A stretch of 64,000 nucleotides of DNA from Lophium mytilinum (lineage: Eukaryota): assembly GCA_010093605.1 (NCBI GenBank), contig MU004190.1:1757599-1821598 (forward strand), written 5' to 3'. Positions within the stretch are counted from its first letter, which is position 1, and each line of letters begins with the position of its first letter. The notes under the pieces were generated by a model. That model did no database searches and had not been told where the DNA came from. It worked only from the letters and a program-made list of their open reading frames with translations. The position numbers were made by a program, and so were the translations under genes. This document shows positions 1 through 64,000 of this stretch, one piece after another.

Positions 1-204
1 ACGGTCGCGTATCATGTTGACGACAGACCCGATTTGGTCGATGTGGCGGTGGGCTTGTTGGAGGCGGCGGATGGGGCTAGGGCGGAGTCGTGGCTAGAGT
101 GGAGGGTGCATAAGCTGTCGTATGAAGAAGACGCGATTCATCATGCGCTGGTAGGTGCGCTGAAAGATGGTATGAAAACGTGGTCTGAGGAGAGGAAGGT
201 TTGA
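1..204 (+). CDS. 3' end of a fungal GFA/Mss4-like (DUF636-type) protein, partial at the window edge
   Basis: Frame 1 reads TVAYHVDDRPDLVDVAVGLLEAADGARAESWLEWRVHKLSYEEDAIHHALVGALKDGMKTWSEERKV* (TGA 202-204). The RPDLVDVAVGLL..GARAE.WLEW segment resembles C-termini of fungal GFA-domain proteins (family recalled from memory). Confidence 0.6.
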   Translation, partial: TVAYHVDDRPDLVDVAVGLLEAADGARAESWLEWRVHKLSYEEDAIHHALVGALKDGMKTWSEERKV

Positions 205-257
205 GGAGATTCATGCGGTTTGACGTCCTGCGATGCGGTAAGTACATTGGCATGATA

Positions 258-1110
258 TTAGGCTGGCGAGTGCAAACTGGAGTCTCTGGCCATGGTGATG
301 AGGTAGGTGGTAGAACTAGAAGGTCTATCAGTTAGCTGTTGTTTGAGGTAGGCTAGGTAAACGTTTTGCGGGCTCATACCAAAGGCTGGGGGCAGCCACA
401 CATCAGTCTTCATAAATTTTTCCCATCGCTCGATTGCCATTCCTTACATGATCAAATCAATCCACATCGCGCTTCGTTTCCCGATTTCGGTTCTGCCTTC
501 ATTCGTCCCGCTACGTATGTTACTCCGTGCCGTTCTCCCTCCAGTATGCTACTCTAATCAAGATCGTTTCCTTTTCTTAGGAACCAGTTCAGCATGGGCG
601 AGCACCAGCTGTTCAACGTCGTCTTCGTGCTCAATATTAATTAATAAGTCTCTTGGCGATAAGTCAGTATAGTTACATAGCATGCTTATTATTAGTACTC
701 TTACTAGTCCTTATCCGTAATCAAGTCAACCATAATCGTGATCTGATTCTCTGTTTCTTCGCCGAGGTGCTTCAGGCTTGTAGTTATGCTGTCTTTAAAT
801 ATGGCTACGCGTAGCTGAATTTGGATCCCCGTAGCATATTGTTGAGACTGTCTCTGAACAATTAGCAGTGCAGGGTGTTTTAGACAGAGGTATTCCGGCA
901 GACTACCGGGACGCTGTGTCTATTGCAAGCACCGCAAATATTACCACGCCCCTAGGCAATGCAGGCTCCATAGAAGTTATAATTCTCAACTTATACATCA
1001 CTATTAAATCCCTCTTCTCTGGTAACATCTTTCTTAAGTCACTGCACAAACGCATATCTCGCTATCCAACAGACTTCCTTAACTTTAACCGCCGTTAACA
1101 TAAATAGGCA
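258..1110 (-). pseudogene. Probable RIP-damaged pseudogene of unknown family
   Basis: One minus-strand frame reads YTDLSPRDLLINIEHEDDVEQLVLAHAELVPKKRKRS*LE*HTGG...WIDLIM*GMAIERWEKFMKTDVWLPP...; the stops are TGA/TAG/TAA, each one C>T change from CGA/CAG/CAA. Similar stop-interrupted coding-like text lies at ~910-1110. The region is TpA-rich. Confidence 0.4.
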
Positions 1111-2180
1111 TAGGACTAGATTGTTACTATAACGCCGATTGAACAACTACACGTTTCCTTTCAACCCCCTCACATACGGGCAGATTATCGTAGGGCTGCA
1201 GGATCAGGCGACAGACGAAGGTACTTGGTGCTTCGCCATGGCCCAGTTATCTACCTAGGAGAGACGAACTAGGACTACATACTAACAGGTCACTAACTGT
1301 CACCAACGGTCCATCAATAGAGATGGTATGTAGGGAGTACGAGCTTATTAGAGTATCTCAGGCTCAATCACAAACGTATTTGGACGACCGTTTCAGATCG
1401 AAGTGAAGAGTGTGAAACAGATGCTAGGCCCCTCCATCCTGCCCATTTCCACGACTACTCAGGCCCCTCGTTATCATTTTGAAGTCTCTCTCGCCGACGT
1501 AGATGCTAGCTTGCCGCCGTTTCGGGTGCGTCAATACTCCGTGAAAGAGGTAGTGGTATGGGACTACTAAGATGGATGTTTTGGAGGTAAGTTTTAAAGG
1601 CTCCTCGCTATGCGCGATTCTAGGTCTATCGCACCTGTACCTCATGCCCTCGTATTTCTAATCCACGAGGCCTCTAGATTTCCCGAAATTTAGTAATGAT
1701 GTCGAGGTACCCCAAACAACGGCAAGCGAATATCTATACGCCGATTGACTAGACGTGTATCAGGATGTACCGATGGAGTAGAGTATGATTCACGAGTCGC
1801 GAGACACCTTTGAACCTCGCTCCCAATATTAGCACCTTAGTACTTTCATATTACTCTCTTTCTAACGTGATGTTTGGGTGCCTCAATCAGCGGCAAGCGA
1901 GGATCTATTCACTGGTAGAGCGGATACATATCAAGCGTATCGTATGCGCACAATGTCTGGCAGGGGTCTAAACACATGACACCAGGCAAGTTAGTGAATG
2001 CACTGCGCGGAAGAGCACTGAATGTCTCCTGCCCGCTTAGGTAATTCATCAAGTACGTCTACAAAAAGCCGCTGCTCCAGACTCGTTTTTCCTTCCGCCA
2101 TCAACCACCTCCCCGATCACCCACACACCACCTCACACATTCCAGATTCCACAGCTCATTGACACACCTCCGACCCGTTC

Positions 2181-4355
2181 ATGAGTGCGTCAAAACTTGG
2201 CTCGTCTCCTACACATCTCGAAGCCATGGACTTCATGGATCCCCGGCCAGCGAAGAAGCGGTCGCCCGCGGCCTGCATCATTCCACTGTTGTTGGTTGCG
2301 ATATCACTGCATTGCGTCTGGGAGTTGCTCTCAATGGCTCTCCGCTGCGCATTCTGGATGGCATCGATCCTTCTTTCTCCGTTCCTCCACCTCTTTGTCC
2401 TCGGCTTGGCCGTCTTTGGCCTCTGCATCATGGTCAACGTCGACGCCGATCATTCACCTCCAAGCATCGAGGTGGTTGATTGCGATACGTTTACGACCGA
2501 GAGCACACAAGCAGAGCAACATGCAAAGAGCTACGAGGTGCGTAGAGTACCCAGAGTCTCTTCGGTGCACACTGACAGCATCCAGGTCGAAACTGCGAGC
2601 GCAAGGACTGCTCCATTCACCAAGTTGCCGGCGACCAAGACAGAGTCAGCCAACAGCTCTGAAAGGAAGAAGACTAGGAACATCTTGCAAAACAGCAAGA
2701 TCCCAGTCAAGAAGACTACCGCAAACACCGTGCGAAGCAGCAAGAGGGAGACTCCTAAGTGGACCACGTCCACGGAGAGCAAGTTTCCAATCAGGAAGAC
2801 CACCACGAACACCGTGCGCAACGGCAATGAGGCTCATAGGCCAGCCAAGCCCACTGAAAGCAAGGTTTCAGTCAGGGCGGAGAAGCAGAGCCAGGATATG
2901 TCCTCCAGCTCATCAACTACTTCTATATGCTCTACACCACCCCCTTCGTCAAAGGTTCCGTCCTCGCCGACTTCCTCCGTCTCCTCAAATGCATCTGCCT
3001 CATCGGCCACATCTTCCTCACATAAGGCTTCCGAGTTACAAGATGCCTCTCAGGGGTCTTCCAAGAGCACTCCATCCTCCAATCCCTCTGCTTCCCCCAA
3101 GAGTGCCGTTCCGCCCACAGCGCCTAACGGCTCCGCGACATCCTCCCACCCCCCTTATCCCCACAACTCAGCTAAGACTGGCACTGCGTCGGGACCAACG
3201 CCCGTGCCGGATGATGTTTCTCCAAAAGCTACCGAATCTGAGACTTCGACTACCGGAACTGGTACTGGGTCGACAGCACATGAGAGCAACGATGGCGATG
3301 CAGACTCTGACACCGAGGAGTGTAAGGACTATTTCGTGAACTTCTATGAAGTCCTTCACATTTCACGAGATGCAACCACGGCCCAAATAAGGAAGGCATA
3401 CAAGATGATGGCCATTAAGTACCATCCGGACAAGGCCGCCCCGATGGACAAGGAGAAAGCGGATGAGTTGTTCAAGTTGATCGGAGAGGCAGCTCGCGTC
3501 TTGAAAGACGACTATCTCAGGGCTGGCCATGACGCCAGCATAGATGCGGGACCTGACGCTAAGAAAGCGGAAGGCCCAAATATGGACCCAGTCACCGGCG
3601 TTACATACTACGAGCAACTGGGTCTTCGCAATGGTGCATCTGTTGACGAAGTGTGGCAGCGCTATTGCCAGCTTACGGCCGAGTACGAAGAGATGGTCCG
3701 AGCCGCCATTGCAAATGGCCACGACGTCGATGATGCCGAGCGTGATGCCCTCTTCAAGAAGTCACAGCTAGAGTCTGCGACCGCTGATCTGTGGGATCCG
3801 GTCAAGAAGTCCCATTACGACTTGGAACTTTGGAAGAACTCGAGGATGGGGGGCGAAGAGCCCAACATCCTCACAGCGGTCCCTGGAGGATATGAGGTGG
3901 TAAACCCAGAGCGCGACCCCGGGGAAGAAGTCAGGAGTGAGAGAATGGAAGGCCCCAATGGCGAGACCATTGACGCAGTTGTCTACTCCTACTTTCATCT
4001 AGACAATGGCGCCACGCTTGACGAAGTCTGGGACGCCTACCAGCGAATGATGCGGACTTTCTGTGCCGTGTTCGAGGAGGAGACATCAACACCGGATCAG
4101 AAAGCTTGGGCCAACGAGCTCATTACGGAGTACAATGACTATATGAAGTTCATTGGGGAGCCTATTCACAAGTACTGGTACGATGACTCGTTGTGGAGGG
4201 CGGGCCGCCTGCCGAGTAGGCCAGTTTGGACAGCAGAGGCGGAGCAAGCGGCGAAAGCTAAGAAAGCTGAGCTCGAAGAGACCAAGAAGCCTATTGTGGG
4301 CGGGAAGTATTATGAAGACGATGATGGTGTTCTCAGGCTTTACGAAGAAAGCTAA
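2181..4355 (+). CDS. Membrane-anchored J-domain (DnaJ-like) protein, 724 aa, with one HPD J-domain and two degenerate J-like repeats
   Basis: Intronless ORF. Hydrophobic N-terminal segments, Ser/Thr/Pro-rich linker, then NFYEVLHISRDATTAQIRKAYKMMAIKYHPDK...LFKLIGEAARVLKD (HPD at 3423-3431). Two further J-like units lack HPD (TYYEQLGLRNGASVDEV...DPVKKSHYD; VYSYFHLDNGATLDEV...EPIHKYWYD). Confidence 0.9.
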   Translation: MSASKLGSSPTHLEAMDFMDPRPAKKRSPAACIIPLLLVAISLHCVWELLSMALRCAFWMASILLSPFLHLFVLGLAVFGLCIMVNVDADHSPPSIEVVDCDTFTTESTQAEQHAKSYEVRRVPRVSSVHTDSIQVETASARTAPFTKLPATKTESANSSERKKTRNILQNSKIPVKKTTANTVRSSKRETPKWTTSTESKFPIRKTTTNTVRNGNEAHRPAKPTESKVSVRAEKQSQDMSSSSSTTSICSTPPPSSKVPSSPTSSVSSNASASSATSSSHKASELQDASQGSSKSTPSSNPSASPKSAVPPTAPNGSATSSHPPYPHNSAKTGTASGPTPVPDDVSPKATESETSTTGTGTGSTAHESNDGDADSDTEECKDYFVNFYEVLHISRDATTAQIRKAYKMMAIKYHPDKAAPMDKEKADELFKLIGEAARVLKDDYLRAGHDASIDAGPDAKKAEGPNMDPVTGVTYYEQLGLRNGASVDEVWQRYCQLTAEYEEMVRAAIANGHDVDDAERDALFKKSQLESATADLWDPVKKSHYDLELWKNSRMGGEEPNILTAVPGGYEVVNPERDPGEEVRSERMEGPNGETIDAVVYSYFHLDNGATLDEVWDAYQRMMRTFCAVFEEETSTPDQKAWANELITEYNDYMKFIGEPIHKYWYDDSLWRAGRLPSRPVWTAEAEQAAKAKKAELEETKKPIVGGKYYEDDDGVLRLYEES

Positions 4356-4706
4356 GCTGTTGTTTCTATTTCTTGAGCTTTTGGCTGCTGAATTATTCTT
4401 TTGTAACTCTTTTACGATGCATTAGTCCCTGTTGGATTGATTTCCTATTTTAACTGCGATGTGCGGACTAAGTTTTCTATTTTGTTAGTGTTGCTTAGAT
4501 ACCCGGATTCTTTCAGTTGAGGATTCTACATATGTAGCAAATGACTCCATGATCAATATCCGCTCTATATTGACATGATGTACGTATAATAGTGACTTTC
4601 ACCAAACTAGTTACAAGTTTTTAGAGGCCTAACATAATGCTAAACTTTTGCATGCTTGAGACGCGAACAGCAATAAGGACTAATTATCTACAGTATTAGG
4701 CCATAA

Positions 4707-5286
4707 GTCTGGGCACACGCATATCATCACTGCTTTGCTCCAGTCTCACTCACTCGACACCACTTTAGGGGCTAGCTTGTCTGCTGAGAAGCCAGCTAGA
4801 CACGCGGCAGCCTGATATACACTGCTTGAAGATTGGGATTGCCTCAGATTTTCGAGATTCTATGACACACGGATCTGTAACTGCTTGGCTCCAATCTTGT
4901 CCTCTAGACATCACTAAGAGGAATAGCCCGGCTAGTTAGTAGCTAATAAGTCAAAGTATAGTCTGATTTGCATTGCTCGAAACTTGACATCGCGCCCAGA
5001 CTTTCAAAAGGTATGGGAGTACCCTAAGCAGTGGTAAACGGGTGTGCAAAGACTTATGGCCTGTTACTATAATCTTTGTAACCAGCGATGTTATGAATGT
5101 ATGTCATTACTACTTCGCACACAGACTTATTATAGCTTGGCTCCAACTTGCCCACTTGACACCACTGTATGGAATACCCTGGCTGCTGAGCAGCCAATCA
5201 GTCAAGTGGTAGTCCAATCTGCACCGCTGGAACCTCGACATCACCGTTGGATCTTCAAAACCCTATATGGGGAGCCCAAACAGTGT
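4707..5286 (-). repeat. Array 1 of the palindromic-core repeat family (3 units, minus orientation)
   Basis: Cores at 4911-5034 and 5162-5286, plus a one-arm unit at ~4759. The reverse complement matches 12932-13056 and 46742-46866 (CCACTGCTTAGGGTAC...GATGTCAAGTTT...CAGTGG). Confidence 0.85.
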
Positions 5287-5692
5287 CGATTCAGCGTGCT
5301 CGCGCATCAGCCCCTGTATCACGGTATCTACGACAAGTTATTACCATGATCCTCCTGTTCCAAGTCGAAATGTCTCCGAAAGAGTCATTCTGTGCTTCGA
5401 TATGTGCAGGCTATCATGATACACTGCATTAAACTAAGATGACGTAGTCATGGATCCAAGGGTGAATGAGCCGCAACTAGACCTGGCATTCTAAAAACAG
5501 TGAATCTCGTCTCACTGCTACAGACTGCGACCTGCCGCGCGGGCAATTTCCTCGAGTACTTAAAGCCCCTCTGCCGCAGATTGAGCTTGCTCCTAACACA
5601 CTCTCACCTACTCACCCCACCACCCATATCGCATCAGCTCTTGCGACACCCCACCCTCACTCAGAACCGTCATCCTGTACAGCCTTCTTTCC

Positions 5693-6879
5693 ATGCCCAC
5701 CAAAAAGGCCATGACTCCACACATCCAAGACGACTCTACCACCGAAGAACCCTTCGCGGTTTTCTTCAAAGGGGTAGCTCTAGCCCTCACCATCAACTCT
5801 TTTCTTGCCCACATGTTTGCGCTTATTGCGCTTAATCCCATCATTGGCCACCTCGAGGTCGTGATCTTCTTCCACATACTTCTCCTCCTCATCGCGCTTG
5901 TCTTCAACTACTTCCAACCCGAAGACACCGCCGAGAACAGCCAGGCCGCAGATTCCCACGATGGCGCGATCAACGAAGACGAACCTATAATCGGCCGCCT
6001 GCTCTACGCTGGCCTTTGGCTTTCGGGAACCAACGCTGCTCTCAATACGATCCGTACTTTCAACCTGCTCCCACTTTCAGTTCTCCTTATGGCATCGTTC
6101 CTTGTTATGGCGGAGGCAGCCCCTCGTCTGCAGTCTGAAGGCTCTGCGCAGCAAGCCGAGACAGTCCTCCTGGATGATAGTGCGGAATGGAAGCTAGCTT
6201 CCGAAACACTGAAGATCGACGTGAGTGGCGCATCTGAGGCTGCTCTAGATTTTCCACTAATATCATACAGATGGAGGCGATCTGTACGAAGTTCGCATCA
6301 TACCTGCCCTTGCTGCACAGCAGCATACCGTCGACCATCAGCTCTATTGCTGCCCGGATTGGACCATTCACGTGCAGCCTCTCCTACAAGGACGAAGCGC
6401 CAGAATCCACCACGGGAACCACGCGCGCTACAGAAGGCATTATGAACGGCGAGACCCAGGCCCTCCAGCCCGGCGCCGAAGCTCCGCGCCCGTCCTCTAC
6501 GCTGAACCCTACATCTGCATCCTCCACACCCCCGACATCAGTGGATACGAAACCTCTCGAGCTGTTCACCGAATCCTTCAAGGAGAAGCTCAATAGGAAA
6601 GAAGCAATCGAAGACTTCCGTAAGCTTCTCGGAGCGCCACCGATTGCTACCACAGCCCAGGTCAAGCGCATCGTCAAGGCTCTGAATGGCAAGATACAAG
6701 TGGATAGGGAACTGATGAAGGATGAAGAGAAAGCGGATGAGCTCCAAAAGCTGATTGCGTGTACTTCCTACCTTCTCAAAGAGCCACTAGAGCTAGTGAT
6801 TGTGAGGAAGCGGTTGACTCCTCGCCCGCTTGGACCTGGGGTGAACAAGATTGGTGGACGGCGACGCAATCGCCACTAA
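5693..6879 (+). CDS. Membrane protein with a degenerate (HPD>QVD) J-domain, 2 exons, 378 aa
   Basis: Exons 5693-6220 and 6271-6879. Phase-0 intron 6221-6270 (GTGAGT...CACTAA...CAG). Several hydrophobic helices. The C-terminal ATTAQVKRIVKALNGKIQVDRELMKDEEKADELQKLIACTSYLLKE aligns without gaps to the J-domain of 2181-4355. Confidence 0.75.
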
Positions 6880-7367
6880 GGCTGGAACGAACGATGTCAG
6901 CACCACCTCTCCACCGGACGAGGCTTTCGAAAGTCACTCACCAACGACATCGAAATTGAGCGTCTCTACCGCGAGACACACTAGGTAAAGGACGAGCACG
7001 ATTTCATTCACTATGGGGCTGGGATCTTGTATGCTACGGACACAGGCTTCATGAGGCTCTCTTTCACACAGCATTGCTTTGATTTAAGACTTGCTAGCGT
7101 CATGGGAGACATTGTGATTGCATTGCATGGGGCTTGCATTTGCGGTTTTCATTTTGTCATGCTTGTTACACAACTTTTGTTTGGTCAGACACATCATGGA
7201 GTTCAAGTGGATGCTTGGACATTGGTTCGACAGGGAGTATTTCTTTCGGGATTGATGCGTAATGACTTGCTACTAGTTCGCTGTTTTCAATCACATTGTC
7301 CAACTCTTTCCACTCTGAACTGTGAATAACTATAAGGTGATCGCAGGGTATCCTGTACACACTCGTT

Positions 7368-8215
7368 TGCCACTGCTAGGAGCGCCCCATTGGGGTGTCT
7401 ACAACGTAGGTGTCATGTCACGTTTCAGACAGCGTAATCTGAACGTCCTCTTGACTAAGAGATGCTGTCATGACGGGGCCACTCCTGACAGTGGCGTTCA
7501 GCCAGCCAAATGTGATACTTAAGCAGTGATATCCGCGTGACACAGAGATATTTATAAATTTGGGCGCTTATTTACCACTTCCAGGAGCGGCCCCGCTGGG
7601 TGAATATAACGTAAGCGTCATGTTAAGTTTTACACAGCGTAATCTAGATATTAATTTGACTAAGAGACATTGTTGCGACTGGGTTGCCCCTGACAGTCGC
7701 GTCCAGCTTTCAAGGGCGATACTTAAGTAGTGATATCCGTGTGCCTAAACCGTGGCCTGGTACTGTATTACATCTATAGTTAATCAATTTAGGCACTTAT
7801 TTGCCACTGCTAGAAGCAGCTCCGTGGAGAAACCATAGTGTAGATTCCATGTCAAGTTTCAGAGAGCGTACATCGAGCTGCCTTTTAACTAAGAGGTATC
7901 CTCGCAATAGGTCCGCTCCCGACAGTAGCGTCTAATGCCCAGAGCGGCACTTAAACACTGGCGACTACAACCGTACACTTATTACCTAGCATTGTGCATC
8001 AAAATTTATGAATTTGGGCACCTATCTGCCACTGCTAGGAGTGCCCCAATAGGCTCACTATAGTGTAGGTGTTATGCTAAGTTTGAGGCAGCGTAATATG
8101 AGCTTCCTCTTGACTAAGACGTGTCCCGGCGAAGGGCCGCCCCTGACAGTGACATCCAGCTTGCAAAGACGGCACTCAAGCAGTGATATCTATGTGCATA
8201 GACTTATGGCCTGGT
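7368..8215 (+). repeat. Array 2 of the palindromic-core repeat family (4 tandem units)
   Basis: Cores at 7370-7494, 7575-7699, 7804-7928 and 8029-8152, with periods of 205, 229 and 225 bp. Shared blocks: CCACT, ATG(T/C)(C/T)A(A/C)GTTT, AGCGTA, TT(G/A)ACTAAGA, GACAGT. Confidence 0.9.
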
Positions 8216-8628
8216 GCTATATGTTGTATTTTATGCTATGAGGGTACTATTGATCGTGGGAGTCCCTATCTTAGATTGTGTAAGCGTCCCTTTGGCCGCA
8301 GATCCTAGAAAATATAGATAAGATGGTAAACATACACTAGTAACTCACTTCGGGAGCCTTGCTTATGTCAGCCTCCTCCGCCTTAGACGCTTTTGCCGCC
8401 TCACTTGACGCTTGGATCACCAGTCCACATTCGGCTATTTACAGAACTCTTGGGACCTCACCTCTTCCTCACCACAACACACTTGAAGCAGACTCCACAA
8501 ACCACTTCACCTGAAGCAGACTGCACCAACCTCTTCTCTCAACGCCATCTCACCGTTGTTCGAGAAGCTCTTTCTGTTCACCAGTGTTGTTACCTTCATC
8601 AAGACTTCCACGCTCTACCATAGCTACC

Positions 8629-10473
8629 ATGGACGCTTCCAAAGCAATGAATTCTGAGACACTGTATCTGCAGATTGTCCTCCTATTCCTCCTCACCTTC
8701 ACCGTCATCAAGGTCTTCGATGCCTTGATTACCCTCCTCCTCTGGACCTCACTCGCCCTGGTTTTCCTCACTGCACTTCTCCTCGTCCTTCCTCACTCCA
8801 CTCAGACGGAGCTCGCAACCTCCTGGCGGGACCTCGCCGCGGCCTTGGGGTCTCTCGCGGCCTCTTTGAGGGTCGATGGCACTGTGACGTGGAACGCCGT
8901 CTCTCCGAACGAGTCTTGTCGCCGCAATACACAGGAGGTCGCCGAGGTTAGTAGTGAGCCTCCTCGTCCTTTTCGGCATCACACTGACAGACTGCAGCGT
9001 CATGATACGAGACAAACGTCGACCGCAAGCTCGCCAAAGAGTGGATCGCGCTCTTTCCCCCAGTCACTCGATGCCAATGATAGCCCGTTTACCAGCGCCA
9101 GCGAAGCGACATCGCACAACAAGAAGCAAAACACTCCTAAGCCTATCACACAATCCTCAACCGTCCAGAGCAAGTCGGCCTCTCCTGGCGGTGCAAGTGT
9201 TAAATCAAACCCCGCGCCCGAGAACAGTCTGCATCTTCGAGAACCAAGCGGTGCCCCCATCTTGTCGGCCAAGGTGAATGAGCCGCCCCTGGAGCACGAA
9301 GTTGGACATGATCTTGACAATATGGAAGGCGTGGAAGCCCTCGCAAAAGCCACGGACAACGAAGACAGCGACGAGGTTGTATCTACCCCTAAAGACGCCC
9401 AGAAGTCACATGAAGTCGAGTCCCCGGCATGTCTTCAGAACACTCCAATCAGCACTCCTCTTGATCCAACGGCCACTCTTATTGCCGAAGATCGGGAAGA
9501 AGATAAGGATAAAGTCCAAAAGGCGCAAGACTTCAATCTCAACTTCGAAAGCTACTACGAGGCTCTTGGACTCGTACGTACTGCATCTAAAAAGGACATA
9601 GTCAAGGCATACCGCAAGAAAGCCTTGACCTGTCACCCTGATAAAGTTGCGCCCGAATTCAAGGACGTTGCCGCCAACCTGTTCAAAGTCATTACCGAGG
9701 CGCATGATGTTCTCACAGACGATGCCCTCCGCGTAGACTACGACCGCGGAATTGACATACATGAGAAACCACCTCGGCCCATGTTATACACCCTTCTAAA
9801 CCTCCCAGCGGGTACTCACATTCATTTGGTACGTGAAATGTACGATACCATGTTAGCGGACTACGCCGAGTACGAATACCAGCAAGATTTGGCAAAGAAC
9901 TACGATGCGTCAGGGCAGGCGGTAGCCGACGCCCAGCAACTACGAATTGATATGGAAGAGCTTCTACACCCCGACAGCAAGCTAGCGTACGATCTGAGCC
10001 TGTGGTTTGAAGGGATCTTGACGGGTCCAAAGCCAGACAGGCCCGACCGTATTGATGGTAGCACGGGACCCACCGTGGAGCTCTTCGCGGGCTACCCACA
10101 GCTTAACTCCTACGCTCGACTTTCCCTGCCGCCGGGATGCCCTATGGAGGAAGTCCGTGCGCATTACCAGGTTCTCCACGCCTTGTTCCTGAATGAATGC
10201 AAAGGTGCAACTACGTACGCGGAGCGCAAGGCGCTGGACACGTGCATCATGGACTTAAACAAGATCATGGTGGATTTAGAGAGCACGGTCCGAAAGAGCC
10301 AGTACGACTGGTGCTTGTGGTGTGATTACATCATCGACGGGGAGGAGCCCCAGTGGCTAGTCATGGTGGATGGAGAGGTACAAGTCGGCACCCCGCCTGT
10401 GGCCAACAGCGATGAGGTCGGGCCCGATGTGATTGACGGTGACGAAGAGGGGGACGCGAAGCAGTGGTATTGA
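8629..10473 (+). CDS. Membrane-anchored J-domain (DnaJ-like) protein, 614 aa, paralogue of 2181-4355
   Basis: First ATG at 8629. N-terminal hydrophobic helices, low-complexity linker, then SYYEALGLVRTASKKDIVKAYRKKALTCHPDK (HPD 9634-9642). Two degenerate J-like units follow, ending KLAYDLSLW and RKSQYDWCLW. Confidence 0.9.
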   Translation: MDASKAMNSETLYLQIVLLFLLTFTVIKVFDALITLLLWTSLALVFLTALLLVLPHSTQTELATSWRDLAAALGSLAASLRVDGTVTWNAVSPNESCRRNTQEVAEVSSEPPRPFRHHTDRLQRHDTRQTSTASSPKSGSRSFPQSLDANDSPFTSASEATSHNKKQNTPKPITQSSTVQSKSASPGGASVKSNPAPENSLHLREPSGAPILSAKVNEPPLEHEVGHDLDNMEGVEALAKATDNEDSDEVVSTPKDAQKSHEVESPACLQNTPISTPLDPTATLIAEDREEDKDKVQKAQDFNLNFESYYEALGLVRTASKKDIVKAYRKKALTCHPDKVAPEFKDVAANLFKVITEAHDVLTDDALRVDYDRGIDIHEKPPRPMLYTLLNLPAGTHIHLVREMYDTMLADYAEYEYQQDLAKNYDASGQAVADAQQLRIDMEELLHPDSKLAYDLSLWFEGILTGPKPDRPDRIDGSTGPTVELFAGYPQLNSYARLSLPPGCPMEEVRAHYQVLHALFLNECKGATTYAERKALDTCIMDLNKIMVDLESTVRKSQYDWCLWCDYIIDGEEPQWLVMVDGEVQVGTPPVANSDEVGPDVIDGDEEGDAKQWY

Positions 10474-10656
10474 GGACCACGCGTGATGGTTGCGAGAGCT
10501 CGGAGGTGTTGTTTAGGATGACATAGATAGAAATTAATGAACCAGTACCCAGTCCATGCCTTTGTTATAATACACTTGTAAGTACATTGTGCTATTGTAG
10601 GAAGATCTATGCAAAGCACGTAAAACCAGCGAAATGGACTACAGTGCCAAATCACA

Positions 10657-11310
10657 AGTCTGGACACCCAAATCGATCATTGCTTAGCCCAACGCTGCTC
10701 ACTTAACACCACTGCAAGGAAGACCCTGACTACTTAGTAGCTAGTAAGCCAGAAGGCTGTCTAATCTACACGGCTTAGATTAATGCACTCATAGAGGTGG
10801 ATCATATGTCTGGGCACGCGATTCTATAGCTCCGTGGGTTAGATTTTGCGCACTTAACACCACTGTAGGGGGGTTCCTGCCTGCTAAGTAACTATTTAGT
10901 TATGAGGCAGCCTGATTTGCAATGCCTAGATTAAGGCACTTCCAGAGATGGGCTATATGTCTAAATGCACTGATTCGTTACTGCCTAGCTCGAGTCTTGC
11001 TCACTAGCTACCACTGTAGGGAGTAGCCTGCCTGCTAAGCAATAGTTTAGTCAAAAGGCAGTCTAATTCGCACTGCTTAGATTGATACACTAGCAGAAAT
11101 GGACTATATATCCAACGAGCCGGATCTGGTACTACCTGGCTTGAGTCTTGCTTGATGGTTACCACCGTAGGAGGTACCCCAGCAGGCAGGTCGCGGGCCA
11201 GTAATATGGTATTCAGATATCTACAGCATGGAATGAAACATGGCGTTACGGACATCCAGCTTACTTGGCTTTGGTTTTGGTCTATAGACACCACTGTCAG
11301 GGGGACCCCC
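10657..11310 (-). repeat. Array 3 of the palindromic-core repeat family (one-arm 151 bp units, minus orientation)
   Basis: ACCAC(T/C)G anchors at 10708, 10859, 11010 and 11161 (exact 151 bp period), plus a fifth at 11290. Confidence 0.85.
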
Positions 11311-11737
11311 GTTGCGAGGAATCCAGCCAGCCAAAGCGTAGTTCAATATGTAACACCCGAACGAGACGATGAAGCCCCGGATTGGTTCTCCGTCTGGGAC
11401 GTACATGATGCTGTACCCACCTCCTAGACGGCAAAGTCACTACTGGTCTACATGCAGAATCATCACGCAAGAGTTGTATTTGCGCAATCTTGTATCGTCA
11501 GAGTTCAGGCGTTGTCGGAATTCCACTGCCTTCATAATCCGTCAGCACTGGATCAGTAAACATCACCTCGGACCCTGCACAACCACAATTATCGTATATT
11601 GTCAACTTCCGCCACGAGCCGCCTTACTCAGACTTCTATACAGATGTCGTTCAATACTTAAAGAGCGCCTTCTTGAGAAATTGTAACAGGCATCGCATAT
11701 GTTCCAAAAGTCTCAGGTCAGAAGACATCTAAGTAAA

Positions 11738-12739
11738 ATGCATTTCCTGACAGCAATACTCTTCTGTAAGCCAACCCTCACGTCTTTCTACTCAGCAACA
11801 TCAGCTAATGGTTCCATTTGAATAGCTTTCTCAGTTCTTAATTTGTCTTCTGCATTTCCTCATCACGATCTGCCAAATCACCCCAGCCCTGCCGGCGAAG
11901 ACATTGCTATCACCAACGGCAACGTCACCCTCCACTACACCAAGTACGGCCGCGGACCCCTCCTAATTTTCGTCCATGGCTTTCCCGATCACGCCGACAC
12001 CTGGGCTACCTTCCAAGTCCCCTTCTTCGCTCGCACCCACACCGTCCTTACCCCCTATCTACGCGGCTACCCTCCGTCCTCGGTCCCCGCCGACGTATCC
12101 GCCTACTCCTCCGCTAACTTCGTGTCTGATCTCCTCGCTATCCTGGACCACGAAAAGGCCGAGAAAGCGTCCATCGTCGGCCACGACGTCGGTGGCGGGG
12201 TCGTGCAGTACTTCGCGCTCGCGCATCCAGAACGCGTAGAAGCGCTAGTTCTCGTGAACACCGTCGTGCTGCCGAACTTTGTGCGCCTAATCGAATTCGA
12301 CCCTGACCAAGAGTATCGCGCCAAGTACACCATCGCGCTCGAAGCGTACCATGCTGGGGATCCGGTGCCACAGCAGGTGTTCGACATCCTCGCAAGTATC
12401 CGGAATGAGACGTATCGCGCTGAGGTCACCAAATACATAGAGAAGGGCCCGATTGACGGGATGCTGCACTTTTACAATGACAATTACCCGGAACCGCCGT
12501 ATGGGAAGAATATCAGCACGGCGGGGATGGTGGAGAAGGTGCCGACGTTGATTGTGTGGGGGACTGATGATCAGTATTTTAGTCCGAAGAATTACGATGG
12601 GTTGGCGGGGTGGTTTGAGAAGGGGGTAAGGTTGGTGACGGTGCCTGGGGCGAGTCATTGGAGCTTCAGGGATCAGCCGGAGAAGTTCAATGTGGAGGTT
12701 GATGGGTTTTTGAGGACGGTGGGCGAATTGAGGGGGTAG
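11738..12739 (+). CDS. Secreted alpha/beta hydrolase (epoxide-hydrolase-like), 2 exons, 313 aa
   Basis: Exon 11738-11765, intron 11766-11825 (GTAAGC...GCTAAT...TAG), exon 11826-12739. Splicing yields the signal-peptide-like MHFLTAILFSFSVLNLSSA. HGFP oxyanion motif, GHDVGG nucleophile elbow (Asp), candidate catalytic His in ASHW. Confidence 0.88.
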
Positions 12740-12756
12740 GTAGGGGGCAATGTTGA

Positions 12757-13445
12757 GGTCAAAGCAGTGCAGATTGGACTTCATCTTGACTAATTGGCTA
12801 TTTGGTAGACAGCCCACCCCTTGCGGTGGTGTCCAGTAAGCAATACTTAAGATAATCAGCGATAAATTTGTGTGCCTAGACACTTAGTTATATACTATAG
12901 AGATTATAACCTTTAAGTTAGCCGCTTATCGCCACTGCTTAGGGTACCCCCACAGAAGTTCAGAGATCTAAAGGCGATGTTAAGTTTCAAACAGTGTACA
13001 TTAGAAAGCCTCTTAACCTAATAGCTGTTCGGCACGCAGGCCACCCCTTATAGTGGCGTGAAGTAAGCAAGAGTTGAGCTAGATTATTATAAATCTGTGT
13101 GCCTAGACACTTAGTTATAACCTTTAAGTTGGCCGCTTGTCGCTACTGCTTAGGGTACCCCCACAGGAATTTAACAATCTGAAAACGATGTCAAGTTCTA
13201 AACAGTATAGATTAGAAAGCCTCTTGACCAATTGGCTGTTTGGCACGCAGGCAACCCCCTACAGTGGTGTTAAGTAAGCAAGATTCGAGCCAGGTAGTGA
13301 TAACTCCGTTTGTTTAGCACTTGGATCCACTTCTGTACTTGCATTAATCCGTACATTGCAAATTAGACTACCTCTTAACCGCATACCTGCTCAGTAGCCA
13401 GGTGACCACTTACAGTGGCGTCAAGTCAGCAAGAATAAAGCGGTA
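12757..13445 (+). repeat. Array 4 of the palindromic-core repeat family (4 units)
   Basis: Full cores at 12932-13056 and 13143-13267 with near-identical leaders (TGTGTGCCTAGACACTTAGTTATA...ACCTTTAAGTT). One-arm units anchored at 12826 and 13415, the latter 151 bp after the previous right arm. Confidence 0.9.
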
Positions 13446-13665
13446 GCAGCTAGTATCACAACGTACTCCTACTATAGATACTGAGAAAATGATTACCTAG
13501 TCTCACGCTCTTTCGCAGAGAGAAATGATATATTGAGCTGACATCCTCACGAGACGCATCTACATTGCCGTTCCGCATAGTTCTCGATTTGTTATGCGGC
13601 TGGAATAGCGTTCAGTTCCTAGCATCGAAGTACAGGGACAGAGTCTAGATCTGTGCATTTTCATT

Positions 13666-13850
13666 GCCACTGCTAGAGGCGCCCCCGTAACGTTTCCAGA
13701 GTGTAAAAGAGGCGTCATATTTCATACAACGGAGTCCGTGCTGCTTTTTTATTGGCCAATTTCCTAGCGACCGGGCTGCTCCTGACGGCGGTATCAAGCT
13801 TCCAAAAGTGATGCTGAAGAAGTTGTGCCTATATGCGAAGACCTATAGCA
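13666..13850 (+). repeat. Diverged single unit of the palindromic-core repeat (array-2 subtype)
   Basis: CCACTGCTAGAGGCGCCCC at 13667 through GCTCCTGACGGCGG ending 13791 (125 bp core). Confidence 0.7.
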
Positions 13851-13965
13851 ATAGAATCGTACTATTTAGGTCTTTCTGTAACTTTAACAAACATCACAAC
13901 CTTAAACTCGTAGCAGTTCCCTAGCAATCTTCTCACCCCTTCATACCTATCGCTCACCCTACGTA

Positions 13966-14596
13966 TCAACCACTCTCATCCCCGCCCGCAAGCCTCGGTA
14001 CCCACCCCACCTCATTCCCCTTTCTATACACCTCCACCACGGGTTTACTGCCCCAGAACCCCTCCTGCCCATCTTTGACGACCGTCCCCATCTTCACATA
14101 TCTCGTTTCAGTATCTGGCCCCGTCTCGCACTGCGTCCAGCACGTCGATCCGCAGACATTGCAAAAGTTTCGTAAAGATGGGTGGCCTGATTCCTGCAGT
14201 GGTCCCTCGGTGCGGTAGACGGTAACGGATGCCGGTGGGGAGAGGAGGCGGAAGGAGGAGGCAGGGATGCAGGCGTTGTAGCTGAAGACAGAGCCGGAGG
14301 AAATTTGGCATTTGGCGCAGTGGCAGAGGGCCTGGGGCGTGTTAGTCGGGAGAGGGACGAAGGGCTGCAGTGGGGAGGGGATGATGAGAGAATGGGAGGG
14401 GAAATGGAATGAGAATAGGGAGAGACTACGAAGGAAAAAAGCACGAAGATGGAAAGAGTAGGGAAACGGCGAGAGAGCAGGAAGGCAGAGAGATAAAAAC
14501 GATGATAGAAAAGAGACATACGATGACCCACTCCCCGGCGTCGAATTCGTATTTGAGGGCGCCGCAGAGGCATTTTCCAGAGATTGAGTTAGACAT
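13966..14596 (-). CDS. GFA/Mss4-like (CENP-V/GFA) zinc-binding protein, 2 exons, 146 aa
   Basis: Exon 14596-14522 (MSNSISGKCLCGALKYEF...), intron 14521-14332 (GTATGT...ACTAAC...CAG), exon 14331-13966 with ALCHCAKCQ and RNFCNVCGS. This gives the CxC, CxCxxC and FCxxCG pattern of GFA proteins. Confidence 0.85.
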
Positions 14597-15133
14597 TGTA
14601 TGGAAAGAGATGGTCTTTTAGAGATGAGTCCAGAGGGAACCACGGAAGGGAATTGGTACAGCTTAAGTAGCATCGATTGATAGTATGTTACTGACGTGGT
14701 GTCAGCACGAGGGGCGCCTGAGGATCAGCGGTACTTGAATGGGGAGCGGACTCGGGTCTCCTCTACCCCGCTGTATTGGAGTTCTATCGGGTCTCCATGA
14801 GGAAGTGCGAGCATTGCGTATTCTCTCAAGAGGCAGGTATAGCTGCAGGGGCGAGGACGCGGTGAAATGCTGTGGCTAGTAGGTATGGAAGCTGTGGCTG
14901 TGGATTAAGTGGGGCTCTTCCCCGGCGAACACGAGGTCTCATTGGCTGCTTGTTACACTTCACCTCTTTCAATGAACCTTAAGCCTTCAACCTCACCACA
15001 CTCCCTCATTACCGGCGAGAGCTGTCCTTTACCAGACGCGCAAGACAGGTAAGCTTTCTGGGGGTGTCCATCATCTTACAAAGTTACTGACGAAGGGGTT
15101 TATCAAGCCTAGCGCGCTGCCAATACGTGGGAG

Positions 15134-15878
15134 ATGGAGGCTCATCGAAAGAAATCGACCATACCTACGTACGCCACCCACATTCTATAGTTTAATATCG
15201 CATGCTAACAGTTAAAGCTATGGCGAGGGTCTGAAGGTCCTTGTTGGCCCGGAGGAGGTGCCATTCTTCGTTCACGAGGGACCGATACGAGCTTCGTCCA
15301 AGTTCTTCGACAATGCGATGAAAGGCCCTTGGAACGAGTCAACAGAGCGTTGCGTGCGCTTGAGAGACGATGACCCGGAGATCTTTTCCATCTACCAGCA
15401 TTGGCTTTACAGCCAGACTCTCTCTACGCGAAAAGATGTCGGAGGACTCGAAGCGGATGAACAGAACCAAGTGAACGAGTATGACGTAGCACGCAAAACA
15501 TATAGCGCTCTCTGCGACGCCTATTGTCTTGGAGAGAAGCTCATGGATGACAACTTCAAGAACACGGCTATCGACGCCATCATCCAGCGGAGATCCTCCT
15601 CAAGCGGCGGTACCGTTTGGGCCCCGGGTGGCGATGTAATAGCCAAGGCCTATAAGGGCACGCCTGAAGGCTCACTTCTCCGCAAACTCCTTGTGGACTT
15701 CTTCGCTTACCGCGCAACAACATCTTGGTGGTACAATATCAAAGACCTAGTCCCCGAGGAGTTTATATCGGAACTATGCTTGGCCCTTCTTGAGATTAGA
15801 CCTCGCGTTGGCACTGGTATCCCATGGACAGACCCGGTCAAGGTCAAGAGCCTGTACCACACCCACCCCAAGAAATAG
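15134..15878 (+). CDS. BTB/POZ-domain protein, 2 exons
   Basis: Exon 15134-15168, intron 15169-15217 (GTACGC...GCTAAC...AAG), exon 15218-15878: KVLVGPEEVPFFVHEGPIRASSKFFDNAMKGPWNES...LRDDDPEIFSIYQHWLY, a typical fungal BTB pattern. Confidence 0.85.
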
Positions 15879-18800
15879 GGTTCGGGGCCAAATGTTGAAT
15901 GGATCGACGAAATCAGGGGAGAGTACAGTACATAACTGCAACCTCCATATAACTGCTTGCTACAATGCCTCGAGACTCCCCGCGAAGATGAAATGCTTGA
16001 TAACTACGTGAGACGTAAAGCAATTGAACTGAACAAGGAACTGAAATCGACAAAGAACACGAGAAACTTAATCGCAAGTCATGAGTCTGGACACAGAAAA
16101 CGCTCTCCACTTAAGTGCCACTTTTCCTTGCTGGACGCTATTGTTAGGAGTAGCCCGGCGGCCAGTCCTGCCAATGAGAAAAGTGTTAACCGAAATCACA
16201 TCCAGATCCTCAAAACTATATTCGGCAACATGCAGTGCTAACCAAGTGCGCGCAGATTTCTGCCAGGAAACCGACCACTCCAGCAAGCGATGGGGATCCG
16301 GTATACGTACCTCAACATCAACCGCAGTCCAAAGACCTCCCCAATCCCATCCCATCCTATTTTCAGAAACGACGTTGGTTCCCCTGAGCCGACAAGCAAC
16401 CCTACGCGGATCTCCTCACCCCTGAATGTAAATATAGACCGAAACATTCGCCCATCTAGCTTGTCTCCATCGCGATTCTCTTGGCAAGAATGGCAGAAAA
16501 GGGCGCTGTGGTTCGCTGAAGTAGTTCGCGCGGTTGGTGTAGGAGGATGAAACATGCGATGTGTGCCTCAGCCACCTCCATAGCGCGCCTATATTTGGAG
16601 ACAGTTTGCCTGATCGGGGTAGTGTCACGTGCCGATAAGCCAGGCCCGCCAGTGTTGGATGGGGAGATGAGACATCGTAAATTGACCAGTTGAGTTGTCT
16701 TTTTCTGCTAGTTCCAAGGCGTGCTTCCTCTCCCTCTTTCTTGCCGAAGGTTGATGGTGGTGGCAGTGCCAGATCACGTGCACCCAGCCCCGGCTCTCCC
16801 AAACCCGTCCCGCTGTCATCCAGCCACCACCTGCAGCTGTCATCCGTCAGCCAAGCTCTCCACAACCTCCGCAACACCAAACCTGTATCCCCATCATCCT
16901 CAGCCAACGGCACAGCTTCCTCGTCCCGCCAATCGCCATGCCTTTTTCTGCCAAAAGCTGAAACGCGCGGAGCCGATGCGTCCGGCTGCCGTGTGCGGCC
17001 ACGTCGTCGTCGAGTGGAAAGCAGGGTCATATCGCAACAGGCCGAGCTAGTTGCGATAGACGACGGCATCATGGAACTCCTAGCGAGGACGCTGCACCGG
17101 AGCGGCTGATAGACGGTGCCCAAACCTCAAAGCGCAACGATTTCCTCGACCGCGGCAGTTAGTTCCGCTTCATTGCGGATGGGTGGTCGCTGTATTGCTG
17201 CCAGACACCTCAGCGCGACCCACGGGCGAAGGCTGGGGTCGCCTCACCAAGTCCATCCGCCAGAGTTCTGCCAGCAGGGTCAGCCAGGTGACTTCGCGGC
17301 GTCATCCTGCCTTCAATCCGCCAGGAAAGGACGATTGCCGCGCAGATCGTCGCTTGGAGTCGCTTACCAGCACTTGCCGAGCCCATATCAAGACCATGGC
17401 GGGGGAGCATCACTAGATTTCCAGGGTTGCAAACCGGGTTCGTGCTGGTAGAGGTGGTGCTGGCTGAAGGACCGGTGAAGCGCGCGCCCAATGCCCGTTA
17501 CGCCGACTTATCCGCCGCGAGCGGGTGATCTGGTGCTGGCGAACCTCCCATCTTACTTACATGGCAGAATTCCGGGGCGTGCGCAAGGTACCTCCCGGCT
17601 AGATGAGGGTTTTATGGAACCCGGTTTGGGATTATGGTGGCTAGGAGGGCAGGATGCGGCTCGTGAGGCGCTGAGTTGTCAACGCGCGGTGGCTAGATGG
17701 GGACGTGTCGGGTCCACTTGGGAAGAGACGGTGGGTGGAATTGGGTAAGGGCGCCGTTGCGAATTGTGGAGAGGAGGGTTTGGATGGCGTTGTTGAGATT
17801 GCCCATGGGGATTGCAATCGCTGTCCTGACCGGAGGTGAGCTATCAATTTCAAAGCTCATTGAGTTGGCTTATAGGTTTCTGTGCCTGTCCATCAAATGG
17901 CAATGGTTTCACACCAGCTACAATCACACACTATCGCGATTCTCGAGTCCTAGGTGTTTTGTAAGCTCAATTGGGCGTCGATGTCGACTTCGGAAACGGC
18001 CGAGGCACGAACAGCACACAGTACAGATTCGCCACCGTCTAAACTCCGTATGGATATTGATCAACAAACCAGCACTTAGTAAACACAAGGCCGCTATCAC
18101 GACCTCCGGCCCTGGTGCCTGACCATATGCACCAGCGGACTTGAAACTGACTGGGCATGGCGTGGAGCCCAACCCAACGCCGCGTCTACCCTCTGGGTAT
18201 AGCTACGTGTTCTTTCGATCGGCGTTCCTTCGCGTGGTGATATTCAGCCGGACAGTTCGGTCCACTTTTGCAGCCTCACAAAATTCGGGATGAGGAACCT
18301 ATAGTATGTGGAGGTGCGGAGGTGGCGAACTTGGGGTGGCGTGGGGAGAGATACTGGAGGATGTAGTGCAGCGCAATATCATTCATCGCTTTTCATCCGT
18401 AAATGGCAATATATCCTCACCTTTCCAACATAGGCTAAATGATGACAAAGGCCGCCATACTCTATACTGGACTTGTGTGAGCAGCCGCCTAGGGAATAAC
18501 CTGAGAGGTGCAATATCGTACTCTTTTGCATCACCTTGGCCCTTCCAGTCCCAGTTCCACGATGTGAGAATGCCTGACTGTCTGGCGCGGTTGCTTTGGA
18601 CGCCTTCAACGCCATGATCAGCGCTGGCATCAAGGAAACAAGCCCAAATACCCCAGCATGTTCCATCCTCAGGACATGTACTCCTCCTTGCGATCCGTCT
18701 CTCAAGATATCACACGGTTCCTTGCGATGAAGTGCTCGAAACCATGCACGAGCAGTTCTAAGACTCATCCTACATCCTCAACCTCAACCTCTCGATTGCA

Positions 18801-19751
18801 GACACCGAGTCACGATAAGCTAAGAGACACTGCACTCATGGTTCAACTTCGATAGCTATCTACCTAAGTAGTCTATCACATATCACCTTATCCTTTCTGC
18901 ACTCTCTCTGATTCCCGTATCACACAGTGCAAAACCCTCCAACCCTCAATTCTGCCTGACCATCTCCAGATCCCACCCTCCTACCTCCGTCTCGAACAGC
19001 CTACTACGGATCACCGCATCCATCCATTCACCCTCCCTCGAATCATCTCACCACCTATCCCCAACGCCAATTCAGACTCACGATTCTGCCTGGCCACTAT
19101 ACCACCCCGCAGCGCCGCAGCCTAGCACCCTCGACATCCAACCAGCCCCTCGGGTCCCGCTGAGGCCAGGCCGCTCAGCCACTCAGAGCGGGGTCAATTC
19201 ATGACTCCAATCGAAAATGCTGGGTGGGCTGGATGGGCGGCGGGGTGGGGTTACCGATTTTTGCACACCATGATGCCCCTCTATCGATAATTGCACACCC
19301 CAACAAGGCAGCTTCGATCATCGCACAAACGGGGCTGAGATCTCCCTCAATTCCACAACATCGTGGGCTGACAAGCACGACCCCGACCCACCCACCCGCC
19401 CGCGCGCGCGTGGTAAGTGTAGGAGTCAATGATTCCACAGCGCCGCGGTAGGCGGGCGTCAAGTCGCGCGTGTGGTACGGCATCGAGATGCGTGTCAATG
19501 GCATGGCGGGAGGTACAAGGCGCGCAAGTCTTCAGGTGGTGCGCGGGTGCGTAATTCTCCTGTCGCACCGTAGTGCGCAATCGCGTAAAGCAAAACCCTC
19601 CTACCTCCCACCACCGCTCCCCTCCCCTCCACCCGTTCCAATTCTCCAGCTCAGCTCGTCCAGTCTTGACCGGAGCATATAAGTGGCGTCGTTAAGCATC
19701 AGCACCAGCACCACTATCCCGCCGCGCCGCGACGCCGCCGCTGCAGTCATA

Positions 19752-21464
19752 CAAAGGGTGCGGCTCGGAGCACAATCACAAACCAATGGCTGAGGGGTCC
19801 GAGCGCGGCAGAATTGTAGCCAATCAATCAAACACGCTTATAAGGCGGTGAAGGCCTTAACCACTATTTTAAGTCGTGATTTCCCCTTTTTTAATATAAA
19901 CAATGCCTTAACACCACACCAGAGGGCGCTCTACCGGGGCCCTAGATATTCTAATTGCTATAAAAGTAGCTATTATTACTATAAGAGTATTCTATAATAT
20001 TTCTTACCTTAAATTAGAGTAGAAAATTAGTATAAACTACTCTATATATATTAAAATCTTTAACTAGGCTAAAGAGAATACTAGAAATAAGGATTTTTAT
20101 AACCTTTTAGCTACTTTATTACCTAAATCTAAGCGCCTAGGTAGATAGCTAAAGATTAAGAAAGATAGTAAGTTATTCTATAAGATTTACTAAAATATAC
20201 TATACTAGGATAAATATAGCTTTAAGAAAGCTACTATACTAGCACTTTATAAGTATAGAGTAATAGTAGCTAGATTATTAATTAAATATATTATCTACTA
20301 GTATATAGATTCTCTCTACTAGATACTAATTATATATAGAATTAGGCCTAGAAAGCCGGCACTTAATATAGTATAGAAAGATACTAGATTTAATTACTAT
20401 ATCTAGCTATAAGATCTTATTAAAAGAACCTAAAAAAAAGTTATTATTATCTATTTAGATAAATTACTAAAGTAATTTAGACCGGGCTAGGCTAGTAAAG
20501 GTAAAGCTAGAGTCTCTAGGCTAAAGAGAGAAGATACTAATAAGTATATAATAGCCTAAAAGAGCCCTAAGTTCTTCTTTTCTTTTTAGAGTACTATATA
20601 CTTAAATAATTATATTCTAAGGCTATATATTATATAGAAGCTAGAGTCTTAAGAGTAGAAGAATACTTTTAAGAAAAAGCTTATTAAAGATAATAAGAAT
20701 ATAAAGAAAAGGGCTAAAAGGTACTAAAGAAATACTAAGATTTAGAGGATAATAGAGTATAACTATATAAAGAAGGTAAATAATAAAATTAGAGAAGATA
20801 ATAAGCGCCTTAAATAATAAGAAATTTAAAAGGGATAGTAGTATAAGTATAGGCCTAATTAGAAGTATAAGTATAAGATTTTTACCTAAGAAAAAGAAAA
20901 GAGAATAGATATAGCTTAGTATGCTAATAATATTCTAAAGCTATTATTTTATTCTTACTATTTTACTATATAAGAAGTAAACCTAGATAAAGAGATTTAG
21001 CTAATTAAGAATAATATCTCTCTTTACTATTCTACTTAAAGGAAACTATTATACCTCTTTTTATAGATTAAATTTATAGACTACCTAGCTTTCTTCTCTA
21101 ATTTATACCTAATTAAGTAAGTCTTTAGAAGGATAAACTATTCTATAAAGCTCTATAACTACTAGAGTGCTAGTAAGTAAGTAAAAGATAAAGCTAGATA
21201 GTTTCTACTTAATCTATAGAGAAAGGATAAATAAATAAATAAATATATTATTAGCTAAGTAAAAAATAGTACCTTTCTAGACCTTATATATAAGTATAAA
21301 TTAGTAGATAGAAATAATAACTTTATAGGATAATAGCGCACTTTATTTAGTGTATTATTATATAGAATTAAATAAGTTGTAGTACTTTAAACGTAGAGGA
21401 AGCACCTTAGTATTCCTACCCCTGCGCTTACGTAATGTGATTGTGCTCCGCGCCGCACCCTTTG
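19752..21464 (+). mobile_element. RIP-inactivated Tc1/mariner DNA transposon, 1713 bp
   Basis: 29 bp TIRs (CAAAGGGTGCGGC[T/G]CGGAGCACAATCACA at 19752-19780 and 21436-21464, one mismatch) flanked by TA duplications (19750-51, 21465-66). The interior is extremely AT/TpA-rich with no ORF. A probable relic of the WPA.SPDL.PIE motif lies near 21080-21120. Confidence 0.93.
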
Positions 21465-21689
21465 TAGTGTCAAGCTGCAGGAAACAAATCTAAGGCCACC
21501 CGCTAGCTAAGGCAGCTAGGCAGCAAGTCGAGACCGCCGCTTCTAGGAGGTTGTGATTGGGCAATTGCGATGACTCTACCCTTCGCGCGCGAGGTGGGAT
21601 GCGATGGAGGGGTAGATTTCGAGATTGAGTCATGGAGGGGCAGCAGGCAGGGCGACGATCTCGGACTTCGGGAGGCGAATCTCACAGGC

Positions 21690-22030
21690 CTGGAGATCGG
21701 GTTCGTGCGGGTGGTGTTCGTCGTATTCGGATTGGCTTTCAGGTAGTAGGAACCTTGGAATAATAGGATGGGGGAATTGGAGCTGCGTAGGTAGTGAGGG
21801 TAGTGCCCACCCTGCCACCCGAGCGGAGATCAACCGTGTTCGCATGCTCCCGTGGAGCTACCAGGGGAGTCGTATTCGGATTGGGTCCTAGCGATGCTAG
21901 ACATGTAGTAATGACGGAGATTCTTAAGGCACAGGCGAATATCATCGTGCGCGAACTCCTCGATCATCGTGTTCGCATATCCCACTCGCATGCTCCCAAC
22001 GAGCCTAATAGCGTCGTATTCGGATCCCCA
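21690..22030. repeat. Three degenerate ~145-150 bp tandem units
   Basis: GTCGTATTCGGAT at ~21720, ~21869 and ~22013, each preceded by GATC...GTTCG; CGCATGCTCCC recurs in two units. Confidence 0.55.
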
Positions 22031-22842
22031 AATTATGGCAGAAACCCGTTCTACGATTCGTAGGTTTGCGATCTTAGCATTGCAGGTGTAAATTTAGGAG
22101 CATTAATCGCGCGGTCAGAGAAGCATCACGCATTAATCGGACTATTTCCGTGCATGTTTCGTGCCAGTGCCATGTCGGCGGGTAGCTTGTTTGAGCTCCC
22201 ACGCTGTGACGGCGCGTGAGTTTCCGTCGACTATCACTCAGCACACGGGCGGCTACGCATGTTCGCACAGTTATGCTGTGAGGGTTGTTCGTAGTCGTTG
22301 TTTCAGCGTTATGGTCAGAACTACATTATCGGGTGGGAAGGTTGTCACAAGGCGAGATTCACGAGACAGAGAAGAGATGGTACTTGGTTCAAACAGTTCC
22401 TCAGAGTTAATTCAATAAAGCAAAAGATGTGGTAGACTGCGGACAAAGCCTGCAAGTCTGAAGTCCCAATATCCGAGCCCGCAATGGGCTATCCCTTCCT
22501 CCCATTTCATTCCCGGGTGACCTCAACGCCGTCACGGCGGAGTATCTCTCCCTCCCTCCTCCCATTCCCCGTCAGGCCCGCCTATTTCTAGGCGCAAGCC
22601 TAAGACTCTTATCCAAAAAGCAATGCTTTTCCAGAAAGCACATCGTACCGGCGTTTTCAAACGCTCGAATAGCTAGATGCAGGAGTGCAAGCAAAATGCG
22701 AGAGGATTTTGTGCGGCCCGGGAAAGTTCCCGGGGCGGGTGAGGCGGTGGTGGTGGCGTGTGTCCTGGATGGATGTGTGGGGTGTTCGTGTAGCGCTACA
22801 TAAATGCAATGAACAAAGCACGTATAGCGAAAGTCAGGCCGT

Positions 22843-23574
22843 TCAGCTGTAGTAGCCGGAGAGGCGGTGCTCGCGGATGTCCCGCTTCGACGGTTCCCGC
22901 ACTTCGACGTTGTAGCGGACGGAGTCGCGGCGCTGCTGCTCCAGATCGGAGGCGTAGAGCGAGCCGCGCTTGGAGTGGGAGACTTCGGTGGTGACCTTGG
23001 CTTTCTGCTGGACTGCGGCGGCTTGCGTGGGCCAGTCGACGATCTCGCCGGAGCGTGGGCGGTGGACCTTGACGGTCTTGGAGGCTTGAGCGATCTTGAC
23101 GGAGCGGGACCGGTCTGGTAGGGGAATGCGGGCTGAAACGTAGTAGGTCTTGTCCATGGACACGAACGGGCGCCTCGATCGGTGGCGGAGGGAGCGCTCG
23201 ATAGCCTTCAATAGTCCTCGTACTTCGTCGTAGCCGGATGGGATCTCGACTCGTACGACCTTGTGGTCTTCTTTCTCGGTAGCGAAGCTCTCGCCCTCGG
23301 CGTTGATGTAGAGAAAGTGGGCAACGTCCTGTGCCAGGCGGTGGCCGACGTCGCAGAGCTGATCGTGGGATCGGTGCACCTCATAGGGGTTGTGGCAGTA
23401 GGCACACTTGCGGGCGTGGCTCTCGAAGTTGTAGGCGGCCCAGGACTCGGCGCTGTTGACAGGACGGAGGACGCTGGTCACGGGCTCAGACGGGAAGCCT
23501 ACGCGGGCCTCCTTCTTGGAGTCCTTGGGGTGGATGACGGTAGGCATGGTGGACGAGCGGGAGAAAGACGGCAT
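22843..23574 (-). CDS. Conserved-looking fungal hypothetical protein with a Cys/His cluster, 243 aa
   Basis: Intronless ORF from the ATG at 23574 with strong GC3 codon bias. FESHARKCAYCHNPYEVH...LCDVGHRLAQDV is a possible zinc-binding motif. Confidence 0.8.
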   Translation of the reverse strand: MPSFSRSSTMPTVIHPKDSKKEARVGFPSEPVTSVLRPVNSAESWAAYNFESHARKCAYCHNPYEVHRSHDQLCDVGHRLAQDVAHFLYINAEGESFATEKEDHKVVRVEIPSGYDEVRGLLKAIERSLRHRSRRPFVSMDKTYYVSARIPLPDRSRSVKIAQASKTVKVHRPRSGEIVDWPTQAAAVQQKAKVTTEVSHSKRGSLYASDLEQQRRDSVRYNVEVREPSKRDIREHRLSGYYS

Positions 23575-24719
23575 CTTGGTGGTGGTGTTTGAGTTCTTGA
23601 GAATGGAGCGGAGCCGGGGAGCCGTGGTGGGATAGTGGGTGTGGGTGATGGACGGAATGTTGAAGGGTCGCTTTGCTGCACGCAAAGGACTGGAGCTGTA
23701 TAATAGTCGAGTCTCTGATTGCTGGATCAGAGGTCAACTGTCGGGCACTGGTGTTGGCTTTATGGTGGGTGGTTCTGAGGAATGGAAAGGTGGCAGCGAG
23801 CGTAGAGATATATGCCTGATGGGCTGTGGAGCTAGCGCCATGGGAGCCTGGGACTTGCATCGAGGGTGCAGGGGTGAGAAGCCCCCACAATTGCGCGGAC
23901 CAGCTCTCCCCTGTCTGCTGCCTTGCCCAAGACACCCCGACCTCAGGCGCAGGCGGTGCGAAGGCGGTCAGACCTGGCACCCAGGACGAGGAGAATGACG
24001 ACAGGAGACGCAGAACACGCGCGCTAGAAACGGCGACGGCACGAGTTTGAAGTCAGAAGACGCGCTGCGCACACTCACTCTCGATTCGCCAGCGCCCTCG
24101 CAGCCCTCGACTTGCAAACACTCCCCTGTGCCATACCCGCGATGACTCCCTCCACGGCAAAAGGGCGCGGGGTACTGCTGAGGCCGGCGAGGGATGGGAA
24201 GGGCGACGATGTGCTGATGGTGCTGTGAGACCGGCAGCCCTCGGCTTCATCTCCACCGCGTCTGCAGCTGCCCGGTCTGTCGCCGTCGGTCGGGGGAACT
24301 GGTGAGCGGGAGGGTGTACTCGAACGCCTGCTTGGCCCCCAAAGCAGCTGCGCCTCAGGCATCGTGAGGGAGAGGAGGGTGTGAAGCCAGCGAGTGGTCT
24401 CGCTTCTCGTCAGCCACGCTCGATGCGGCCAAGCGCCACCTTCACCCTTCTGCTGCGCCGCCCCAATTCACCGCAACACCAACACCCGCACAGCCTCGCC
24501 CGCGCCAGTATGGCCGGCCAGCCACTGCAGCATTGCGCAATTCGCAAGTCAAAGTCTCCGCCGGGCGGTTCTGCCGTTCGAGCTGCTCCCGCGCCAAAGG
24601 AACTACTCGTTCCCGTCGCTCCTTAGAGCCTTCCGGCGCCAATCCTATTGTTGGGCATTGCCCTGAAACGCGGCCTCCAAACACGCGACGAGTGTCCTTC
24701 TCCTGCGGCGCCGCTGCGT

Positions 24720-24776
24720 GAAACATTTCCACGCGCTGGAGGAGGCGGCGAAGCTGCGAACGCGTGGAAATGTTTC
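24720..24776. repeat. Perfect 16 bp inverted repeat with a 25 bp loop
   Basis: GAAACATTTCCACGCG (24720-24735) and CGCGTGGAAATGTTTC (24761-24776). Confidence 0.9.
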
Positions 24777-26877
24777 CTCGGGAAACTCTGCACGCTTCAC
24801 AGTCACTCCACCGGTTTGGTGACTCCCGTCGCAATCTGGCGCCTGCGCGCCCGCAGCCGTCTCCCGTCTTAGCTGCATTCGACGTGCAGCAGGTGTGCAT
24901 CCACGATGCAATCGTTGTGGCCAGTCCTCGCTTGGCGCCCTTCTTCTGCTTGACCGGAATTCTGGCAGCCCACATTGGCGAATCCCACCCCGGCTGCACG
25001 GCCACAGCTTACATCCCATCTTATCGATTGCAAGGGGAATTGCCCCTTGTCGAGCTGATGAAAACTCTTCTTGTAGCACTGCGCATGCTGAATGATTATC
25101 CTGCTATACACAGCTATATTCCACTTCTGTGGGTATGCTCTGATGGAAATACGCAAGCAGTACCCTTTCTCTCCCCGTTTGCGCTGCGCGTCCGTCTCAC
25201 ACTCCCATCCCAACATCCTCCGGTGAGTCAAAGCCTGCCTTCGAGAACAAACCGGGAGCGGCGTCCGGTCTGACTCCCTCATCATCGTCTCGCTCTCTCG
25301 GCCCGCGCCATTCTCTACCTTATCTAAGCGGCGTGCTGTTTGCCTGCCGGTCTGTCCTGTGACCGTTCTGCTCCGCTCTGACCTCGACCGGACCGGAAGC
25401 GTCGGTCAACACCAAGACATTCTGAGTAATAGCAACATCGCTCGAATTTTAGGCCTCTTGGCACAACTTTTCTTTCTACCGGTGTAACCAGTGGAGGTGT
25501 CAACTGTCATCTTGCCTCCAGGCGCGGCAGTGCAGTCCCGACAATCTGGCGCAGGAACCCTTATTGTCACGACCCTATACATCCTTATTCCTCCGACGCA
25601 TGCACGTAACGGTCAGCAGTGGTGCTACAGCACCCCCGCCACTGGGCTAGGCAACGCCCCGCAATACTCAATTCCTCATTGTTTGATCGTCATTGTCTCA
25701 TCAATTCCTTATCATCCCTCAGTCTCCATTCATCTGCAAAAAGACAGATTGCCCAACTTCTTCCTCCCTCACGACCAATCCCCCATTCCCAATCCAGCAT
25801 ACGTACTCCAACATCCGCATCCCACCATCTCCGCCAAGCACCCTTACCCGCAAAATCTCCCCTCAAATCCGCCTTCCGCCACCCAACCCACCAACGGTCT
25901 CAGCTGCCTGAACGCCTCGCCGTATCTCCGCTCGATGATGCAATGCCCATTGGCATATGTCATCCACCTTCGCCGCGTATGTCTGATCATGCGGTCGAGG
26001 CCCGCGCCATGCCTGTGTCGATGTCGTTCTGGCTGAGGTGGCGAGAATGAGGCTCTTGCCCGGTCAGGGTCCGGCGCGCGGCCTATGTAACCGTCGGCTG
26101 GCTGAGTTGATTATTGCGCTTGACCGGCCAAGAGCCTTGATGCGCAGCGTATGTGCGTGCGTATGTAATCGCGTGAAGGCTGACCTTATGGTGGCACCGG
26201 CATGGCGGAGCGGATGTTTCGCCTTCGCCGTGTCGGTCAAGCTGGTTGCTCTCAAAGTTGAATCAAAATGCCAGGTGACTACTAATCTCGCAGAGCATTC
26301 AACCTTTCTCTAAGGCCAAGAAGGTCGAAGCTGCTGCCAATCATCACAGGCAACCGCCGTCAGGTTATCGGAGGGTCCAAGAGTGTATTCCCCCGAGCGA
26401 GACACGAGCGGTTATTACAGTTCCCGTCCCAGACCTCCTACTTTGATTTCCAGGCAGAGAGTTCCTTGCCGAACCGCTGACATATCTCGCTCGTCCCCAA
26501 GGCAACCGTAATTAGGGTCGCGAATTACCCCTCCCTCTTCCCCCTAGAGTAGTGACGCCGTCCATTATTCTAGCTCCCGCCGCAGTTCCCGCAGGCACCA
26601 GCATTTCTTTTCTGCGAGTTGGTCATCGGCTGCGAGATCGGATGTGCGCGTAAGGTAGTTTTGGAGTGCACGGATAGTTATATTTTCTTCCATGCTTCGC
26701 ATTTGAGCTTTCCAAATAGTAGAAAGAAGGCTTTTCTTGTTGATGAAACTCTATACGTGAAGGATATCCACCGTATTCGTCCATCCTCTGCGCCCTATGA
26801 ACCGCAATCGCCCTCTGATCATCGCTTCTCGCATCATACCCGCACAAAAATCGGCTGTTCCTTTCTCACTCCTAAGC

Positions 26878-27159
26878 TCATGGACGTGCGCCCATACCCT
26901 TTCCAGCTGTTTGCGGCATTCTGCCACCTAGTTCGCCCCTCTGCCCCACTAAGGAGAAGTAAATGATATTCCCAAAACTCCAGCTGCTCCGCCTCGTTTT
27001 ACGAAACCTCTTCTTCCCCGCGGTGAAGATATCACGATATATCTTCCCGTCTCTACCCACGCGCGCCGCGCCGAAGTCGGAGAGAAAGGTCTCGTGGTCT
27101 AACGGCGTGGTTGAGGAAGAAACAAGGGAAGTCCTGAGCGCGTGAGTGGTGGAGACCAT
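26878..27159 (-). CDS. Possible small hypothetical protein or first exon
   Basis: ATG at 27159 after a pyrimidine-rich leader and a TATAAG at ~27364. MVSTTHALRTSLVSSSTTPLDHETFLSDFG...; no recognisable domain. Confidence 0.3.
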   Translation of the reverse strand: MVSTTHALRTSLVSSSTTPLDHETFLSDFGAARVGRDGKIYRDIFTAGKKRFRKTRRSSWSFGNIIYFSLVGQRGELGGRMPQTAGKGMGARP

Positions 27160-27991
27160 GCGACTTGGAGGGTTCTGGGATGGAGGTGGGTGGGTGAGGT
27201 AAGTTGTAGCAAACGCGAGACGTGGAAGGCTGAGGGTGATATTCTTGGGGTACTGGAATGTGGGATGCGTGAACACCGGTGATGGGAGATGGGGTTGAAG
27301 TTGATATTAGGTAGGAATGGAATGGAGTGGATTGGGTGTGCAATTATTACGCCCCTAGCTTATAGTACTAAGAATAGAACAAAGATTATATAGCAATGCT
27401 ATTCAGCTTCTACTTCAAGAATCTCCTTTGCTAAACTATCCTGGGTTAGTTACTATCTGTTTCAGTGGCTCTTTATAACCTCTTGAAGCTGCACCTACCG
27501 GTAGAGCATTTCCAGTCGGTTGGCTTAAGGGATAAGGCACCGTAGACGGCAGTACAGCGGCAGGATAGCGCTCAATTTTAGCCTCATCCTCGGACAGAGC
27601 GTCTTAACCGTCAGGACATAGGCGCGGCGGGTAGCAATATTATAGCGCATATACGGCTACAGGAAATAGAAAGAATGTATAAAATACTAGAGACGCTATA
27701 TAGCCCCACGTATAGCACAGATAGCACGTGAGAATAGGGCTCCGGACGAAGCTCCGAGCGGTTCTGGCCAATTAGAAGATCAGGCGAGAAGGGTGTGTAC
27801 GTTCGAAAAGGGGGTGTGCGAGTAGTATTCCCCATATATATGTATATATATACGTGTATACAAAGTTATTCGGCGCGCCAGGACCATCTCGACCCTGAAA
27901 TACACCCCAACCAAGTAGAATCTCCGTCTAATACCTTGTCGTAGTGTCTCCTCCATCCAGTCCACCTCTAAATAGCTCCCGTCCAGGTCGT

Positions 27992-30900
27992 TCACTGCTC
28001 CTCGCCAACATATCGGTCCCTCAGGCGCCTGTTTTCATGTCTTAGCTGTCTGGGTATGTTGTGCCCAAGGTTCTGCTCTTCAGCTTGCCGTCTAGGTTCA
28101 ATTTGACCTAGGCTTTGCACGTGAGCTGGCCGCCGAGACCTGTTGTCACCGAGGCTTTGCGCTTGAGCTGGCCGCCTGATGCTCGAATGGGATACTTTAT
28201 AATTTTTCCTAGTCAGAAGCTGCGGTGAATGGGTATCTGAGCCAGTGGAGAACGACGTCGCTGTGGTGCGTTCGCTGTTCTTGTAGTTCTGCGATACCCC
28301 ACTACTGACTGATTGCTTGTCGGCTAAAACCGATGACTCGGCACTAGAATCGACAAGAGTGGGCCATTCTTGGTCTTCATCTTCGGGAAGGTCAACGGGA
28401 TCGTGACATTCTTCTAAGTCGTCATTTCCATCCTCTTTCCACCGATATTTCCATCCGATGTTGTGTCCAAAGACAACAGCACCGGCATCTGCTAGTCTGC
28501 CTGGCTCTCCAAGGCATAAGCTCTGGTGCCACTTCCTAGGATAAAAGACTTGGACCGGATCGTTGTGGTTCTTGAACAGCCTACGGAATCGTCCACCTGA
28601 ACATTGACAAGTCGCGACGACGTCTCCAGGACAATGCCAGACAAGGCCATGGACTGGTTCCGGAGGGTCCAACCATTTACTGCCAAACTCTGACATGATT
28701 TCTTTCAGATCGACAACACTAGCAGCCAAATAATACCTGGCTGGTGGAAGACTGTTCCATCTGGGGCACATCCCTGGGAACTCAGTGGGCTTAATAATGT
28801 CGCCGAAACCACGGCCAAGCAAAGTGACTGCACCTATTGATCGTACAAAGTCTACCCAGCCATATCCCAGAGCATTAAGAGTAGCAACTCGTGGATGGAA
28901 GTCACGCCCCTTGGCTACGTCTAAGAAATCCCATCCTTCCAGGTGTTTCCGTACCCGCACCTTGATCTTTATCCCGTTCTCTCCCGCTGCTCGTGTCTGG
29001 TGTTCTATGATGTGGAACAGGATGTTGTAGTGTTCCTTAACAAGGTCGACGAACAGATAACTATTCTTCTTTGATTTCAATGTCGTCGACTCTTCAATCT
29101 CGTGACCCCTTTGCTTCTTTTCTTCTTCTTCGGATGCTTCTATCTCTCCCGGGTAGATGGGAAGCCTCATATTTTCCTCGTTGATAAGAACTTCTATCGC
29201 GGAACGTGGGTTGTACTCACTAGCATTGTGCATTTTGCTAGGGTCGAAGAGGAAGCGAGAAGCAAAACTGTCCGTCGCAGAGATGTCCAGCGATGCGCGA
29301 ACCAAATGAAGTAGTGCACTCGTGCCATTGACAAGCCAACCTTTCTTAACAGCTTCGTCCCACAGCACCACGTACTTAGTGTGGAGCAATTTGAGACTCG
29401 GGATGTACCCATTACGGGGAAGGTGGCTGGGGACATCTCGCACGCCAACCGCAATTGACATTCCTACAGAAAGCCATTTCCCCCCGGATACATTCAACTT
29501 CTCGAGCAGGCCGCCGGGGCGAGGTTTTCGAAGGCCAGTACCATCAATGCTGTACTGCGCGTCTTTTGCACCAGCGTAGTACGAACAGTCTGAGCTCCAT
29601 CCCACAACGTGTCGAGAAGAGTCTAGCTGAAGCAAGCTGATATCGTCAGACTTCGGAATGTGATTGTCGAGGTACGAGATCCACTTTCCACTGCGATTGT
29701 AAAGGTAATGCCAAATCATCAGGTCTTTTGCTACTCTCGTAGCAACCAACATGGCCGAATAGCCTTTGATGAAAACCCTCGAATCGAACTCGTTGGCATA
29801 ATCTGCGGCGGTCAGCTTAGCAATCATGTTGAGAGGCATCTCAAGACCCAATTCGTGGGCATGTTTAGTAGATATCGGAAAACCTTGTACCATCACTGGA
29901 TTTCTAAACATGCCATGCCAGCACTGGCCAGGCAAGGCTTCTTCGTTGGCTAGCAGTTGAATCGGAAAATCGATGTTGCAAGACAATTCGACCAGGCGGC
30001 TTTGAAATTGGGCCGTTGTGCTTCCTACACGTGTATTTTGAACGAAAGGTGAGCACACTGCAACCCCTGAATCAAACGATGATGATCGAAGAGCTGCTCC
30101 CAGCCATGCAAATTGTTGGGCAATCTCTGTGACAGAATCGGCAACGCCAACTGCTTTCACTATGACCTTGCGTCTAGGGATTTCGCTTTGAGAGGCTCCG
30201 ATACCAATTTCTGTCCCGTCCGGTAGAGTAGCTAAAGAGTCAATAGTGAAGCAGTTAAGTTAGAGAAAGTACTTACTATTTACTACATGTCCCTTCGGTT
30301 TCTGGACAAGATCTTTCACTAGCTGCATCACTTGGCTTCCAGTTGCCGGCCATGTCTGACGAAGGTACGCCTTTGTGGTCAGCGCCTGCGCATCGTTTGG
30401 ACAACCGGTCAGCGTGACGGCATTCTCCAGCGCCTTTTCGATGGTTTCACTGTATTGCTGCTCTTTCACAAATTCCCATGGGTCCCAATCTAGCTCAAAT
30501 GTTGCCTTATATGGTTGTGAAGGTTGTCTTCTGCTGACTTTTGGTGCGGATGGCAAAGCGGAGAAGATCTCCTCCCTTATGGCCTCCATCAGGTCTGGTG
30601 TTCCTCGCGACAATGTTGCCTCTCTTCGTAGAGTTGCAACAAGCCATTTGTAAGCCGACGTTTCCCGAAGCAAGTCGCGATACTGGTCAGAAGCTGGCAT
30701 TGCTTCGTCGTCATCCTTCTCTGATCTTGAAGTTCCCATGATGTGTTCTTGGTCGATTGGTGCATTCTCTTCTAGGTTATGATAGGTTTCAACTGGCAAT
30801 GCCGTATCCTGATAAGAGTCATTGGGTGGTTCTGCTAAAAACCGCGAAATTGCAAATTCTCCATTATTTGCTTTGTCAGCATCGGGAGATCCTGTGACTT

Positions 30901-33900
30901 CAAGTGAGAACATCTCCTCAAATGAGTATTGTATACCCCTATACGAGAAGTCAACTGAATGAATAGAAGCCGGGGGTGCGATCAGCTTACTTCCGGTACT
31001 TTTCAACAAAGAATGAAATATCTTGATATATCTGAGTCTGGGCTTCGTACCCTATTCTTTGGGCAAATGATCTTAGCAAATCTGGGAGCTTGCTAGAGAC
31101 CTGCTCTAAGGTGCTTTTGTCGAATGCGTAAACCGCCAGTGAGTTGAAAAGATCTGATACCAACAGGTCGATATACCCTTTATCTCTGGGAAATGGTAGA
31201 GTCGAAGTCGCAGAGGCAGAATATATAGATGGTGCAGTATATAGTCCAGGTTGAGGGGTGAACTGTCCCTGATTGACGGAGGGAATAAAGTTAACGCCTG
31301 GACTTATATCGGAGCGTTTGCTTTCAACCGTAACATCGACCCCAATTTGGGAAGTATCAAAACCTGGGGCCGACATCCCGTGAGTTCTGGATGCATAACC
31401 TGAGTCTGCTACCGAGCCCAGGTGCAACTTCTCTACTCGCATGGCTGAATAGTTTCCAAGGAATTCCGAATTCGCTGGGTGATTGGGGTCATGGAAAACC
31501 TCCATTGTGACTCTCTCACTTCTCTCGTTTTGTGTTACTACTTCAATCCTCTCGTATATCCTCATGAGCTCTTGGTCTATCTTATCCGCGTTCTTCAAAT
31601 ATCCTTCGACGGCTAGTGTCCGTGTTGAGCTCTGTTTCCCTAATAGCTTGTCCAGACGCTCCTTTTCAAACACCCGCTCCTTTAGTGCCAGTGTCTCTCG
31701 ATGGATCTCCTCCGCTTCTTTGTACTTCTCCTGAAGTTCGAGTACCGCTACCAAGTTGCTCATGCTCGTAAGCGTTCCCGGGTGCTTCCTCCCTAATACC
31801 TTCTCCTTTAGCGCCAGCGTCTCTCGATTCATCTTCTCCGCCTCCATGTACTTCCCCTGATATTGAAGTGACTGTGCCAAGTTGTTCATACTCGTGAGCG
31901 TGTCTGGGTGCTTCTTTCCTAACACCTTCTCCTTTAATGCTAGCGTCTCTCGGTAGATCTTCTCCGCTTCCTCGAACCTTTTCTGAGATAGTAGTGAGCT
32001 TGCTAAGTTATTCATGCTCTGCAGAGTATTCGGGTGCTCTTTTCCTAACACCTGTTCTGTCAGTGCCAGCGTCTCTCGGCCCAATTTTTCTGCCTCCCTA
32101 AACTTCCCCTGATTATACAGTGAGTTTGCTAAATCGTTTATAGTCGCGAGTGTGCTTGGGTGCTCCCTTCCTAACACCTTCTCTGATCCTGCTAGCGTTT
32201 CACGAATTTTGTCCTCTGCTTCTTTAAACCTCCCCTGACTTTGTAGTGAATGTGCCAGGCTATTCATGCTTGCCAAGGTGTTCTGGTGCTCTTTTCCAAA
32301 CACCTTCTCTAATCCTGCTAGCGTTTCACGAATCATCTTCTCCGCTTCTTTGAACTTTCCCTGATTTTGTAGTGAATGTGCCAGGTTATTCATGCTCGTC
32401 AACGTATCCGGGTGGTCTTTTCCGAACATATTCTCTTTGTGTTCAAGCAACTGTCGATGAGCTAGCTCCGCAGCTTTGAAACGTCCTAGTGTGGACTCAC
32501 ACCATCCTATGCGGTTCAGCAGCGACATCCTGGCCTCCGCTTCATACACTTCAGGTAAACCAACAATGTGGTTAGCATGAGGCAGATATGCTGTCCAGAT
32601 CATTCTCTTGCTGTGACCACCGTATGGGAGAACCTCCACCAGTCGTGTCAGTGCCTTAGCCACGGCACTAGGCCACCTATTGCTCTCTTTCAACCAGTTT
32701 CGAGTTGCTAAATAGACCAGCGCATGAATATCAAAAGTCTCCGGATATTCTTGTATCTGATCTTGCCATTTTTCGTGGGGCTGTCGCTCGGTGATCAAAG
32801 CATATGCTTTCAGAGTATCGATCGCTTTTGCCTTTTCTAACTTGGAACTGCTTAGAGGTAAAATCGATGCGGGGATGCTTTCCCCGGTTGTGCAGGCCAT
32901 GAATGATAGGTATTCCGCTGCTAATTTGTCTTGTTGTTGAATTTGCTGGAAAGAGATATACCATGTCGTGGCTACGGGATTCTTCTTGTTTCCATATCTG
33001 CCCCGGTCTTCGTACTCTTCGCTGAGAAGCTCCATAGCGTTTCTCTCACTGCTTTCGAACATAGTTATGTACTCGGAGAGAGCAATACCATTTTCGTTAA
33101 TGAAAGCCGCTGCTTGAACGATGGCAACGGGGAGGAAGGTCAAAGTCTCTAGGAACCAATGCACCATATCATCATCCTTTGGCATGTCTTTCTGGAGCAG
33201 AAGCTTCCCCAAAACCTCCTTTGCCTCTCCTTCATCTAGTTCGCCCAGTTTGACGGCATTGTTCGGAGCTAGTTTGATTGCAGCCTTTCGGGTCCGGGTC
33301 GTGAAGATAATAGAGCCTTTGCGACTATGCGGGAGGTAGTCAATCAGCCGATTCGCACCGGCTTCCTCTTCAGACGCGCCTAACAGGACGCTGGTGTCGT
33401 CCGCATTGTCCACGATCATCAACCACTGCCCCGAACCTTCATCGCTTAGCCTCGTCTTGACAAGCCGCTTTACATCCGCCTTGGGGTCCGCAATGTCTGG
33501 TATACGTAAGAGCTTCCCTATCGCTAGGTAAGCCTGCTCGAAGGTTTCCCGACTGACTGCAGGTACCCAGAAGATGGCGCGAGTAGGTTGCCGCTCCCTT
33601 GTGCTATAAGCCGCCTCAAGAGCCAGTGCGGTCTTTCCACAGCCACCAAGGCCGTATACCGCAAGTCGCTGGCATCCTTCTGATGAGATATGTGCGCTAA
33701 GCTGAGCGAGGAGCGTTTCTCGGCCGACGAACGATAGAGGTCTCGTGAATGGAACAATCCATGGCGCTGCCGTACGTTAGCATATCAGTCATAGTGATGA
33801 CTCCACCAGCCATGAAGTGAATGTGAAAGTTTGCGTGATTGGAGTAGCTACGGAAAGACACGGTGGTATATCTAGATTCAATGCAAGGAGAATGATGGTC

Positions 33901-35063
33901 TGGTATAGAGCACAAAGCTCTTTTTAGGTAGCTACGCGAGCGAGTACAAGAATTTTCAAGGCGGAAACCCCGTCACGTAGCTTTCGCTACGGATAAAAAT
34001 GCATCAATCTACTGCTAGCTTTGCTCTTACTGTGACCTGTTAAAGACAAGGATTGCAACTAACCTTCAACTGCAGCTTTCATATCCTTAACCACGCCGGG
34101 TTGGATCCTACAGAGCAGCTCTCGGGTGAACGCGGCCGCATTTCCAGCCGCATAAAACTTCCACCTATCGTTCTTATGCGAGTCCGCATAGTCGGAGATG
34201 CCGCGAATGACTAGACACTTTCTGTTGACGTCGACACCCGCTGCTTCCATCTCGACGCAAAGCGCCCCGTCACATCGCGCTCTAATTTGATCTCGTAGCT
34301 CGCCATCCTGGATAACCGAGTTGCCTGTGGCGATTCGCCCTCGATGGAAGACTAACTCGTTCATGTCCTCTTCAGTCCGTTGGGGTCTCTGAACCAGCTG
34401 GCTCTGGTCGCATGCCACGCAGTCAGATCCATAATATCCGATGTGATGGCGGCAGGTAGCCATGAAGAGCCGGTCATGTTCAAGGCCAGGGTGCACAAAC
34501 TTCTTCTTGTTCTTGCGAGTCACCAACCTGGCAAGTTGATGTTCAAATGTAGTCTTTCCCAGCTCATAATCGGAATCGAGGATGCTAAGCGCGTTTTGGA
34601 GCCTCCAGTCGGGGTCCTGCATCGTGCCCATGATCTCAAAATCGCCGTTCACCTTCAACCTTCGCCGGTCGTGGTAGACACAAGCTGGTTTCCCGTCGTC
34701 GGGCCATCCGACTACGACGTCTCCTAAATGAATGTTCTCGAGGGAATCCTCAGACTGTTTCAGAGGAGGGATTCCTCCTCCTATTCCAACGAGCACTGCC
34801 ATTCTGATGTTAGGAAACGTCTTGAACATGGGCCCGCTCAAACGCCCCGCGTTGACATTGGTTTCTCCCGGTGGGCAGGTCACTATGACTACGTTATGGC
34901 TGCCAATCGTGCCGCAGATGTACGTGTTCTCGTCGTAGTCCGAATCGTACGGCGGCGTGGTATGCTCCTCATCCAGCATCAACCGCGCAGGCAGCAGTTC
35001 AACGTCAGCCAGTGGGCATATCCATGCGACATGGTAGTCCGCGCAAGTAAGTTGTGGTGCCAT
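27992..35063 (-). CDS. Fungal NLR: PNP_UDP - NB-ARC - TPR with a long C-terminal extension, 4 exons, ~2225 aa
   Basis: Exons 35063-34064, 33766-30991, 30938-30277 and 30231-27992 (6678 nt, in frame). Introns 34063-33767, 30990-30939 and 30276-30232 are all GT...AG. PNP_UDP motifs VAWICPL, LVGIGGG, CVEMEAAG, IRGISDYADSHKN. Walker A GLGGCGKT and Walker B WLMIVDNADD. Six 42-aa HPDTLTSMNNLA-type TPRs. Confidence 0.85.
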
Positions 35064-35515
35064 TCTTCAAAGTGAATGATCTTGACCCAGAAGAAGGTTT
35101 TGTGCAGGACGAGGCACTTTGCTTCGTCGAGGACAGGTGCACGTAGAAAGCCGCGATCCCTCAGCCTGATCGCACCTTCTATCGCAGCCTTCCTGCGGAC
35201 CCCTCACCGCTCATCTCCGAGGTGCGCCTTCTCATGCACTGTTGGGCATGGACGCGACGTTGCGGCACATGATTGGACGGAAGCAGTTGTGCCTCGCCAA
35301 CTATCCCCTCCCTGGATGCATATGCAGTAGGTAGCCTTAGGCATCAATGAGGCTGAGCCCCGCTCCCAGCTAGCTAGCAAAAAATTTAGTATAATTAAAA
35401 GCATACCACTCTCGTGTCAAGAGATTTTCAGCCTCGAGTGCATACTTGTTGTTTCAGAGCTCGTATACCACATCCAACATTTCCGAAATCATCGTTTCTT
35501 AAGTGTCACCTGATC

Positions 35516-36466
35516 ATGGCTCAATCAAACACGCATCATGCATCTCAGAGTCCGAAAGAGACAATAGACAATTTCCGCAAGGGCTGGATAGCTAGCACCT
35601 CTGACAACAATCTCACGCTTCACGGCTTCCGTCGATTCAAGACCACACACTTACTAAATCTCCGGCTCCTTGAGAACGAGATCGCCGATATGGACCACGT
35701 CATTTATCAATCCGGCCTTAGCCTAGGACTAAGCGCCTCTTTTACTGACCGATTAGGTCTCAATCATAGCAAGAAAGACGCGAACATTCCGAAAATTGAC
35801 GACGCTATTACTCCAGAGTTCGTATTGAAACTACGCGATCTTCTTAAACAATACGGTGTGTAGGAAGATCTACGCTGGGGCTGCTTCGTTTTGCTTGAGC
35901 TAACGGAACTGAAAAACACAGATGAAGCACTCGCAGCCTTCAACAACATCATGGCAATGGAAACCTTCTCCCTCCTCGACGACGAGAAACAATCCAGCTG
36001 GCGTAACGACCTCAACCTCTACGAAGTCTACAAAACCCGACTCCTCCGCGTAGATCTCGGCACCCGCTCTCGAACCGACCCATTCCAGCGTTGGCTCCAC
36101 CGGTACCTGCGCGCATTCCGCTACTGGCGACTATCGCGAAAGTCTCAGAACAACCAAGAAGGCCTTGGATCATTTTCCGGACACCGCCGCCGATGGTCGT
36201 ACCAAAACACGATACTGATCGCGGATGTTATCGGACGCGTGACAGCTGCGGCGTTGACGGCCGTCTTTCTCGTTTGCCCGTTGGCTATCTTGGCGCATGA
36301 GTCTTCTAAGAATGTTCAGCTTGTTGTGGTGTCGGTTTGCATTCTGGTGTTGTCGTTTTTGGTGGCGCTGTTTTTGAAGGTTTCGAGCTTTGAGATGATG
36401 GCGATTTCGGCGGCGTATGCGGCGGTGCTTTCTGTGTTTGTTTCTAATACACCGGTGATAGCTTAG
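35516..36466 (+). CDS. DUF6594-like protein with three C-terminal transmembrane helices, 2 exons, 294 aa
   Basis: Exon 35516-35855, intron 35856-35921 (GTGTGT...GCTAAC...CAG), exon 35922-36466. FRRFKTTHLLNLRLLENEI and LRDLLKQYDEAL motifs, plus a hydrophobic tail ending ISAAYAAVLSVFVS. Family assignment is from memory. Confidence 0.75.
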
Positions 36467-36918
36467 ATTGGCGCGTGATGGTTGGAGTCAGTGTGATTTC
36501 GGCAATAAAAGGCGTTCAATAGCATAGTAGATCAGGTAGCTTGGTAGATAGACTGATACTTCTATATACGATGAGAAAGGACGTCGAGAATCTATAGAGG
36601 CTAACGAGCATGAATAATACTGGGATAGCACTGAGCCACAAATGAGATATCTAGGTACGCTGAGCGCATCCGCCCCTTCAATTTTAAATGCTGCCTAGAT
36701 GTGTGCTGTAATCAAAGGATGCTGGGATCCGGGAGCAGTCCCTTAGATGGAGGCTTTCCTTGACCTGGGAAATGGCCTCGCCGTTCCGGCTTCCAGACAT
36801 TCAACGCAAAACCAGGTGAACACGGAAAACAACCCCCTCTGCTGGACTTTGCACTAGCCGGAGTCAAAGGTATTTGCATTCATTTGCCCAATGGATTCTA
36901 ATTATTGCCCAAGACAGA

Positions 36919-39900
36919 TCAAGCAACGATCTCATCTCGCCGTCCACGTCTAGCACATATTGTACAAGCACCCACGTCTACCGTGAAGAAGTTTGGACTA
37001 TGTTCTTTGAAGTTCGTTGCCTTCGTACGAAGTGTTTCCCGCACTGTGTCTGGAGAGTGCTCGAAGAGAAGCGATATGTTTTCGCTTATCTGGTACTCAC
37101 GCATCACCTTGAAATCGTCCGACGAAGTAGGGTAAAAAAATGACCCAACTGCTTGACTGGCTCCTGCTGCTATCATGACTACCTCCTCCGTAATCTTGAG
37201 TTGGTCGCCTAGCTGCTGAAGGAGCAACTCCATAACTTCTTGATTCGTCACTGCTACTTTTAATACCTCTTCCGTGATCTTGACCTCATCTCCCCGCTGT
37301 TCAAGGAGTAGCGCCATCACACCTGCATCCCTCGCTGCTTCTTTCAACACCTCTTCCGTGATTATGAGTTGGTCTCCTAGCTTTTGGAGGAGAAGCCCAA
37401 TTGCTTCACGGTACCCTACTGCTACTTTCAATACCTCTTCCGTAATCTTGACCTCGTCTCCCCGCTCCTTAAGGAGAAGTGCCATCACGTCTTGGTAAAC
37501 ATTCCCTGCTGCTGCCTTGACCACCTCCTCAGTTATTCTAATCTCGTCTCCCCGCTCCTTAAGGAGTAATGCCATTACTCCTTCTCCATTGTTCTCCGCT
37601 GCTGCTTTTAGTACCTTTTCCGTGATCTTAATTTCGTCTCCTCGTTGCTTAAGAAGAAGTTCCATCACTTCTCTCCCACTCCCGTCATTTTTCGCTGCTG
37701 CCGCGAGCGCCTGCTCTGTTATCTTGATCTCTTCTCCTCGCCGGTCAAGGAGAAGTGCTATCACGTCTCTCCCATTGTCCTCATTCCCTGCTGCAGCCTC
37801 AACCACTTTCTCCGTAATCTTGATCTCNNNNNNNNNNNNNNNNNNNNNNNNNNNNNNNNNNNNNNNNNNNNNNNNNNNNNNNNNNNNNNNNNNNNNNNNN
37901 NNNNNNNNNNNNNNNNNNNNNNNNNNNNNNNNNNNNNNNNNNNNNNNNNNNNNNNNNNNNNNNNNNNNNNNNNNNNNNNNNNNNNNNNNNNNNNNNNNNN
38001 NNNNNNNNNNNNNNNNNNNNNNNNNNNNNNNNNNNNNNNNNNNNNNNNNNNNNNNNNNNNNNNNNNNNNNNNNNNNNNNNNNNNNNNNNNNNNNNNNNNN
38101 NNNNNNNNNNNNNNNNNNNNNNNNNNNNNNNNNNNNNTTCCCAATTCCCTGCTGCAGCTTCAACCACCTCCTCCGTAATCTTAATCTCGTCCCCTCGCCG
38201 ATCAAGGAGAAGTGCTATCACGTCTCTCCCATCTTTCAAATTCCTTGCCGCTGCCGTAACCACCTCCTCTATGATCCTGACTTCGTCTCCTCGTTGCTCA
38301 AGCAGAAGCTTCATCACTCCATGATCAAACCACCTTGCGATTTGAACTATGAGGCCAGCTGAGATCTCGAACCTTTCTGCTGCCTCTTGAAGGAGGACAA
38401 CCATTATTTCTTCCCCACTTTTCCTGTTATCTGCTGCTGCTGCGACCACCTTCTGTGTGATCATGAACTTGTCTTCGCGCCGCTTGAGAAAAAGCCCCAT
38501 TAAATCTTTCCCGCGATCTTCATTTGCTGCAGCTGCCTCGAGTGCCTTCGCATAACAGTAGACATTTTGCTCATTCGAGGCTAAGCCGCTATCGAGGAGA
38601 AATTGCGTCTCATTAAGCAGTCTAGATTTCGTCGCGAAGTAGAGCGCTGATTCCTTTGAATCACTAATGTCACGAATGAAAAAGGACGATATTGTATTCA
38701 CATTCGACCGCGTGTGGATTTCAAACCACACACAAGACTGTGGACTCCTTATCTCACAGAGTTTTGCCGCTTTGGAAACCCAGGAGTGGCTATCGATATT
38801 GACGGAAACCCAGGCAGGGCTATTGGTGTCAATTTTCCGCACATGAGAAGTCCAATAGATTGCTGAATAGTCCAAGAATTCATGTGTAATCGTGTATGCC
38901 TTGATTGCTTGCTTTCGTGCATCGTAACCTAGACGGGAATAACCCTGGAGTGTGATCTGTTGAATCTCGTAGAAGTTTAGATAGGCAACGCACTTCATGG
39001 AGAGTACCAAGTTTGCGTCGTGGAGATCAATAGAGTGATGCCAGCTCTGCGGTTGGGGCGATTCGTTGTTCTTTCTTACGAGGAACTCTTTTGCTGTTTG
39101 GTGGATCAAATAGACGCGGGAGTCTACGACGCTGATGAAGAGCCCACAAGCATCACGGAGCCATTCTTTCCTGCCTTGTTCGCCTTCAAGATCAAGATCC
39201 TCGTGGCATGTTGATTCTGGCTCGATCGCTAAAGCCACATCGATTTCGCTTAACGTCAGAGGACGCTGAGCTACAAGAATGATTTGCAACACCGTTTTTG
39301 CGTGTTCCTGCACGCATTTTGCCAGTATTTTCTCATACGCTTCCTCAACTGTCCTTGGCAATGTGTTGATTGTCTTGAGCAACTTCTTCTGCGTCTTTCC
39401 CAGGCCTTCTTCAACTTCGTCTAGCGTCAGGTGTAGCCAGAGGTAGGTTCTATTAGGTACTCGGCTGAGTCGTCTATGCAGAGATGAACGCACGTCTTCA
39501 GCCAGCCTTCGCTTCTTCGCGATTTCTTCGACCTTTGCCTTCATAACGATCCCGATCTCAAGGCTTATCTTCTCTGACTCTCCTTCTCCAGCCAGCCGAA
39601 TAGTCGGGACGTCGTACGTCAAGCTGGAAAATCTTCGCCCGATTTCGCTGTACGGACGGCTAGTCACAAGGAACTTTAATTTGGATCCTGGCACAGAACT
39701 TTTGGAGAGTCTGTTGTAGAAGCGCTCTAGGCAGGTAATGAGTTTGTCTCGATCGGACTTTTGGCATTCGTCCAGTGCATCAAGGACGCAGACAACACTC
39801 CCAGCAGACGGATCCGTTGCAGCCGCTATGAAAATCCGCCATAGTTCTTCAAATTCAAGCTTCATGGCGCCTCCACATTTCTTCACCGCTGGAGCTGCGT

Positions 39901-40408
39901 GTTTATGGAGGAGGTCGTCGTGTGCACAGAAAAACTGATGGAGTATTGCGCATAACGCTGTTGCAGTGTTGTTTTGCTCCTGGTTGTCTTTGAAGAAGAA
40001 ATGGCACAATGTGACGGGTTCGGCGCTGACCAGCTTCTCGTCGACCAATGCTCTCGATAGCACAGATTTGCCGCAGCCGGGATCAGCTGTGAGCCAGAGA
40101 AGGTCGTTGCCGGAGCGGTTCTTCCACGCTTGAAACGTCGGATGTTCAAGGAACCAGACACATGTCTCTGGGACCCGCTCAGGATTGAAGTTCTTGTAAG
40201 ATTCGTAGTTCGAGGTCTTGCAAAAGCTCGGCTGCAGACCTTCGGTAGCAAGTTAGCTAACAGTCGCACGAGTTTTGGAGAGCTTCAGGTGAAACAAACC
40301 TTCATCTCCCACTTGGATGTTTTGTGTTGCCCCGGGCCCAGCGTTGATATCTCCCACATGGATGATTTGTGTTGCCCCTGGCCCAGCGTTGATGTCTTGG
40401 AAAATCAT
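36919..40408 (-). CDS. Fungal NLR: short N-terminal repeated motif - NACHT - winged helix - ankyrin-like helical repeats (spans an assembly gap)
   Basis: Exon 1 40408-40300 (MIFQDINAGPGATQIIHVGDINAGPGATQNIQVGDE). Intron 40299-40240 (GTTTGT...GCTAAC...AAG) contains an in-frame stop. Exon 2 is in frame with KTSNYESYKNFNPERVPETCVWFLEHP...LWLTADPGCGKS (Walker A), CVLDALDEC (Walker B) and LIHQTAKEFL, then 33-38 aa ITEEVVxAAAxN...VMxLLLxxRGDE repeats. The 3' end is approximate. Confidence 0.85.
37828..38137. other. Assembly gap (310 N) inside the NLR repeat domain
   Basis: Run of Ns with the same repeat-coding sequence on both sides. Confidence 1.
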
Positions 40409-40866
40409 TGCGCATTGAGTGGCAAGCTCTTGCGAGGGTGGTGGCCAGGTCGAGAGCTCTCCACCATGGATGGGATGGAGCGGGGACGCGGCATGCTAGG
40501 CCAAGCTGCCTTTTCGACGCCTCTTTCAGGTGTAACGCCAACACCAGCCGCCCCTGGAGGATCATGCAGCCTTACCCAATCGCGGCCGGGTAGCGATCGT
40601 TGCTTTTTCTACCCACCTTGACCGGTGACTTGATGCATCCGACACTCTGGATTGGACGACGTTAGCGAGGCTGAGTGCTAGCTGCATATTCTACAGGAAA
40701 GTCCCCGCAACCGCCTGCGGTCCGGCTCGTGAGGCATTCTTCGCAAAGAGCTACGTGTACTCCGGCCCTTTTAGCTCCTCTGCGTAGTGGGTTCAGCCTT
40801 GCAATCTGTTATACATCATGCTGCCGCCCTGCTTTCTTCACGACCTCAATCTGGTTCATCGCCAAA

Positions 40867-41874
40867 ATGGCTGAACCAATCGGTATCGCCTCTGGCGCTC
40901 TCACCCTTGCCACCTTTGCCTTCAATTCAAGCGTCTCGCTCTACCAGATCGTTAAAAGCTTCCAAAACAGTAAAAGGGACATCCGCGAGCTTAAAGAGGA
41001 ACTCGAGGCGCTCAGCAATGCTATACAGTCTCTCCAAGAACTTGCTTCAAAAGACGAGGTTCAGTTTGAGCCACTTCGCCTACCCTTGCTCCGATGTGGC
41101 GAGACTTGCAAGGGGTTCGGGGAGGTGATTGAGAACTGCACCACGAATTCCAGCAAGCCGAAAACAAGCTTTCGGGATTGGGCAAAGCTGCAATACATGG
41201 GTAAAGATATCGCGGGATTTAAAAACGTGCTCGCTGGGTACAAATCTACCATCCTCATTGCCATTGGTGATGTCAATCTGTAGGTCTTCGCTGCCAGCCC
41301 TTTGCGTACCTTTCAAGCTAACAGCTCCACCTATAGACGCACGGCTGCTGTCAGCGTAGATGCCATTGCAGAGTTTAAGGAAATGCTTGCAAACACGACG
41401 ACCGACCTCGAAGAAAACCGTCAGAATCTCGAAGAACACCTCCAGACAATCAACGATAAACTAGAAACACTCAGCATCCAGAACGGTAGCACGAAGGAGG
41501 AAGAAATAGCAGAGAGAAAACGGATATCCGAGGAGATCGACAGTGTGAAGCAATGTCTCGAAGTATGCAACCACGCAGCAAAACGCATAGACGAAGTGAG
41601 AACGAATATATTTGAGGATGTCTCTGCTGCTGAAGATGCGCATCAAGTCATCGTCTCCACTTTCGGCGATCTTATCTCGGCGAAGCGAGTTACTGCTGGG
41701 GTTAAGTCGATACAGTGGCTAGGGCAGATGCCTGATTCTGCTCTGCAGCAATTGATTCGGACTCGAACAGTTGACTTGTCTAAGCATCCAGGAATGGAGG
41801 AATGCGAGGAAGAGCAGGCCAAGGGACACATGGCATTTGAGGGCATCTATGGAGCTGGTTATACGATGAGCTAG
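40867..41874 (+). CDS. HeLo-like (Helo_like_N / fungal STAND N-terminal type) protein with a two-repeat HET-s-like motif, 2 exons, 316 aa
   Basis: Exon 40867-41279, intron 41280-41336 (GTAGGT...GCTAAC...TAG), exon 41337-41874. N-terminus MAEPIGIASGALTLATFAF, then LRLPLLRCG, TSFRDWAKLQYMGKDI.GFK..LAGYKSTI. Repeat motif at 41605-41730. No NACHT or NB-ARC domain. Confidence 0.85.
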
Positions 41875-42201
41875 GGAGTTTTCGTCGCAAACGTACCTCT
41901 ATGCGTAGTTTATCTACAGTTGAAATAGGCTCATAAAGACTATCTTGGGTTAGAACCTAAAGCGGTAAAGCGGCGGCTAGGATAAAGGTGGGCCGGGTTG
42001 GCTCCGGAAGATGGACTGAGATCCGTGTCTAGTAATTCGATCAGCTTACTGGCACCCACCAAGCGCGTGTTGACACGAGTCCCTAAGTAGAGCTGATATG
42101 GTATATATTATCGGAGATAATGATAAAAGCACTACTCTATATAGCTGAAGCTCGGACCAACGCTATCATGCTCGTGAAGTATCCACAAAGCCGCCTCAAC
42201 C

Positions 42202-42975
42202 TTACTGAGAGACCTTAAAACCAATCTCGGTTTCGCGCAAACTTCCATCATAAGCAGGCGGCTCCTCCCCCTCGCTGATCTCCGCTTCGTCAAAGTCGTC
42301 GATTAATCGAACACGCTCCTCTCCACCCAATTCTATATCCCCTGCCACACTCTCTGCGATATCGGGCGAGCCCATCACCCAAACCGTGGCTTTTTTCACA
42401 AATTTCCAAATATATATCAGCGGCAACAGGATCGGGGCGACTGGAGGCCAGCCAATACCGCTTCCCGCGACGTTGTTTGGGTAGTGGAGGCCCTTTCCCC
42501 AACGTATGAGCAGGCAGTCGACGAATGCTCGTGTCCATGCGACCGAAGCAATAACGAAGGGAACGATAGTGAGTGGTATAATGGCACCCCAGGTAGGTCC
42601 GATATCCAGGATTTCTCTGCACTCCCAGCGAATGTTGGGAGGCGCCGTCTCTGCCATGCGGAAGCCGAAGGCGACGCAGAGTGGTATGAAGAGGATGGTT
42701 GCGAGTGTGAGGCGATTTGCGCGGATATTCGGCGATGGTTTCGGGTTGAACCACCACGAGTTGTTGCTGGACGGAGGTGCATCTGATGCGGCTTGTGCAG
42801 ATTGCGGCGTCTTCTTTTCCGAAGTTGCATTTACATTAGAGTGTACAGTGGCTTCAATAGCGACTGTGAGAACGACGACGAGGAAAGATAGAGCGATTGT
42901 CTTGAAAGTAGGGCCGCCGGTCCGAAGGTCGAAGTAATCCCATTCGCAACGGTCTTTAGTCGAGCTCCAAGACAT
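42202..42975 (-). CDS. Hypothetical multi-pass membrane protein, 257 aa
   Basis: ATG at 42975, about four hydrophobic segments and an acidic tail with PPAY. Confidence 0.7.
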   Translation of the reverse strand: MSWSSTKDRCEWDYFDLRTGGPTFKTIALSFLVVVLTVAIEATVHSNVNATSEKKTPQSAQAASDAPPSSNNSWWFNPKPSPNIRANRLTLATILFIPLCVAFGFRMAETAPPNIRWECREILDIGPTWGAIIPLTIVPFVIASVAWTRAFVDCLLIRWGKGLHYPNNVAGSGIGWPPVAPILLPLIYIWKFVKKATVWVMGSPDIAESVAGDIELGGEERVRLIDDFDEAEISEGEEPPAYDGSLRETEIGFKVSQ

Positions 42976-45701
42976 TGTTCGAAACTTGAGAATTTTGGAC
43001 GAGAACTTGGAATGGTGAGAGAGTGGCGACATTAGAGGTTCATATTTATTGATGTGGCTGTGAACCCCATGGTGTTGCGTGACCAGAAAGCGAATCCTTC
43101 GCTGCGGACAAGGCTGAGCGATGTTTGAGGCAGCCAATCAGGCAGGGATCTTGAAAAGCTGTGAAGAACGCCTGGCACGCCTGGACATCGCATCACTTGT
43201 TTTTCCGATCCTTGGATAACTGCACTTTAGAAAGAACTGAGTCCCAATGGCTACACGGAGAAGAGAGTGACATACGTGGAATAGGCTTGTTAGATATGAT
43301 ATATACTAGCGCAGCTGAGGAATTGGAAAAGGACACCACCTATCCGAGAAAGAAGTTCAGTCAACCGAATCGGCCGATCATTAGGGGCTAGGATTGAGAT
43401 TTCGTAAACGTCTAAAGACGCCTTATATGTGTTGCTTGCTGAATTCCTTCGTAAATTGATGATACTTAGGCAACCCGTCGCAAGGCGAGAACTCAAAAAC
43501 GACAGATTAGCAGCAGTGACGACATTGCACAGCTAAGCCCATGGGCTCTAGTGCTATGGCTTGATTCTGAACACGGAGTGGAGGAAGAAGATGGTTGATG
43601 CCTAACTCCTACTGCGAGACGAGAGTGGAAGGATAGATAGCGTCCTGGATTCTACGCCAGACGGGTGTGTAAGTCATCCCACCCGCGCCAAGCATCTCGA
43701 ACCCCGAAACCTCAAATTATCGCGACCAGCACCTCCGCATCGCCGCATCAGCTCAACATTGCCCTTGCATCCATCGTCATCGTCGTCGCGACAATGGCGA
43801 AGAAAGGTACGCCACCAGCTTCTTCACTTATCTCAATGGCTCGCCCTCTTCGCCTATCAATCCGATCCTGTTCCTCTTATCGCGCATAAGTCCCGTAAAT
43901 CGTCGGAGCAATGAGTGCATCAGTCCAGGGCAGGGCGATAAGAAGCCTTGCAGCAGAGATTTTGAAGTTTCTGCTAACCTAGCTGCCAGCGAAATCCCGC
44001 ACCGTGATGGTGCGCCTACTCTCAATGGCCATGACGGGATATTTCCGATCCATGATGAGGCCGCGACAACATCGACCGCTGAGTATGCTCAAATACGACC
44101 CGATTGGTACGTCTACGCCCTACGCCTCGACCCACGTAACGAACACCCGGCGATTGTAGAACTTGGGGGGCTTGATATTGGGATGTTGGGATTGGAACGG
44201 GATCAGTTGTGATGAATTAGTCTACGGCAGAGCTAACACTGTTGGCAGTGCGGAAGAAGGTCCTCTTTCTTGAGCAAAAGAGGGGTGGGAAATAGATGCG
44301 GCTGGTGCTTTGAGTACGACGATCGAATTCTCTCCGTTTTCGCCCTGGACGATCAAATTGGGTTTGCGTGTACGATACTCGCTTTCGAAGGAATAGACCC
44401 TGGCGAAATAGAGCCATCACACTATGTTGGACTGGGCCGTGCGGGTGATAGATCCCACGCAGACTTCAATAGGCATACCTTCGATGCGGCAGGACGGACA
44501 ATAGCGACGAATGTTGGTGGAATATAGATTACCATGTACAATACTGAGGCGGAAGCTGAAAGACCCGCTAGAGGAATGTACTATACAGCATGGACGGCGT
44601 TTCAACGGCCTGTACATTGGACCTGGAACCATTCTTCCGCGTACAAACCGTGCTACACACCGATTTGCATGAGCTGAGATCTCCCTTAAGATGATTGCAC
44701 ATGCAGACTATCAGCTCTCTTACTAATTTCAACGCTGAATGTTCAAGACGTAGCCATCCATGCTCGGGAAAGGGCTCTATTGATTCGAGATGGACAGTGT
44801 TCTACCTGGTCACGTTACTCGAAACATGGTGGCTCACGCTAATTCGACCAGGGTAGTTGATTATGGAAACATCTTACAACCTGCATCAACCATCAATCAT
44901 AGCTCCACGAATCATCCGCCGCAGCTCGGCCACTTTGCAGCTTCAACTGCCAAGGTCTCTTTCAGCTGAACTCCGTCTGCTCGAATTTGAGGCGCGTCGG
45001 GGGGCTATCTCAGACTTTCTCTCCGAATTGAGTTCAACCGTCGTTGGATCATAGGCCGAAATAACAGCAATGGAACTCACATGCTCTTGCAGTCTACACT
45101 CTAGGACAAGTTCGCCATTGGTAATACGTACTGCGCATAGCTGGCATACTCCTATGGTGTTGTTCCGAACGTTCGCTCTCTTATCAACTCGCCAATACTT
45201 GTAACATCGATCTTCCGCCCTACGCCAGCTGGATCCCGAGCCAAGATGTCTAGAGCGGTTTCATCCTTTTGCTATCTGTCATATACAACTAAAGTTCCTC
45301 CGCTATTAAGGAATCAATGGGTCCGTGTGCAGGGCTGAGGACAGGGCTGAGCTGTAACCCCTGGTTCGTTTAGTCTAAAACGGGTTAGCGTTCCGAGTAT
45401 GCAAGTTATCACCCATCCTCGACCACTAGGATAGACTCGATGATGTGGAAATTTGATAAACTGGAGTGCTATGTTTAGAGTTCAGCTGTCAGCCTAGCTT
45501 TAGTCGGGAGTTTGAGATTAGGAAATTGGAATTGACTGAATTGGGGCTGAGGAGCAGATAGTGAGTATATAGATCCGATCAGTCTCTACCAACTTCCTCC
45601 TCATCAGATCCAAACATCTTCAGTCTTCAATATCAACTCTCTCTCAATCAACCCTTCGAACGCCATCCCCGACGCCACCTTTCGACTCAACCTATCCCGA
45701 G

Positions 45702-46481
45702 ATGGCCTCCATCTTCCGCAAAATCTTCCGCAAGAAGAAGAACCCGCCCCTCAAGTGCGAAATCTCCCTCGACGGCCAACCCAGCTTGATGGAATCCGAT
45801 CCCCACCACCAGCACACCGCCGCCTGCTTCATCGATTTCGCGCCCCTCAGCGTCCTCGAGCTCTTCCAATCCCAGGGCTGCGCCTCCTGCCCGCCCGCGC
45901 TTCCTAAGATCCAAGCCGCCGCCGCCAAAGACCCCAACCTCCTCCTCCTGACCTACGACGTCACATACTTCAACAGTTCCACCGGCTGGAACGATACCTT
46001 CGCCAGCAACCAGTGGGACGCGCGCCAGAAGGCGTACGTCAAGAAGTGGGGCCGCGCTGGGCTGTTCACGCCGCAGGTCGTCGCTGATGGCATCGCCGAC
46101 GGGACCGGTGCAGAAGAGGGCGATGTTTACGGCATTGTGGAGGCCGCGAGGGGCACAAAGCTGGCGATGGAATGGCACATCACGCTTGACGTGTCGGAGC
46201 AGGGTTTGAGGATCGATACTGATCTGCAGGAGGCGGAGGTGCATGATGTGCTGATGATCAGATATGAGCCCAAGCTTCAGACGGTCAAGCCGGGGAAGGG
46301 ACCGAACAAGGGCAAGAAGATCAAGCATGTCAATCAGGTGGCGCAGGTCATGAAGGTGGGAGAGTGGCGCGGGGGGAACTTGGATGTGGTCTTGCCCGAG
46401 ATGGTGGGGGATGGGTTGGAGACGGTCGCGGTTGTCCAGCAGGGGCCGGGTGGGCCGATTGTGGTTGCGCAGAAGATCTAG
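45702..46481 (+). CDS. DUF1223 thioredoxin-like protein, 259 aa
   Basis: Intronless. VLELFQSQGCASCPPA and FTPQVVADG match the DUF1223 pattern (ELFTSQGCSSCPPA ... TPQ). Confidence 0.85.
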   Translation: MASIFRKIFRKKKNPPLKCEISLDGQPSLMESDPHHQHTAACFIDFAPLSVLELFQSQGCASCPPALPKIQAAAAKDPNLLLLTYDVTYFNSSTGWNDTFASNQWDARQKAYVKKWGRAGLFTPQVVADGIADGTGAEEGDVYGIVEAARGTKLAMEWHITLDVSEQGLRIDTDLQEAEVHDVLMIRYEPKLQTVKPGKGPNKGKKIKHVNQVAQVMKVGEWRGGNLDVVLPEMVGDGLETVAVVQQGPGGPIVVAQKI

Positions 46482-46741
46482 TGAGGCTGGGACTGGGGAT
46501 GGTATGATGAGGTGCCAGAGGATCTTAGCTGTGCACACTGCGGGTTTTGGTTGCTAGTTTTCAAGTCTAATCTGTCTGATTTTCGGTAGAAGTTTTAGTT
46601 ACTTTTGAATGATCTTCGTACTTTTCCATCGAACCTTGGGATCAAGTTACTAAAGGTGGCAATAAAGTTAGCAAATCTTTCAGAGCTAGAGCGAGAAAAC
46701 AGATATTCATGACAGGTTATGCTGCGTAAGACACGGGTACG

Positions 46742-46866
46742 CCACTGCTTGGGGTACCCCCACAGGGTTTTGAAGACTCGAGAGCGATGTCAGAGTTCAA
46801 GCGTTGCAGATTAGACTGCCTCTTGACCGATTACCTGCTCAGCAGTCGGGCTACCCCTAACAGTGG
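46742..46866 (+). repeat. Solo copy of the palindromic-core repeat, 33 kb from the arrays
   Basis: CCACTGCTTGGGGTACCCC ... GGGCTACCCCTAACAGTGG, a 125 bp core collinear with 12932-13056. Confidence 0.9.
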
Positions 46867-47325
46867 TGTTGAGTGGGCTAATTGGACATTGGTGTAGTGG
46901 TTGTCTCGAGATACTCCCTACGTAGTTTTTCAAACAGACATATTGCTGGGAAACTTTCTATCTTACGTATACCGAATCTGGCATTGAAGATGGAAATCTG
47001 CAAACGACTGTTTCGTCCCGTGACTGTTATTCTAGGCTAGGGTGCCCGGACCACCGAGCGCCGCCGCTCTCCTCTCTCCTCTCCACACCCATCATCTTTA
47101 TCACTCGATATCTAAGCGATCGCCGAATGAAGTCAGTATGAGTGTATAAACAAGCTCTACACTATCTCGCTCTCAATTCAATACGCGGCCGTAAGCCAGC
47201 TATCTCAGATTGTCGTGAGTAATATTTGGCGCCGTATCCAATGCACGCGAATCGACGTCCTGGAGTACAAATTCCTCTTGGCCCGGGTTCAAAGCATTGG
47301 CCAATCTCTGATCAGGTATTTCGAA

Positions 47326-48695
47326 ATGTCATTAGACGCATCTGTGCTTGACAGTATCCTTGCAAAGCATGTTAGTGCTGATAGGACATTGACGGATAAG
47401 CTCCATGCGGCCGCGTTCATCGTCGTCGAAGAACATGGTAAGCCTTGTTGCCTCCTATCAATTTTCTCCTAAACATTGCTCACCGCCGCGTCCGAGCATA
47501 GGTGATACAATGTATGCGAATGCTGTGGGGAGCCTCACCCTCGAGGAGGGCTCTCCGCCATTCTCCTTGGACTCTGTCTGCTGGGTAGCCTCGATGACGA
47601 AACTTTATACTGCTGTAGCTGTGATGCAACTTGTGGAGAAGGGGGTCATTGACTTGGATGATGACGTGGGAGAGTTGATTCCCGATCTCGCAAATAAGCA
47701 GGTCTTGAAGGGTTTCCGAAGAGACAAGACGCCGATCCTAAAGAAATCGACGAAGCCAATCACACTCCGGTAAATCAGCGTATATGGACATCTCTGAGAT
47801 TAAGCGCTTCTACTGAACCCAAGTTAGACATCTACTTACGCATTCAAGCGGATTCTGCTACGACTACTTCAATCGCAATATCAAGAAATGGTCCGCCTCC
47901 GTGGGCCGTGAGATCGACTCTCGGTCGAACACCATGGGGAGCTTTGACTACCCGTTATTGTTTGATCCCGGTAAAGGATGGGTATATGGCATCGGTCTTG
48001 ATCTGGCTGGCCGGATTGTCGAGATCCTCAGCGACTGCACCTTGGAAGAGTACATGCAGCGCAATATCTTCGAACCACTAGGAATGTCGTCAAGCACATT
48101 CTACATATCAGAACATCCAGAGCTTGACAGCCGTCGCGCTGGCATTGGATTCCGCTCATCACCGAATGGGCCGCTGACGTCCCGCGCCGATCCTGCGCCG
48201 TCCAATCGTCCACTAGCTAGGGGAGGTAATGGGATTTATACTACTCCGAACGATTATGCGAAGCTGTTGCGTGCTATAATACATATCGAGGACGGAATCC
48301 TAGGGCCTGACGCCCTCTCCGAGTTCTTCAAGCCGCAGCTGGCTGACCCGAAGCATCTTCAGGTGTTTTGCGACGGTTCAATGCACGATTCTGTCTTTCC
48401 GGAATTTCCTAGGGGAACGGCAATCAATCACGGTCTGGGAGGAGCGATCAATGTGGCAGATGTGCCAGGCAAGCGGAAGAGGGGAAGTATGACTTGGAGC
48501 GGTGCCACAGGCTCGCGTTGGGTATGCTTTACGAGGAAGTTGGGCCTAGATCTTGCTGACGTATTGTAGTTCATTGATCTCGAGATGGGAATAGTAGCAG
48601 TGGTGTTCACCCAGATAATGCGTTTCGTGGATCGCGTAGTGTCGGAGCTATACGACGAACTAGAGAGGGCGGTATATTCAGCTCTCTGTGGGTAG
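47326..48695 (+). CDS. Beta-lactamase family serine hydrolase (LovD-like acyltransferase/esterase), 4 exons
   Basis: Introns 47438-47501, 47770-47827 and 48522-48569. Motifs SMTK (SxxK), ITLRHLLTHSSG, PLLFDPGKGWVYG, IFEPLGM, SMTWSG. Confidence 0.9.
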
Positions 48696-48839
48696 AAATG
48701 ATACAGTATTAAGACAATAGTTTGAGCGCTTCTTGTAACTGCTTGAAGAACCTATACATGTGATCAGAATATAGACACGATATTGGGTTCAATGTAGTGG
48801 GAAATATCCTGCTTTTCTAAGAAGAGCTAGATTCCTCGT

Positions 48840-49442
48840 TACCGCGGTGCCTGATCAGTAAAAGTGCGACAGAACTGTAATATATCCGTGTGTTCGAATG
48901 TATGATCTAGGCCTGTTGAAGATGGTACTGCCAGTCATCGAAACTTAGACTGCCTCGTAGTGATCTATGGTACCCGTGAGCATGTCGCTTACTCAAGGTC
49001 CGAAACGTATAGTGATAGGCGCTGTCGTAGAGCGGCGAGGGAATGTTGCGCCGGGTCGAGCGCCTCGGCTCCAGTCTGATTGAGGTCTTGCAGACGGTTC
49101 TTTGGAGGGATGTAGACGTAAGCTTCCGCCATTAAGGAAGCTGGCTTGTAATTGAGTTTACTGAAAAGGTTTTACTGACCAGATGCTAGTAGGAAGTGCG
49201 GATGGGGACAGGCGCGGGGGGACTCATGGAAGTGATGCTTTCTCGCCAAGCTAGCTTGAGGGTGAATAGCTCGACTCCCTACTCTCCTCTTCATTGACGA
49301 ACCCCTCTACATCTGAGGTTGGTGATTGCTGTCGGCGTGCCTGCTGCGTCTCTCCCTCCTTACCGTCGAAGTGCTCGTCTCTACATGCGAGGCTGGTGAT
49401 TGTTCCCTCCCTCCTCTGTGTAAAAGTACAGTTTGACACCAT
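48840..49442 (-). pseudogene. Possible decayed gene
   Basis: The MVSNCTF... frame continues past TAG/TGA/TAA stops as coding-like text (ASLMAEAYVYIPPKNRLQDLNQTGAEALDPAQHSLAALRQRLSLY). No family recognised. Confidence 0.3.
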
Positions 49443-49690
49443 TTGAGGTGGCGCTCAAAGCTTTTGTCTTAGTAAAACCGACCTTTCTCGATCTCTTTTG
49501 ACGTGCTACAGGACCCCAGACGGTGCTACGCTAGTGTACGAACAGCGTAGAGTCAAATACGACGGCCCAAAGGGTACCATTTCGCTTCTCGGTGTCTCTG
49601 TTTAAGTGTCATCAGGAACGGTGCCAGTGGCAGGTAGCTCATCAAGGTTGCAATAGTGTAGATTGTATTTCTGATTTGACTTCTACTACT

Positions 49691-50158
49691 TCAAGCTCCT
49701 GGAGCCGGAGGATCCTCCCAATCCGGCACTAAGAGCTTTAGAGCCTCGTCGCGCAGTTTCGTCGCTTCATTAGCTTCCTCAAGCGCCTTCTCTAACGCTC
49801 CTATCTGCCTCACAGCCCAGTCAGAATACCTATCGTACTTGGCGTTGAGCTTCTTGATTGTCGCGTCCTTTGCCCTGGACATAGCGTTGAGCTGCTTGAT
49901 GGTCGTGTGCCTTGCCTTGGACTCCTGAGTCCTCTCTGCCTGGACGTTCAAGAGGATTTCTTGTTGCTGCGCGACCTTTGCGTTAGATATCATAAGAGCC
50001 CTTTCAAGTTTCGCAACATCCCCCTTGTTTTCGGTTTGGAGGCGGTCTAGTCTGGCTTCGAGGGTCTCGATTTCGTGATCTCGTGCCCTAATTATTTCAT
50101 CCTTCTCTGCAATCTGTTGCTTGAGTTGCCATTCGGCAGATGCACCTGTCTCATCCAT
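49691..50158 (-). CDS. Hypothetical coiled-coil protein, 155 aa
   Basis: ORF with heptad-like E/K/Q/L/A composition throughout. Confidence 0.6.
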   Translation of the reverse strand: MDETGASAEWQLKQQIAEKDEIIRARDHEIETLEARLDRLQTENKGDVAKLERALMISNAKVAQQQEILLNVQAERTQESKARHTTIKQLNAMSRAKDATIKKLNAKYDRYSDWAVRQIGALEKALEEANEATKLRDEALKLLVPDWEDPPAPGA

Positions 50159-50284
50159 CCCGTCCGGCTCGTCGTCGTCTTAAGGCTGAGGCTGTGGTCT
50201 TCGTCTTGGCTTTGGCCTTCTCTTTCTTTCGGGGTATCTTGGTGAACGGCGAGGAGAAGAGGGAAAAACGGCGAAGGGCTTGAC

Positions 50285-50445
50285 CTTTGAGTAGGCAGGC
50301 GGGTAGAGGGTTCTTTGAGAGGTGATGAGAAGGACCGTAGCCTTTGGATAGGCAGGCGGGTAGAGGGTCCTTTGAGAGGCGGTGAGAATGAGAGTGACCG
50401 GAGCCTTTGAGCGGGCAGGCGGGCAGAGGATCCTTAGAAGAGAGG
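50285..50445. repeat. Three short tandem units (GGCAGGCGGG[T/C]AGAGG...)
   Basis: Three copies ~57-63 bp apart. They read SK(D/N)PLPAC three times on the minus strand. Confidence 0.75.
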
Positions 50446-50457
50446 TCCGATGACGGT

Positions 50458-50701
50458 GAAAACGGCAACCCTAAAACGGGCGCCTCAAAATCTGGAGAAA
50501 AAAAACAGCGGGTGCCCGAGAGCGAGGAGTATGAAAAGACAGAAAACGGCAACCCTAAAACGGGCGCCTCACAATCTGGAAACGACACGGAGCCCGAAAA
50601 CAAGGGGGGCGTGCGAGTGGCTCGTCTAGTCAATCACGCAGGTACTCTCAGAGAGAGTGGTCTGGACGATTGAAAACGGCAACCCTCAAACGGGCGCCTC
50701 A
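50458..50701. repeat. Three 30 bp direct repeats with mostly unrelated 54 and 100 bp spacers
   Basis: GAAAACGGCAACCCT[A/C]AAACGGGCGCCTCA at 50458, 50542 and 50672. Confidence 0.9.
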
Positions 50702-50799
50702 GAGCTTGATGAAAAAGAAGAGAAGTGGGCGATTTTCGCGATGTTATAATAGAGTTGCCGTTAGCGTCATTTCCACAATCACGTGATGTGACTTGGTAT

Positions 50800-51230
50800 A
50801 TGAGAGTTCGTCAACGGATGGAAGAACAGAAGAAATGTCGGCAGCAATGCACGCCTGCAGCAATCACCAGCGTCAGATGTAGAGGAAGCCGTCGGCGGAT
50901 TGGAGTTGCGGAGAAGGATGAAGTGATGGGGCGCGGTTTCATGAAATCGAAACGCTCCAAGCCAAACCAAAAACGAGCACATCCAAGCCGAGAACAAGTG
51001 CCTGAAGCCATATGGGAAACAAGCTAAAAGATTATGTAACTCAAGCAACTTGCTTACAAGTCTACTACGACGCGCAAGACGCTGATGGTCGAGACTCGGA
51101 AAGATCTGGCTATCGCTAAAAAGGAGCATAAGGCGAGGTTGTCACGCTAGGCAGAAAGAACGGTGGCACACTCCAGCAGCTCGATATCGTCTGAGGTGGC
51201 CTAGAGAGCTAATAGTCTTGCCAAAGTTGG
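50800..51230 (+). pseudogene. Possible RIP-damaged orphan gene
   Basis: Frame from the ATG at 50800 continues ...WETS*KIM*LKQLAYKSTTTRKTLMVETRKDLAIAKKEHKARLSR*AERT...EVA*RANSLAK. All four stops are TAA/TAG, as expected from CAA/CAG. Confidence 0.35.
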
Positions 51231-51955
51231 TATTTCTCGAATAGTAATGGCTTACTGAAGGACCTCAAACGGTGCCATATAAGCGAAAACACGCATAGAA
51301 AGAGTAGGTATACCTCACGGATTCGCAGAAAATCAATTTTTATTGCCACTCTCACGCTGTCTGAGGGTCGCTTGGGAAGGAGCTGTATCTGTCCGCCACT
51401 GCATGGGGTCCCTTAGCAAGTTTTTATAGCCCAGACCGAAAAGTCTCTATCTCATTTTCATCTTTCAAAAAACATTGAAGCACCACACGCAGCGGCAGAC
51501 AAGTGTATAAAGGGCAGAACAGCGTGCCACATTTCTCATGGTTCGCGTGGTTGTGAAACTTGAAAGAGTCCTCTTAACATTCAACGTCAACGTCGACCGT
51601 CAGGGCAGAGAAGATGGAGGATTCCAAGGCGAAGGCGGCGCTACCGACAAGCTCAACGGTGGATAGGAGTCCAATAGATGCAGACGAGTTCGGTGAAGAA
51701 AGGATGGAGGGAGGCACGTTGGAAGCAACCACTAGCCTTGGATGCAGGGGGGGAGTCGTCAACAGAGAGGAGGGAGGCAGGTCGACAGCAACTACCTACC
51801 TCAGATGCAGATACGGATATGGAGACGATGAGATAGGGTTGAGTTCTCTTGATTTATCATTTTCTATAGAATTCCACGTCGTTCCTGTCATTTTGGCTGT
51901 CCCTCCCAACTCTTCGTCTCTAGAACTGGAGAACGTCCGGAACCCTACCGCCCGC

Positions 51956-52873
51956 TCACCTCCTGCTGCGCTTTGCCGCGTTGATGTCCTCGTCGTCGAC
52001 CTCATCTTGACCAAGGCACTGGGATGACGTACGCGTTCGAATTGTGAGGGGACCGATGGGTGTGATTGGGGCAGGGGGAGCTGAGTATGGTGACTGGAAG
52101 GGGGAAGGTGCGTAGGCTGGCAATTCTTCCCTGAGTCCGGTCGGTCTTCCCAAGGATGAAGTCCGGTCGAGCCTTTGTCCGACATCATTGCGAGCCTTCT
52201 TCCTCAGTTTCTTCAGAGCAGTCTTAGTGAGGCGGGGATTTGAGGTGATTAGACCTGACTGAGACTGAGTGGTGTGGCGTTGGGCGGGTGGCACACCACC
52301 GCGGCGAGACACCAAGAATTCTTCTAACAACCGCAAGCCCTCAGCAACTGCCTGCTTTGATCCGTACTTGACGAGGATGCTGAGGAGCGCGGTCCAGATG
52401 TCTTGAAGATGGTGATCAGTCGCACATGTACCGCCGGTCTCTCCGCTCGGGTTGGGATCGAGAAGCTCACGCTCATAGTGGCGAAACACAGCAAGGACAT
52501 CGTCATCCATGGTGTCATTGGAGAAAGTTCGATTCGGTCGGCTAGCGGGGATTTGGTGGCGAGTGTGGAGTTGAAGTTTAGTCAGGAGCCGTTGAAGCGT
52601 CTGACCGAGAGCGTTGACAATCCATGTCTGGTCCGGAGAGATCTGTGACCGCACTCTTTCGTCTTGGATTGTGTTGTAGACCATAGTCAGGTATTGATGA
52701 GTGGCAGTGGATCCGCGGCCGAACCTCAACCTCATCTCTTTCAGTGTCTCACCGTTATTGACTGCGATTTCTCGCTCCTTTCGAAGCACTTTAGTTTCAG
52801 TCGACAACTGGTCTGAGTCTGGCGCTCCCTGAGAGCCGCTCGCGAAGAGATTGGAGGGATCTGGCTGGGCCAT
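51956..52873 (-). CDS. Hypothetical protein, about 305 aa (may splice further 3')
   Basis: ATG at 52873 after a pyrimidine-rich leader. Basic stretch KTALKKLRKKAR. The stop lies inside a GTGAGC donor-like site. Confidence 0.55.
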   Translation of the reverse strand: MAQPDPSNLFASGSQGAPDSDQLSTETKVLRKEREIAVNNGETLKEMRLRFGRGSTATHQYLTMVYNTIQDERVRSQISPDQTWIVNALGQTLQRLLTKLQLHTRHQIPASRPNRTFSNDTMDDDVLAVFRHYERELLDPNPSGETGGTCATDHHLQDIWTALLSILVKYGSKQAVAEGLRLLEEFLVSRRGGVPPAQRHTTQSQSGLITSNPRLTKTALKKLRKKARNDVGQRLDRTSSLGRPTGLREELPAYAPSPFQSPYSAPPAPITPIGPLTIRTRTSSQCLGQDEVDDEDINAAKRSRR

Positions 52874-53452
52874 CTTGAGGGAAGGATCGTTCGTTGTTTG
52901 AGAAAGGAGGCTTGTGTGGTCGAGTCTTAGACAAGGTGGGCAAGAGAGGTGGAAGAGGAAGATGGACGAGAGCAAGAAGGTGGAAATCTAGAAAAGTAGA
53001 TATCTCACTTCACTGTCCTCGCTTACGCTAACCGCTAGCGTCTTGGCGACAAATTTCCTGTTCAAAAGCAGGCCACGCCAGTCATCCTCCTTCGTCCTAC
53101 ACCGAACCTTCGCTCTTCCACCTCACTCTTCTTCATCACTCAGCCATCATCAAAACTTCCTGCTGCTTTAAAATGCTCTTGCACTGGTAAGGATTCTTCA
53201 ACTCTGCCCTGTTTCCATCCGAGGTTTCACTGACCCAGCAACAGTTGCCATGCCGAACTCTCTCTGTCTATAACGACTTATCCATCCGCTGGACTCCCAG
53301 GTCTTGGTGCGCTGTCTACAGCGTTTCTACAAAGGCAAGTTCTGCTCGTCGGACCTGCTCCTTCGCATCACTCCCCTCGTTCCATACTCTCGTCGGTTAA
53401 GCAGAATCTGGGTCCTGCGGTCCGGTGCCAGTGTGTCCAGTGTGGTCTGATC

Positions 53453-53753
53453 CTTGCGCCGAGTCTGGGGAGTGTGATTGCTTCCGGCTGTCTTCGGATT
53501 GCTTCCGGCTTTCGCATTTGCTCCTCGAAATCAATGGCAGGCGAAATGGGCTACAGATCACACGACGTTCGCAATTGGTATCCGCACGTTCTCCTCACTG
53601 TTTCTCTGTATCTGTGTTCTGGGCGCTGCGCGGTTCCTGTGGTGTTCACTGTGTGTCGAGTCTTGCGCCGAGTCTGGGGAGTGCGATTGCTTCCGGCTGT
53701 CTTCGGATTGCTTCCGGCTTTCGCATTTGCTCTCCGAAATCAATGGCAGGCGA
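53453..53753. repeat. Direct duplication (about 92 bp near-identical, 209 bp period) with an internal GATTGCTTCCGGCT doublet
   Basis: Copies at 53453-53544 and 53662-53753, plus a degenerate third near 53881-53990. Confidence 0.9.
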
Positions 53754-55177
53754 TCTGGACTATGGAGGCACACACGACGCTCACTCAGGTTTCTGTACGC
53801 CCATCACGTGTACATTTCTAAATGGCGTCAGCATCGTTGAAGGTTCAGTGTAAGTCGTCCAGTGTTCAATGTGGGCCGCGTCCTTGCGCTGAGTTTCAGT
53901 CCTACTCGCCCGACTGGAGCCCAAGCCTGGGGAGTCTAGTGCTCTTCGTATGATGGCAAGCGAAATAGGCGACGGTTCACATGACGCTCGCTGGCGATTC
54001 TCTTGAATTGACATGGCTGGCACCTTGGGTTGGCCCGTTAGGTTTGGTGTATTCATGCGCACGCGTGGTTTCAGATCTTGCTCAGCCCAAAAAGCTGACA
54101 CTTGAATTTCCTGCAGGTTCGAACCCCGAAGACCTAATCACCATCCAATGCTCCAATACCTTGAGAGGCTTCCGAGCTTTTCGAGCCTTCCGAGTTCAAA
54201 GTTACGCTTGAGGCATCCCTATGGCTGGCCAAGGGAAGAGCACCACAAAGATGAAGGAACGAGTTGGATACTTTACAATTTTGAATGGCATATGGCGCTG
54301 GAAACAGGACTCGGAAAGAATTGATGGGATGGCTGGGGAAGTCCGGGCACAGAGATGATAGGAAAACTTACTACATATTTTCGCAGCCAAACTATGTCGC
54401 GCAATCGATATGCACACTTGCAGTGTTGAATTCTTCAATTTGCCATAGTTCAATAGTCTTGAATCTTGTAACCACCGTGAAAAGGCAATTCAAACCATGC
54501 TACTCAGTACTCATACTGCGCTCCGCACACTCCAATCGGTATAACTTCTGCCTCTGCCATTACTAATACCACCTTACAGTACCAATGCGCCTGAGCAACG
54601 GCGGGAAGAGGCAAAGATGGCGCCTTTGTTCTACACTTCATCAATGCTGTCTAAGGGCCATACTCTAGGATTCACAGTCTTTACTTTGCAGATGTTCCCT
54701 CGCAAAAGAGTGGATACCACAGAGCCTTACAGGTGAATCGAGGACCTCAATGGCTTTATAGAACGCATAGTTTGAGTCACACATCACGTCATCACGCAGA
54801 AGAGGCATTTGGTGGAAATAGGAGCCTCGTTAAAAACCCCCTCTTAGAAGCCTCAATAAGGATCGAAGAGGGGGAAAAGAGAACTACAAACATATAAGTA
54901 TACATAATTGAAACGCCGAAACCTTAGTCCTTAGAACGTCCTAGAAGAGTTTTCTCCAATTAAGGCTACGACTCTGGAGGAACGAACTTCGGATACACCG
55001 CCTGACTGAAGATTGTATGTGTTGAGAGGTAGTTGAAAGAGGCGGTATCGAGCTTAGCGTGGCTCAGAATTCATAGCAGAGATGGTGTTGCTTGTTCGAT
55101 TTCGGCCGGAGGTTGGACCACTATCGATGGATAAGAGTTTCTACAACTCACCATTCGCAGAGTACTAAAGAAGTCCA

Positions 55178-55560
55178 TACGAGCGCTGACTCATCCCGCT
55201 AACGTGGGATCTCCCGCTGTCGGAGTATGTGTTGCTGCCGAGAGACATCCCGCTAACGTGGAACATCTCGCTGTCGCTATCCATTCTCCAGGCGCTAAGG
55301 AGCAAGAGTGAGATCTAATGAGCCTTCTCCAGTAGTATCCACTACTACGTGAGGGCTGCAAGTCACTGTTCATAGATTACCAAATAGGCTTGTACGAGCG
55401 CTGACTCATTCCGCTAACGTGGAATCTCCCGCTGTCGGAGTATGTGTTGCTGCCGAAAGACATCCCGCTAACGTGGAACATCTCGCTGTCGCTATCCATC
55501 CTCCAGGCGCTAAGGAGCAAGAGTAAGATCTAACGAGCTGTCCTCAGTAATAACTACTAC
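55178..55560. repeat. Direct duplication (215 bp period) with internal CCGCTAACGTGG doublets
   Basis: Copies start at 55178 and 55393 (TACGAGCGCTGACTCAT...CCAGGCGCTAAGGAGCAAGAGT). Confidence 0.9.
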
Positions 55561-55799
55561 TTCGTGAAGAGCTGCAGAAACTGCCCGGTGACTGGAACGA
55601 TTGTTACTCCCTAGAAATGCCCCAGGCTCCGACAGACTGTAATGTGCAGACCCGACAGAAGTCGCTCGTACGCATCAGGCTCTGTGGACTGTAAAGAAGC
55701 CTCATCCGAGGTCGTCGTCTAGATGTCTCCGTCGCAGCCATGAGGGAACTTCGAGGTGTAACTCCTTCAGTAATCTTGATCAACGCGGACTCCCGCCCA

Positions 55800-56290
55800 T
55801 ACAGACTGTAGAGTGACTTTTCACAGAAAATCCCCGATAGAGCCCCGCCAGGCACCGCAGACTGTAGAGTGACCTTACGGCCCCGCCAGGCACTGCAGAC
55901 TGTAGAGTGGCTTTCTCAAAGGAAACCCGATCCCGGTCCCGCCAGGCACTGTATGGACCTTTGCGAAGTATGTAGAGTGACCTCCACCGAGCAAGCTCGG
56001 TCCGGTCCCGCCAGGCACTATTCGCAGAGCCAGCTAGAGGAAGAGAAGCGACAAGTTACGTCGGGAGAAACCCTGCACAATGAACCAACACCTTCGATGA
56101 TCCTGATGCTCGCAACCTCCCGGCCAGCACAGACTGTACAGTGATTTTCTAGGAGTGAGTCGCGGCAGGCACTGTGTCAGGCCCCATGCGAAGTATGTAG
56201 AGTGACCTCCACCGAGCAAGCTCGGTCCGGCCCCGCCAGGCACAACGCATGGCCAGCTATAGGAAGAGGAAGCGACAGGTCACGTCTGGT
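55800..56290. repeat. Nested repeat cluster (225 bp period plus short CCGCCAGGCAC and CAGACTGTAGAGTG units)
   Basis: A 57 bp block (TGCGAAGTATGTAGAGTGACCTCCACCGAGCAAGCTCGGTCCGG[T/C]CCCGCCAGGCAC) at 55962 and 56187, with multiple shorter units at 55800-55950. Confidence 0.85.
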
Positions 56291-56800
56291 GAGGACACTG
56301 CATCAAGTTATCAAAGCAGGCCGGGAAGTGAAGACTTAGTGGCTGGAGATCAAGACAGTTCTCGATATCGGGAAGGGGTATTTGCTGGTGATGTTGGTTG
56401 GCTGGTGAAAGAGCTGTGGAAATTAGCTTTTGACTTGTGGGAGAGACTTAAGTGTTGCGCGATTTACCCACTTGGATGCGATTCTGTACTTGAAGACGTG
56501 TGCGGCAAAAGCAGATGCTGCGATGCTGCGATGTTGCGAGAGGTGGATGGTGGTAAAAGGAATTGGTGGCAACGGCCGCTGATTATGAAGTGGGTTCTTG
56601 TTTCGTGGAGGGCGTGAAAGTGCAAAAGGCTTCAGAAGTACGTCGCGCTAAGGACGTCACGAGTTTCACATGATTTAGTGTGCCAAGGTATTTAGCGTCG
56701 ACCAAAAGCAGCTTTTCAGAAGTAGGTAGTTCCTCGTCCTGGACAACCACACATGCTACATTTTCCTCCTGCAACATAGTGAGAGCTGATAGCTGCACCG

Positions 56801-58927
56801 ATGGCCCCCTTCCCAAGCAAAGCAACTTCACCCTTGAGTGGCAGTCGTTCTGAAGTATCTGCGGGCTCTGGCGACGTGGTAAGGGTTTTACTTCAAGCCA
56901 AGCTATCGATCGTGTTTTGACTTCTGTACCAGGCATCCCCATTCATCCACGGCTGGTGCGGGGCTAAGTTTGGCACCGCCAATGACGTTCGACGTCATCA
57001 CTTCGGCATTGGCTGCACGGGAGGAGGTTGTTGGGTAAAGAATGGTAGTCCTCCAGATATCTTTTGGTAAGCACATTCAATACTTCTCGGCTACCTCAGA
57101 ATGCCGCAATCGCAGCTCACGGTCTTTTGAAGGAATGACCATAGGTCGTGCTGGAAAAACGGAGTGAAAGAATGGAGTGACAACCATAATCCCGAAGCTC
57201 GCGCTGTGCTAAGCGAGGCTGACGTATCTCACGTGACTGCCTGCACCAGCATTAAAACTAAGGTCCCCTACTATTTCCACAAGATTCACGCACCCAACCA
57301 CCCACCTCGTGGCACCGAGCATCTCTCTACAGAGTCAACCATGTCAACAACATCTCACAGAGGCCAGATCCTCCCACTTGGCATCAACAATATGGCCAGC
57401 CACGACGGCGAGGGTGGTAGCGTCAGCAATCGGAACGGTGACGACCATAACAGCGATGGAAACAATAACAGCACTGATTCCATGAGTGGCTACGGACCGG
57501 TATGCTTTTACGACTTATTTGCCTATTGAGAACTCCTACTAATAATCATAAAGGGGCCATACTACCATGGCCTGTGCGTGAAGGAGTTCGCGAGTCCAGC
57601 CGCAGTTCGACATCATCATTTCGGCTCTGGAAATGCAACCGGCGGTTGTTGGGCGAAAAATGGCCGTCCTGCCCAGCGTTTCTGGTATGATCTATCCAGA
57701 TATTTTGAGCATATGAGACAGTCGAGCTTACGATTATATAGGAACGACCATGAATCCTGCTGGAGAGACGAGCGCAAAGAGTGGAGTGATAACAACAACC
57801 CCGAAGCTTGCGACCCACTCAGCGTCCGCGGTCCCAGCCTTACAGCCACCAACGCTACCCATGATCCGTCAGATAGCAACGACCATCCAGAGGCAACAGG
57901 ACAAGCGGCCAATCCAGACACTCAGAGTACGCCTGTGGGCCGCGCTAGGGAAGGTGCCGCTCGAGTGTTCTCTGCCTTCCAACCTGGCCGGCGGTCATTG
58001 CAGCGACTCCAGCTCCGATACGAGAGCTTCAGTCAGAGACCTCTCGATAGGTACCTACTTCTGCTCTCGCGGAGACTACAGCAACAGTTCGAAAAGGGAG
58101 AAGGGGAGAAGAAGACTGTGGATGAAGATGTTGTCCACCTACTGCAGAAGAAGGCCGCCTCGGACCCGTTGGTGCTTTCACACTTCGATACTGCTCGAAC
58201 CGACGACGAATTGATCATGGTGCTGCTTGAAGTATATGAGATAGAGATCACGACCCGTGCCTTGTCTCTATCAATGGCGAGGAAGGCCTGGTGGGAGACG
58301 CTCGGTCTCCTCGATACTTATGGAGAGGACAAAGAGTACATACTTGGACTCCAGCTCCGAGACGAGTGGACCCGGAGCACCTTAGCCAACGCTGCTGCTC
58401 CTACGCGCTCGCAGCAACAACAAGAACCGCCTGTTGTACATCCACAACAGCAGGCGCGTCCGCCAGCTCCGCGCCCAGAATCGACCTCCTTGAACCGAGA
58501 ACGACCATCGCCTGCCCACACAGAGCGGGCGCCACTTGATTTCCGAAAACAACTCCCTAGTCTCCACCAAGAACTACGCTCTCGTCTCCACCAACAACAA
58601 CTCCCTCACCTTGATCAACAACAGCGTCCTCCGTACCAACAGCATCAGAACCAGCCAGCACAGCTCCCAGCACGGCTCCCAGGACAGCTCCCATCACAGC
58701 TCCCATCAGTCCCAGAGTCTGACGACGTCGTTTCCGAAACGCACTCTACTGACATGGAGCTCGATTATGACACTGAATCCGAGCCCAGTGTGACTCAAAA
58801 GCGGGCGGCTGAGGAGGCTCCAGGTAGTGACGAAGGTACGCCAAAGCGAAAGAAGCAGGGCCCGAAAGCAGCCCGTCAGGTGCGTCCGTCGCGAAATCGA
58901 GTTCAACTACGCTCTCGTAAGGCTTGA
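56801..58927 (+). CDS. Hypothetical nuclear protein with two His/Cys zinc-finger-like modules and a Q/P-rich tail, 5 exons, ~631 aa
   Basis: Exons 56801-56878, 56933-57066, 57133-57499, 57554-57684 and 57742-58927, all in frame. The module HGxCxxxFxxxxxVRxHHFGxGxxxGGCWxKNGxPxxxFWNDHxSCW occurs twice. NLS-like PKRKKQ. An alternative start near 57392 is possible. Confidence 0.65.
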
Positions 58928-59320
58928 AGTGCGCTTTCGGGGCCAGGTCTTGTGGACCAGGTTGAAGCACTGCGGGGCTTACAAAAGGCCGGAAGGGGTT
59001 CTGGTGGCAGGAGGTTCGGTGCAATGTTTCTCGATCCTGGTTCTGATTTTGAGTGGTTGAGGTAGGGCAGATAGAAACGACCTTTGAATGAGAACCTTGA
59101 AAATCACTTTGGAATAACCTCGTAATGTTTAAAGTGGCTCGACACTGTGAGACAGATACATACATAATGGCAAGGTAATGACCCTTTAAAGTGGGACTTG
59201 CAAGTCAGGATATATCTACTCGTTTGCCGCCGTATGGAATGCCTCAACACCGTGAAACTTACATGGACAAAAGAAACAGCAGCTAACTTCAATATGGACC
59301 TCTCAGTCAGATCGTTCCCT

Positions 59321-62300
59321 CTACTCCCCATCTTCCTGCCCCCCATACTTCCTCACAATCTCCACAAAAACATGATCCAGCGTCGCCCTCCCCACACTAT
59401 AAAACTCCACCCCCAACCTCTCCTTCTCCCGCTCCAACAACCCAAACAACCCCTCCACCGCCAGCCCTTGCGCATTATCCATCGGCACCTCAAACCTCAC
59501 CTGTCCCCCCCTCGTCGCCCTCTCAATCCTCGCGCCCGGCACCACACCCAACACCCAAGCCTTAACCGCCTCCATCTCCGCCTCACTACTATGCGGCGCA
59601 CTCTTCATAACCACATGCACGAAATACGCATCCCCCGCCTCCCTCCGCATCTCCTCCCTCGTGCCCTGCGCCAGCATCCGCCGACTCACAATCCCAATCC
59701 TATCCGCCAGCGCATCCGCCTCCTCCATACTATGCGTCGTCAGCACGACCGCGCGGCCTTTCGCAACCGACTGCAGCGTGCGCCACAGCGTGCGCTTCGC
59801 CGACGCATCGAGCGCCGACGACGGCTCGTCGAGCAACAGCACCGCTGGGTTCCCGACCAGCGCAACCGCGAGGGATAGCTTGCGTTTCGTGCCTCCTGAG
59901 AGGCGGGCTGCGAGCTGCTTCTCCCACGGCCCGAGCCCGCACGCGGCGACGACGACGGCGACGTTGTGCGGGACGTCGCGCACGCCGCGGATGCGCGCGA
60001 AGAAGGTGAGGGTCTCGGTGACGGAGAGGTTGTCGGCGGCATCGAATTGGGGGCAGACGCCCAGCTTGGATCTTGCAGCGGCGATGTGCGTGAGGGCGGG
60101 GATGTTGGCGACGTGGATGCTTGGGTGGGGATTTGAGGGCGAGGGGGAGAGGTCGCCGCGGATGAGGGAGATGAGTGTGCTTTTGCCAGCGCCGTTAGGG
60201 CCGAGGAGCGCGTATATGGAAGAGCTGTGCACAGCGAAGGAGACGTCGTCGACAGCGAGATTTTTGCCGAATTTCTTGGTGATGTTGGCGACGCGGAGGG
60301 CGGTGCTGGTGGGGGTGGTGATGTGGGAGAGCTCGACGGCGTCGTCGTGGATGATGTTGAGGGCTTCGGGGTCTTTGGTTTGGATGGGGGTCCTGGCGAA
60401 GGGGGAGTGGAGCGCGAAGCCGCTGTCCCACCACAGGAGGAGCAGGAAGAGGAATGTACCTTGGAGGATGAGGTAGAGGATGGGACCGCCGTAGAGGGTG
60501 ATTGCTCCTGGATTCGAGGTACCTTCCTTGTGACATAGCAGAGCAAACTGCGATAGGCCGATACATAGGGCTTGTAGAAGATTGACGGCGGGTGAGATAA
60601 GCCCAACGGTCCAATGCATCTTGTCAATTTCGCCAAGAAGATCGATGAAGAGGGAGTTTGACTTGATACCAATCAGGCCACCGAAGTACGCAAAGTACAA
60701 TACGACCTGACCAAATGTAGCGAGCGCCCATGCAGCAACGGCGGACGGTGCAAACATCGAGATGACATAGCTCAGGAGAGCGGCAGTGATCCCATAGAGA
60801 AGCAGCACGACGAATATACACCCGATGCCGAACCAAGCTGGCGTAGCAATAGATAAAAGTCCGGTACACACGGCGGAAATGACGACGATGAAGCAGGAAT
60901 CGAATGCGAGATGGGACAGCCAGAGTGGAAGTGGTCTTACGCCGTTGGAATACTGCATCGACCGCACGTTGCGAATTCGCTCAGTCGTCGGGTATAATGC
61001 GAAGAAAGCTGGGTAGGCTGCCATAATAAGACCAAAATAGATGATGAAGGTCAGAGCTCTGAAATCAACAATGTCCGGCATAGAGATCTGTTGGAAATCC
61101 GCAAATCCGGTAGATATTGAAACACCGCCAACCAAGATGTTGAGCATGTTCAGCACGAAAACACCGTCATAGCCATTGTGGTCATAGCTTATAGAGTATG
61201 CCACAGTCGGCGGGTCTGACATAAAGATGCCTCCAGGGTTGATGGTATTCTGGAGCTTCGAAATGTAGGCCTTGAACTCATCCAATGTCTCAACCATGTG
61301 AATCCCGTCCTTGAGCTCAGTTACGTTGTTGAAGCCACTATACTCGGGATACTCTGTATACTTTGAAGCGTAGGTATCGGATATCTGCTTCAACGCACTG
61401 TCGGGAATCTTTGAAGACGGCCCCATAACCATGAGTAGTCCATAATGGGAACCAGACGAGAGATCTGATCTATAATCACTGACGTCGGTGAAAACCTCGG
61501 GTACAGGACATTGCAGTGGTAGCTTGTAAGACTTGATGAGCAGCGGGGCGATCCCAGCACCAACAATAGCGACTGCCACCGCAACGAAATACGGGACCCA
61601 GCTTCGTCGAAGGATGGAAAAGCGTTTGCGGACAAGAATACTCCACTGCTTTGTAGCAGATATCGGTCGACCGTCCTTAAGATGACCAATGCTATCATCA
61701 TCGATGGTGACGGTAGCTTCTTTCTCTTCCTCAGTGGCTATCTTGGCTGTCTTCTTGGAGGATTTGGTCTTGATTTTATGCTCGGCCGTCGTTCGTGGAT
61801 CATAGGTCTCGCCGGTGAGTTTCAAAAAGAGCTCTTCCATTGTCGGTCCAGAAACTTGATAATCGCTGATACCCTTCGCTTCGAGAACTCCGACAAGCTC
61901 AGCTGCGTGCGCACCATCCGGGAGCCGGAAGATGGTTTGATTGTGCGTATCGTCACGCGTAATCAAGTCTGATGATAAAGGAATATCAATATCCGTGGCA
62001 TCAGATAAGGTCACAGTGTAACCATTGCCGTATTGACTTTTGAGAGCTGCTGTCGATCCGGCGGCCTTCAACGCTCCTTTGAAGATGATGGCCACATCGT
62101 CGGCAAGATAGTCGGCTTCATCCAGGAAGTGAGTGGTCATGATGATCTAACTGTGATATTAGTGAGCTGCGACAGCACTCGATCGTGTATAACTTACAGT
62201 TCGTCTTCCGCGTTCGGCAAGCAGAATATCCCAAATCTTCCTGCGGGAGATAGGATCTAGTCCGGTGCTGACTTCATCCACACAGCAGACTGCACTGCCA

Positions 62301-64000
62301 CCTGCGAACATCATGGCGAGCTGAAGCTTCCGCTTTTGTCCTCCAGACAGTGTCTTCGATTTAGCATCCCGCTTGTTATCAAGATCACATGCTTTGATCA
62401 AAGCGTCGGTCTCTGTGTCGAGGTGGTACGTGCCGAGGGATTTGAGGGAAATGAAGGTCCGAATATGCTCTTTGACAGTCAACTCGCCCCTTACATCAGT
62501 TAGCATACGTCCTCCTTTTGTGCTTGACGATAAATAAAATCAAATTGAGCTCACCAAATCACATTCGCCTGGGGCGCAAAGCCCAGCCCCCCAGCAGGAT
62601 CGATGGAGATGGAGCCCCCGGTCGTCGTGATGGTTCCGGCGATAGCATTTAGAGTAGTCGATTTACCACTGCCATTAGGGCCCAGGAGTGCGAGAATCTG
62701 ACCATCGTATGCCTTGAGATCCAAATCCTTGACGGCATGCACGGTCTTCCTGCCTTTGAATAGGCTGCTCCATCCAAATGGCTTATACCTAAGAGATTAC
62801 GTTAGCAATCAGTTCGTTCTGGGAAGACCAAAGTGGCCAGCTTACGTTTTGCTGAAGTTCTTCAAGTCAACAGTTGCAGCTCTCGCGTCGGTCGGCGTGG
62901 CAAACCTGCGGCCTTTGGATGCTGTACCAAAAAGCAATACCTCTATGCCGAATGCCAACACTGGATAGAGGAAGATCTGTATAACCAGAAAAACCCACGA
63001 GAGATAGCCCTTGATGCGCCAAGCATCTTCCGGTGCCACTCCTGTCAGGCTCATCTTCATATTGTTGAGCTCAAATCTTGCACATGTCGTAATGTAGTAC
63101 GTGTAGTTCGACGTTGGGAATAGCAAACTAAGCGCTAGAGTAAGAGATCGGGTCTGCTTATAGAGTACCTGGGGCAAGATCGCCAGAACAACCGCGATGA
63201 CAGTCATGATGGATCCACTCAGTTGCGCTTTTCGAAAGAACACCGAGCCGAGGAGAGAGAAGGATATGAGAGCGAGGCCGGCGAGGAGGTGATAAACAAT
63301 GGAGATGGCAGCGGACGAGCGGGTGAAGACAACGGTGGCAATGACGATGCCGACTGCGAACCAGCTCGGCAAGTATATAGCTGTAAAGGAGATGTAGGTT
63401 GAGGCGAATCGAACGAAGCGAGCGCGCGACGAAGAGCCACCCGGGATCATAGAGTCGATGAGCTGAGATACACCCATTTCACGTTCGACAGCAACGAATC
63501 CGGTCAAGTGGTAGACGATGCCTACCAACGCGAAAGAGAAGATTGCCCCGAAGATGTCAACACAGAATTGGAGGTACTGCGTCTTCGTCTTGTTGAGTCG
63601 ATCTCTGTCTGTGTCATCCGTATAGAGTATGCTTTCAACCTTTGGAGGCAGCGAGCTTTTTCCAGAGATGGATAAGATTTGATTATCGATAGCGTTCTGC
63701 AATGGAAGCATGTACGTCTGGGCGTTGTATCTGCCACTATTGACATCGGTCAGACCCAAATTGGGGTCGGAACGAATGGTGTAATTCCAAATACTGGTGG
63801 ATGACGGTTCGGAGGAGCTTGACCAGAAGGCGATGCCGGCAAAGCAAGGAGATATGCCTTGCGCCTGAGCAGCACACTCGGACGACAAAGCCACGTAATC
63901 GGCAAACATGCGAGGGGTCTTTCCGGCTTTTCGAATCGTGTCGGAGAGAGAGGAGATAACCTTGGACACGTTGCCGTTCTTGAAGCCGCTGTCAAAAAAT
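59321..64000 (-). CDS. ABCA-subfamily full-length ABC transporter (5' end outside the window)
   Basis: Introns 62845-62789, 62554-62490 and 62197-62147. Two NBDs (GPNGSGKST / LSGGQKRKL / DEVSTGLD; GPNGAGKST / LSGGTKRKL / DEPSSALD / TTHSMEEA), each preceded by a TMD with a large extracellular loop. Confidence 0.95.

What the first reader, a model, noticed from the sequence alone, without database searches (positions are those of the whole stretch)
4707..13850. Unclassified repeat with a length-invariant 124-125 bp palindromic core fills every intergenic gap, in alternating orientation
Seen: about 18 units in the window. Ten full cores (4911, 5162, 7370, 7575, 7804, 8029, 12932, 13143, 13667, 46742) all measure 124-125 bp between inverted CCACTG-like and CAGTGG-like arms, despite heavy substitution. 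The arms extend to imperfect ~19-27 bp inverted repeats (CCACTGCTTGGGGTACCCC vs the reverse complement CCACTGTTAGGGGTAGCCC). Arrays follow each of four consecutive + strand genes in the order minus, plus, minus, plus. Inference: divergence with almost no indels suggests constraint on spacing, such as paired protein-binding or recombination sites or a hairpin RNA. The gene-array-gene layout suggests the repeat may have driven the J-gene duplications, cassette-fashion. A MITE-derived or Helitron-related origin is also possible; no TSD or cognate enzyme is visible here.
Basis: partly seen in the sequence, partly recalled or inferred. Interest (0 to 1): 0.75.

Follow-up and report, generated by a model that had tools for sequence, protein, structure and literature searches.

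The report
Decayed miniature transposon in tandem arrays
The repeat between these fungal genes is an old, non-coding miniature transposon that was copied head to tail into short arrays, an ordinary kind of selfish DNA and probably not a recombination or RNA device.

Summary
A profile search finds 20 units in the window. Seventeen lie in four consecutive intergenic gaps, oriented -,+,-,+.

The "core" is only the inner part of a larger element of about 215-240 bp. That element has terminal inverted repeats of about 50 bp that begin TA-CAGT and end ACTG-TA. It carries no ORF with a Pfam match. The source DNA run holds dozens of further copies. This is the anatomy of a TA-flanked, Tc1/mariner-type MITE.

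The arrays are head-to-tail elements that share one TA. Some junctions have lost their centre, and a 151-bp shortened unit recurs in three arrays. This fits double insertion followed by unequal exchange (PMC5932611).

Evidence for function is weak:
- Fewer indels in the core than in the flanks, p 0.02-0.04.
- Modest arm covariation.
- No stable fold in 12 of 14 units and no Rfam match.

Only two of the four genes carry J domains, at 27% identity, so the repeat did not drive their duplication. Earlier notes of this scan describe several other old intergenic short-array families on other DNA of this genome.

The parts
4689..5318 (-). Array A. It holds a short-type unit (4689-4863), a full unit (4858-5071), a spacer of about 15-20 bp, and a full unit (about 5086-5318). 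The first two units together are bounded by inverted ends, with TA at 4689-4690 and 5070-5071.
   Evidence: nhmmer units; inverted pair 4689-4718 with 5042-5071, 83% complementary; ends read; end-model hits. Other genomic copies stop matching at 4689 (loose ends).
7318..8221 (+). Array B. Four full units of subfamily II, with periods of 205, 229 and 225 bp. The junction at 7995-7996 is a single shared dinucleotide. The junction near 7550 has lost its centre.
   Evidence: The left boundary (about 7318) is my reading and is uncertain.
10640..11361 (-). Array C. Four short-type units (period 151 bp) and a partial fifth. A further remnant may reach about 11420. The terminal TA is at 10640-10641.
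   Evidence: TRF period 151 over 10859-11152; junction alignment. The possible remnant beyond 11361 was read by eye only.
12744..13448 (+). Array D. It holds one left-truncated unit that starts 5 bp after the stop codon of the hydrolase gene, two full units (81% identical), and one short-type partial unit.
   Evidence: TRF period 211 over 12904-13290. The tree groups D1-D2-D3.
13631..13861 (+). Unit D5. A single full unit of subfamily II, 182 bp downstream of array D, with TA at both ends as I read them.
   Evidence: The right end is less certain.
16070..16164 (-). Solo fragment holding the right third of a unit.
46720..46921 (+). Solo unit of subfamily I. Its inner arm pair is the best preserved, and its outer ends are decayed.
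48702..48917 (+). Solo full element with both inverted ends. It starts 6 bp after the stop codon of a beta-lactamase-family gene. Its core is 112 bp.

Best explanation
The repeat is a decayed family of non-autonomous DNA transposons (MITEs). Each element is about 215-240 bp long and has terminal inverted repeats of about 50 bp that begin TA-CAGT.

Inferred steps:
1. Copies were moved in trans by a Tc1/mariner-type transposase into TA sites.
2. Two copies landed at one TA, or a copy was duplicated, giving a head-to-tail dimer.
3. Unequal exchange or replication slippage extended the dimers into arrays of 3-5 units.
4. The palindromic junctions lost their centres.
5. One 151-bp unit, which lacks the left end, spread within and between arrays.

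The copies now decay without a demonstrable function.

Shown here: the element's anatomy, its multicopy status, and the junction structure. Inferred: the transposase family, the order of events, and the lack of function.
For: 1. Inverted ends. Left ends and reverse-complemented right ends of units align with each other over about 50-55 nt. A model built from that alignment hits 27 places, all inside the 20 units. Full units show one hit on each strand at their two ends, for example 48702-48754(+) with 48916-48862(-). One search finds 4689-4718 against 5042-5071 at 83% complementarity.

2. TA flanks. TA stands at 11 of the 13 termini I could place (my reading).

3. Multicopy and dispersed. In the source DNA run, unique sequence has depth of about 124-134. 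Summed depth over the unit at 5139-5256 reaches about 4600, and 202 contig pieces were laid. Sequence before 4689 disagrees among 5 contigs (agreement 0.45), which marks 4689 as the element boundary.

4. Non-coding. None of the 5 ORFs of 91-105 aa in or beside the arrays has a Pfam family.

5. Tandem growth.
- All units of an array share one orientation. If insertions were independent, P = 1.2e-4.
- Junctions are a single shared dinucleotide (7995-7996 and 12898-12899).
- The D2/D3 junction equals the D1/D2 junction minus 16 bp.
- Five junctions of the 151-bp type in arrays A, C (three) and D align without gaps.
- D1-D3, C2-C4 and three of the four B units (B1, B2, B4) each form a group on a tree, and all four B units fall with D5 in the subfamily II clade. 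Array labels need 8 changes against a shuffled mean of 11.7; 0 of 200 shuffles were as low.

6. Literature match. Tandem TE dimers formed by double insertion, expansion by unequal exchange, and deletion of inverted ends at junctions are described for DNA transposons in PMC5932611 (abstract and passages read). Degenerate TA-flanked fungal MITE families of similar size, end length and 62-70% pairwise identity are tabulated in PMC3227409 (passages read).
Against: - No transposase gene, and no longer element with these ends, lies in the window. No whole genome was available. The superfamily therefore rests on TA flanks and CAGT termini only.
- No empty site was seen, so TA may be part of the terminus and not a duplication.
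- The core has fewer indels than the flanks, p 0.02-0.04.
- Arm pairing slightly exceeds shuffles: 84.2% against 80.5%, reached by 2 of 500 shuffles; 13 pairs with changes on both sides against 7.8, reached by 1 of 500.
- Within array B, which I take to have grown in place, the arms differ less (0.24 per column) than the rest of the core (0.365), p 0.036.

The last three points are what some constraint would give. Relatedness of subfamilies can also give them, and so can selection on transposition before insertion.
Confidence: 0.78

Rival explanations
1. The units are functional DNA. Paired protein-binding sites (the two arms) are held at a fixed 125-bp spacing. They would act, for example, as chromatin boundary or nucleosome-positioning arrays between tandem genes, or as recombination sites.
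For: - Core length is 124-125 bp in 10 of 11 full units at 56% mean identity.
- Indels are fewer in the core than in the flanks, p 0.02-0.04.
- Arms and the GTCAAG/CTTGAC pair are the best-kept blocks, even within array B.
- Each array stops about 370-410 bp before the next start codon (my reading).
Against: - The short 151-bp units lack one arm altogether yet were amplified.
- One solo has lost 13 bp of core.
- Dozens of copies lie elsewhere in the genome.
- The statistical signals are weak and come from few, related sequences.
- Conserved arms are expected in any MITE, because both ends must fit one transposase.
Confidence: 0.08
2. The units encode a hairpin or structured RNA, or the oppositely oriented arrays give double-stranded RNA that feeds RNA silencing.
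For: - The inverted arms and an inner 6-bp inverted pair are predicted as helices. Thirteen of 25 pairs show a change on both sides.
- Arrays alternate in orientation along one transcription direction.
Against: - The consensus fold is only -5.23 kcal/mol and the covariation term is +0.3.
- Folding z-scores lie between -1.1 and +0.6 in 12 of 14 units.
- Rfam gives 0 matches at E up to 1.
- Alternation of four arrays has a chance probability of 1 in 8.
Confidence: 0.05
3. It is a plain minisatellite that never transposed, and its inverted ends are a by-product of an internal palindrome.
For: - Most units in the window are in arrays: 17 of 20.
- Earlier notes describe several other old short-array families between genes of this genome (not checked by me).
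Against: - Three solo copies lie far from the arrays. One of them is bounded by both inverted ends.
- Many contigs of the DNA run carry single copies whose flanks diverge exactly at the terminus.
Confidence: 0.07

Closest known systems
Degenerate TA-flanked (Tc1/mariner-type) fungal MITEs, for example EFT-5m/Rima, EFT-9m and EFT-14m of Epichloe festucae (PMC3227409, table and passages read). Eight of the 13 MITE families of Zymoseptoria tritici are also TA-flanked (PMC4522978, passages read).
   Same: - Size of 200-300 bp.
- Inverted ends of 30-60 bp.
- TA flanks.
- No coding capacity.
- Pairwise identity near 60-70%.
- Location between genes.
- No clear RIP dinucleotide bias in short elements.
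   Different: - Here the copies stand mostly as head-to-tail arrays.
- The element carries a third, internal copy of its arm.
- Length ranges given for the Epichloe families are wide, for example 139-535 bp, whereas this core is nearly fixed.
- That study masked tandem repeats before the search, so arrays would not have been seen there.
Tandem dimers and arrays of DNA transposons formed by double insertion and unequal exchange (hobo, P element and the Bari1 array of Drosophila; McGurk and Barbash 2018, PMC5932611, abstract and passages read).
   Same: - Head-to-tail elements with the target duplication between them.
- Deletion of inverted ends at the palindromic junction.
- Expansion of a dimer so that junction variants are copied.
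   Different: - Those are full-length autonomous elements in an animal, some in heterochromatin and some very young.
- These are MITEs in gene-dense fungal DNA, in arrays of 3-5 old units that have diverged to 60-80% identity.
Tandem-repeat-containing MITEs and short TE-borne arrays in euchromatin (clam Donax trunculus, termites, oyster; reviewed in PMC10048060, passages and reference list read; the primary papers were not read).
   Same: - Short arrays of fewer than 10 monomers, dispersed near genes and tied to a MITE.
- The 151-bp unit here behaves like an internal repeat that travels with the element.
   Different: - In those cases the repeat is an unrelated core between the MITE ends.
- Here the repeated unit is the MITE itself or a truncated MITE.
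- I found no fungal case.

Membership tests
MITE of the Tc1/mariner (Stowaway-like) type | Terminal inverted repeats at both ends | tested here: met
   Left ends and reverse-complemented right ends align over about 50-55 nt. The end model hits both ends of full units on opposite strands. The pair 4689-4718 with 5042-5071 is 83% complementary.
MITE of the Tc1/mariner (Stowaway-like) type | TA target-site duplication | tested here: inconclusive
   TA stands at 11 of 13 termini I could place. Without an empty site, TA cannot be told apart from a conserved terminal dinucleotide.
MITE of the Tc1/mariner (Stowaway-like) type | Small and non-coding | tested here: met
   Units measure 151-240 bp. The 5 ORFs of 91-105 aa in or beside the arrays have no Pfam family.
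MITE of the Tc1/mariner (Stowaway-like) type | Many dispersed copies in the genome | tested here: met
   In the source DNA run, summed contig depth reaches about 4600 over a unit, against about 130 for unique DNA. Other copies' flanks diverge at 4689. Three solos lie in the window.
MITE of the Tc1/mariner (Stowaway-like) type | A cognate transposase gene with matching ends | not testable with these tools
   No genome is held. No transposase domain appears in 34 further long ORFs of the window or in the 7 tested. There are no end-model hits outside the units. The metagenome scan for the unit gave 0 hits.
Helitron | No inverted ends; 5' TC and 3' CTRR termini with a subterminal hairpin | tested here: not met
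   Units have inverted ends of about 50 bp that begin TA-CAGT and end ACTG-TA. The list of Helitron features is partly recalled and partly from PMC4522978.
Transib-like MITE (CAC...GTG ends, 5-bp duplication), noted elsewhere in this genome | 5-bp duplication flanking the CACTG...CAGTG core | tested here: not met
   The 5 nt on either side of the core differ in the four units I compared by eye (B1, D2, A3 and the 46.7-kb solo). These flanks are conserved among copies as part of the unit.
Structured RNA gene | Stable conserved fold with covariation, or a match to a known family | tested here: not met
   Rfam gives 0 matches. The consensus fold is -5.23 kcal/mol with a covariation term of +0.3. 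Folding z is below -1.9 in 2 of 14 units. Pair counts only slightly exceed shuffles.
RIP-mutated repeat | Excess of C-to-T and G-to-A changes and depletion of CpA/TpG | tested here: not met
   C>T plus G>A departures number 249, against 267 for T>C plus A>G. The (CpA+TpG)/(ApC+GpT) index is 1.01-1.30 in the four arrays and 0.05 in the AT-rich block at 20-21 kb.

The most novel reading that the evidence does not exclude
The near-fixed 125-bp spacing and the co-varying arms are kept by selection. One possibility is that multimeric elements, a full unit plus 151-bp internal repeats bounded by one pair of ends, are still moved as units by a transposase that needs phased binding sites. That would make this a tandem-repeat-carrying MITE, a type I did not find described for fungi. 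The other possibility is that the host has adopted the arrays as boundary elements between co-oriented genes, as part of a genome-wide habit of keeping old short arrays between genes.
Probability: 0.1. Interest if true: 0.6.

Novelty: new member of a known kind. Interest (0 to 1): 0.3.

Why it matters
The result clears away a suspected recombination or RNA system and replaces it with a defined mobile-element family: unit, ends, two subfamilies and a truncated variant. Genome annotators can mask that family.

It is also a compact fungal example of a DNA transposon turning into a short satellite. It shows shared-TA junctions, junction deletions and a truncated unit that spreads. In the four literature searches I ran I found this described for animals and plants only.

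Earlier notes of this scan report several other old intergenic arrays in the same genome. Together they suggest that this fungus tolerates or generates short tandem arrays between genes unusually often. That could be tested genome-wide.

Tried and rejected
- Whole genome: none is held, so genome-wide mapping, the search for the transposase and empty-site tests were impossible.
- Metagenome scan with a 31-letter degenerate pattern of the unit: 0 loci.
- Metagenome scan for relatives of the hydrolase gene, to get an orthologous locus: 147 pattern matches, none confirmed.
- Sequencing runs: no RNA holder is listed. The one run guessed to be RNA covers repeats through contigs from other loci. It has no cover on genes 1-4, which says nothing about their expression.
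- Earlier findings searched by sequence, three times: no look-alikes.
- RIP as the cause of substitutions without indels: rejected.
- Composite transposon carrying gene 2 or gene 4 between inverted arrays: dropped. Any two MITEs give such ends, and both genes are single-copy by depth.
- Alternating orientation as a signal: four arrays give a 1 in 8 chance.
- Neutral indel-to-substitution ratio for a related fungus: the passages shown of PMC8497519 (12 of 15 places holding the search terms) gave no usable figure. Only the internal core-versus-flank comparison was used.
- A self-comparison using the profile's consensus was not run. Natural units were used instead.
- TRF finds only the two youngest arrays.
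Full report
SETTING

The window is nuclear DNA of an ascomycete. It has spliceosomal-type introns and fungal NLR-type genes. Earlier notes of this scan call the organism a wood-dwelling Dothideomycete (not checked by me). No whole genome is held for it.

The flagged stretch holds four genes on the + strand:
- Gene 1: a J-domain protein, 2181-4355.
- Gene 2: a protein without a Pfam family, 5693-6879, with one intron.
- Gene 3: a second J-domain protein, 8584-10473.
- Gene 4: an alpha/beta hydrolase, 11843-12739 plus a short upstream exon.

A GFA-family gene follows on the - strand.

THE OBSERVATION

A profile seeded on four units and iterated with nhmmer finds 20 distinct units:
- Array A: three units, - strand.
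- Array B: four units, + strand.
- Array C: five units, - strand.
- Array D: four units plus one nearby single unit, + strand.
- Three solos, at 16.1, 46.7 and 48.7 kb.

The other 12 of the 32 hits are opposite-strand self-matches, which shows that the core is palindromic.

Of 11 units with both arms, 8 have a 125-bp core, 2 have 124 bp and 1 has 112 bp. MAFFT aligns the cores almost without gaps. Mean core identity is 56%.

WHAT THE UNIT REALLY IS

I printed 45-60 nt beyond each unit and aligned left ends with reverse-complemented right ends. This shows terminal inverted repeats of about 50-55 nt that begin TA-CAGT and end ACTG-TA.

- A model of these ends hits 27 places, all inside the 20 units. 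Hits pair on opposite strands at the two ends of full units.
In unit B4 the left arm matches that tail better than it matches the inner arm.
- TA stands at 11 of the 13 termini I could place.
- The solo at 48702-48917 is a complete element with both ends.

In the source DNA run, unique DNA has depth of about 130. Summed contig depth over a unit reaches about 4600, and 202 pieces were laid. The sequence of other copies disagrees before 4689 (agreement 0.45 among 5 contigs), which marks that base as the element's end.

No ORF in or beside the arrays has a Pfam family. Rfam has no match.

This is the anatomy of a TA-flanked MITE of the Tc1/mariner type. The superfamily is an inference from ends and flanks. 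No transposase is present in the window.

HOW THE ARRAYS AROSE

Orientation. Within every array all units point the same way. If insertions were independent, P = 1.2e-4.

Junctions:
- Neighbouring full units share a single dinucleotide, at 12898-12899 (TA) and 7995-7996 (TG).
- At 7766-7770 the junction reads TA, T, TA.
- Two junctions have lost their centre. The D2/D3 junction equals the D1/D2 junction minus 16 bp, and the B1/B2 junction lacks the outer halves of both ends. This explains the periods of 205 and 211 bp against 225-229 bp.
- Junction sequences carry array-specific states.

Tree. D1-D3, C2-C4 and three B units (B1, B2, B4) each form a group, and all four B units fall with D5 in the subfamily II clade. 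Array labels need 8 changes against a shuffled mean of 11.7, and 0 of 200 shuffles were as low. End branches are long, with a median of 0.27 changes per site.

The short unit. The 151-bp unit lacks the left terminal repeat and the first third of the core. Its junction recurs with identical length in array A (once), array C (three times) and array D (once). This means one origin. It then spread, either inside multi-unit elements that kept one pair of ends (4689-5071 is such a pair) or by exchange between arrays.

Published model. All of this matches the route described for DNA transposons in Drosophila: double insertion at one target, expansion by unequal exchange, and loss of inverted ends at the palindromic junction (PMC5932611; abstract and passages read).

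IS THERE CONSTRAINT?

RIP does not explain substitution without indels.
- Departures from the majority base are symmetric: 249 C>T plus G>A against 267 T>C plus A>G.
- The RIP index of the arrays is 1.0-1.3. It is 0.05 in the RIP-ridden block at 20-21 kb.

Signals that would fit constraint:
- The core has 3 distinct gap blocks in 125 columns. The flanks have 9 in 89. That gives p = 0.02, or 0.04 if a shared gap is counted twice. The flanks include junction palindromes, which PMC5932611 suggests may be prone to deletions.
- Arm pairing exceeds column shuffles slightly: 84.2% against 80.5%, reached by 2 of 500 shuffles. Thirteen pairs show changes on both sides against 7.8, reached by 1 of 500. 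Much of this comes from two subfamilies that differ coherently in both arms. That is expected if each subfamily descends from a different master element.
- Within array B the arms differ less than the rest of the core: 0.24 against 0.365 per column, p 0.036. I cannot explain this away, but it rests on four sequences.

Signals against a structural role:
- The consensus fold is -5.23 kcal/mol, with a covariation term of +0.3.
- Single-strand folding beats shuffles (z below -1.9) in 2 of 14 units.
- One-armed 151-bp units were amplified freely.

- Genes 1 and 3 are paralogues at 27% identity over 477 residues.
- Gene 2 has no significant similarity to gene 3.
- Gene 4 is a hydrolase.
- Units of arrays A and C are 48-69% identical, like units within an array, so they are far younger than the gene duplication.
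- The repeat therefore did not drive a cassette-style duplication of J genes.
- Alternation of four arrays has a 1 in 8 chance.
- The clustering is real: 17 of 20 units lie in 14% of the window. It fits local reinsertion plus tandem growth.

COMPARISON WITH WHAT IS KNOWN

- The closest families are degenerate TA-flanked fungal MITEs (Epichloe, PMC3227409; Zymoseptoria, PMC4522978).
- The closest mechanism is the formation of tandem TE dimers and arrays (PMC5932611).
- Short TE-borne arrays near genes are reviewed in PMC10048060.
- Four literature searches listed no fungal case of MITE tandem arrays. This is a statement about those searches only.
- Earlier notes of this scan describe several other old short-array families between genes on other DNA of this genome (unchecked). 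This finding is one more of that kind, here with a clear transposon origin.

VERDICT

The repeat is real and its origin is ordinary. It is a new member of a known kind. A small residue of unexplained length and arm conservation remains.

Noticed in passing
window 20001-21000: An AT-rich block with GC 0.24 and a (CpA+TpG)/(ApC+GpT) index of 0.05. This is the signature of heavy repeat-induced point mutation. RIP has therefore acted in this genome, although the MITE arrays escaped it.
   Followed up: partly
window 27995-40252, - strand: A cluster of fungal NLR-type genes. One has NB-ARC/NACHT plus TPR repeats (30990-33776). Another has an NPHP3-type NACHT plus many DUF7104 repeats, split over two long ORFs (36922-38214 and 37802-40252).
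   Followed up: no
window 2181-4355 and 8584-10473: Each of the two J-domain proteins carries an internally repeated C-terminal module. A second BLAST segment aligns residues 465-591 of one protein with 495-619 of the other, out of register with the main alignment. Both proteins start with a hydrophobic segment.
   Followed up: no
window 12737-12744 and 48694-48703: Two units begin 5-6 bp after the stop codon of the upstream gene (the hydrolase and a beta-lactamase-family gene). The elements therefore sit where the 3' untranslated regions should start.
   Followed up: no
window 13774-13861: In the run guessed to be RNA, one contig with depth of about 400 matches the right half of unit D5 from 13774 onward but differs upstream. 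A subfamily II copy elsewhere may lie in an abundant transcript.
   Followed up: no
window 8480-8535: A 28-bp direct duplication, 86% identical, about 100 bp upstream of the start of the second J-domain gene.
   Followed up: no
window 35399-36463 and 40675-41871: Two Pfam families are each split over two adjacent ORFs on one strand (DUF6594 and PigL_N). This suggests an intron or a frameshift in each gene.
   Followed up: no
window 5318-5693, 8221-8630, 11361-11728: Each array ends about 370-410 bp before the start codon of the next gene, as if promoter regions of similar size were kept free of repeats.
   Followed up: no

What the first reader, a model, noticed from the sequence alone, without database searches (positions are those of the whole stretch)
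40300..41874. Candidate new amyloid-signalling pair: an NLR N-terminal motif matches a HET-s-like double repeat in the divergent HeLo-like neighbour
Seen: the NACHT NLR has no N-terminal effector domain, only a 36-codon first exon, MIFQ-DINAGPGATQIIHVG-DINAGPGATQNIQVG-DE (two 15-aa repeats, 13/15 identical). The head-to-head gene encodes a HeLo-like domain with a hydrophobic, Gly-containing N-terminus (MAEPIGIASGALTLA). Its two pseudo-repeats lie 23 aa apart: NIFEDVSAAEDAHQVIVST and ISAKRVTAGVKSIQWLGQM (41605-41730). NLR IFQDINAGPGATQII aligns ungapped to effector IFEDVSAAEDAHQVI (7/15 identical, alternating hydrophobic pattern kept). Established: in Podospora, NWD2 uses an N-terminal R0 motif to template the two-repeat beta-solenoid of adjacent HET-S, whose HeLo domain then kills the cell. 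HET-s R1, recalled as NSAKDIRTEERARVQLGN, aligns in register with both effector repeats (SAK.[VI].....[SA]...LG). Inference: an analogous receptor/executioner system with a distinct motif. It has short repeat spacing, a conserved Gln, a ~47 aa tail ending YGAGY, and a duplicated, Pro-containing trigger on the NLR. I cannot tell whether published HRAM/sigma/PP/PUASM surveys already include it.
Basis: partly seen in the sequence, partly recalled or inferred. Interest (0 to 1): 0.92.

Follow-up and report, generated by a model that had tools for sequence, protein, structure and literature searches.

The report
HET-s-like NLR and executioner pair
A fungal immune-receptor gene and the neighbouring cell-death gene share a short motif that is predicted to stack into a HET-s-type amyloid fold, so this looks like a new variant of the known fungal amyloid-signalling switch.

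Summary
A NACHT NLR on the minus strand starts with a 36-codon exon carrying a tandemly duplicated motif. It lies head-to-head with a PigL_N (HeLo-like, PF17111) gene whose tail holds two pseudo-repeats 23 residues apart.

New evidence:
- The NLR motif and its reading frame recur in two relatives, a Decorospora NLR and metagenome locus L014. L014 has the same head-to-head pair.
- Profile HMMs of each rung rank the three motif-bearing NLR N-termini first to third among 122 NLR N-termini.

- The tail is not specific to this pair. It is a strongly conserved extension of hundreds of PigL_N protein clusters. Of 48 metagenome loci, only L014 has a motif-bearing NLR neighbour.
- In L014 the NLR motif matches repeat 2 better than repeat 1.
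- No sequence-level match to published HET-s or HELLF motifs was found.

Verdict: probably (about 0.55) an HRAM-like amyloid-signalling pair, a new variant of a known kind. Amyloid formation, templating and killing are inferred, not shown.

The parts
40300..40408 (-). NLR exon 1 (36 codons plus the first base of a split Gly codon). It carries the r0 motif MIFQDINAGPGATQIIHVG followed by a second partial copy, DINAGPGATQNIQVG.
   Evidence: Translation. It starts at the first in-frame ATG of its ORF. The same motif and the same Met position occur in Decorospora P0007 and L014.
40304..40397 (.). 45-bp tandem duplication that creates the second motif copy
   Evidence: Tandem Repeats Finder: period 45, 2.1 copies, 91% matches, no indels.
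40240..40299 (-). NLR intron 1 (60 nt, GT..AG, gctaac branch site)
   Evidence: Sequence. The spliced junction matches homologues (...EDLQPSFFKTSNY). The public model P0005 uses the +1 frame of exon 1 and another acceptor, and so skips the conserved LQPSF..YESYK stretch.
38138..40239 (-). NLR exon 2 up to the assembly gap: NPHP3_N/NACHT (about 39656-40168), DUF7069, a winged-helix domain, and the first DUF7104 repeats
   Evidence: Translation; Pfam (NPHP3_N 4e-39, DUF7069 2.6e-13, GPIID_WHD 2.3e-6, DUF7104 2.4e-39).
36919..37827 (-). C-terminal part of the NLR after a 310-N gap (37828-38137): seven more DUF7104 repeats and the stop codon
   Evidence: Pfam DUF7104 5.3e-73, 7 stretches; N run located. 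Frame continuity across the gap cannot be checked.
40409..40866 (.). 458-bp intergenic region between the two divergent start codons, presumably a shared promoter region
   Evidence: Coordinates. The equivalent spacer in L014 is 280 bp. Promoter function is inferred.
40867..41283 (+). Effector exon 1: a hydrophobic Gly-rich N-terminus (MAEPIGIASGALTLATFAF) and the first 138 positions of PigL_N (HeLo-like)
   Evidence: PF17111, 1.1e-54; identical to public protein P0290.
41284..41336 (+). Effector intron (53 nt, GT..AG, gctaac branch site)
   Evidence: Sequence. The spliced product equals P0290.
41337..41598 (+). Effector exon 2, first part: the end of the PigL_N domain, a long helical hairpin
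   Evidence: Pfam (profile positions 140-209). AF2 gives helices 6-47 and 53-86 of P0004.
41599..41667 (+). Rung 1 (R1): RTNIFEDVSAAEDAHQVIVSTFG, P0004 residues 88-110
   Evidence: AF2 strands 89-93 and 102-107, pLDDT 89-95. Near-invariant N90, Q103, T108, G110 in 148 sequences. Best match of the window's NLR motif within the tail.
41668..41736 (+). Rung 2 (R2): DLISAKRVTAGVKSIQWLGQMPD, P0004 residues 111-133
   Evidence: AF2 strands 112-116 and 125-130. Near-invariant L112, A115, Q126, G129, Q130, D133. In L014 this rung reads ..ITAGVGATQW.. and is the best match of its own NLR motif.
41734..41874 (+). Post-repeat helix (P0004 133-144), a variable linker, and the conserved C-terminal aromatic/Gly motif FEGIYGAGY (41836-41862), then the stop codon
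   Evidence: AF2 helix 133-144; low pLDDT (53-59) beyond residue 150. Family consensus F..R.G.G..L at the C-terminus.

Best explanation
This is a two-gene regulated-cell-death module of a Dothideomycete. The proteins are identical to those of Lophium mytilinum.

Components:
- Receptor: a NACHT NLR with DUF7104 sensor repeats. In place of an effector domain it has a 19-residue N-terminal r0 motif, here partly duplicated.
- Executioner: a divergently transcribed HeLo-like (PigL_N) protein. It has a hydrophobic N-terminal helix and a C-terminal tail made of two 23-residue rungs.

Proposed mechanism, by analogy with NWD2/HET-S and FNT1/HELLF:
1. Ligand-driven oligomerisation of the NLR brings the r0 motifs together.
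2. They adopt the rung fold: hydrophobic residues at positions 5, 8, 10 and 18, and a Gln ladder at position 16.
3. They template or extend the beta-solenoid of the effector tail.
4. That releases the HeLo-like domain to attack the membrane.

Shown here: gene structures, the domains, conservation of the motif and of the gene pair, the predicted fold, and the profile-level likeness of r0 to the rungs.

Inferred: amyloid formation, templating, membrane attack and cell death.
For: 1. Architecture: a short N-terminal exon plus NACHT, head-to-head with a PigL_N gene.

2. r0 is real and conserved.
- Decorospora P0007 starts MNFANISAGPGATQIIQV..EDLQPSFF.
- L014 starts MNIKDVYVGAGATQIIQVKPE.
- In all three, the Met sits 13 residues before the Gln.

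3. The pair recurs. In L014 a 65%-identical NLR lies head-to-head with a tail-bearing PigL_N gene.

4. Predicted fold of the tail.
- AF2 gives two rungs with the same strand pattern: mean pLDDT 82.4 for exon 2 and 89.2 for the tail alone.

5. HMMs of R1, R2 and R1+R2 were built from 148 tails, of which the window's own is 1. Among 122 NLR N-termini they rank the window, L014 and P0007 first to third in all three searches.
- R1 profile: 16.8, 8.5 and 5.2 bits for the window, P0007 and L014; best other 3.2.
- R2 profile: 13.0, 11.1 and 9.3 bits for the window, L014 and P0007; best other 0.5.

6. L014's r0 best matches its own R2 in register (score 31). The maximum over 200 background windows is 27, and 6 of 500 shuffles reach 31.

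7. r0 carries fewer charges than the rungs (E to Q; AED to GPG). Daskalov et al. report the same trend for r0 motifs (PMC4518210, section 7).

8. Related NLRs carry other short motifs at the same position: 8 SIQxNGP, 4 PP-like and 3 QAGRDVN among 28 with short N-termini. This fits a swappable signalling slot.
Against: - The tail is a very conserved, widespread family feature: 533 representative clusters at E<=1e-3, including Aspergillus and Histoplasma proteins.
- Most such genes have no NLR beside them. Only 2 of 48 metagenome loci gave a NACHT hit by tblastn, and only L014 has a motif-bearing one. None of 100 ORFs from 12 long loci carried NACHT or NB-ARC. For published HRAM proteins the figure is 98 of 155 with an NLR neighbour.
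- A confident AF2 monomer fold may mean a stable native domain rather than a disordered prion-forming region.
- Pairwise similarity is only moderate: 1 of 200 background windows reaches the window's score of 38.
- The NLR motif scores even higher (44) against a segment inside the PigL_N domain. Two of 200 background windows reach 43.
- No sequence-level link to HET-s or HELLF: no PF11558 hit at E<=1, and no HET-s or HELLF chain at E<=10 with the tail profile.
- Only two pairs with both partners are in hand.
- The window's R2 has diverged (GVKSIQ versus GPGATQ in r0).
- The NLR reading frame is interrupted by an assembly gap, so its intactness is unproven.
Confidence: 0.55

Rival explanations
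1. The tail is a constitutively folded beta-solenoid module of the PigL_N family, for example a cap, an oligomerisation element or an auto-inhibitory element. It works without any NLR. The NLR next door signals through another partner or none, and its likeness to the rungs is convergence of beta-arch-prone sequences or chance.
For: - Very strong conservation over hundreds of clusters.
- High-confidence AF2 monomer fold.
- No NLR neighbour in 46 of 48 loci by tblastn, and none among 100 ORFs of 12 long loci.
- The pairwise score is reached by 1 of 200 background windows.
- A higher-scoring match to a helical-domain segment shows that such scores can arise without meaning.
Against: - The three motif-bearing NLRs are the top three of 122 against both rung profiles, with a clear gap to the rest.
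- The head-to-head pair is conserved at 65% NLR identity.
- L014's r0 and its own R2 share G.GATQ in register.
- The Met-to-Gln spacing is identical in the three NLRs.
Confidence: 0.25
2. The NLR motif belongs to a described class, such as PP/RHIM-like (it ends in IQVG) or PUASM-like (Gly/Gln-rich). It would then pair with an unlinked effector carrying the same motif at its C-terminus, and the PigL_N neighbour is incidental.
For: - Close NLR homologues do carry PP-like N-termini such as NLGLQVGINHGN (4 of 28 with short N-termini).
- The second copy ends NIQVG.
- Signalling between non-adjacent genes is suspected for other motifs (PMC9815663, section 27).
Against: - No N.G.Q.G.N or F.G.G.Q..G.G.F pattern occurs anywhere in the six frames of the window.
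- No Pfam hit for exon 1 at E<=1.
- PUASM is reported only with PNP_UDP effectors.
- No other G.GATQ or matching C-terminal motif occurs in the window.
- The rung profiles pick out these NLRs.
- The rest of the genome could not be searched.
Confidence: 0.07
3. The NLR is a decaying or mis-assembled gene, or exon 1 is not translated. The motif would then be a relic or an untranslated leader, and the recent 45-bp duplication would be neutral slippage.
For: - The public gene model uses another frame of exon 1 and is truncated at 417 aa.
- There is a 310-N gap inside the repeat region.
- Tail-bearing relatives of the G.GATQ subtype carry an in-frame stop in four loci (L024, L026, L027, L028).
- No expression data could be obtained.
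Against:
- The ORF is open on both sides of the gap.
- The duplication keeps the frame and has no indels.
Confidence: 0.08

Closest known systems
FNT1/HELLF of Podospora anserina (HRAM4 motif; HeLo-like effector; amyloid structure 6eka)
   Same: - The effector is a HeLo-like (PF17111) domain followed by two pseudo-repeats, and the partner NLR has one r0 motif at its N-terminus.
- R2 of the window aligns without gaps to the published HELLF r2 row over 30 positions, with ..S...[LV]T....S....GQM shared (my own reading of the row).
   Different: - The inter-repeat loop is 2 aa instead of 6.
- Gln is at motif position 16, not 18.
- R1 lacks the Gly at position 19.
- A conserved helix and about 35 further residues follow R2.
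- No sequence-profile hit to HELLF at E<=10.
- The NLR here has DUF7104 repeats.
NWD2/HET-S of Podospora anserina (HRAM1; HeLo domain; amyloid structures 2rnm and 2kj3)
   Same: - The logic is the same: NLR r0, a two-rung beta-solenoid tail, a pore-forming N-terminal domain, and adjacent genes.
- The window's R2 (ISAKRV....S...LGQ) resembles HET-s r1 (NSAKDI....A...LGN), as printed in the supplement.
   Different: - The effector domain is HeLo-like (PF17111), not HeLo. PF14479 scores only E 0.087.
- No PF11558 hit.
- The loop is 2 aa versus 15 aa.
- A Gln ladder replaces the Val/Leu core at position 16.
- No basic residue at position 15.
HRAM5 subfamily (Daskalov, Dyrka and Saupe 2015, PMC4518210)
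   Same: Gln at position 16, which is stated to characterise HRAM5. The pattern A14-x-Q16-h-h-G19 is seen in the supplement row whose motif 1, motif 2 and r0 end ..ARQLVG..ARQMGG and ..SRQIVG. I assign that row to HRAM5 myself; the supplement does not label it.
   Different: - Strings typical of the window's tail family (FEDV, QQLS, VSTL) are absent from the 155-protein HRAM table.
- Arg at position 15 is not conserved.
- The loop is 2 aa, whereas 154 of 155 published loops are 6-18 aa.
- The family was cut off at <310 aa in that study, and the window's protein is 316 aa.
PP (RHIM-like) and PUASM motifs of fungal NLRs (PMC9815663)
   Same: A short Gly/Gln-rich N-terminal motif on a NACHT NLR of the same clade; related NLRs carry PP-like motifs.
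   Different: The consensus patterns N.G.Q.G.N and F.G.G.Q..G.G.F are absent. PUASM pairs with PNP_UDP effectors, not HeLo-like ones.

Membership tests
HRAM (HET-s-related amyloid motifs, PMC4518210) | Two pseudo-repeats of about 21 aa in the C-terminal region of a HeLo, HeLo-like or sesA protein | tested here: met
   R1 and R2 have a 23-residue period and the same predicted strand pattern. The effector is PF17111.
HRAM (HET-s-related amyloid motifs, PMC4518210) | Perfectly conserved Gly at motif position 19 in each repeat | tested here: not met
   R2 has it (G129, at least 90% conserved in 148 sequences). R1 has Val at 19 in the window and in the family consensus (QVIVST.G), with its Gly four residues later (G110).
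HRAM (HET-s-related amyloid motifs, PMC4518210) | Hydrophobic residues at positions 5, 8, 10, 16 and 18 | tested here: inconclusive
   Positions 5, 8, 10 and 18 are hydrophobic or Ala in R1, R2 and the three r0 motifs. Position 16 is a near-invariant Gln (Q103, Q126), which the paper allows only for HRAM5.
HRAM (HET-s-related amyloid motifs, PMC4518210) | Loop of 6-18 residues between the repeats (154 of 155 published cases) | tested here: not met
   Two residues separate 21-aa motifs here, so the 23-residue rungs are contiguous. The paper lists one such case among 155.
HRAM (HET-s-related amyloid motifs, PMC4518210) | Preference for Arg or Lys at position 15 | tested here: not met
   His (R1), Ile (R2) and Thr (r0) in the window. 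The family consensus has no basic residue there.
HRAM (HET-s-related amyloid motifs, PMC4518210) | Adjacent NLR gene with a single N-terminal r0 motif that resembles r1/r2 | tested here: met
   Met in the window and in L014. It is not a family-wide property: only 1 of 48 tail-bearing loci has such an NLR. The window's r0 is partly duplicated.
HRAM (HET-s-related amyloid motifs, PMC4518210) | Two-rung beta-solenoid fold | tested here: met
HRAM (HET-s-related amyloid motifs, PMC4518210) | Detectable sequence similarity to known members (Pfam PF11558, or solved HET-s/HELLF chains) | tested here: not met
   No PF11558 hit at E<=1. The tail profile A4 finds no HET-s or HELLF chain at E<=10. Only 38 of 155 published HRAM proteins match PF11558, so this test is weak.
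HRAM (HET-s-related amyloid motifs, PMC4518210) | Amyloid and prion formation, and r0-to-r1/r2 cross-seeding | not testable with these tools
   This needs peptides or in vivo reporters.
PP (pseudo-palindromic, RHIM-like) motif | N-x-G-x-Q-x-G-x-N, or a G-hydrophobic-Q-hydrophobic-G core | tested here: not met
   The regex N.G.Q.G.N has no match in any frame of the window. Exon 1 holds IQVG but not the G-x-Q-x-G core. No Pfam hit for exon 1 at E<=1.
PUASM | F-x-G-x-G-x-Q-x-x-G-x-G-x-F, and association with a PNP_UDP effector | tested here: not met
   The pattern is absent from the window, and the neighbour is PigL_N, not PNP_UDP. Definition from PMC9815663, section 24.
sigma motif | Match to the sigma profile (Pfam NACHT_sigma; the name is recalled) | tested here: inconclusive
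   No Pfam family at all hit exon 1 at E<=1. A 36-residue query and HMMER's filters make this a weak test.
Fungal NACHT NLR | P-loop NTPase of NACHT type, followed by a winged helix and C-terminal repeats | tested here: met
   GCGKS Walker A. NPHP3_N 4e-39, NACHT 4.3e-5, GPIID_WHD 2.3e-6, and DUF7104 repeats at 2.4e-39 and 5.3e-73. 3226 homologues at E<=1e-3.
HeLo-like / PigL_N (PF17111) | Full-length match to PF17111 starting at the N-terminal hydrophobic segment | tested here: met
   Profile positions 1-138 in exon 1 (1.1e-54) and 140-209 in exon 2 (1.2e-9). PF17111 is the Helo_like_N family of PMC9815663.

The most novel reading that the evidence does not exclude
The conserved C-terminal extension found on hundreds of PigL_N (HeLo-like) protein clusters across Ascomycota, including Aspergillus and Histoplasma, may be an unrecognised, compact HET-s-type beta-solenoid trigger module. 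Its consensus is N.FEDV..ADD..QVIVST.GDLISAKRVTAG.RS.QWLGQMSD. It would have 23-residue rungs, a Gln ladder and almost no loop.

The Lophium, L014 and Decorospora NLRs would then be a lineage that evolved an N-terminal mimic of one rung to plug into that module. If so, amyloid-type control of HeLo-like executioners is far more common than the known motif families suggest. Most of these executioners would be fired by unlinked NLRs or by NLR-independent triggers.
Probability: 0.35. Interest if true: 0.75.

Novelty: new variant of a known kind. Interest (0 to 1): 0.6.

Why it matters
Fungal NLR-to-executioner signalling by amyloid templating is known for five motif families: HRAM, sigma, PP and PUASM 1-2 (PMC12261475, passage).

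This pair would add a variant with contiguous 23-residue rungs and a Gln ladder. It also ties that variant to a very large, strongly conserved tail family on HeLo-like proteins, which the 2015 HRAM table does not contain.

The public gene model of the NLR reads exon 1 in the wrong frame. Protein-based surveys therefore cannot see the receptor-side motif. That is a general warning for motif surveys that rely on predicted proteomes.

If the wider reading holds, many HeLo-like proteins of medically and industrially important moulds carry a testable amyloid switch.

Tried and rejected
- Whole-genome search for other motif carriers: no genome is held for this window.
- Word-index search with the exon-1 ORF (40 aa, 'longer'): no candidates. 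It also missed P0007, which shares five words with the query, so the blank means little.
- Internal-duplication idea, that the tail arose from the PigL_N segment FKNVLAGYKSTILIAIGDVN: hhalign of the two regions over 30 full-length relatives gave E 0.68. Rejected at family level. The high pairwise score of the window's NLR motif to that segment (44) is not repeated by L014's NLR (18).
- Expression: no RNA holder listed. The one run laid gave a single 175-nt contig over 41694-41868 and no joints. It says nothing about the introns.
- Structure search with the whole exon-2 model was swamped by helical-hairpin matches, so the tail was folded alone.
- Profile of A3 against PDB sequences was dominated by coiled-coil noise. 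It was repeated with the tail-only alignment A4.
- Supplements of PMC9815663: motif strings were not found in the 11 files searched; files 2, 9 and 10 were not searched. Canonical HRAM strings are not found there either. These files seem to hold no sequences, so this says nothing about whether that survey includes the motif. Its motif logos are in figures that I could not see.
- L031's neighbouring NLR (23% identity, convergent orientation) has a long N-terminal domain and no short motif, so it was not counted as a pair.
- ESM Atlas look-alikes of the tail returned only the family itself plus weak beta-helix rows.
- Earlier-findings look-ups returned nothing relevant.
- Full-text searches: the strings WLGQMSD, GDLISAKR and LGQMSD are in no paper; GDLISA occurs in five papers, none on fungal NLRs or amyloid motifs by title. 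The search for HRAM + beta-solenoid + HeLo-like + AlphaFold from 2021 listed four papers, and no title points to a further HRAM family (search listing only).
Full report
**What is there**

The region holds two divergently transcribed genes whose start codons lie 458 bp apart.

The minus-strand gene:
- It opens with a 36-codon exon (40408-40300) reading MIFQDINAGPGATQIIHVGDINAGPGATQNIQVGDE.
- The second copy of the motif comes from a 45-bp tandem repeat at 40304-40397, with 2.1 copies, 91% matches and no indels.
- A 60-nt GT..AG intron (40299-40240) joins it in frame to LQPSFCKTSNYESYKNFNPERVPETCVWF... and a GCGKS P-loop.
- Pfam finds NPHP3_N (4e-39), NACHT, DUF7069 and a winged helix, then DUF7104 repeats on both sides of a 310-N assembly gap.

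The plus-strand gene:
- It spans 40867-41283 and 41337-41874 and gives a 316-aa protein.
- That protein is letter-for-letter the public Lophium mytilinum protein P0290.
- PigL_N (PF17111, the Helo_like_N family of the NLR literature) covers it up to residue 78 of exon 2.
- The last 100 residues have no Pfam family at E<=1.

**Is the NLR's first exon real?**

The public model of the NLR (P0005, 417 aa) starts MWEISTLGPGQHKTSKWEMK. That is the +1 frame of the same exon, spliced to a later acceptor, and it skips a stretch that all close homologues keep.

- The Decorospora gaudefroyi homologue P0007 (70% identity) starts MNFANISAGPGATQIIQVKAEDLQPSFFKTSNY.
- A metagenome relative, L014 (65% identity over 424 aa), encodes MNIKDVYVGAGATQIIQVKPE, followed by an intron and DLQPSFFKTSTYESYK.
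- In all three the Met lies 13 residues before the Gln.
- Both relatives have one copy of the motif, so the duplication in the window is recent and private.

Of 120 listed homologues, 28 have a short N-terminus before the conserved FFKTS stretch. They carry different short motifs there: 8 SIQxNGP, 4 PP-like, 3 QAGRDVN and 1 of the present class. This is what one expects of a slot for exchangeable signalling motifs.

**The effector tail is a family feature**

A phmmer search of the last 118 residues against 1.84 billion representatives gave 533 proteins at E<=1e-3 and 243 at E<=1e-10.

The alignment of 148 sequences gives this consensus: R.NVFEDV..ADD..QVIVST.GDLISAKRVTAG.RS.QWLGQMSD.SLQQLS ... 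F..R.G.G..L. Near-invariant positions are N90, Q103, T108, G110, L112, A115, Q126, G129, Q130 and D133. Named members include Aspergillus, Histoplasma, Stagonosporopsis and Paraphoma proteins.

The tail is therefore not specific to this pair. Strings typical of it are absent from the 155-protein HRAM table of Daskalov et al. 2015 (that study kept only proteins under 310 aa). No paper in the searchable library holds the longer consensus strings WLGQMSD, GDLISAKR or LGQMSD.

**Predicted structure**

With the 148-sequence alignment, AlphaFold2 folds exon 2 at mean pLDDT 82.4:
- a helical hairpin (6-47, 53-86);
- strands 89-93 and 102-107;
- strands 112-116 and 125-130;
- a helix (133-144).

Blocks 81-140 have pLDDT 85-95. 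The tail alone gives the same pattern at mean pLDDT 89.2. This amounts to two rungs with a 23-residue period.

By sequence there is no link. No PF11558 hit was found. A tail-only profile finds no HET-s or HELLF chain at E<=10.

**Does the NLR motif match the rungs?**

I number positions as in the HRAM paper, with Met of r0 as position 3 and Gln as position 16. On that numbering the three r0 motifs, R1 and R2 align without gaps:
- hydrophobic or Ala residues at positions 5, 8, 10 and 18;
- a small residue at position 14;
- Gln at position 16.

Pairwise scores for the window:
- r0 against R1 scores 38. That score is reached by 0 of 500 shuffles and by 1 of 200 unrelated windows.
- The whole exon scores 44 against a segment inside the PigL_N domain. 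Two of 200 background windows reach 43.
- Pairwise scores alone are therefore weak evidence.

Rung profiles are the better test. HMMs of R1, R2 and R1+R2 were searched against 122 NLR N-termini, and the window, L014 and P0007 rank first to third in all three searches:
- R1 profile: 16.8, 8.5 and 5.2 bits for the window, P0007 and L014; best other 3.2.
- R2 profile: 13.0, 11.1 and 9.3 bits for the window, L014 and P0007; best other 0.5.

In L014 the best match of r0 in its own effector is R2, in register: MNIKDVYVGAGATQ against ISAKRITAGVGATQ. The score is 31, the background maximum is 27 of 200 windows, and 6 of 500 shuffles reach it. Decorospora's r0 also fits that R2 (ISAGPGATQ against ITAGVGATQ).

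The published trend that r0 resembles r2 and carries fewer charges is seen here as well. The window's own R2 has drifted to GVKSIQ.

**Genomic association**

Of 48 metagenome loci that encode the tail, tblastn with the NLR found a NACHT in two:
- L014 is a true head-to-head homologue of the window's pair.
- L031 has a convergent 1416-aa NLR with a long N-terminal domain and no short motif.

Pfam scans of 100 ORFs of at least 170 aa (100 of the 101 listed) from 12 long loci found no NACHT or NB-ARC. The neighbours are ordinary genes such as CDC45, ATG17-like and isocitrate lyase.

Many of the 48 loci are near-identical copies from related samples, so the independent count is smaller. Four loci of the G.GATQ subtype (L024, L026, L027, L028) carry an in-frame stop in R2.

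NLR linkage is therefore the exception in this family. For published HRAM proteins, 98 of 155 have an NLR neighbour.

**Interpretation**

The most likely reading (0.55) is an NWD2/HET-S-like or FNT1/HELLF-like module. The NLR's r0 nucleates or extends the two-rung solenoid of the neighbouring HeLo-like protein.

The main rival (0.25) is that the solenoid is a native, NLR-independent part of the PigL_N family and the NLR's likeness to it does not signify templating. Against that rival stand the profile test, the conserved pair and the shared G.GATQ in L014.

As for family membership, the tail meets the double-repeat, NLR-neighbour and predicted-fold criteria of HRAM. It fails the Gly-19 criterion (in R1), the loop-length criterion and the basic-15 criterion, and it shows no sequence-level match. 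I therefore file it as working like HRAM and as a new variant, not as a member of HRAM1-5.

**What I read**
- PMC9815663: outline, sections 19, 24 and 33, and passages. Its supplements could not inform the question.
- PMC4518210: abstract, section 3 part 1, section 7, and supplement 2 (part 1 and string searches).
- PMC12261475: passages only.

I cannot exclude that the 2022 survey's unassigned motifs (for example NLR34 or NLR40) overlap this one. Their logos are in figures that I could not see.

Noticed in passing
window 27995-35066 (minus strand): A second NLR-like gene lies just upstream of the pair. An ORF with a PNP_UDP_1 domain (34062-35066) is followed on the same strand by a 929-aa ORF full of TPR_10/TPR_12 repeats (30990-33776). 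This looks like a PNP_UDP-NBD-TPR receptor, so the region may be a small NLR cluster.
   Followed up: partly
window 40300-40359 (minus strand): The public gene model of the NLR (P0005) starts in the +1 frame of exon 1 (MWEISTLGPGQHKTSKWEMK) and is truncated at 417 aa. The amyloid-like motif is therefore invisible in the deposited proteome.
   Followed up: yes
window 41218-41280 (effector residues 118-137): The window's NLR motif gives its best ungapped match (score 44) to FKNVLAGYKSTILIAIGDVN, inside the PigL_N domain, and 41 to the same segment of L014's effector. L014's own NLR scores only 18 there, and family-level hhalign of this region against the tail is negative. This is unexplained and probably chance.
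   Followed up: partly
window 37828-38137: A 310-N assembly gap sits inside the array of near-identical DUF7104 repeats of the NLR. The repeat number and the continuity of the frame are unknown.
   Followed up: no
L024, L026, L027, L028 (about 10094 in the long loci; about 5099 in L026): Four near-identical metagenome loci encode a G.GATQ-type tail with an in-frame stop in place of the conserved Trp of R2 (..GVGATQ*LGQMSD..). No NACHT was found within 10 kb. They may be decayed orphan effectors.
   Followed up: partly
P0291, P0292, P0293: Some relatives repeat the module 'coiled coil + R1-like segment' two or three times before the complete tail, so the unit can duplicate internally.
   Followed up: no
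L017 7251-10318; L019 7230-10306: Two PigL_N genes lie head-to-head or in tandem in these loci. These are paralogue pairs rather than NLR pairs.
   Followed up: no
NLR homologues P0006, P0008, P0009, P0018, P0023, P0024, P0025, P0027: Eight close NLR homologues share another short N-terminal motif (..GNSIQINGPVHGNV..) at the same position. I could not assign it to a described class.
   Followed up: no
cluster of P0160: Full-length 310-aa relatives of the G.GA[TI]Q subtype occur on many contigs of about 1-1.6 kb in environmental data, a size that would fit spliced transcripts. This is a guess and was not checked.
   Followed up: no
window 2163-4352 and 8515-10470 (plus strand): Two long ORFs each carry a DnaJ domain in the middle. 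They are probably paralogues.
   Followed up: no
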